A stretch of 32,000 bases of DNA from an uncultured Chloroflexia bacterium (GCA_963718915.1 CAVRAI010000004.1:750001-782000); one strand, 5' to 3'; positions 1 to 32,000 are shown, counted from the stretch's first letter. Notes: generated by a model from the letters alone, not told the origin. Made by a program: numbers and translations.

Positions 1-266
1 GCTTTGCCGCGGAGACCGAACATATCGCCGCGAACGCTGCCAGGAAGCTTACCGCAAAGGATCTGGATATCCTCGTCGCCAACGATGTTGCCCGGAGCGA
101 TATTGGATTCCAGGCGCCAGATAACGAGGTGACGCTCTATCACCGTGATGGCACGGTCGAGGAGCTACCTTTCCAGGCGAAGCGTGCCGTCGCCGACGCC
201 ATCTGGGATCGTGTTTCTCCGTTGGTGCGTGCGCGAGCCACGGCCGCTATTGATTTGCACAACTGA
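1..266 (+). CDS. coaBC: CoaBC (phosphopantothenoylcysteine decarboxylase / phosphopantothenate--cysteine ligase), 3' end only; the 5' part lies left of the window
   Basis: My translation of frame 3 (codons from nt 3) reads FAAETEHIAANAARKLTAKDLDILVANDVARSDIGFQAPDNEVTLYHRDGTVEELPFQAKRAVADAIWDRV..., with stop TGA at 264-266. The pattern GFAAET...D.D.IVAND...N.V is the conserved tail of the CoaB ligase domain. It is absent from the ORF track because no start codon lies in the window. Confidence 0.75.
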   Translation, partial: FAAETEHIAANAARKLTAKDLDILVANDVARSDIGFQAPDNEVTLYHRDGTVEELPFQAKRAVADAIWDRVSPLVRARATAAIDLHN

Positions 267-319
267 TATCGCGCACCATAATTGGAGTAGATGTTACGTG
301 TGCGCCGGTCCCATAGCCG

Positions 320-348
320 TTGCCGCTTCGCAAGGCCAGTGCTACACT
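320..348 (+). promoter_or_regulatory. Putative sigma70-type promoter with extended -10 for the YYY operon: TTGCCG (320-325), 17 nt spacer, TACACT (343-348), TG at 340-341
   Basis: Read directly from the sequence. It lies about 74 nt upstream of the ATG at 422, which has GGAG 7 nt upstream. This implies the ORF-track start at 320 is not used. Confidence 0.4.
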
Positions 349-421
349 GCCAGTGCTTTTCAGTCTTTTGTGGCCCATCTGCGCGACTCCAGGGCGGCCA
401 TTCCACGAGTGGAGAAGAACG

Positions 422-2359
422 ATGCAGGAGGCGTCAATGCCGAACCGCACTCGGCGTCGCCTGCGACCAGCTTTCGCTGCTATTCGGCCATACTCATCTG
501 ATGAGGTCGAGACGACCACCACTGCCGCGGCACGTCGGGTGAGCACGATTTCGGATCGTGTGTGGGGCTGGCTGGCACGCCGTGATCCCCTCTTCTGGGC
601 GATGGTCGGTATCGCGCTCGTCGCGCTGGTGTTACGGCTCTACGGCATCAACTGGGACGCTAATAATCACCTCCACCCCGATGAGCGTGAAATCGTCTTC
701 AAGGCGATGTGTCTCTCATTTCCCGGTACGCCGCGAATTGGTAATTGCGATCCAGCCTATACGGGTCCGGGCTGGCTGCTTTCGCCAAATTCGCCCCTCA
801 ATCCGCACTTTTTTGCCTATGGTTCATTCCCGCTGTATCTGTTGGCCGCGGTCGCGCATGGTCTTGCCTGGATTACCCATCTTACCGGTGGGCGATTTCT
901 GCCGCCAGATGGAGGAACCTGGGACGATTTCAATCACTTTACGCTGGTGGGTCGGGCGATTTCGGCAATATTCGACGCTGGTACCGTTCTGCTGGCTGGC
1001 CTGATTACCCGTCGGCTCGCGGGCCGCTGGGCAGCGCTGCTGGCGGCGGCGTTTGTCGCGACAATCCCCTTCGAGGTGCAGGTCGCGCACTTCTACGCTG
1101 TGGACACCCTAATGCTGTTTTTCGTCATGCTGACGCTCTACGGCTGCATGTTGCTCGTGCAGGGAGCGGGTTCACCAGCCTCGCGGGATCGCCTCGCGGC
1201 AGGCCAGTGGTGGGCATGGCGTCTGGGCGTGCTGATCGGCGTCGCGTATGCGCTGGCACTCGCCACAAAGGTGAGCGCGCTGCCGCTGGCGGTACCGATT
1301 CTTGTGGCTCTGGCGCTCTGCTGGTGGCGGCGAGGGATGGATTCCATGTTACTCGCGTTCATGGGAGTCGTCTCGACCGGCCTTATCGTATTTACGCTTG
1401 TCAGTCCCTATACGTTCCTCGATTGGAAGGAATTTCAGCAGCAGGTCACCGAGCAGACGATGCTCTCACAAGGCCAGCTGGACTACCCCTACGTGCGCCA
1501 GTTCGCGGATGCGACCAATTACATCTATCCTTTGCGGCAATTGTTGCTGTATGACATGGGTTTGCCGCTTGGGGTGCTCGGCCTTGCAGGCTTTGCCTGG
1601 GCAACGAGCAAGCTCTGGCGCACTCTAAATACCGACTGGCTGATTCTTGTTTCGTGGCTGGCCGTCTACTTTGGTATTGTCGGCGGCGCATACATGAAGT
1701 TCAGCCGGTACATGCTCCCCGTCTTCACCGGGCTGGCAATCTGCGGCGCGGCGGCGCTTGCCGCATTGAGCGCGTGGGGGCTGCGTCGGCTACGCGCTAT
1801 CAGCGAAAGTCAAGCGGAAGCTAAACAGCGACGCTGGTGGCGCCGCGATCCGTTCGCGCTGCCGATGGCGCGCTGGGCAACGACGCTCTGGGGTGTGCGC
1901 TGGTGGCGTGGGGTCTGTCTGGCTATCGCGCTAGGGGTGTTGGTGGCTTCCAGTTTTGCCACGCTTGCTCTGCTCAACATCTACAGCGAGCCGAATACCC
2001 GTGTGCAGGCATCCGTCTGGATCTATGACCACGTATCCGCTGGCTCGACGCTGACCAACGAGGTCTGGGACGATCCGCTCCCGATAGAAGCGCCGCCTGC
2101 GCGCGTCGACGCGCAGGGAGTTGGATATACCGCCAGTGGCGCGGTTATCAACCCATCGGAGTACCAGCAGATTGGCCTCAATCTGTATGACGATGACACG
2201 CAGCAGAAAGCCGTCCAACTGGCGCAGAGTCTCGCCAGCGCCAATGTTGTCGTCATCAGTAGCCAGCGGCTGGTCAAGTCCATCCCCAAACTGCCTGACC
2301 GCTACCCTATGACCACGCGCTACTACGATCTGCTCTTCGCGGGCAAGTTGGGATTTCAA
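422..2359 (+). CDS. Segment 1 of the fusion gene: PMT_2/GT39-like (GT-C type) polytopic membrane module with a soluble tail
   Basis: The pattern is TM1 (LFWAMVGIALVALVLRLYGI), then HPDERE (DE at 680-685), then FFAYGSFPLYLL and many further hydrophobic segments. This is the ArnT/PMT-like family pattern. The as-given ORF runs on to 2605, but after 2359 it becomes R/G/P-rich out-of-frame sequence. Confidence 0.75.
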
Positions 2360-2360
2360 A

Positions 2361-4121
2361 CTGGCGGCGCACTTCGAGAACCACCCAAACCTCCTGGGCA
2401 TCACGCTCGACGACAGCGGAGCGGACGAGAGCTTCTCGGTCTACGATCATCCGCCGGTCTGGATCTTCACACGCGAGGGTGCGGGTTTGACCCAGGCGCA
2501 GCTGACTCAGGAACTGACGAACGGCCTCTATTTGCCAGCGGCATCGCATCGCTCTGGCAGCCAGAAATCGCTGCTGCTCTCATCACAGGATGCGGCGGCG
2601 GATAACCAGTCGCAGCCACTCGGCGTGCAGTTCCCGGCAAATAGCCTTGCCAATTCGATCCCATTGCTCTGGTGGCTGCTTATCATCGAACTCCTGGGCA
2701 TTGTGAGTTTCCCGCTCGCCTTCAGCGCGTTTCCCGGATTGCGCGACCGTGGCTGGGGCTTGAGCAAGCTGCTTGGGCTACTCGTCCTGGCATGGGCCAT
2801 CTGGCTGCCTTCCAGTCTGCATGTGTTGCCATTTGATCGCTGGGCAGTTGTCCTGATGTTCGGCGTGCTGGCGGCATTCGGCGCGCTTGTCGCCTGGCTA
2901 CGACGCGATGCCCTCTGGGCATTTATCCGGGCACGTTGGCGGCTACTCGTTATTGGCGAGGCGTTCTTTGTGGCGGCGTTCCTCTTCTTCGTCTGGATTC
3001 GCGCGCTCGACCCTGATCTCTGGCATATCTATCGCGGCGGCGAAAAGCCAATGGAGCTCGCCTTCCTGAACGGCATCCTACGCAGTCGCTTTATGCCGCC
3101 GCTTGATCCCTGGTTCAGTGGTGGCTATATCAACTACTACTACTACGGCCAGTATCTGATTGCCGTGCTCATCAAACTGACCGGCATCGCCCCAACTACT
3201 GCCTTCAATCTGGCGATTCCACTGCTGTTTGGCCTGACGTGTTCCGCTGCCTATTCGGTGGTTGCCGGGATGACCGGTCGCTGGTGGGCGGGTCTGATGG
3301 GTGGGCTTGGCCTGGCTGTCGTGGGCAATCTGGATGGTCTGCTGCAACTGATCGGCCAGCTTCAGGCATCGCTTGCCGGGCAGATTCCACCTGCCTTCGA
3401 TTACTGGCGTAGCAGTCGTGTCATCCCGTTTACGATCAACGAGTTCCCATTCTGGAGCTTCCTCTACGCCGATCTCCATGCTCATCTGATTGATCTGCCA
3501 ATCGTCGTGTTGATTATCGCTGCCTGTGGCTCGCTTCTGCGTGGCGCGAGCGTCTTCGGACAACACTGGCGGTCGGTGGTTCCGACGCTGGCGGTCGTGG
3601 CGCTGGCGCTTGGGGCGGCATGGTGTACGAATACATGGGATTTGCCGACGTATGGCTTGCTGGTTGCGCTCGTACTGATGTTGCGGCTGTTCCCGAATGG
3701 AGGCGTGGGCTTCTGGCGGACGCTGAAGAGCCTCTCATGGTCCGCCATTCGCAATGTGGCGCTGGCCGTGGTCCTGACATTCGCAGGCGCATACGCGCTC
3801 TACCTGCCATTCCACGCGAATTTCCAGAACTTCGTCAGCGGTACCGGGCCGGTCACCACGCCTACGAATCCCGCCCAGTTTGTTACGCTGTTCGGCATAT
3901 GGCTCTTCCTGGTGGCGAGCTTCCTATTCCTCGAACTGTGGGATCGCGTCGAGCGTACATTTGGTGGCGAGGATCGAACTGGTCAGGCGCAGCGCCTCAT
4001 CCTGCTCACGCTTGCAAGTATCGTTGTTCTGTTGCTGGCGTTTGCCATCAGCCTCAAAGTGCTGTTGCTCGTGCTGCTCGGCGCTGGCGCGTATCTCGCG
4101 CTTGGGAAGCCGCCACTCAGC
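2361..4121 (+). CDS. Segment 2 of the fusion gene: end of the GT-C module tail, a linker, and the N-terminal two thirds of a Chlor_Arch_YYY (DUF2298) module
   Basis: Frame 0 reads LAAHFENHPNLLGITLDDSGADESFSVYDHPPVWIF, then a linker. It then carries PLLWWLLIIELLG..., GGEKPMELAFLNGILRS, PPLDPWFSGGYINYYYYGQY (3129-3155), TAFNL, TINEFPFWSFLYADLHAHL and NTWDLPTY. These are collinear with gene 2. The ORF-track entry is 2487..4211. Confidence 0.8.
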
Positions 4122-4122
4122 G

Positions 4123-5079
4123 GTCAAACGGTTGACCTATCTGGTGATTTTGCTAGGCCTGGGGGTTGCCTTCGGCGTCGAAGTCATCTACGTACGCGAC
4201 TTTCTGGATAACTCCGACTGGGAGCGGATGAACACGGTCTTCAAGTTCTACTATCAGGTGTGGACCCTGCTCTCGCTTGGAGGAATACTGGCGCTGACTC
4301 AGATGCTCGGACGCATCTTCCCGATGCGCTCCACCGAGGCGACACAGCAAGATGGCGACGATGAGACTGGTCAGGAGTTGATAGAGGAAGAGGAGTCTTC
4401 AGGCCAGGTTGCGCCCTCACATCCTCGTGGCGTGGAGTGGGCAGGCGTTTTGCGCGGCGGCATGCGGATCGTATGGGTATTGGCATTCGCTGGTCTGCTC
4501 TTTGGGTCGTCGATCTTTCTGATCGAGGGCACAAAAGCGCGAGTGAGCGATCCCGCTGTTTGGGCCGCCGTGCAGCCGCCACCGGGTGGCGTTCAGCCAC
4601 AAGGTCTCTCGCTAGATGGTATGGCTTATATGCGCGGTTGGTATCCAGGTGACTACGCAGCAATCACCTGGATCAATGACCATATCGCGGGCGCGCCAAC
4701 TATCGTGGAGGCGAGCAATGGCCCGTATGCGTGGTATAGCCGCGTCTCGATTTACACAGGACTGCCCGATGTGTTGGGCTGGAGCAGTCACGAATCACAG
4801 CAGCGTTACGGTGATCAGGTCTATGCGCGTCAGTCGGATGTGCAGACATTCTATGGATCCGAGGATCCCGCTGCCGCAGTGAACTTCTTGCGCGAGTACA
4901 GCGTCAAGTATGTCTACATCGGCGGCCTCGAGCGCACCTGTTATATGACCAATGACCAGGGAGGCTGTGTGCCAATGTCTGGCGCGGCGCTCGATAAATT
5001 CACATCACTGGCGCATGCGGGCGTATTGCGTGCGGTTTATCAGAATAGTGATGTGGTGATCTATCAGGTGGTTGGCTAA
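4123..5079 (+). CDS. Segment 3 of the fusion gene: C-terminal third of the YYY module (last TMs plus the extracytoplasmic C-terminal domain)
   Basis: Frame 1 reads VKRLTYLVILLGLGVAFGVEVIYVRDFL...ERMNTVFKFYYQVW...SLDGMAYM...WINDHIAGAPTIVEA...YTGLPDVLGWSSHESQQRY...YVYIGGLER. It matches gene 2 motif for motif. The ORF-track entry 3880..5079 overlaps segment 2 in its first ~240 nt. Confidence 0.8.
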   Translation, partial: VKRLTYLVILLGLGVAFGVEVIYVRDFLDNSDWERMNTVFKFYYQVWTLLSLGGILALTQMLGRIFPMRSTEATQQDGDDETGQELIEEEESSGQVAPSHPRGVEWAGVLRGGMRIVWVLAFAGLLFGSSIFLIEGTKARVSDPAVWAAVQPPPGGVQPQGLSLDGMAYMRGWYPGDYAAITWINDHIAGAPTIVEASNGPYAWYSRVSIYTGLPDVLGWSSHESQQRYGDQVYARQSDVQTFYGSEDPAAAVNFLREYSVKYVYIGGLERTCYMTNDQGGCVPMSGAALDKFTSLAHAGVLRAVYQNSDVVIYQVVG

Positions 5080-7703
5080 TGGGCGAGACGATTTTCTGGT
5101 GGTTGGCAATTGAAGTGATCGGTCTCGCTGGGCTGCCCCTGACCGCGCTGGTCTTCGCCAATCTGCCTGATCGCGGCTGGTCGCTGGCCAAACCGTTCAG
5201 CTTGCTTATGCTTGGCTGGCTGATCTGGTTTCCCCTCACCCTCATCTCGGCGCTGCCATTCAACCGTGTTTGGATTGTACTGACACTACTCCTCTATCTC
5301 GCGGGGAACGTTGCGCTTGTGTGGAGGGTGGCGCGCGTCAGAAATGCGCTCGCAGCGCTTTTTGCACGGCAGCGCGGCTATCTCATTCTCACCGAACTCC
5401 TCTTTATCGTGGCGTTCGCGGCGATGGTCTGGGAGCGGTCCTTTACTCCCGCAGTGGTGGACACCGAAAAATTTATGGATGTGGCGTTCCTCTCGTCGAT
5501 CTGGCGTGCTCCCCACCTGCCACCACCTGACCCATGGCTCAGTGGCCAGTCTATTAACTACTACTACTTTGGCCACTATCTGATAGCGCTGCTCGCAAAG
5601 CTGCTTGGCACTGTTCCCGGCACGGCCTTCAATCTCGGCATTGGCCTCATCTTTGCGCTCACGGCGGTGGCGGTGTTTGGTGTCGCCGCTAATCTCTTCG
5701 CCGTGGTGTCTCCCACTAGGCGAGGATTCTGGCGCGGGCTGGTTGGATTGACCTCGGCGTTCTTTGTGCTGATTCTCGGCAACCTGAACGGGGCGCAGGT
5801 CTGGTGGCAGAACGCGCAGGATCTGGCGCGCCAGTTGCCAGCGCTCTACAGCAGCCCGTGGGCATGGTTACTCCATCGCGATGTCTGGACGCGCTACGAC
5901 TGGTGGGCGCCTTCGCGAGTCATCCCCAACACGATCAACGAGTTTCCGGCGTTCAGTTTTGTTCTTGCCGATCTACACGCGCATGTGCTGGCGCTACCCT
6001 TTGCGACTGTGGCTATCGGTCTTGCGTGCAACCTGCTGCTTGCGCGTAGGTCAGGCATTCATGCATTTGGTGATGGGCGTCTGAGTTTGCTCGTACTTCT
6101 GGCTTGCGGTGTGGCGATAGGTGGGCTGTATGCCATCAATGGATGGGACTTACCCACCTATCTGGGACTGGCAGTGCTGGCGCTCGCGATTCAGCAGTGG
6201 CTGGCGCATGAGCGGCGGTTCAGCAAACCGCTCTTCATCGATTTCCTGACGGTCGCACTGTTACTCTGCGCGCTGTGTTTTGTCGCATACTTGCCATTCT
6301 ATCGCGACTATTCCTCGCCAGGAGAAGGCGTGGGGCTGGTTCCATTTAATGCGCGCACTCCTATAGGCTACGAAGTGGCTATTTTCGGTCTGCCCCTGTT
6401 TGTGCTGCTCTCGCTGGCGACGGTGCGATTGGTGAAGCGCTGGCCTGCGCCGGGCGCGCAGATCACTTTGGCAACTGGAGTGGTGCTGGCATTGGGATCT
6501 TTGCTTGTGCCCAACGCGACACTCTGGACGTTACTCGGGGCACTGCTGGTGGTAGCTGTCTGCGCCTATCTAGCGGCTGGTCTACTGGGGCTGCGGTTAG
6601 GTAGTGGTCTACCTGCGGATGCGCTCTACCCCCACGAGGATGCGCGCGAGAATGAACGGTTGCGCGCCAGGGCGTGGCTCTGGTGCCTCAGCGGTACGGC
6701 TGTCGCGCTGATTGCCGCCTGCGAGCTAGTCTTTCTCCGAGATGTGTTTGCTGGGGGAGATCAGGGCCCGCTTGGCTCGGCCTTCCGAATGAACACCGTC
6801 TTCAAACTGTATTATCAAGCATGGCTGCTGCTGGGCATCGTCGCGGGGCCAGCGCTCTGGTGGTTGCTTGCTGGCGCATTTCGCTGGTTGCGCACTGCTT
6901 TCGTTGCGCATGATTGGGCGGAGCCACAACCGGCTCTAGTGCGCGTGGCGCCGGGCGCGCAGATGCTTCATGGTGAGGCTGGCTCGCTGGCGACCCTCGC
7001 CGCGAGCGACCCCTATGCGGATCTCTCGGCGGCTGTTCCACCAAATAGTTCAATATCGGCGGGAACCGATACACATGAGCCACCGTCCATACACAGTGGG
7101 CATAGACGCACTGGGCCAGATGCGTTGCGCGCACTCGGTGCGGGTGGTATCGTACTCTGGATACTTGTGTGTGCGGCGCTGGTTGGCGCGGCTACGATCT
7201 ATCCCATCATGGCGACCGCGGCCCGTACGGCTAATTTCACGCTGTCACGCTCGCTTGACGGCACGGCCTATATGAGCACCGATCTGGTGAATCAGGGCGA
7301 TGCGCAGGCCATTGCGTGGCTCAATGCCCACGTGACGGGTGATGCGGTTATCGTCGAAGCCGCGCAATATGACGAGTACACGCACAATGGTCGTGTCTCG
7401 GCCTTTACGGGGCTGCCAACGCTGATTGGTTGGGGAGGCCACGAGCTACAGTGGCGTTACAACTGGTTGCAGCAGCCAGGGCGAGGCAATCTCATTACAC
7501 AGCGGTTGAATGCTGTGGCGCAAATTTATACCGATACCAGCGAGCAGCAGGTGTTGAAGCTGCTCCATCAATACTCAGTGAGCTATGTATATGTTGGCGC
7601 GGCGGAACGCCAGTTATATCCATCGGCTGACCTGGGTCGTTTCGCGACGTTTCTCCGCATGGTCTATCATTCCGCTGATGTGACCATCTACGCGGTTCCA
7701 TAA
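5079..7703 (+). CDS. Chlor_Arch_YYY family polytopic membrane protein (DUF2298/TIGR03662), 874 aa
   Basis: Intact ORF whose ATG overlaps the upstream stop (TAATG, 5077-5081). Motifs: DTEKFMDVAFL, PPPDPWLSGQSINYYYFGHY (5553-5579), TINEFPAFSFVLADLHAHV, NGWDLPTY, RMNTVFKLYYQAW. The C-terminal domain reads SLDGTAYM...VIVEA...TGLPTLIGWGGHELQWRY...YVYVGAAER. Confidence 0.9.
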   Translation: MGETIFWWLAIEVIGLAGLPLTALVFANLPDRGWSLAKPFSLLMLGWLIWFPLTLISALPFNRVWIVLTLLLYLAGNVALVWRVARVRNALAALFARQRGYLILTELLFIVAFAAMVWERSFTPAVVDTEKFMDVAFLSSIWRAPHLPPPDPWLSGQSINYYYFGHYLIALLAKLLGTVPGTAFNLGIGLIFALTAVAVFGVAANLFAVVSPTRRGFWRGLVGLTSAFFVLILGNLNGAQVWWQNAQDLARQLPALYSSPWAWLLHRDVWTRYDWWAPSRVIPNTINEFPAFSFVLADLHAHVLALPFATVAIGLACNLLLARRSGIHAFGDGRLSLLVLLACGVAIGGLYAINGWDLPTYLGLAVLALAIQQWLAHERRFSKPLFIDFLTVALLLCALCFVAYLPFYRDYSSPGEGVGLVPFNARTPIGYEVAIFGLPLFVLLSLATVRLVKRWPAPGAQITLATGVVLALGSLLVPNATLWTLLGALLVVAVCAYLAAGLLGLRLGSGLPADALYPHEDARENERLRARAWLWCLSGTAVALIAACELVFLRDVFAGGDQGPLGSAFRMNTVFKLYYQAWLLLGIVAGPALWWLLAGAFRWLRTAFVAHDWAEPQPALVRVAPGAQMLHGEAGSLATLAASDPYADLSAAVPPNSSISAGTDTHEPPSIHSGHRRTGPDALRALGAGGIVLWILVCAALVGAATIYPIMATAARTANFTLSRSLDGTAYMSTDLVNQGDAQAIAWLNAHVTGDAVIVEAAQYDEYTHNGRVSAFTGLPTLIGWGGHELQWRYNWLQQPGRGNLITQRLNAVAQIYTDTSEQQVLKLLHQYSVSYVYVGAAERQLYPSADLGRFATFLRMVYHSADVTIYAVP

Positions 7704-7718
7704 GTCAGGAGTGAGTCT

Positions 7719-10484
7719 ATGGCTCGAAAGAGTAACAGCGCTGAAGGCGGCGGGTCTCGGCATATGAGCGCTGCGAACATCTATCGGTCGACCCAGTCGG
7801 CGTCTGAGGCTGCCTCGGTTGATGCGGCGCTATCGCTAACAAACGCAGAGATAGATGCTCCTGAAGAAGATGTAGCACAAGATGATGCTGTGCCTGTTCT
7901 GACATCCATCTATGATCGTACGCCAGTCCGCGAACGACTCGAATATCAGGCGCGACAGATGTGGGACTACATCCGATCTATGCGGCTTGAGCAGTGGCTC
8001 TGGATCGGCGTAATTCTGCTGGCGACGATTTTGCGCTTCTGGGATTTGGGCGCAAAACCGCTTCATCATGACGAGAGCATGCATGCGTTTTTCTCGTTGA
8101 CATTCGCTCGTAATCCTGCGAGCTATGAGTATGATCCATTGCTCCATGGGCCGTTTCAGTTCCATGCTGAAGGCTTCATTTTTATGGTGATACTGGCTGC
8201 TGAGCGTATTTTTGGCGTTGGTGGCGCGGCTGGGAACCCATGGATCAACGATGCGACTGCCCGAATCTTACCAGCGATATTTGGCGTCGGAATCGTCGTG
8301 CTGCCACTTGGCCTGCGGCGCCAGCTTGGCCGCATTGGCGCGCTGGTTGCCGCGCTGCTGCTGGCGGTCTCGCCCACTTTCGTTTACTTCTCTCGCTTCC
8401 TGCGCGAAGACATTTACTTCAACTTCTTCATGTTCGCGGTGGTGATCTGTGCGGTGCAATATGCTCACAAGCGCACTATTCGCTGGATAGTAGGTCTTTT
8501 TCTCTCGGCCATCTTAGCGTATGCCACCTTTGAAGGCATCTACCTGACCTTGGTCATCTTCGCCTCGTTCCTGGTGCTGCTCGTGCTCTGGGAACTCTCC
8601 TACAGTCTGGCGCGTCGCCTGCCAAAGGAGTTGACGCGACGCGAGCGGCTCTTCTTCAGTCGAGCGGGGCTGCTGCTGGTAGCAGGCGGCATCGGTGGTA
8701 TTCTGGCCTACATCGGCCTGCACATCCTGAACAACCTCAGCACCTATATCACCACGCATACTGCCCAGACAGATATCCAGATCGTTCAATTGGAAAACAC
8801 GACGGTGCTGGTTCTGCTCTATCTGAGTATCATTGTCGCCATCACGGTCATTGGCGTCTTGCTCTGGCAAATCTCGCGTGATGATAGCCGTGTCAGCTTT
8901 GAGGGCGAGCCATACGATGACGCCGACGAAGAACACGTGCCAGGTAAGTCGTTTTCCAATCGGCTCGAGGCGATCTTTACCGCGCCTGGACGGCGGATCG
9001 CGGCCATTCGCGAGCGCATCGATCCCGACGAGAAGCCCTTCCTGCATATGTTGCTTGGGATTAGTTGGGTGCACTGGTTCGTTGGGATTGTCGCGGCATG
9101 GGTGGTTTTTGCTGCCCTTTACTGGGTGCTGCCCCCTGGTCCTCAGGGCAATCTGACATGGGGGCAGGGCTTCCAGATTGGTGTCGGCAGGGGCGTCTGG
9201 CAGGGCCTCTATTACTGGTTGCAACAACAACAGATCGCTCGTGGTGGGCAGCCGATCTATTACTACATGTTGCTGCTGCCACTCTACGAGCAGCTTGCCA
9301 TCGTCTTTGGCATTGGGGGCGCGGTCTATGCGCTATTCCGCCCGACTCGCTTCCGCCTCTTCCTGGTCTGGTGGTTTGTTGTCTCCATGGGCCTGTATTC
9401 CTGGGCAGGGGAGAAGATGCCGTGGCTCTCGATCCACATTCTGCTGCCGTTGATGTTGCTGGCGGCGATTATGATCGAGCGGCTGATTGAGGCATGCATC
9501 GATCTCTCGTGGGATGTTCGGCTACAGGGAGCGCGCGCGCTGCTCTTGCGCCCGGCGGAACAGGTTCAATTGGCCACCGAAGCAAGTCTCAACGCGAGCA
9601 GTTCGGGTGACATAGCCACCGAGCAGAGCCGGTTCTCTGAATCCAGTGCGGATAGGGAAAATGATATCGTCAGAGAACAGGTGCAACACAACCCCTGGAA
9701 CCCACCTGCCTTCTTCATATCCATCCAGCGGTTCTTGACGCCGGTAGGGCGGGTTATTCAGCGCGTGAAACGTGCAGTTGCCTGGCGCTCCGTCGGAACC
9801 ATTGCGACGGCAGCGCTGGCGCTGGCGCTCTTCATCCCGATGATTCATAGTATGGTCGAGCTCGCCTACGTGGAACCAGCGGATGGTCCACAAGAGATGA
9901 TGACCTATGTGCAGACGACGCCAGATGTCACTGCGGCGATGGCGAAGATCAACGCTGCGGATCAGAAGCTCCATGCAGGTAATCACCAGCTACAGGTATG
10001 GGTGGGCCAGGGCGAGGAATGGCCAATGTACTGGTATCTGCGCGACTATTACCTGGATCCCCATCCGGGAACGTATGTAACCTTTGATCCAGCCAGCCTT
10101 ACTGATAAGTTTGCCCAGGGCGTGCCTGCTCCCGATGTGCTCATCCTGCTGCCGTCCGACGCGGCCACGTTTATGGCGGCGCATCCTGGCTATCATGCGA
10201 AGCAATACAAATTGCGCTCGTGGTGGGATGAGTCGTATAAGCTGCCGCTTTGCAGCGCGACGGTCAAATCAATGTGTACGACGTCCGCGGATTGGGGAAC
10301 TGGTGTCGGGCTAGGTAACTACCTGAGCTACGGCAGCCAGCCTCCCGCCAACGCGAAGTTCGATCTGGGGCGGACCGTGAATCGGCTCTGGAACTGGCTC
10401 TGGTACCGCCAGCCACTGGGTGATGTCAATGGCTCGTACGATTTTACGCTGGTCGTTCGCGATGGACTTCCTATTCAACCATAG
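7719..10484 (+). CDS. TIGR03663-family membrane protein (PMT-like N-terminus, GT-C type), 921 aa
   Basis: Intact ORF with AGGAG (7707-7711) 7 nt before the ATG. Motifs: LRFWDLGAKPLHHDESMH (DE at 8070-8075), LLHGP (8142-8153), FVYFSRFLREDIY, GGQPIYYYMLLLPLYE, EKMPWLSIHILLP, and a C-terminal WPMYWYLRDY. The invariant DE, HGP and Arg residues fit the TIGR03663 description. Confidence 0.85.
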   Translation: MARKSNSAEGGGSRHMSAANIYRSTQSASEAASVDAALSLTNAEIDAPEEDVAQDDAVPVLTSIYDRTPVRERLEYQARQMWDYIRSMRLEQWLWIGVILLATILRFWDLGAKPLHHDESMHAFFSLTFARNPASYEYDPLLHGPFQFHAEGFIFMVILAAERIFGVGGAAGNPWINDATARILPAIFGVGIVVLPLGLRRQLGRIGALVAALLLAVSPTFVYFSRFLREDIYFNFFMFAVVICAVQYAHKRTIRWIVGLFLSAILAYATFEGIYLTLVIFASFLVLLVLWELSYSLARRLPKELTRRERLFFSRAGLLLVAGGIGGILAYIGLHILNNLSTYITTHTAQTDIQIVQLENTTVLVLLYLSIIVAITVIGVLLWQISRDDSRVSFEGEPYDDADEEHVPGKSFSNRLEAIFTAPGRRIAAIRERIDPDEKPFLHMLLGISWVHWFVGIVAAWVVFAALYWVLPPGPQGNLTWGQGFQIGVGRGVWQGLYYWLQQQQIARGGQPIYYYMLLLPLYEQLAIVFGIGGAVYALFRPTRFRLFLVWWFVVSMGLYSWAGEKMPWLSIHILLPLMLLAAIMIERLIEACIDLSWDVRLQGARALLLRPAEQVQLATEASLNASSSGDIATEQSRFSESSADRENDIVREQVQHNPWNPPAFFISIQRFLTPVGRVIQRVKRAVAWRSVGTIATAALALALFIPMIHSMVELAYVEPADGPQEMMTYVQTTPDVTAAMAKINAADQKLHAGNHQLQVWVGQGEEWPMYWYLRDYYLDPHPGTYVTFDPASLTDKFAQGVPAPDVLILLPSDAATFMAAHPGYHAKQYKLRSWWDESYKLPLCSATVKSMCTTSADWGTGVGLGNYLSYGSQPPANAKFDLGRTVNRLWNWLWYRQPLGDVNGSYDFTLVVRDGLPIQP

Positions 10485-10520
10485 CATAGGCCTGGCGCTG
10501 AACAGAGAGGTGGCGTGCTG

Positions 10521-11256
10521 ATGAACCAACAGACGCACGCTGAACAGGCGCCGCTGGACATGCTGGAGGAGCGCATCGGCGCCTCCTTCAGCGACAGTAC
10601 GCTGCTTGTCCGCGCGCTGACCCATCATTCAATCTGCCCGCAGACGGCACAGCGCGACGCCTATGACACGCTGGAGTTTCTCGGCGATGCGCTTATCAGC
10701 GCCTATGTCGTGGAGCACCTCTTTCAGGCCTATCCCGATGCGACCGAGGGCGAGTTGACCGCGCTGAAGTCGGAGGTGGTCAGCCGGAGGGTGTTTGCGC
10801 AGATTGGGCTAGGCCTTGGCCTCATGGAGTTCATCCGCGCTGATCCAGCCAGCCTGCGCACCTTTAATGATCGTTCGCGCGAGTCGCTGTGCGCTGACGT
10901 GCTGGAAGCGTTGGTTGGCGCGATCCACCTGGATGCCGGACGGGCGGCGGGCGAAGATTTTTGTCGGTCGGTTCATTCTGCCGGTTATTCCTGAGGTGCG
11001 AGCGACCCTAGGCGAACGCAATCCCAAGGGCGCGCTCCAGCAGCATGTCTTACGTCAGTCGGGGCAACTTCCACGCTATGAAGTGCTCGATGAGCGTGGT
11101 GAGAGTAACGACCGCAGCTATCTTGTCGGCGTCTTCGCGGGAGATCGCCTGCTTGGGCGCGGCGAGGGCAGCAGCATTAAAGCGGCTGGCAGAGAGGCGG
11201 CTCGTGCGGCGCTCGCAGGCGAATTTCCCAATGGCAACGGGCCATTCACAGAATAA
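10521..11256 (+). pseudogene. rnc: Ribonuclease III, interrupted by a +1 frameshift at about 10941-10953
   Basis: The upstream piece (ORF 10515..10994; ATG 10521 lies 10 nt after AGAGAGG) carries the RNase III signature DTLEFLGDA and ...VLEALVGAIHLDAG. The downstream frame (ORF 10816..11256) continues AKIFVGRFILPVIPEV...RNPKGALQQHV...LPRYEV...GEGSSIKAAGREAARAAL, which is the dsRNA-binding domain. Deleting one G from the GGG run at 10949-10951 restores one frame. Confidence 0.85.
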
Positions 11257-12328
11257 GCATCGCATCGCCGAAGCTGTAGAACCGATACCGTTGAACAACC
11301 GCCTCTTCATAGGCGCGCAGTATCAACTCGCGGCCAGCGAACGCACTCACCAGCACCAGGAGCGTCGAGCGCGGCAGGTGGAAATTGGTGATCATCACAT
11401 CCACTGCCCGAAACTCCGAGCCGGGCCGGAGAAATAGCGATGTGCGCCCGCGATAGGGTGTCACCAGCGCGGATGCGCTTGCTAACGCGCCTTCACCTTG
11501 CGCTCGCTGCTCAGCAGTCAGCGCGGCAACACTCTCCAGCACGCGCACTGACGTTGTGCCGACGGCGACTATTCGCCCTCTGTTAGGCCGTGTCGTGTTG
11601 ATCTTCTCCGCCGCTTCAGCATCCAGTTCGATCTCTTCTGTGTGCATCACATGCTCTTCGAGGTTGTCTTCTTCGATGGGTCGGAAGGTGTCCAGGCCAA
11701 TGTGCAGTGTGACGGTTGCCAGGCCAATACCGCGTGCGGTGAGGGAGGCGAGCAGTTGTGGGGTGAAGTGCAGCCCAGCTGTTGGCGCTGCGGCTGATCC
11801 CGGCAGGCGGGCGTAAACGGTCTGATAGCGCTCGGCGTCGGCTAGCGGCGCATGGATATAGGGTGGCAATGGCACCGTGCCAACCCGCGCGATTGCGTTG
11901 GCAACCACGCCCTCGCGAGCGGCCAGATGGACGATGCGCCCTCCAGATGGGGTGCGTTCAAGAATCTCCGCGGTAAGTAGCCCGTCACCAAAGAGCACGC
12001 GCTGGCCCGCGCGCAACCGCCGCCCTGGACGCACCAGCGCCTCCCAATAGTCCAGTCCCAGATCGTTGCGGATTGCCAGCAGGAGGATTTCTGCCCGGCC
12101 GCCACTGTCCTGCTTCACGCCTAGTAGGCGCGCTGGTAGCACACGGCTCTGATTGGCGACCAGCAGATCACCCGTATGCAGATAATCTCCGATATCGCGG
12201 AAATGTCGGTGCTCGATCCGTCCGTCGCTGCGATGCAACACGAGCAGACGCGAGCTATCACGTGGTTCAATGGGCGTTTGTGCGATTAATTCCGGGGGCA
12301 GGCCGTAGGTGAAATCGGAGATATTCAT
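11246..12328 (-). CDS. queA: S-adenosylmethionine:tRNA ribosyltransferase-isomerase
   Basis: The 360-aa ORF starts MNISDFTYGLPPELIAQTPIEPRDSSRLLVL. It also carries ...PLPPYI... and ...TAGLHFT...VTLHIGLDTF...VAVGTTSVR..., the typical QueA pattern along its whole length. It converges on rnc with an 11-nt overlap. Confidence 0.92.
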   Translation of the reverse strand: MNISDFTYGLPPELIAQTPIEPRDSSRLLVLHRSDGRIEHRHFRDIGDYLHTGDLLVANQSRVLPARLLGVKQDSGGRAEILLLAIRNDLGLDYWEALVRPGRRLRAGQRVLFGDGLLTAEILERTPSGGRIVHLAAREGVVANAIARVGTVPLPPYIHAPLADAERYQTVYARLPGSAAAPTAGLHFTPQLLASLTARGIGLATVTLHIGLDTFRPIEEDNLEEHVMHTEEIELDAEAAEKINTTRPNRGRIVAVGTTSVRVLESVAALTAEQRAQGEGALASASALVTPYRGRTSLFLRPGSEFRAVDVMITNFHLPRSTLLVLVSAFAGRELILRAYEEAVVQRYRFYSFGDAMLIL

Positions 12329-12363
12329 GGGTCATATTATATCTCAGTGTGGCCGATACAGCG

Positions 12364-12966
12364 CTACCGAACAGGCTTGACAGGCTTGGGCGCAATTGTT
12401 CCGGGTGGTGGAAGCCGCTTCATATCTGCTGCAGGTTCGACTGAGCGATGGGCAAGTCTTCCGATGAATGGGTAGGTATACTTTTTACCCAGCAGGGAGG
12501 CAATGGCTCCTACAATTGATGACGAAAAGAAGAATATCGTCGCGCCAACCGGAATAAGAAATAAGCCGATCACCGAGCCAATCATGCTCCCGCCCGCAAT
12601 CTGCCCGGGCAAACCACTTGACTCGGAACCGCCAACGGAGAGAATTGTCGTAAGTAGCAGAAGGCCAATCGCCAGAAAGACAATGATATGGCCTAACGTC
12701 TGCCAGAGGACGGCCTGCCGCGCCTGCATCGCCACATAGCGTGATCGACGTCGTTGAGTGAACCAGATCACTGACGCGAGCAGCATTCCTGGTAAACTGA
12801 AGAGAGTCAGTAGATGGGCGACGGCGGCGAGGATGCGTTCCAGGGCAGTTGGACGAATGGGATAGCGCACCTCGGACCAGTGCGTTGGCCCGTCATTCGT
12901 AAATATTGGCGCCGATCCTTTCCACGTTACGTGCGCGAAAATCTGGATACGGAAAGCGCGATGCAC
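12364..12966 (-). CDS. DUF4870-like small polytopic membrane protein
   Basis: The pattern AHLLTLFSLPGMLLASVIWFTQRRRSRYVAMQARQAVLWQT, followed by further TM segments, resembles the DUF4870/Tic20-like family. The start is uncertain: GTG at 12966 has no clear SD. Confidence 0.6.
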   Translation of the reverse strand: MHRAFRIQIFAHVTWKGSAPIFTNDGPTHWSEVRYPIRPTALERILAAVAHLLTLFSLPGMLLASVIWFTQRRRSRYVAMQARQAVLWQTLGHIIVFLAIGLLLLTTILSVGGSESSGLPGQIAGGSMIGSVIGLFLIPVGATIFFFSSSIVGAIASLLGKKYTYPFIGRLAHRSVEPAADMKRLPPPGTIAPKPVKPVR

Positions 12967-13040
12967 AGCTTACGCCAGAAGGTGGCGGACGGTCAAGCGA
13001 TAATTTGAGAGTCGCACGGTGTGGATTTTAGTCATTGCTC

Positions 13041-13069
13041 TCGAATCGCTCGCGCAAGTGTGCTATATT
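13041..13069 (+). promoter_or_regulatory. Putative extended -10 promoter (TGcTATATT, 13061-13069; weak -35 TCGAAT, 13041-13046) upstream of the PP2C gene
   Basis: Read directly from the sequence, in an AT-richer intergenic stretch about 150 nt upstream of the CDS. Confidence 0.3.
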
Positions 13070-13211
13070 CAGGTATCGTGCGCTACAAAGTACCGTTCAG
13101 GCACTGGCAACAGGCCAGAATATGGTATGGTGTGGCGATGTATCGGCGAGAAACTGGGCAGCGGAGGCGAGGTCGTGGCTCCTGCCTGTCCGGACTAATC
13201 ACTACTCATGA

Positions 13212-15227
13212 ATGAGAGGGCCGCAAGTGGACGACCTTCACCCAGATAGCGATGATGCCAAAGTTGTGAAGATCCCCAGTGATACCAGTGATATCAGCGA
13301 TAACGGTGATGACACGGCAGAGATGTCGGATTCTCCGGTAACAGACAATGCAGCCGCTGCCGAGGTTGCAAGCAGTGAAAGCGCCGGGCCTGACAATGCA
13401 GCCACCGACGAGTTAGGCGCGGGCAAGGCGGAAGATGGCGCATCTTCGTCGGAAGATAGCAAAGATGCGTCTGCGGCGCAGCAACCAGAGTCAGAGGAGA
13501 CGCCCTCCGCCGATGCAGCGGATGAGGAAGAAGTGGATGCCACATCGGATGATACTGAGCCTATGCCGGCGATCAATATCCCATCGGCACAGAGTGCATC
13601 AGTTTTTTCAACGGTTCGCGAACTCGGCCGAGATGCCTGGGGGCGCATTCTGCTAGCATGGCGCAACGACGCGCAGACATCATCTGGCCAGGAGCCACCA
13701 GCGGTGCTGCTGGAGCGGACTGCGCTCGATGTTGTGGCTGCAAGGCGCATCGTCGACTTCCACCTTTACCACGCGCGCCTGTTGGCGCCGAGAGCAGTCG
13801 TTCAGCGCGAGGGTGAGACCCACTGGCTAGTCGTCGAAGCGCCCGCCAACTATGAAGCGCCCTTTGAGGCGATTGGCGATGGTGGGCGGCTGGAGGTGCG
13901 GAGTGCGCTCAAGGCAGGGGTAGGGCTTGCCAACGCGCTTTCGTACCTTCACACCAATGGCGTCGCGCATGAGAACGTTGGGCCAATGGCAATCCTGGTT
14001 CACGATGGCCGTGCCTATCTCAGCGGGGTCGAACGGTGTATGCTTGTTGAAGCATCCGACGAAACCGGCGCAGCTCTCTTCTCTGCTGATGTCAATGGGT
14101 TGGGTCGTTCACTTGCGATGCTTGCAGGGCTGCCTGACGAGGCTTCCGACGACGAGACTGCCCCCGCGCAGGCGCTTCGGGCTATCGCGGCTCGTGCGGA
14201 TGCTGCTGGATACGCGACCGCGGAAGAGCTGGCGCAGGAGTGTGGGGCGGCGCTACAGGAACCCGCTCAAACGTTGCCAGAAGCGGATGAGACCGCAACA
14301 CATGCGTTGGCGTTTCATTGTGGAACGGCCACCACGATCGGATTGCTCCGTACCCAGAACCAGGATGCTCTTGGTTGCACGGTTCTGGAGATACGTGACG
14401 ATATTGGCAGGGATCAACCACTTGGTATCTTCCTCGTCGCGGACGGCATGGGAGGCGAGGCAGCCGGGGAAATTGCCAGCCGTATCGGCGCGCGTATCGC
14501 GACAGCGGAGATTATGCAGCAGTTGCTTTCTCCGACGGTGGCTATGCCCGCCATCGATCCATTCTCTCCCGAATTTACCTCGGGAACCACAAGCGTCGCG
14601 ATGCTTGTCCAGGCGCTTGCGGTAGCGGTTGACCGTGCCAATCGGCAGGTGCGCGAGCTTGCCAGAACACTGCAAGAGTCTACCGGGACGACGCTGACGG
14701 TCGTTGTCGTAGCGGGCAGTCGGGCTGTTCTTGCCCATTTGGGAGATAGCCGCGCCTATCTCTTACGCGCGGGCACCCTAGTGCAGTTAACCAAGGATCA
14801 CTCACTACTGGCACGGCTCACGGAGCTTGATCATCCACTGCTCAACGATCCATCGTTCGGCATGCCACGGAATTATCTCTATCGCTCATTGGGCCAGGAA
14901 GATGAAGCGCCGCCCGACCTGATGGAGTTTCCCATTGCTCCAGGCGACCGCATGTTGCTGTGCAGCGATGGCCTCTGGGATGAATTGGATGACGCGACGA
15001 TTCAGCGTTGCCTCACCAGCACCGATGACCCGGCGGAATGCGCCAACCATCTGGTGCGTCTGGCCAATGCATCGGGCGGTCACGATAACAGCACAGCCGT
15101 CGTCGTCTTTGTGGAAGCGCTACGCGATGACCCAGCCACGGAATTTACGCCCGAACAGATTGATGCGATTTTGCGTGCGTCGGGCGCTTTGGACGAGGAA
15201 GAGGGCGAAGACGACAGCGAAAACTAA
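13212..15227 (+). CDS. Multidomain Ser/Thr phosphatase: acidic low-complexity N-terminus, degenerate kinase-like (pseudokinase) segment, and a C-terminal PP2C (PPM) domain
   Basis: PP2C motifs: RTQNQDAL, FLVADGMGGEAAGEIAS, TLTVVVVAGSRAVLAHLGDSRAYL, LCSDGLWDEL, GGHDNSTAVVV. The kinase-like segment is HWLVVEAP...GLANALSYLHTNGVAHENVGPMAILV...YLSGV, with HRD replaced by HEN and DFG by SGV. An alternative GTG start at 13227 has a better SD (GAGAGGG, 6 nt). Confidence 0.85.
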   Translation: MRGPQVDDLHPDSDDAKVVKIPSDTSDISDNGDDTAEMSDSPVTDNAAAAEVASSESAGPDNAATDELGAGKAEDGASSSEDSKDASAAQQPESEETPSADAADEEEVDATSDDTEPMPAINIPSAQSASVFSTVRELGRDAWGRILLAWRNDAQTSSGQEPPAVLLERTALDVVAARRIVDFHLYHARLLAPRAVVQREGETHWLVVEAPANYEAPFEAIGDGGRLEVRSALKAGVGLANALSYLHTNGVAHENVGPMAILVHDGRAYLSGVERCMLVEASDETGAALFSADVNGLGRSLAMLAGLPDEASDDETAPAQALRAIAARADAAGYATAEELAQECGAALQEPAQTLPEADETATHALAFHCGTATTIGLLRTQNQDALGCTVLEIRDDIGRDQPLGIFLVADGMGGEAAGEIASRIGARIATAEIMQQLLSPTVAMPAIDPFSPEFTSGTTSVAMLVQALAVAVDRANRQVRELARTLQESTGTTLTVVVVAGSRAVLAHLGDSRAYLLRAGTLVQLTKDHSLLARLTELDHPLLNDPSFGMPRNYLYRSLGQEDEAPPDLMEFPIAPGDRMLLCSDGLWDELDDATIQRCLTSTDDPAECANHLVRLANASGGHDNSTAVVVFVEALRDDPATEFTPEQIDAILRASGALDEEEGEDDSEN

Positions 15228-15239
15228 AGGAGATCGCTG

Positions 15240-15983
15240 GTGAGCATGCACCTGACCGTATACGATCTTGCAGGCCGAGTGGCGCTGGTTACAGGCGTCA
15301 CGGGTGGTCTCGGCCCGGCGTTGGTTCGTGCGTTCGTCGAGGCTGGCTCCGTGGTCATCGGTATCGGTTCGCGGGCGGGCGAGGAGCGGGAGGCGGCTAT
15401 TCGCATGCTCCTCGACAGCGATGGCAATGATCGATTTAGCCTCGTGGCGGTGGACGCCACGGATGAGGCAGGTGTTGCTCAGGTAGTCGCTGATACACGG
15501 GCAGCGCACGGCCACTTAGATATCCTGGTCAACGGAATCGGCGGATTTCATGCCGGTGAGCCAGTCTCAAAGACGCCACTGGAGACCTGGGAGCATATGT
15601 TTGCCCTGAATCTGCGGCCAACATTCCTCTTCTCCAAATATGCCTCCCGCGCCATGGTTGACCAGAGCTGGGGTCGAATCATCAACCTGTCGTCGCGGGC
15701 GGCGCGCAGCGGCCGCAAGAACGCCGCCGCCTATGCTGCCGCAAAGAACGCTGTCATTACGCTGACGGAGGCGCAGGCTGATGAGCTTCGCGATGCCGGG
15801 GTGACTGTCAACGCGATCCTGCCCAGCATTATCGATACGCCCGCCAACCGCGCGGGAATGCCCACCGCGGATACCAGCCGCTGGCCCACGGCAGAGCAAC
15901 TCGCCAGAGTGGTGCTTTTTCTTGCCTCAGACGACGCTGGCCTGATCAGCGGCGCATCTATCCCAGTCTATGGGCGCGCCTGA
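15240..15983 (+). CDS. Short-chain dehydrogenase/reductase (SDR) family oxidoreductase
   Basis: GTG start 7 nt after AAGGAG (15227-15232). It carries the cofactor motif ALVTGVTGGLG, the NGIG motif, and the catalytic S...YAAAK (NLSSRAA...YAAAKNAV). It begins 13 nt after the PP2C stop. Confidence 0.85.
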   Translation: MSMHLTVYDLAGRVALVTGVTGGLGPALVRAFVEAGSVVIGIGSRAGEEREAAIRMLLDSDGNDRFSLVAVDATDEAGVAQVVADTRAAHGHLDILVNGIGGFHAGEPVSKTPLETWEHMFALNLRPTFLFSKYASRAMVDQSWGRIINLSSRAARSGRKNAAAYAAAKNAVITLTEAQADELRDAGVTVNAILPSIIDTPANRAGMPTADTSRWPTAEQLARVVLFLASDDAGLISGASIPVYGRA

Positions 15984-16002
15984 TGACGAGCTTCGCGCAG
16001 TG

Positions 16003-16836
16003 TCATTCGCCAATGGTGACTTCATTGTGGACCGCGAGGACGCCAGGAACGTGCCAGACATCCTGCTCGGCGGAGGCGCGATGCCGTGGTGATGGCAGCA
16101 CACCCCGGAGGGTCACGTCTCCATCACGAACGAGCACACGCACCTGAGGCGTGTAAGGGGCTATTGCTGGATTGATGTTCAGGATATCCCAGATAGCAGC
16201 GGTCAGCGCCCCATCGGAGCGAAGCAGGAGGCCCGCGGCGACCTGTTCGGCGCTGGCATCCAGCATGAGCCGCGAGCTACCGCTGCCGAACGGAAATCCG
16301 CTGCTTTCGTGAGTCGATGAGACGACCCAGGCGGGCGGGAGCATAACCTGCTGGCCGCCAACCTCCACCAGCTTGAAAAGCGGATCGGATGGATTATCCA
16401 CATCGGCGAGCACGTTATTACGGATGCGCACGACGATATGCTGAGCGAGTCCAGCATCGGTGTCGAGAGCGAAGCCTTCCAGCCTTCCCGCGTAGCCATC
16501 GTGGCAATAGACTCGGATACCTCCGCGAAGTTCCACACTCTCAGGCGTCGGCGTTGGCGGTTGATCCGTGTTCAGTGGGATGGTGCGTACCTGCCGTTGC
16601 CAGGGGGCATCGCTGGATCGGATACGCAGCCATAGCTCACCTGATGGGGGTCGCAGTAAGGCGGCAACGACACGCCCCGTCGGCCCACCAGGGCCTCCCC
16701 GATAGCGGGCAGGAACCGAGGGTACGTTCTCGCCGCGAATCTTCTGTCCGAAGCGGAAGATTTCGCGTACCGTACCGATTTCGCCATTCACATCACCGAA
16801 ATCGAAAGCGCCCTCGCCTGTTCCACGAATCGCCAC
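16003..16836 (-). CDS. Hypothetical protein with a C-terminal BON domain and a possible PRC-barrel-like segment
   Basis: The C-terminus VRVLVRDGDVTLRGVLPSPRHRASAEQDVWHVPGVLAVHNEVTI fits a BON domain. The central IRVYCHDGYAGRLEGFALDTDAGLAQHIVVRI looks PRC-barrel-like (tentative). I prefer the GTG at 16836, which lies 5 nt after GGAGG, over the ORF-track start at 16848. Confidence 0.6.
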   Translation of the reverse strand: MAIRGTGEGAFDFGDVNGEIGTVREIFRFGQKIRGENVPSVPARYRGGPGGPTGRVVAALLRPPSGELWLRIRSSDAPWQRQVRTIPLNTDQPPTPTPESVELRGGIRVYCHDGYAGRLEGFALDTDAGLAQHIVVRIRNNVLADVDNPSDPLFKLVEVGGQQVMLPPAWVVSSTHESSGFPFGSGSSRLMLDASAEQVAAGLLLRSDGALTAAIWDILNINPAIAPYTPQVRVLVRDGDVTLRGVLPSPRHRASAEQDVWHVPGVLAVHNEVTIGE

Positions 16837-17157
16837 GCCGACCTCCACTGCCTGATCTCAAGAGCTCGCCGCCTGTTTCCAGCGACATGAACCGTCCTGC
16901 ACACAGTCATTCCACCATATCATAATGAAGCACGTGCCGGGCTGCAAGGCCCGTACGTCATAACGGTTGAGGACAAGCAGACGCCACACGGCGTACGAAT
17001 CTCCGTAAATGGCAGACGTTCGCGTGAGCAGTTGTAGCGTAACTGGCGAAGCAGGAGTACAATAGCTGTGATGCCCATATGGAAAACCATGCACGCGAGT
17101 CGAGAGGCAGTGTGCCGTAGCCACTGGTCTCACGCCTCTGTATTTCAGGAGGAAACT

Positions 17158-17469
17158 GTGTCTACAGACGTTATACTCAGCATCATTGGTGTGGTACTTG
17201 CGCTCCCCGGCGGGCTGTTCGTCGCTGGGTTGTCGAGCATGGCGCGGGCGAAATGGGCGGCGCTCTTTGGAGGACTTGTCGGCGGGGTTGTGGTTGCAGG
17301 GGCGATACTCTTCTGGGTAAATGCGGCCAATATCGGCATCGATGGATTGTCGTACTTCTTTGGCGTCTTCTTCGCCGCGTCCATTGGTGTCATGTTGGGA
17401 GCGTTAGTGGTCAATTTCCTCGTGGGTCTGGCGAGCCGAAATAGCAACGAGTCAGCGATCGAGCGCTAG
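17158..17469 (+). CDS. Small Gly/Ala/Val-rich membrane protein (about 3 TM), hypothetical
   Basis: GTG start 5 nt after AGGAGG (17148-17153). The product VSTDVILSIIGVVLALPGGLFVAGL... is strongly hydrophobic. The upstream part of ORF 17068.. looks non-coding. Confidence 0.55.
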   Translation: MSTDVILSIIGVVLALPGGLFVAGLSSMARAKWAALFGGLVGGVVVAGAILFWVNAANIGIDGLSYFFGVFFAASIGVMLGALVVNFLVGLASRNSNESAIER

Positions 17470-17508
17470 CCATCTCGGCTGCCGTCACCAGCGAATGGCA
17501 ATTAGAAA

Positions 17509-17544
17509 GCCCCTGATGCCAGTTATGGCCAGGGGTCTTTTATT
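17509..17544. terminator. Putative bidirectional rho-independent terminator between convergent genes
   Basis: The stem is GCCCCTG / CAGGGGT, with an inner GCC/GGC pair and a short loop, followed by TCTTTTATT on the + strand. The reverse strand gives the same stem followed by CTTTCTAATT. Confidence 0.55.
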
Positions 17545-17568
17545 GGCGATTATGCAGCCGGTGAGGTG

Positions 17569-18795
17569 TCAGCTCACTTGAGCGCTCTCTATATCCGCCG
17601 ACGGACCCAGCTGGAGACCGAGAATGCCTCCCAGGTTCTGAAGCGCCTGCAATTCTGCTGCGGTTGTTCCACTTACCAACTCGTCGAGGATACGGAGCGC
17701 GGCGGGAGTATCCAGATCGTGGCGGAGGGCATCGGAGAACCGCTGGCGTACTGAGTTCGTCGCGCTATCGTCGTCGCTTGTGGCATGCGCGCTGCTCTCC
17801 AAACGGGACACGGCATCGGCGTAACGCGCGGCGCGTGCGGCGCTCTGGCGCATATCAGCGTCGGTGTACTGCCATGGCTCGCGGTAGTGGTGCGAAAGCA
17901 GCAGCACCCGTACAGCGCCAGGCGTGTATGTTTCGAGTAGATTCCGCACCAGCACCAGGTTGCCGAGCGATTTGCTCATCTTCTCTTCGCCTAGATAGAC
18001 CATGCCGCAGTGCATCCATATCTGCACGAAAGGCCGCTCACCACTTGCGTTCTCACTTTGAGCAATCTCGCAGGTATGGTGCGGAAAGATCAGATCGGCG
18101 CCGCCGCCATGGATATCAATTCGGTTGCCGAGATGGCCCATCGCCATCGCGCTGCATTCGATATGCCATCCCGGTCGCCCCATTCCCCACGGACTCTCCC
18201 ATGATGGCTCGCCCTCCTGATGCGCCTGCCATAGCACAAAGTCCAGTGGGTCATTCTTGCGTGGATCGTCCGGCGTATTACCGCGCTCATTCGCCGTTGT
18301 CAGCCATGTGGCGTAGCCATTGTAACCGCCAGCCTCAGCCAGCGCGCCAAAGGTCGGATCACTGGCGACGGAGAAATACACCCAGCCATCGCGCACGTAG
18401 GCATTGCCGTGCTCAATGAGCTTCTCGATCACGTGAACCATGCACGGGATTTCGTTCGTCGCCCAGACATAGTGTGTGGGTGGCAAGATGTTCAGAGCGC
18501 GCAGGTCGGCCAGATAGCGCATGGTTTCGCGGCGGCCCAGCTCGTCCCACGATGTATTTTGTTCGCGCGCCTTGCGGATGATATCGTCATCGATGTCTGT
18601 AACGTTCTGCACATAATTGACTTCCTGCCCCTCCGAGCGAAGGAATCGAATCAGGGTATCGTAATAGACGTTGATGGCGGCGTGTCCAAGATGTGTCGTG
18701 TCATACGGCGTGACACCGCAGACATAGAGAGTGACCTCGTTGCCATGCGGATGAAGCGGTTCAATGCGCTGGGTGAGGGTATTGAAGAGTTCCAT
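17569..18795 (-). CDS. Class I cysteine ligase of the CysRS family, short form (408 aa) resembling MshC; either cysteine--tRNA ligase or a cysteine:aminosugar ligase
   Basis: Motifs: YVCGVTPYDTTHLGHAA (HIGH-type), YVQNVTDIDD, PGWHIECSAM, HGGGADLIFPHHTCEIAQSE, KMSKSLGNLVLV, DDLDTPAAL. It ends about 50 aa after the DDLDTP motif, so the C-terminal anticodon-binding extension of canonical CysRS is missing. Confidence 0.8.
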   Translation of the reverse strand: MELFNTLTQRIEPLHPHGNEVTLYVCGVTPYDTTHLGHAAINVYYDTLIRFLRSEGQEVNYVQNVTDIDDDIIRKAREQNTSWDELGRRETMRYLADLRALNILPPTHYVWATNEIPCMVHVIEKLIEHGNAYVRDGWVYFSVASDPTFGALAEAGGYNGYATWLTTANERGNTPDDPRKNDPLDFVLWQAHQEGEPSWESPWGMGRPGWHIECSAMAMGHLGNRIDIHGGGADLIFPHHTCEIAQSENASGERPFVQIWMHCGMVYLGEEKMSKSLGNLVLVRNLLETYTPGAVRVLLLSHHYREPWQYTDADMRQSAARAARYADAVSRLESSAHATSDDDSATNSVRQRFSDALRHDLDTPAALRILDELVSGTTAAELQALQNLGGILGLQLGPSADIESAQVS

Positions 18796-18802
18796 GTAGC
18801 GC

Positions 18803-19594
18803 TCAGACTCCCGTCTCTGGTGTCAGTTCAGGCAGGCGAAATAGTGCTGATGCGTTGCGCGTGGTGAGGGTGGCGATCTCCTCATCAGAGACGCCACGCA
18901 CCAGGGCAAGTGTGCGAGCGACCAGTGCAACATGTTGTGGCTCATTACGCTTGCCGCGCAGCGGTTGTGGCGAGAGATACGGGCTATCAGTCTCGACCAG
19001 GATTCGGTTCGCGGGCGCCCATGCGGCGACATCGCGCAGCCCTTCGTTGGGCGGATACGTCAGTGGCCCAGCAAACGAGAGATAGAATCCCAGATCAAGC
19101 GCGTCGGTCGCCATGGCGCGGTCGCCTATGAAGCAATGGAAGACGCCACGCAATCCAGTCGCATGCGCGCGTAGCAATGAAACCATTTCCTCATGTGATT
19201 CTCGGTTGTGCAGAATCACTGGCAAATCCAGTTCTCGCGCAAGCTCGAGTTGCGCTACCAGCGCATCGCGTTGAACGTCTCGCGGCGAGAGGTTGCGGTA
19301 AAAGTCCAGCCCGATTTCGCCGATGGCGACGACACCAGGTCGTTGCGCCAGAGTCCGCTGCTCGGCAAGCGCATCGGATGTCAGGGTGCTTGCGTCGTGG
19401 GGATGTGTGCCAACGCCTGCGAAAATACGCCCGGCATGTTGCTGGGCAAGGTCAATCGCGGCCTTGCTGGTTTCGACGTCGATGCCGGGAACAACCAACC
19501 GTCCTATGCCACTGGCGAAAGCGGTGGCTATCACGTTCTCGCGGTCAGCGGCAAACTGCCGCATCTGCACATGACAATGGGTATCTATCAGCAC
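18803..19594 (-). CDS. TatD-family metal-dependent hydrolase/DNase
   Basis: Motifs: LIDTHCHV, GTHPHDA, VVAIGEIGLDFY, LPVILHNRESHEE, GVFHCF, ETDSPYL. I prefer the GTG at 19594 (AAGGG 9 nt upstream), which gives about 263 aa. The ORF-track start (GTG 19672) coincides with the predicted transcription start. Confidence 0.85.
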   Translation of the reverse strand: MLIDTHCHVQMRQFAADRENVIATAFASGIGRLVVPGIDVETSKAAIDLAQQHAGRIFAGVGTHPHDASTLTSDALAEQRTLAQRPGVVAIGEIGLDFYRNLSPRDVQRDALVAQLELARELDLPVILHNRESHEEMVSLLRAHATGLRGVFHCFIGDRAMATDALDLGFYLSFAGPLTYPPNEGLRDVAAWAPANRILVETDSPYLSPQPLRGKRNEPQHVALVARTLALVRGVSDEEIATLTTRNASALFRLPELTPETGV

Positions 19595-19676
19595 AAGCAG
19601 TGGCCCTTGTCTACACTCTTCAAGTCTATTCCGCGTGATCCTGTAAAGTCGTCTGAGCCGCGTAGCGGCCACACAA

Positions 19677-19706
19677 AGTATAGGAGTCGCGTATTCTGCA
19701 TGTCAA
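19677..19706 (-). promoter_or_regulatory. Strong sigma70-type promoter on the minus strand: TTGACA (19706-19701), 18 nt spacer, TATACT (19682-19677)
   Basis: Read directly from the reverse complement. It lies in the 72-nt gap between rsmI and the TatD gene. It would drive TatD and the MshC-like gene. Confidence 0.55.
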
Positions 19707-19744
19707 ATACTGTGAAATCTGAAGTAATGGCATAATGGCGCACA

Positions 19745-20626
19745 TCAGCCAGGTTGCGCGAGGCCGAGCGCCAGACGATATGTCTCGCGCCGTGGCAAGC
19801 CCAGTTCCCGTGCCACAATCCCTGCCGCGTCGCGGGTACCGCTTCCCGCGGCAAGTAGCTCTCGCAGCCGGTCGCGCGCGCGGATCGCCAGCGCCTCAGG
19901 TTCTTCCTCGGTCTGTAATTGGGACGCATGGGAGGCCCCCGCAATTACCAGAGTGTACTCTCCGCGCGGCTCATCCTGGCCATGGTAGCGGGTTTGGAGC
20001 GCAGAGAGCGTGCCGCGCAGCCATTGCTCGTGAACCTTGGTCAACTCGCGGGCGAGGCAGGCTTCACGATCACCCAGCACAGCGAGTAGATCATCCAGAC
20101 TGACGCGCAGCCGGTGGGGCGCTTCGTAGATAATCAGCGTGCGCGGTTCGTGGCTGACGCGCAGCAGGAGTGCCCTGCGCTCTTGAGACCGGCGCGGGAG
20201 GAAACCAAGAAACGTAAACTCGCTGGCTGGCAAGCCGGAGGCAATAAGCGCGGTGATGACAGCAGATGGGCCGGGTATCGGCACGACCGGATACCCGGCG
20301 GTAAGCGCAGCCTGGATCAGATCCGCGCCGGGATCTGAAATAACGGGCGTTCCGGCATCAGAGACGAGCGCGACGTCGCCCTCGGCCAGCGCAGCCAGCA
20401 CCGTGGCAATGCCCGCTGGCCCGCTATGCTCATGGTAGCTGATGGTTGGCGTGGGTATCGCGAAATGGTTGAGCAGCTTGCGCGTGTGGCGTGTATCTTC
20501 TGCGGCGATAATCTGAGCCTCACGTAAGACACGCAGGGCACGGAGAGTTATATCTTCCAGATTGCCCAGAGGCGTTGCGACCAGATAGAGCGTGCCCACA
20601 GTGAACGCTTCCCTTAGCTCGGCCAC
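19745..20626 (-). CDS. rsmI: 16S rRNA (cytidine1402-2'-O)-methyltransferase
   Basis: GTLYLVATPLGNLEDITLRALRVLREAQIIAAEDTRHTRKLL... followed by ...SDAGTPVISDPG... is the typical RsmI (tetrapyrrole methylase fold) pattern. 293 aa. Confidence 0.9.
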   Translation of the reverse strand: MAELREAFTVGTLYLVATPLGNLEDITLRALRVLREAQIIAAEDTRHTRKLLNHFAIPTPTISYHEHSGPAGIATVLAALAEGDVALVSDAGTPVISDPGADLIQAALTAGYPVVPIPGPSAVITALIASGLPASEFTFLGFLPRRSQERRALLLRVSHEPRTLIIYEAPHRLRVSLDDLLAVLGDREACLARELTKVHEQWLRGTLSALQTRYHGQDEPRGEYTLVIAGASHASQLQTEEEPEALAIRARDRLRELLAAGSGTRDAAGIVARELGLPRRETYRLALGLAQPG

Positions 20627-21072
20627 AGATCAGTATCGAGCAAAATAGTGAATGGACCGTCGTTCACCAGCTCAACCTGCATATCGGCGCCGAAACGCCC
20701 TCCTTGCACCGGCACACCGAGCGCGCGCAGTGCCTTCATTATGCGCTCGACCAGTGGCTCGGCGACATCAGGGGAGGCGGCAGTCGTAAAGCCAGGCCGT
20801 CTGCCGCGCCGTAAATCGGCGAACAAGGTGAATTGTGAGACGACGAGCGCTCCGCCGCCAATATCCACGAGCGAGCGATTGGTCTTTCCATCGTCGTCGG
20901 CGAAGATACGAAGTCCCGCGATTTTGTCTGCAAGCAGTATCGCCTGCGCTTCGGTATCGCCTGGGCCGACGCCAACCAGTACGACCAGCCCCGGTAGCGG
21001 ATCGAGTACCCCGATCGTTTCCCCATCGACGATGACACGTCCGCGTGTTGCCCGCTGTACGACGGCGCGCAT
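20614..21072 (-). CDS. dtd: D-aminoacyl-tRNA deacylase
   Basis: From the internal ATG at 21072 the ORF reads MRAVVQRATRGRVIVDGETIG...GLVVLVGVGPGD...KIAGLRIF...SLVDIGGGALVVSQFTL...GRRPGF, about 152 aa, the usual Dtd length. The ORF-track N-terminal extension overlaps the upstream gene. Its 3' end overlaps the rsmI start by 13 nt. Confidence 0.9.
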   Translation of the reverse strand: MRAVVQRATRGRVIVDGETIGVLDPLPGLVVLVGVGPGDTEAQAILLADKIAGLRIFADDDGKTNRSLVDIGGGALVVSQFTLFADLRRGRRPGFTTAASPDVAEPLVERIMKALRALGVPVQGGRFGADMQVELVNDGPFTILLDTDLWPS

Positions 21073-21076
21073 CGGG

Positions 21077-21439
21077 TCAGTGGTCCGTCGATGAACCGCT
21101 GGCTGGCGCAGTCTCAGCCTTGGCGGATGAGCCAGATTCAGATGAGCCAGATTCAGTAGTGGCCCCTGTCCCGGATGCCGCCTTCTCGGCGTCGTTCGAG
21201 GTGGCTGCGCTGGCGTGGCCGTTCTCCTCGGCTGATGGGGCGACATTTGCGGCGGATGACGAGCCCCGGCTATCAGTCTTATAAAAGCCCGAGCCTTTGA
21301 AGACGATCCCTGCGGGGAATAGCACGCGATGGATTTGACCCGAACAATTGGGGCAGGTGGTCAGGGGCGCATCAGCAAAATGCTGGAAGATGTCAAAGCG
21401 ATGACCACACGATCCGCAAAGATACTGGTAAGTGGGCAT
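21077..21439 (-). CDS. FmdB-family zinc-ribbon protein with a Ser/Gly/Ala-rich low-complexity tail
   Basis: MPTYQYLCGSCGHRFDIFQHFADAPLTTCPNCSGQIHRVL...GSGFY is the CxxC...CxxC FmdB-type zinc ribbon. AAGGAG lies 11 nt upstream of the ATG at 21439. The stop is 4 nt before the dtd start. Confidence 0.8.
   Translation of the reverse strand: MPTYQYLCGSCGHRFDIFQHFADAPLTTCPNCSGQIHRVLFPAGIVFKGSGFYKTDSRGSSSAANVAPSAEENGHASAATSNDAEKAASGTGATTESGSSESGSSAKAETAPASGSSTDH
21126..21155. repeat. Perfect 2 x 15-bp tandem duplication (GATGAGCCAGATTCA)
   Basis: Read directly from the sequence. It is in frame within the zinc-ribbon protein tail and encodes the duplicated ESGSS peptide. Confidence 0.9.
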
Positions 21440-21502
21440 ATCAGCGCGCACTCCTTGGATTCGATACGAAAGTTAGAACTCGACCAGATACTCATCGGAA
21501 AG

Positions 21503-21525
21503 AGGCATGATCCTGCATCATGCCT
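21503..21525 (-). promoter_or_regulatory. Perfect 9-bp inverted repeat AGGCATGAT-N5-ATCATGCCT in the predicted 5' leader of the zinc-ribbon/dtd/rsmI operon
   Basis: Read directly from the sequence. It lies between the putative minus-strand -10 (21543-21548) and the start codon at 21439. It could be an RNA hairpin or a dimeric-regulator operator. Confidence 0.4.
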
Positions 21526-21542
21526 GATACTTCCCACAACAT

Positions 21543-21552
21543 AGTATAGCAC
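21543..21552 (-). promoter_or_regulatory. Putative extended -10 promoter element (minus strand GTGCTATACT)
   Basis: The reverse complement of 21543-21552 reads GTGCTATACT. It lies about 100 nt upstream of the zinc-ribbon gene start. Confidence 0.35.
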
Positions 21553-21651
21553 GCCGCCGATGTTGTTACGTCACCTTTCAAACGATCACGCTATCAACAG
21601 CAAATGGCCAATAGTTCTTTTATCGTGTCAACGGGCTGACGGTGTTGGCGC

Positions 21652-21681
21652 TTGCTACATCCCGGTTGTGTAGCGGATAAT
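21652..21681 (+). promoter_or_regulatory. Putative sigma70-type promoter for guaA: TTGCTA (21652-21657), 18 nt spacer, GATAAT (21676-21681)
   Basis: Read directly from the sequence, in the divergent intergenic region about 95 nt upstream of the ATG at 21775. Confidence 0.4.
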
Positions 21682-21774
21682 AGACTATGAGCATACTATT
21701 GCTTTGGCGTAGCGACACTCATGCGATACTGTGCTGCGCCGGAGTCTAGACAGAACAGATGGAGCCTGCCTGCC

Positions 21775-23424
21775 ATGTCTTCCGGTCTTCAGCAGCCCAC
21801 ATCCCAGCCGACTTCCGCCAGTGGCGATCAACCAGCCCGTGAGATGATTGCTATTCTCGATTTCGGTTCGCAGTATAGCCGTCTGATCGCCCGCCGCGTT
21901 CGCGAGTGCCGGGTCTATTGCGAGTTGCTGCCCGCGGCTACGACCCTGGCAGACCTCCAGAGGCTTGGCGCTAAAGGAGTAATACTCTCCGGCGGGCCAG
22001 ATAGCGTCTACGATGAAAATGCCCGTCATGTTGACCAGAACATTCTCGGCAGTGGATTGCCAGTGCTGGGTATTTGTTACGGCATGCAACTGCTGGCCCA
22101 CCAGCTCGGCGGGAAGGTCGAGCCGCATACCGGGCGGCGGGAATACGGCCCAGCGGAGATACATCTGCTCCCACAAGAGAGCGGTGCGCCACTGGGTGTC
22201 GGAGCGCTCTTTACGGGTGTCCTGACGGACGAGCAAACAAGTATCCCTGTCTGGATGAGTCATGGTGACAGTGTGGGAGAGGTTCCACCCGGCTTCGCGC
22301 CGGTCGCGCGGTCGACATCGGGAACGCTGGCGGCGATGGCTGATGGCGGCGGACACATTGGTATCCAGTTTCATCCCGAGGTGCGTCATACGCCGCAGGG
22401 TGGTGAGTTGCTCCAAAACTTCCTGTTCAATGTCTGCGGCTGTTCCCCGAACTGGACACCTGGCGCCTTCATCGATGAGGCGGTTGGGCGCATCCGCGAG
22501 CAGGTGGGCGACGATGGGAGGGTCATCTGCGGGCTGTCAGGCGGCGTAGATTCGGCAGTGGCGGCGCTATTGGTTCATCGCGCGATTGGTGACCGGTTGA
22601 CCTGCATTTTTGTGGATACCGGTTGTATGCGTGCGGGTGAGGCAGAGCAGGTAGTCTCGACCTTTCAGACGTATCTGGGTATCCCGTTGGTGGCTGTAGA
22701 CGCGAGCGCGCGGTTCCTTACGCGGCTGGCAGGCGTGACCGACCCGGAACAGAAGCGCAAGATCATTGGTGAAGAGTTCGTCCGTGTCTTCGAGGCGGAA
22801 CAACAGCGGCTCCGTGAGGCAGGCGACTATCGTTTTCTTGCGCAGGGGACGCTCTATCCCGACGTGATCGAAAGTACAAGCGCCGCCGATGCCGCCGCCG
22901 CCCAGCGGATCAAGACACACCACAATGTCGGCGGCTTGCCAGAGGAGATGCGGTTCTCGCTCGTCGAGCCACTGCGCTATCTCTTCAAGGACGAGGTGCG
23001 TGAGGTCGGGCGGGAGTTGGGGCTGCCAGAGGATTGGGTCTGGCGTCACCCATTCCCCGGCCCCGGCCTGGCCGTCAGGATGATTGGTGAGGTGACGTCT
23101 GAGCGATTGGATACACTACGCCACGCCGATGCGATATTCATCGAAGAGATTCGGCTGGCGGGGCTGTATCGACAGATTGGCCAGGCATTCGCTGTGCTGA
23201 CGCCAGTACAGAGTGTCGGCGTCATGGGTGATTTTCGCACCTATTCCAGCATGGTTGCCCTTCGCGCCGTCACCACCGACGATTTCATGACGGCTGATTG
23301 GGCGCGCATCCCCCACGAAGTCCTGGCGCGCGCTGCCAATCGTATCGTCAATGAGGTACCCGGCGTTAATCGGGTTGTCTATGATATTACCAGCAAACCG
23401 CCCGCGACCATCGAGTGGGAGTGA
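21775..23424 (+). CDS. guaA: GMP synthase (glutamine-hydrolysing)
   Basis: Motifs: [36 protein letters not shown] (GATase), [12 protein letters not shown] (ATP-PPase P-loop), and a C-terminal ...[13 protein letters not shown]. Start chosen at the ATG at 21775 (GGAG about 10 nt upstream); the ORF-track start is 21721. Confidence 0.93.
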
Positions 23425-23473
23425 TGGCGGCAGATCATTCGCGCGATTCTCGATGTTTTATAGAAAGGCCCGC

Positions 23474-24259
23474 ATGGTGACAGGCGATAGCGACGACCAG
23501 AACAAACCAGATGACAGAGATGGTTGGGATAACTTCGACTGGGAGACAGTGAGCAACGGAACAGCTCACACTGGCCATAGCGACGCTGACGGCGCTTCTG
23601 ACGTGAGCGAGGACGAAACGGCAAGCGTGGGCGAATGGGTCTCGCAGGGCGGCGTGTTGCATTGGGAGGAGCCGGAGGGTACGCCAGACGATATCGCCAG
23701 CGATCTCCGGCGCGAGGCGCAATCGCCCTGGGCGTCTGAGATGCTCACACTGCCTCTGGGCGCCCCTGATGCGCTTCGGGTGCGTGGCGTGCGGGCGTGG
23801 CTTGCGCGCCAACGGCTGCTGGAGAACGAGGCGATGGGTATGCTATTGCTGGAGCGGCGTCAGCAATCGACGAATGAAGACAGTGACGCAACCCAGCGAC
23901 GAGCGCAGGCGGCGAGCGAGACCCATCCGCTCGATATCGCGTTGGCCGAGCATCAGGCGGCGCAGGCGGAGTATGAATCGCTACTGGTATCGCTCGACGA
24001 GGTTGGGATGCACAACGGGCCGGGCAGGGTGCTGGTAGAATATCACTTCCTGCTTGGCGACCGCATTGCGGCGCTAGCCACAGCGCCCGAAGCGCCTGAA
24101 GATTTTGCTGAGACGCAGTTATTCACTACCATCGAGCGCCTGCCAGCATCTACACCCGTGACACCAATCTCGAGCGCGGAGTGGGACGGGCGCGCGGGCG
24201 CGGTTCTGCAGACACGTCGTCGCGTCGAACGAATGAGTGCCCCGGAAGAGGAAGAGTAG
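23474..24259 (+). CDS. Hypothetical acidic protein (no family recognised)
   Basis: The ORF is in the same orientation as guaA and directly follows it. The ATG at 23474 lies 5 nt after GAAAGG. The product is D/E-rich with a predicted helical central part. Coding status is inferred from length, context and non-shadow composition only. Confidence 0.5.
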   Translation: MVTGDSDDQNKPDDRDGWDNFDWETVSNGTAHTGHSDADGASDVSEDETASVGEWVSQGGVLHWEEPEGTPDDIASDLRREAQSPWASEMLTLPLGAPDALRVRGVRAWLARQRLLENEAMGMLLLERRQQSTNEDSDATQRRAQAASETHPLDIALAEHQAAQAEYESLLVSLDEVGMHNGPGRVLVEYHFLLGDRIAALATAPEAPEDFAETQLFTTIERLPASTPVTPISSAEWDGRAGAVLQTRRRVERMSAPEEEE

Positions 24260-24287
24260 GTATGAATTGCGGCAGGGAGGGAGCGCC

Positions 24288-24527
24288 ATGACGCGGCTCG
24301 TTCTGATGGTTGCAACGCCGCCAGGGCAGGTATTCTCACTGGTTCAATTGCTTCCATTGGTTTTGATTCTTCCGCTCGTCATCTTCTGGATCTGGATGTT
24401 CCGCGACATGCTGAACAACAACAACCTGTCTGACACCGCGAGGTCGAACTGGACGGTGGCATTCATTTTTCTAAATGCCTTTGCCGCCGTCTTCTATTAT
24501 GCCTATGAATATAGAAGCAGGCGGTAA
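24288..24527 (+). CDS. Small 2-TM membrane protein, PLD-nuclease-N-terminal (PLDc_N)-like
   Basis: The ATG at 24288 is preceded by GGGAGGGAG. The pattern LPLVIFWIWMFRDMLNN...WTVAFIFLNAFAAVFYYAYEY resembles the PLDc_N small membrane domain family (tentative). Confidence 0.55.
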   Translation: MTRLVLMVATPPGQVFSLVQLLPLVLILPLVIFWIWMFRDMLNNNNLSDTARSNWTVAFIFLNAFAAVFYYAYEYRSRR

Positions 24528-24600
24528 TAGCGAGCCGACGCCAACCGCATCTGACATCACCTGCCCTTCCAGGCTTTATCAGCGAGAGCGAGTTATCTGG

Positions 24601-25152
24601 CTACCTAACCACGCTACACCAGATATCAGTCCTTGTCGGAGACTCGAAGACCCGCGTTCGAACCAGCATTATCCCCTCATTTGCCAGGGGCTCGAAAAAG
24701 CGAAGACCTTCACCCAGCAAAACAGGGACAATGCCAATGTGGATTTCGTCAACCAGCCCCGCACGCATGCATTGCTGAGCGGTATTCGCACCGCCGACCA
24801 CCATGACATGTTTGCCGCCCGCGGCTGCTTTTGCTTTCTCGATCGCGCTTTCGATGCCATCGGTGACAAAGGTAACTGTCAACTGGTCATTCTCGCCTTT
24901 GATCGCCTGTTCTGGAACGTGATGCGTCAGAACAAAGATTGGCGTCTGGTATTCGTAGCCCGTGAGATCCCCTTCGGCCATATCGAACGCATGTCGTCCC
25001 ATCACCACCGCGCCTGTCGTCCGTATCTCTTCCTGCAAGAAGTCCGTGCGGTGCAACACTTCCAGGTCTGGATACAGGCGGCTCACATCACCATTGCGGT
25101 CACTCATGAACCAGTCCAGCGACATGGTCGCGCCAACAATTACGTTTCCCAT
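24601..25152 (-). CDS. Dihydrofolate reductase family protein (RibD C-terminal domain type)
   Basis: MGNVIVGATMSLDWF...GAVVMGRHAF......PIFVLTHH....VTFVTDGIESAIEKAKAAAGGKHVMVVGGANTAQQCMRAGLVDEIHIGIVPVLLGEG. The ATG at 25152 lies 4 nt after GGAGG. Confidence 0.8.
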   Translation of the reverse strand: MGNVIVGATMSLDWFMSDRNGDVSRLYPDLEVLHRTDFLQEEIRTTGAVVMGRHAFDMAEGDLTGYEYQTPIFVLTHHVPEQAIKGENDQLTVTFVTDGIESAIEKAKAAAGGKHVMVVGGANTAQQCMRAGLVDEIHIGIVPVLLGEGLRFFEPLANEGIMLVRTRVFESPTRTDIWCSVVR

Positions 25153-25247
25153 AACACCTCCAAATCGTGACATGATATTTTCTTTGCTCCAGTTTTACAC
25201 GCCCTCGAAGGAAAGCACTTCTCACATCTTGCTGAATTCTCGGAGAG

Positions 25248-25256
25248 GTTATAGCA
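25248..25256 (-). promoter_or_regulatory. Putative extended -10 element (minus strand TGCTATAAC) upstream of the DHFR-like gene
   Basis: The reverse complement of 25248-25256 reads TGCTATAAC. It is intergenic, about 95 nt upstream of the ATG at 25152. Confidence 0.25.
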
Positions 25257-25316
25257 AGTCAATAAGCTGGAATCGCGGGGATCCTGGCTTATTGTCTGCT
25301 CGAAGGCGTTGTTCGC

Positions 25317-27122
25317 CTATTTCTCGCTCACCGCTTCCTCAAACTGATCCACCTCACGCCGGATCGTATCGAGGCTTGCGCGCCAGAAGTCAGGCGTACG
25401 CGTATCTATCCCGAATCGTGCTGCCAGCGTTGCCGCGTCGGCCAGCCCGGTCGAAGAAAGTAGGTCGTCGTACTGTGCCCCGAATGTCTCGGGGTCTGTG
25501 CGATAACGGGCATACAATCCTAGCCCAAACAGCAGGCCGAACATATACGGGAAGTTGTAGAACGAGCGCCCGGTGCTGTAATAGTGCGGTTTCATCGCCC
25601 ACATGTAGGGGTGCAGTTGATTCGGGTCGAGGCCGTCGCCATAGGTCTCGCGTTGCGCCTGAAGCATCATGTCGTTCAGTTCGTCAACCGAAAGCTCGCG
25701 CTTGCGTCGCGTCTCGAAGATGCTCTCTTCCAGGAGAAAGCGGCTGGTGATATCCACCACGACCTGACACGATCCGACGAGGGACGCCTCCAGGATCTCG
25801 ATACGCTCCTGCGCGTTCGCGTCTTTCAGCGCCGCCTCGCGCACGATGGTCTCGCAGAAGATGCTGGCCGTCTCCGCCAGTGTCATCGGCGTGTTGCGCT
25901 GGAGCATCGTACGCTGCGCCAGGTTCATGTTGTGGTAGCCGTGGCCAAGCTCGTGAGCGAGGGTGCTCATGCCATCATAGGTCGGCTTGAAGTTGGCGAA
26001 GACGCGCGACTCATCGGCCCGCAAGGGCATGCAGAAGGCGCCATCACGCTTGCCGGGGCGCGGCTCCACATCAATCCAGCGCTCGCGAAAAGCCCGCGCG
26101 GCATAGTCGCTGAGTCGCTGCGAATAGCTGCCGAACTGTGCGACGATGAACTGCTCCGATGCCTCAAAGCTCCAGACACGGTCAGTGGCGCTGACAGGAG
26201 CGAGCAGGTCATACCACGCAAGCACAGGCAGACCAAGCGCGCATGCCTTAGCGTGCAGATAGCGGCGGAAGTCGGGAAACGATTCGCGGGCGGCGGTGAA
26301 CATCGCGTCGAGTGTCTGGCGGTCAATGCTCGCCTCGAAGATTGCCTCATCCAGCGGGGTGGTCCAGCCACGGTGGGCGCTCAGTATGTTGACCTCGCCC
26401 TTGATGCTATTCATCGCCGCGGCCAGTGGGACGGCGACTCGCTCCCATGCCGCCAGTTCTGCTCTGTAGGCGCGGTGGCGCGTCTCGCGGTTGGCATCGG
26501 CGGCCATGTTGCGGATGACGCTCATCGGCAGCGATTCAACCGTGCCATCGACCTCCATTGGCACGCTCAGTTGAGAGGTGACGTTGCCGTGCAGCTTGGC
26601 CCAGGCGCTGCCTCCGGTGATGTTCAGTTCGGCGGTAAGCGCCTCCTCGTCAGGCGACATCAAATGTTCCGCCTCGGTCTTTGCCTGGCGCAGCGCATAG
26701 GCATGGTCTGCGGCGACGGCGGATCGCTCGATGAGCCCCTCGACATCCAGCGAGCCAATCCAGGCGGTGAAGCGAACGCCAAGCTGGTAGAGCTTGACAC
26801 TGTGCGCCTGCAATTCGCTGTATTTCGCCTGAGCCAGGTTATCGCGTGAGTCGGTCGAGACAAAGGCGTGGATATAAGCGCTGAGCGTGCGGTATGCAGC
26901 GAGGACGGCGTTGTAGCGTTCGACAACACGCTCGAACGAGCGCACGGTAGCGTCGTCCAGCGGTTGTGGGTCGTGCTTGCCAACATGTTCCTGGTCGAAG
27001 AGTGTTCCAAGCGCCGCGATATCATCGCTGACGGCCTGGAATCCCATGGCAAATTCAGGGGAATCCAGCGACGGATAGATGACCGTCATATCCCAGTGCG
27101 GAAGGTTTGTGGAAGTTGCCAC
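25317..27122 (-). CDS. M3-family oligoendopeptidase (PepF-like)
   Basis: It has the zinc motif HELGHGYHN and an N-terminus LPHWDMTVIYPSLDSPEF typical of the pepF/M3 subgroup. The GTG at 27122 lies 7 nt after AAGGAG. The ORF-track start at 27227 adds about 35 non-conserved residues. Confidence 0.88.
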   Translation of the reverse strand: MATSTNLPHWDMTVIYPSLDSPEFAMGFQAVSDDIAALGTLFDQEHVGKHDPQPLDDATVRSFERVVERYNAVLAAYRTLSAYIHAFVSTDSRDNLAQAKYSELQAHSVKLYQLGVRFTAWIGSLDVEGLIERSAVAADHAYALRQAKTEAEHLMSPDEEALTAELNITGGSAWAKLHGNVTSQLSVPMEVDGTVESLPMSVIRNMAADANRETRHRAYRAELAAWERVAVPLAAAMNSIKGEVNILSAHRGWTTPLDEAIFEASIDRQTLDAMFTAARESFPDFRRYLHAKACALGLPVLAWYDLLAPVSATDRVWSFEASEQFIVAQFGSYSQRLSDYAARAFRERWIDVEPRPGKRDGAFCMPLRADESRVFANFKPTYDGMSTLAHELGHGYHNMNLAQRTMLQRNTPMTLAETASIFCETIVREAALKDANAQERIEILEASLVGSCQVVVDITSRFLLEESIFETRRKRELSVDELNDMMLQAQRETYGDGLDPNQLHPYMWAMKPHYYSTGRSFYNFPYMFGLLFGLGLYARYRTDPETFGAQYDDLLSSTGLADAATLAARFGIDTRTPDFWRASLDTIRREVDQFEEAVSEK

Positions 27123-27189
27123 ACGTCTGCTCCTTAGCCTGTGAGTGATTTTTGCATATCGCCACACGGAGGCGGGGTTCTGCCTCGCA

Positions 27190-27198
27190 ATTGTAGCA
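27190..27198 (-). promoter_or_regulatory. Putative extended -10 element (minus strand TGCTACAAT) upstream of the M3 peptidase gene
   Basis: The reverse complement of 27190-27198 reads TGCTACAAT, preceded by G. It lies about 70 nt upstream of the GTG at 27122. Confidence 0.35.
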
Positions 27199-27240
27199 CC
27201 AGCGTTGTGTAGTGATTTGTCCGGCATATGATGGGGTATC

Positions 27241-27270
27241 TTGCCAGCGGTGGTTGTTTCCAGCTACAAT
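27241..27270 (+). promoter_or_regulatory. Putative sigma70-type promoter: TTGCCA (27241-27246), 18 nt spacer, TACAAT (27265-27270)
   Basis: Read directly from the sequence. The -10 ends only 9 nt before the ATG at 27280 of the PD40 lipoprotein gene. Confidence 0.45.
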
Positions 27271-27279
27271 TGCGGCGCA

Positions 27280-28599
27280 ATGAAAGATACCGAAACCAAA
27301 ACAGTCAAACAACATTTGCACCGCGAAAGAGGCATGACCGCCAGCGCGGTGTTGCTTATCGTTTGCCTTGCTATGACGTTCCTTGCGGGCTGTGGGCTGC
27401 AAAATGGCAGTGAGACCATTGCTTTTCTGCGTGGCAAGACACTCTGGGCGATTAACCCGGATGGGTCGGGACTGCGGCAGTTAGCCCAGGGGAATATTGT
27501 CAGCTTCTCCTGGTCGCCTGACCATCACCAATACGTCATGCGAACGGCCCAGCTGTCTGCTCTACCACTTTCTACCAGCCCGCTGGGCGTGCCTGATGCG
27601 CCTGGAGAGCTTGCCGTGGGCAGCGTGAATGGTGGTAGTGCTGTTCAGATCACGCCGAACCTGGCGGGGTTGGCGCGCAGTGACGCTTGGTGGAACGCGG
27701 ATGGCAACCGGTTGCTCTATCGCGAATCGTTTGCCGGAACAGGTCTGGTGGGGGCAACATATGTCGTCTCGCAAGCTGACCAGCCTGTCGGTATCGCGCG
27801 TAAATCCGTCGCGCAAAACGCGGGTCTGCCCGTGCTTTCACCCGATGGCAGTCGCCTGGCTTCTATAGATAGCAGGGGCGATATCTACCTTGGCGCTCCC
27901 GGCACGTCTGGCCAGATCATGGCGACGGGCGCGCTGCTGATGATGCCCAATAGCAATCGCCCTGCCCGGTTGCTTTGGCAGCCACAGCACAACGCGCTGC
28001 TCTATCTGTCGTCTGGCGCTCAATCAAAAGCAGCGATTGAATTGCTTGAGCTGGGCGGGAAGCCACGCTCACTGGGCGAGGTGAGCGGCCTGCTCGATCT
28101 CTCGTTCTCGCCTGATGGCTCACGGCTGCTGCTGCGAACAACCCAGGGATTCGAGGTCTGGAACGTCGCACAGCTGGGAAAAGCGGTATTCTCGTGGACA
28201 GAGGCCGATCCTGCGGCGCTGCCGTGGTGGTCGCCCGCTGGTGGACGTATTCTGATCCAGGAAAGCGATGGCTGGCGGCTGGTTGACATTGCGCGGCATA
28301 GCATAAGTACGCTCATCACGTTTCCGGGAGTGAAGCCAACTGATATAACGGGCGTGACCAGTTGGCATCCCGCCACGGGCAGCCCATGGGATGCGACGGG
28401 CAATCGCTTTATCTTTGTTGGCGCGAGTAGCGCGCTCTGGCAGGGCAAAACGCTCCCCGCGCCACACGCCAACACAACCGGCCTGTACGTCGCCAACCTT
28501 GCGAGTGGCCAGGCGCTGACATTGGTCGACAGCGGCGCAGACCGCTCGCCTACCTGGAGTTATCTCGATCCTTCGACGGCGTTTCTGGTGATGGCATGA
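27280..28599 (+). CDS. PD40/WD40-like beta-propeller lipoprotein (TolB-like extracytoplasmic domain)
   Basis: The signal peptide carries a lipobox (...LLIVCLAMTFLAGCG). There are repeated SPDG-type PD40 motifs: FSWSPDHHQ, LSPDGSRLA, SFSPDGSRLLL, WWSPAGGRILI. The start is ambiguous between 27280 and 27334. Confidence 0.8.
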   Translation: MKDTETKTVKQHLHRERGMTASAVLLIVCLAMTFLAGCGLQNGSETIAFLRGKTLWAINPDGSGLRQLAQGNIVSFSWSPDHHQYVMRTAQLSALPLSTSPLGVPDAPGELAVGSVNGGSAVQITPNLAGLARSDAWWNADGNRLLYRESFAGTGLVGATYVVSQADQPVGIARKSVAQNAGLPVLSPDGSRLASIDSRGDIYLGAPGTSGQIMATGALLMMPNSNRPARLLWQPQHNALLYLSSGAQSKAAIELLELGGKPRSLGEVSGLLDLSFSPDGSRLLLRTTQGFEVWNVAQLGKAVFSWTEADPAALPWWSPAGGRILIQESDGWRLVDIARHSISTLITFPGVKPTDITGVTSWHPATGSPWDATGNRFIFVGASSALWQGKTLPAPHANTTGLYVANLASGQALTLVDSGADRSPTWSYLDPSTAFLVMA

Positions 28600-28625
28600 A
28601 CGCATGCACGGGCTGGGGGTGAATC

Positions 28626-28838
28626 ATGTCTGGGACGCGGGATACCGATGAGTATGAGCAGGATGATCTGGAAGGCGACGACGACTTTGACCCCAACGAA
28701 TACAACACGCTGGTCGAGTTGGAGCGGCTCGAAAGCCTTGAAGAAGAGATGCAGGAGTTGGGCGTCGCCTCGCTCGACGACATCCGCCGACGAATAGGGG
28801 AGTTGAACGCCCAACTGGATGAGGAACGCAAAGGCTGA
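28626..28838 (+). CDS. Small acidic coiled-coil protein, hypothetical (70 aa)
   Basis: The ATG lies 6 nt after GGGGGTG. The product MSGTRDTDEYEQDDLEGDDDFDPNEYNTLVELERLESLEEEMQELG... has a protein-like composition. It starts 26 nt after the lipoprotein gene. Confidence 0.5.
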   Translation: MSGTRDTDEYEQDDLEGDDDFDPNEYNTLVELERLESLEEEMQELGVASLDDIRRRIGELNAQLDEERKG

Positions 28839-28879
28839 TCGAGAGCATGGAAGCGCCGACGATCAAGCCGCCATCTCCG

Positions 28880-29266
28880 TTACGAGTTGCGCACTGCTAT
28901 CGCCTCGATCTCCACCTGTGCGCCTTTTGGTAACTCCGCGACGGCGACAGTCGAGCGCGCGGGCGGCTCGTCGCCAAAGTAGGTCGCATAGACCTCGTTC
29001 ATCGCGATGAAATTGCTCATGCTTGTCAGGAAGACGGTTGTCTTGACGACATTGCCCAGCGAACTGCCTGCTGCCTCCAGGACTGCTGTCAGGTTTTGCA
29101 GCACGCGATGTGTCTGTGCCTGCACGTCGCCTTCGACAAGCTGGCCAGAGGCAGGATCGAGCGCGATCTGGCCTGAGGCGAAGACGATTCCATCGAGGGC
29201 GATGGCCTGGCTGTAGGGGCCGAGGGCCGCGGGGGCTGATGGGGTGGAAATCTTCGTGCGAGTCAC
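28880..29266 (-). CDS. ridA: RidA/YjgF-family reactive-intermediate deaminase
   Basis: TKISTPSAPAALGPYSQAI...GQIALDPASGQLV.GDV.AQT.QVLQNL.AVLEAAGS....VVKTTVFL......NEVY..YF....PARS.V.V..LP.GA.VEIEAIA. I prefer the GTG at 29266 (about 128 aa) over the ATG at 29302. Confidence 0.88.
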   Translation of the reverse strand: MTRTKISTPSAPAALGPYSQAIALDGIVFASGQIALDPASGQLVEGDVQAQTHRVLQNLTAVLEAAGSSLGNVVKTTVFLTSMSNFIAMNEVYATYFGDEPPARSTVAVAELPKGAQVEIEAIAVRNS

Positions 29267-29422
29267 AGTGTATTTCCTTTCAAGAGCAACATTTGCAAAC
29301 ATTCAGCGGGAAGCCCTGTTAATTATAACGCTGTCGTCCCGTGTGTGGGCCATTGCACGGCTCACTGTGATAGAGTGACCGCGATAGCAGATGGGATGGA
29401 TACACGGGAACGGAGCAGCGCG

Positions 29423-29911
29423 ATGGAGCCAGATTTGCTGGAATGGTTTGCTACCGAGGGGCTGGTGCGCTATTCCGCAAGCGCGAGTGATGATAGTGAC
29501 GAGAGCGAAGATATTGAGGTGGCTCATCCGCCGCTCGTTGCGCTTGGACCGCGTGATGATGACTTTGTGCTGCCACCGCACCCGGATGTATTGCGCTATG
29601 CGGGCAAGCGACTACATGAGATGCGGTTGCAGGATTATAACGAGTTTCTCTTCCGCTGGTTCGAAGTAGCGCTACGGGCTGGGGATGTTCGTTGCGCGTC
29701 CTGCGGGCGGGTGTTGCGCGACGAACCTGATCTGCCACCTACAGAAACCTGGGACGCGATCTTTGTCGAGAAAGACCTGGTCGCGTGGATGCTGGTACAC
29801 TTTGACTGTAAGCGGTGGCTTGCCAAAAAGCTGACTGGCGTCCAGCCGTTCGACCTGACTCCGCGTGAGACACCTTGCTATACGCTCTCCACATCGGCGA
29901 CGCGCCAATAG
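29423..29911 (+). CDS. Hypothetical protein with an acidic N-terminus and a CxxC...HxxC cluster
   Basis: The ATG at 29423 lies 7 nt after GGAG. The product carries CASCGRVL and HFDCKRW, about 40 aa apart. No family is recognised. It ends 33 nt before polX. Confidence 0.5.
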   Translation: MEPDLLEWFATEGLVRYSASASDDSDESEDIEVAHPPLVALGPRDDDFVLPPHPDVLRYAGKRLHEMRLQDYNEFLFRWFEVALRAGDVRCASCGRVLRDEPDLPPTETWDAIFVEKDLVAWMLVHFDCKRWLAKKLTGVQPFDLTPRETPCYTLSTSATRQ

Positions 29912-29944
29912 GCGTGCCGAGAACATTCCGGGAGATGCAGGATC

Positions 29945-31765
29945 ATGTCACAACAATCAGACGAGGCGTCCGATGGGACATCCAGAGGAACTGGCGCACC
30001 CGGTGGGATTCGCCGCGCGCAGCCAGACAAGGCTGAGGTTGCCGCGGTTCTCGATGAGATCGGTACGCTACTGGAGCTAGATGGTGGCAACCCATTCGAG
30101 TCGCGCGCCTACCAGAACGCGGCACGCGCGCTCAACAATGCTGAGGGCGATATCACCGAGATGGTGCAGAGCGGAGCGCTGGCAAAGCTCCCTGGTATGG
30201 GCAAGACGCTGGTGGCGCGTATCACCGAATATATCACTACGGGCAGGCTCGCGCTCTACGATGAACTGCTCGAACGTGTGCCTATTGGCTTGCGTCAGAT
30301 GACGCGGATTCCCGGACTTGGGCCGAAGCGTATACGTCAGATTTACGAATCACTTGGTGTCAGCACCCTCGATGATCTGAAGGCTGCCGCTGAGGCTGGC
30401 ACGATTGCGACGCTACCGGGCTTTGGCGCGAAGAGCCAGGAGAATATCCTCAAAGGACTGGAGTTCCTGGCAAGCCATCAGGATCGCACACTCTATCCAG
30501 TGGCCCAGGCCCAGGCCCAGGCAATCGCCGCGATCCTGCGCGCGTTACCGCAGATCGTGCGCATGGAGGTTGCTGGGAGCATCCGCCGCCACAAGGAGGT
30601 TGTGGGGGACATTGATATCGTGGGCAGTGTCGCGCGGCTCGAAGACCGGCAACCAGTAATGGATACGCTCCTGGCGCATCCGCTGGTGGCGTCGGTCACG
30701 GGTAGCGGTGAGACCAAGACGAGCGTCGTGCTTCGCTCGGGTATCGCGCTCGATTTGCGGCTTGTCGGTGATGACGAGTTTCCCTACCTTCTGCACCACT
30801 TTACCGGATCGAAGGAGCATAATGTTGCGCTCCGCAGCCGTGCCCACGCCCAGGGCATCAAGATCAACGAGTATGGCATCTTCCGCGATGACCAGTTGAT
30901 TCCGTGCGCGAACGAGCACGAGTTCTATGCGGCCTTTGGGATGGCATACATCGAGCCGGAAATGCGCGAAGAGCGTGGCGAGATTGAGGCGGCGCTCAAA
31001 GGCAACCTGCCACATCTGGTGGAAGAGACCGACCTACAGGGCATTTTGCATGTCCACAGCACCTGGAGCGACGGCAAGGCATCCATTCGCGAGATGGCTG
31101 ATGCGACGATTGCGCTGGGCAAAGAGTACCTTGGCATGTGCGACCATAGCAAATTTGCCGCCTATGCTGGGGGGCTTGATGCCGATGCGGTGCGCCGTCA
31201 GCAGGCGGAGATCGATGCCCTCAACCAGGAGTTCGCGGGTCGGCTGCGCATTCTCAAAGGCACTGAATGCGATATCCTGCGCGATGGCTCGCTGGACTAC
31301 GATGATGAGACCCTGGCAACCTTCGATTTCGTCGTCGCCTCGATCCACAGCAACTTCAATCTCTCGCCTGACGATCAGACGCAGCGGCTGATTCGCGCGA
31401 TGGAAAACCCCTATTGCTCGATTCTCGGGCATCCGACGGGCCGGATTCTGCTGCGGCGCGACGGCTATGCGCCCGACCTGGAGCGTGTTATCGCGCGTGC
31501 GGGTGAGTTGGGCGTGGCCATCGAGCTGAACGCCGATCCCAATCGCTTTGACCTCGACTGGCGCTGGCATCGCTTCGCCACCGAGCGCGGCGTGCGCATA
31601 CCCATCTGCCCCGATGCGCATACACCCGATGGCCTGAAGAACATCCACTTTGGCATAGGGATCGCGCGGAAGGGCTGGCTGACCGCGAGCGATGTGCTCA
31701 ATACGCTGGCGGTTGACGATCTCCTGGTTTTTTTCGCCGAGCAGCGGCGGCGTAAAGGGGCCTGA
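29945..31765 (+). CDS. polX: DNA polymerase X family protein with a C-terminal PHP phosphoesterase domain
   Basis: Motifs: NPFESRAYQNAARAL, HhH motifs (IPGLGPKRI, LPGFGAKSQ), GSIRRHKEVVGDIDIV (catalytic Asp pair), HHFTGSKEHN. The PHP domain carries LHVHSTWSDG...CDH...ASIHS...LGHPTGR...ELNA. Confidence 0.92.
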   Translation: MSQQSDEASDGTSRGTGAPGGIRRAQPDKAEVAAVLDEIGTLLELDGGNPFESRAYQNAARALNNAEGDITEMVQSGALAKLPGMGKTLVARITEYITTGRLALYDELLERVPIGLRQMTRIPGLGPKRIRQIYESLGVSTLDDLKAAAEAGTIATLPGFGAKSQENILKGLEFLASHQDRTLYPVAQAQAQAIAAILRALPQIVRMEVAGSIRRHKEVVGDIDIVGSVARLEDRQPVMDTLLAHPLVASVTGSGETKTSVVLRSGIALDLRLVGDDEFPYLLHHFTGSKEHNVALRSRAHAQGIKINEYGIFRDDQLIPCANEHEFYAAFGMAYIEPEMREERGEIEAALKGNLPHLVEETDLQGILHVHSTWSDGKASIREMADATIALGKEYLGMCDHSKFAAYAGGLDADAVRRQQAEIDALNQEFAGRLRILKGTECDILRDGSLDYDDETLATFDFVVASIHSNFNLSPDDQTQRLIRAMENPYCSILGHPTGRILLRRDGYAPDLERVIARAGELGVAIELNADPNRFDLDWRWHRFATERGVRIPICPDAHTPDGLKNIHFGIGIARKGWLTASDVLNTLAVDDLLVFFAEQRRRKGA

Positions 31766-31827
31766 GAGCGTCGCGAAAAGTGTTCGCCACTACATGGCGT
31801 AGTGATGATGTCATGAAGGGACAGTGC

Positions 31828-32000
31828 ATGGATCCGCGAATCTCGCGTTGGGCAAAGACGCTGGTGAACTATTGCCTCGAAGTCAAACCTGGGGAGGTTG
31901 TGCAGATTGCCGCGACATCGGCTGCCGAGCCGCTCATCGCGGAGGTCTATCGTGAAGTCTTGCGGGCGGGCGGGCATCCAGTATCCTCGATTCGCCTTCC
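31828..32000 (+). CDS. M29-family aminopeptidase (AmpS/PepS-like), 5' end only
   Basis: My translation reads MDPRISRWAKTLVNYCLEVKPGEVVQIAATSAAEPLIAEVYREVLRAGGHPV..., matching the conserved N-terminus of thermophilic-type M29 aminopeptidases. An in-frame ATG also exists at 31813. The CDS is truncated by the window edge. Confidence 0.7.
   Translation, partial: MDPRISRWAKTLVNYCLEVKPGEVVQIAATSAAEPLIAEVYREVLRAGGHPVSSIRL

Follow-up and report, generated by a model that had tools for sequence, protein, structure and literature searches.

A locus of three tightly spaced genes, located in a 32,000-nucleotide stretch of DNA (the window) from a soil Chloroflexota bacterium of the order Ktedonobacterales, encodes four membrane modules, all of them polytopic. 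On balance, we consider it probable, by a modest measure, that these modules form a conserved GT-C membrane machine which performs glycosylation at the outer face of the membrane using lipid-linked sugars. The TIGR03662 and TIGR03663 gene pair found here is already catalogued and is partly characterised through archaeal Agl23. DUF2298 is a large family with no known function. In this locus it is linked to two PMT-like GT-C modules, through fusion as well as an almost invariable position next to them, and a concrete, testable hypothesis follows, namely an outer-face complex for glycosylation with lipid-linked sugars. The findings also touch on whether members of the Agl23 family act as flippases or transferases, a question relevant to archaeal glycosylation and to the debate on how lipid-linked oligosaccharides cross the membrane.

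Organisation of the locus

The three giant genes are packed on the same (plus) strand, as the preliminary description had stated, and ORF analysis recovered their limits. Gene 1 (422-5079) encodes a PMT/PMT_2-like module fused to a DUF2298/TIGR03662 module. It is split into three ORFs (320/422-2605, 2487-4211 and 3880-5079 in frames 2, 0 and 1, respectively), and bridging both frameshifts gives a product of 1551 aa. The N-terminal module (422-2660, plus strand, about 745 aa) is a PMT/PMT_2-like GT-C module with HPDER after the first transmembrane (TM) helix and a soluble domain of about 220 aa. The C-terminal module (2661-5079, plus strand) belongs to DUF2298/TIGR03662 (Chlor_Arch_YYY), the TIGR03662 match covering residues 747-1549. 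Gene 2 (5079-7703, plus strand), whose ATG does overlap the gene 1 stop codon in TAATG at 5077-5081, codes for a DUF2298/TIGR03662 protein of 874 aa with about 16 TM helices and a C-terminal alpha/beta domain of about 155 aa. Gene 3 (7719-10484, plus strand), with the previously noted AGGAG present 7 nt ahead of its ATG, encodes a TIGR03663 (Agl23 family) protein of 921 aa with 13 TM helices, the N-terminus inside and a C-terminal outer domain of about 200 aa.

Family assignment and conserved residues

The assignments proposed from motifs alone are borne out by HMM scores that are far beyond chance and, for TIGR03662, DUF2298 and TIGR03663, well over the curated cut-offs. TIGR03662 matches the gene 1 C-module with 554 bits and gene 2 with 539 bits (cut-off 300), and Pfam DUF2298 matches them with 396 and 354 bits (cut-off 27.8). 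The two are paralogous over their full length, with 32% identity (E 1e-96), and both contain all the shared motifs listed earlier, including INYYYYGQY at 3129-3155 and INYYYFGHY at 5553-5579. TIGR03663 matches gene 3 with 246 bits (cut-off 126.25; a haloarchaeal member scores 319 bits). Pfam PMT recognises the gene 1 N-module (44 bits) and gene 3 (30 bits) over its cut-off of 22.7, and PMT_2 matches the gene 1 N-module with 30 bits. The gene 1 N-module is also homologous to the gene 3 family (hhalign 89%, E 2e-6), with DE aligned on DE. No profile-level similarity of DUF2298 to the PMT-like and TIGR03663 profiles was detected with hhalign. A profile search of the DUF2298 and gene 3 alignments against PDB sequences gave no match at E <= 1, and the separate soluble domains had no useful match in Pfam at E <= 10.

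Conservation is strong in all modules. D87, E88 and R89 of the gene 1 N-module (HPDER; DE at 680-685, as noted before) are invariant in 34 orthologues. TIGR03662 is characterised by a YYYxG motif in strongly hydrophobic proteins of 700-900 aa. More than 100 columns, N160, Y161, Y162, Y163 and G165 of the YYYxG motif among them, are invariant in 63 DUF2298 sequences reaching down to about 51% identity to gene 2. These columns are rich in D, E, H, R and K and cluster in outer loops. The gene 2 motifs at the predicted outer face are DTEKFMD (5460-5480), INYYY (5553-5567), TINEFP (5931-5948), DLHAH (5970-5984), RMNTVFK (6786-6806) and WGGHE (7431-7445), all on the plus strand.

Invariant DE, HGP and two arginines near the N-terminus belong to the description of the TIGR03663 family. 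In gene 3, D118, E119, H143, G144, P145, R182, R226 and R229 do not vary and are matched in the alignment with the archaeal member. Its motifs on the plus strand are HHDES (8064-8078, with the DE correctly placed at 8070-8075), HGP (8145-8153) and YYY (9258-9266), and it also has a conserved LRSW(W/F)DExYK. The LLHGP reported at 8142-8153 was a one-residue slip, as this span encodes LHGP.

Predicted fold and membrane topology

AF2 models of gene 2 (pLDDT 85.7, pTM 0.89) and gene 3 (pLDDT 80, pTM 0.80) support a predicted GT-C fold for both proteins, in agreement with the earlier proposal. Among Foldseek matches of the gene 2 model to the PDB, the ten best are all GT-C enzymes (STT3 at 1.5e-5, AglB, DPY19, AftA, ArnT), and the following ones have E of at least 0.16 and probability below 0.2. 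The 30 best matches of the gene 3 model are likewise all GT-C; across both models they are glycosyltransferases for lipid-linked sugars and include STT3, AglB, ArnT, DPY19, AftA, Pmt4 and ALG12. The gene 2 C-terminal domain weakly resembles that of AglB (TM 0.54, E 0.075). Since DUF2298 shows neither profile similarity nor a PDB sequence match, its GT-C assignment rests on one model and one structure-comparison method.

With TM segments taken from the AF2 helices, the short loops of gene 3 contain 13 K+R in 35 residues inside versus 2 in 33 outside. In the models, the conserved motifs of polar, acidic and aromatic residues are at the outer face of the membrane, as are the soluble C-terminal domains. 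The preliminary description took a first helix followed by a DE dipeptide in the first external loop as the mark of GT-C proteins. This holds for gene 3, where DE lies in the outward loop right after TM1, and by homology for the gene 1 N-module, but not for the two DUF2298 modules, in which the acidic motif D128-T-E130-K-x-x-D134 comes after the fourth helix. We infer that this motif may be equivalent to the first GT-C loop.

Conservation of gene order

Nearness to TIGR03662 is also a trait of the TIGR03663 family, and the predicted synteny of the YYY and TIGR03663 genes is strong: in 73 of 75 Ktedonobacteria loci DUF2298 immediately precedes TIGR03663. Of 51 loci, 43 have a PMT-like module upstream; 28 of these carry it as a fusion with DUF2298 and 15 as a gene of its own, which in some relatives (e.g., Thermogemmatispora) measures 600-730 aa. 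The operon is carried by the cultured relatives Thermogemmatispora, Tengunoibacter and Ktedonosporobacter. Chloroflexales have genes 1 and 2 joined so as to encode one protein of 2500-2900 aa, which comprises PMT_2, two DUF2298 copies and TPR. TIGR03663 is absent from beside the giant fusion in Roseiflexus or Oscillochloris, which counts against all modules acting as one machine.

The genes have no linked donor synthase and no linked flippase of the GtrA or MATE type, either in the window or in 80 Ktedonobacterial loci, the sole trace of GtrA near the latter being one weak match; the earlier statement that no donor synthase is present thus stands for the window and for the conserved neighbourhoods. 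Other contexts were seen in one to three loci each. In three haloarchaeal loci DUF2298 is absent within 7-9 kb of the Agl23-family gene, and in two of the three a GtrA-family gene overlaps it or lies just downstream, whereas DUF2298 adjoins gene 3 here. A metagenome scan with the archaeal protein found two loci only. In Pseudobutyrivibrio the DUF2298 gene is surrounded by GT2, GtrII, Wzy_C, DegT and sugar epimerase genes.

Comparison with known systems

The locus shares with the catalogued TIGR03662/TIGR03663 pair (TIGRFAMs/NCBIfam) scores over the cut-offs, YYYxG, DE, HGP, the conserved Arg residues and adjacency, and the giant TIGR03662 class with two copies and TPR exists in Chloroflexales. 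It departs from the pair only in details of lineage: here a PMT-like module is fused to one of the DUF2298 copies, and TIGR03663 proteins are about 850-1000 aa long in Ktedonobacteria versus 645 aa in a haloarchaeon, the former having an insert at about residues 300-445 and a C-terminal domain of 200 aa.

PMT and ArnT-type GT-C enzymes constitute the CAZy families GT39 and GT83 and include archaeal AglS. Features in common are PMT and PMT_2 scores that exceed the cut-offs, an inside N-terminus followed by 13 TM helices, and a DE with which the first outer loop begins; in structure, gene 3 matches ArnT (TM 0.59) and Pmt4. On the other hand, scores of 27-44 bits are marginal, the Pfam search reported no MIR domain for the PMT-like modules, and the soluble domains are unrelated. 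With marginal PMT matches (30-44 bits) and no MIR family, a PMT protein O-mannosyltransferase of GT39 was rejected, and we call the modules PMT-like, not PMT.

STT3, AglB and PglB (GT66) lead the Foldseek matches of both models; gene 3 likewise combines 13 TM helices with a C-terminal outer domain, and the resemblance of the gene 2 C-terminal domain to that of AglB is a weaker common trait. DUF2298 differs by its approximately 16 helices. An oligosaccharyltransferase of GT66 was rejected, as there is no STT3 Pfam match even at E <= 10 and no WWD[YWF]G motif. Oligosaccharyltransferases carry TIXE in a long loop; TINEFP sits in the loop that follows the third core helix instead, and was therefore rejected as its counterpart. 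WGGHE/WSSHE and gene 3 SWWDE can be regarded only as speculative counterparts of WWDYG, and the archaeal member lacks SWWDE.

Three-component extracytoplasmic glycosylation employs a polyprenyl-phosphate-sugar synthase, a flippase and a GT-C enzyme (GtrABC; Kelly et al., 2024, PMC11127046). This logic, expected of any GT-C enzyme, applies here too, and GtrA beside haloarchaeal Agl23-family genes as well as GT2 and GtrII beside the Pseudobutyrivibrio DUF2298 gene are in line with it. The Ktedonobacterial system differs in having no linked GT2 synthase or small flippase in the window or the 80 loci, and in having four GT-C modules versus one.

Possible mechanism and role of DUF2298

In the mechanism that we favour, a GT2 synthase encoded elsewhere would make a polyprenyl-phosphate sugar, which would reach the outer leaflet. 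The DE with which the first outer loop begins in the PMT-like and TIGR03663 modules may act as the catalytic base or bind a metal, the way it does in PMT and ArnT, and the DUF2298 modules may use an acidic cluster of their own (D128/E130/D134, E288, D298/H300/H302). The modules, acting as one complex, would transfer sugars stepwise to an envelope glycan or a secreted protein. The TIGR03663 protein may also help the lipid-linked donor across the membrane, as reported for archaeal Agl23. Against this mechanism stand the lack of profile similarity of DUF2298 to the other GT-C modules or PDB sequences and the failure to find a donor synthase or GtrA-like flippase near any Ktedonobacterial locus.

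The same lack of sequence similarity to any characterised GT-C, together with the position of the acidic motif after the fourth helix, not the first, and the constant company of PMT-like modules, fused or adjacent, could mean that DUF2298 modules are non-enzymatic GT-C-derived scaffolds, acceptor-binding or export subunits beside catalytic PMT-like and TIGR03663 modules. We regard this as improbable: the invariant, charged outer-loop columns look more like an active site, the Pseudobutyrivibrio glycan cluster contains DUF2298 without a PMT_2 fusion, and the family is very large (about 8,900 clusters at 50% identity). A bolder form of the enzymatic reading, which we put forward only tentatively, is that DUF2298 is a large GT-C glycosyltransferase family in an obligate complex with PMT-like modules, and that TIGR03663/Agl23, its constant partner, is mainly an outer-face transferase of STT3-like architecture (13 TM helices and a C-terminal domain), not a dedicated flippase. 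If this is true, the present database name of TIGR03663 misleads, and an undescribed pathway for envelope or protein glycosylation is common to Chloroflexota and some Archaea.

Agl23: flippase or transferase

TIGR03663 is named "flippase activity-associated protein Agl23" in NCBIfam, so the earlier statement that the window holds no flippase conflicts with the family name of gene 3, whatever its true activity. Haloarcula hispanica Agl23 (UniProt G0HVI9) has been described as a putative flippase for hexose-P-dolichol or lipid-linked oligosaccharides (Lu et al., 2020, as cited in PMC11182771; Chen et al., 2024, PMC11182771). When purified, it translocated M5GN2-PP-lipid in proteoliposomes (Chen et al., 2024, PMC11182771). 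Both M5GN2-PP-phytanol and M5GN2-PP-dolichol were moved between leaflets without ATP, and yeast rft1-delta was rescued by Agl23, not by Agl22 (PMC11182771). The view that TIGR03663 has no experimental function is thus outdated, given the H. hispanica genetics and the in vitro flipping assay (PMC11182771), and a published function is one of the findings that the preliminary description itself had named as speaking against its reading. The only biochemical data on the family indicate translocation of lipid-linked glycans rather than transfer.

Gene 3 could accordingly be a true Agl23-type flippase or scramblase for polyprenyl-phosphate-linked sugars or oligosaccharides, leaving the PMT-like and DUF2298 modules as the only transferases. 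Besides the family name and the H. hispanica results, this agrees with the alignment of gene 3 to a Halogeometricum Agl23-family protein (hhalign 98.7%, E 3e-16), in which DE, HGP, R and E are kept, and with the operon having no other flippase candidate. We nevertheless consider it rather unlikely. The GT-C fold of gene 3, the invariant DE in the first outer loop, the invariant HGP and Arg and the 200-aa outer domain are transferase active-site features and count against a flippase. Loss of a transferase would likewise block the use of a lipid-linked donor, and the flipping assay employed a heterologous substrate. The GtrA-family putative flippase at two of the three haloarchaeal loci is in keeping with Agl23 acting as the transferase alongside a separate small flippase. 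H. hispanica Agl23 belongs to the same NCBIfam family, but identity between the bacterial gene 3 and archaeal members is low, about 27% across some 210 residues, and the Halogeometricum member was compared in place of the H. hispanica one. The expected lipid carrier also differs, being a bacterial polyprenol for gene 3 and dolichol for H. hispanica Agl23.

Frameshifts in gene 1

The two frameshifts were located by comparison with the intact 1550-aa orthologue in loci L001, L005, L006 and L007; such an intact gene is present in relatives about 85% identical in DNA. The first, at about 2357 (plus strand), is a lone extra base (GGATTT[C]AAACTGG) without a counterpart in these four loci, and the second, at about 4102 (plus strand), is a lone extra base in CGC[T]TGGG. 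Two frameshifts within a single gene, neither of them in a long homopolymer (one adds a C between TTT and AAA, the other concerns a T doublet), could point to a pseudogene and a degenerating system, which we find improbable. Lone 1-nt insertions also disrupt the RNase III gene and a DUF4870 gene within 20 kb, and genes 2 and 3 are intact. Comparison with L001 revealed no further stops or deletions in frame-corrected gene 1, and its dN/dS of 0.09 (0.089) is the lowest of the three genes (0.09-0.14), with 0.05 and 0.145 in the segments downstream of the shifts. These genes are likewise shredded into many ORFs in MAGs with isolate names starting MFD, and are much more fragmented in same-clade long-contig MAGs (L008, L031, L072). 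Judging from these comparisons, and since RNase III is disrupted in the same way, both frameshifts are most likely assembly errors and not biology. The main yield of the window is the right annotation and caution over assembly indel errors.

Flanking regions

Upstream of gene 1, after a 157-nt gap, lies the end of a gene identified as CoaBC by synteny with L001. The promoter-like element proposed at 320-348 (plus strand; TTGCCG-17-TACACT, 8/12) does not reach the scan threshold and is no better than a chance match. The sole scan match upstream of gene 1, inside this gap, is a sigma-70-like sequence at 254-282 (plus strand; TTTGCA-17-CATAAT, 9/12). It is a candidate only, as the scan found one site in 11.3 kb versus 4.6 expected from shuffled sequences.

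The RNase III gene (10515-11256, plus strand) begins 30 nt downstream of gene 3 and is split by a lone insertion at about 10962; its L001 counterpart is intact and codes for 246 aa. It is probably not a functional partner, as it is found downstream in just 18 of 82 loci, and is possibly co-transcribed with the operon.

Organisation of the operon

The window comes from the chromosome of a Ktedonobacterales bacterium (Chloroflexota), and its close relatives are all Ktedonobacterales MAGs. The end of CoaBC is followed on the plus strand by genes 1, 2 and 3. Gene 1 is present as three overlapping ORFs (320/422-2605, 2487-4211 and 3880-5079, in frames 2, 0 and 1, respectively). The ATG of gene 2 (5079-7703, 874 aa) overlaps the gene 1 stop, and gene 3 (7719-10484, 921 aa) is preceded by AGGAG 7 nt before its start. 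A promoter had been proposed at 320-348 in the preliminary description. This element scores 8/12 and was not returned by the promoter scan, the single match of which lies at 254-282. The scan found one site in 11.3 kb, fewer than the 4.6 expected by chance, and the proposed element is not distinguishable from chance.

Family assignments and motifs

HMM scores bear out the families named previously. Bridged gene 1 codes for 1551 aa, including a PMT/PMT_2-like N-module (44 bits to PMT in a scan of the module by itself, 30 bits to PMT_2) and a C-module matching DUF2298 (396 bits) and TIGR03662 (554 bits). Gene 2 matches the same two profiles (354 and 539 bits), and gene 3 belongs to TIGR03663 (246 bits vs. 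a cut-off of 126), matching PMT and PMT_2 weakly. Gene 2 is a full-length paralogue of the gene 1 C-module (32% identity), and the two share every motif listed for them in the preliminary description. The motif coordinates given there are correct except for LLHGP, which is off by one residue. hhalign also shows homology between the N-module of gene 1 and gene 3 (89%, E 2e-6), in which HPDER pairs with HHDES.

These families, their motifs and their co-occurrence had already been catalogued, and an archaeal member of one of them has been characterised; the window is a further instance. What our analysis adds is fold evidence for DUF2298 and quantified evidence on synteny and fusions.

Two further conserved elements were seen in gene 3. 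The invariant YYY of GGQPIYYY (aa 514-516, window 9258-9266) is located at the end of an outer loop and parallels INYYY of DUF2298, though the two families have no detectable sequence homology. In the outer C-terminal domain, LRSW(W/F)DExYK (aa 831-841, window 10209-10241) is nearly invariant among 64 Ktedonobacterial homologues. It recalls the oligosaccharyltransferase motif WWDYG, yet the haloarchaeal Agl23-family protein lacks it.

Predicted fold and membrane topology

AlphaFold2 models were built from alignments of 63 and 64 sequences for genes 2 and 3, respectively, and both are confident (gene 2: pLDDT 85.7, pTM 0.89; gene 3: pLDDT 80, pTM 0.80). Foldseek matched both to GT-C enzymes, as the preliminary description had anticipated. 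For gene 2, the ten top PDB matches are all GT-C (STT3 at 1.5e-5, AglB, DPY19, AftA, ArnT), later matches have E >= 0.16 and low probability, and the C-terminal domain weakly matches the C-terminal globular domain of AglB. For gene 3, all 30 top PDB matches are GT-C (STT3, ArnT, AglB, Pmt4, ALG12, PglB, AftD, EmbB). Since profile comparisons detected no similarity of DUF2298 to the gene 1 N-module and gene 3 profiles (hhalign) or to PDB sequences (search with the DUF2298 alignment), its putative GT-C status derives entirely from the predicted structure.

Topology was deduced by taking model helices as transmembrane segments. Gene 3 product is predicted to have 13 of them with the N-terminus inside; its short loops contain 13 K+R in 35 residues inside vs. 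2 in 33 outside. DE, HGP, R229/E230, E272, the GGQPIYYY loop, EKMPW and the 200-aa C-terminal domain would face outward. Gene 2 product has about 16 helices, with DTEKFMD, PPPDPW, INYYY, TINEFP, DLHAH, NGWD, RMNTVFK and the C-terminal domain on the outer side. The acidic motif of DUF2298 comes after helix 4, not helix 1, so the hallmark invoked earlier for all modules, a first helix followed by DE, does not fit DUF2298.

Synteny and domain fusions

A scan in which each GTDB species was represented by one genome gave 80 loci, all from Ktedonobacteria. The expected adjacency of the two families is evident: a DUF2298 ORF lies directly upstream of the TIGR03663 gene on the same strand in 73 of the 75 loci for which sufficient upstream sequence was available. 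A PMT-like module is found upstream in 43/51 loci, fused to DUF2298 in 28 and encoded by a separate gene in 15 (e.g., Thermogemmatispora). In the neighbourhoods of the 80 loci, neither a conserved gene beyond the operon nor a GT2 synthase or GtrA homologue was found.

Among 1.84 billion representatives, a profile search identified 8,876 DUF2298 clusters. Chloroflexales (Roseiflexus, Chloroflexus, Oscillochloris) have proteins of 2500-2900 aa (P0253; P0396 from L085 10001-18040; P0469 from L087) composed of PMT_2, two DUF2298 modules and a C-terminal TPR, equivalent to genes 1 and 2 of the window joined in a single chain. Such joining argues that the modules may act as one unit. No TIGR03663 gene was found within 10 kb of the fusion in Roseiflexus and Oscillochloris.

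Several variations of the locus were also recorded. A tandem TIGR03663 pair follows the DUF2298 gene in six loci (L062, L066, L069, L078, L081, L082) from Tengunoibacter, Ktedonosporobacter, Thermogemmatispora and Dictyobacter. Five loci also contain an additional PMT_2 gene, which is inserted between the genes for the N-module and DUF2298 and runs on the opposite strand. The fusion of Roseiflexus castenholzii is followed by a further DUF2298 gene (939 aa). Contigs labelled "Nitrososphaerota archaeon" or "Proteobacteria bacterium" (the sources of proteins P0024 and P0137, and locus L018) code for proteins 55-76% identical to those of the window in the same order, and are almost certainly mis-binned Ktedonobacterial sequences.

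Related proteins in other organisms and possible function

The earlier statement that these families lack an experimental function is outdated for the family of gene 3. NCBIfam names TIGR03663 "flippase activity-associated protein Agl23". Agl23 of Haloarcula hispanica was proposed to be a putative hexose-P-dolichol flippase (Lu et al., as cited in PMC11182771); the purified protein moved M5GN2-PP-phytanol and M5GN2-PP-dolichol in proteoliposomes and the protein suppressed yeast rft1-delta (PMC11182771). For DUF2298, no functional report was found in the literature.

The Agl23-annotated protein of a Halogeometricum megaplasmid (645 aa; TIGR03663 319 bits, PMT_2 45 bits) can be aligned to the profile of gene 3 (98.7%) and keeps the DE, HGP, Arg and Glu. 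Its gene overlaps a GtrA-family gene (PF04138, 75 bits), and of two other haloarchaeal metagenome loci, one has GtrA about 770 nt downstream of its Agl23-family gene, making two out of three loci overall (L088 8995-11366; L090 6632-9960). No DUF2298 gene was found within 7-9 kb of these genes. On plasmid pNP95 of Pseudobutyrivibrio xylanivorans (Bacillota (Firmicutes); L089 1-14600), a DUF2298 gene lies within a polysaccharide cluster together with GT2, GtrII, Wzy_C/O-antigen-ligase-like, DegT and sugar epimerase/dehydratase genes. GtrA by haloarchaeal Agl23 and GT2/GtrII by Pseudobutyrivibrio DUF2298, few examples as they are, agree with a three-component scheme (synthase, small flippase, GT-C transferase; PMC11127046), in which Agl23-family and DUF2298 proteins would take the transferase role.

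We slightly favour the view that the operon encodes a multi-module GT-C machine, which would take sugars from polyprenyl-phosphate donors at the outer face of the membrane and transfer them to an envelope glycan or protein, with gene 3 possibly assisting donor translocation in addition. Alternatively, gene 3 could be a flippase proper, with transfer carried out by the other modules. The proteoliposome and yeast data on its archaeal relative agree with this; however, TIGR03663, labelled "flippase-associated", shows all hallmarks of a GT-C transferase, and we consider a true flippase rather unlikely. It is quite unlikely that DUF2298 is a non-catalytic partner.

Sequence quality and other genes of the window

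The window was compared with a JGI metagenome contig (L001), syntenic with it across 20 kb at 85% DNA identity, where gene 1 is intact (1550 aa). Aligned with L001, the window has lone 1-nt insertions in gene 1 at ~2357 (missing from four relatives) and ~4102. Another one, at ~10962 in a T5 run, splits the RNase III gene (10515-11256, plus strand, starting 30 nt past gene 3), so that the catalytic domain (ORF 10515-10994) and dsRBD (ORF 10816-11256) are in separate frames; in L001 the protein is intact (246 aa). The insertion at ~12953 shortens a minus-strand DUF4870 gene (12364-12966) to 200 aa vs. 277 aa in L001, and one more is located at ~17098. Five lone insertions in 20 kb, gene 1 sites included, suggest an indel-prone assembly.

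Frame-corrected gene 1 has no further lesion, its dN/dS (0.089) is below those of gene 3 (0.115) and gene 2 (0.138), and the segments past the shifts are equally constrained. In loci from MFD-named MAGs of the same clade (L008, L031, L072), these genes are broken into many ORFs. Since lone insertions also break other genes, gene 1 is constrained and the MFD loci are shredded, the gene 1 frameshifts are probably assembly errors; a true, very recent pseudogene in this organism is quite unlikely.

The remaining genes are housekeeping: queA, PP2C phosphatase, SDR, cysS, tatD, rsmI, dtd, guaA, pepF and polX. Sizeable ORFs without a Pfam match are located at 23351-24259, 24475-25750, 27241-28599 and 29345-29911; within the second of these, two overlapping ORFs in different frames (24475-25170 and 24962-25750) could represent another frameshifted gene. 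The minus-strand class-I Cys-tRNA-synthetase-like gene (17569-18795) codes for only 408 aa, as does its L001 copy, and the Pfam catalytic-domain match stops at residue 317. Rather than the housekeeping CysRS, this gene may encode a cysteine-ligase paralogue.
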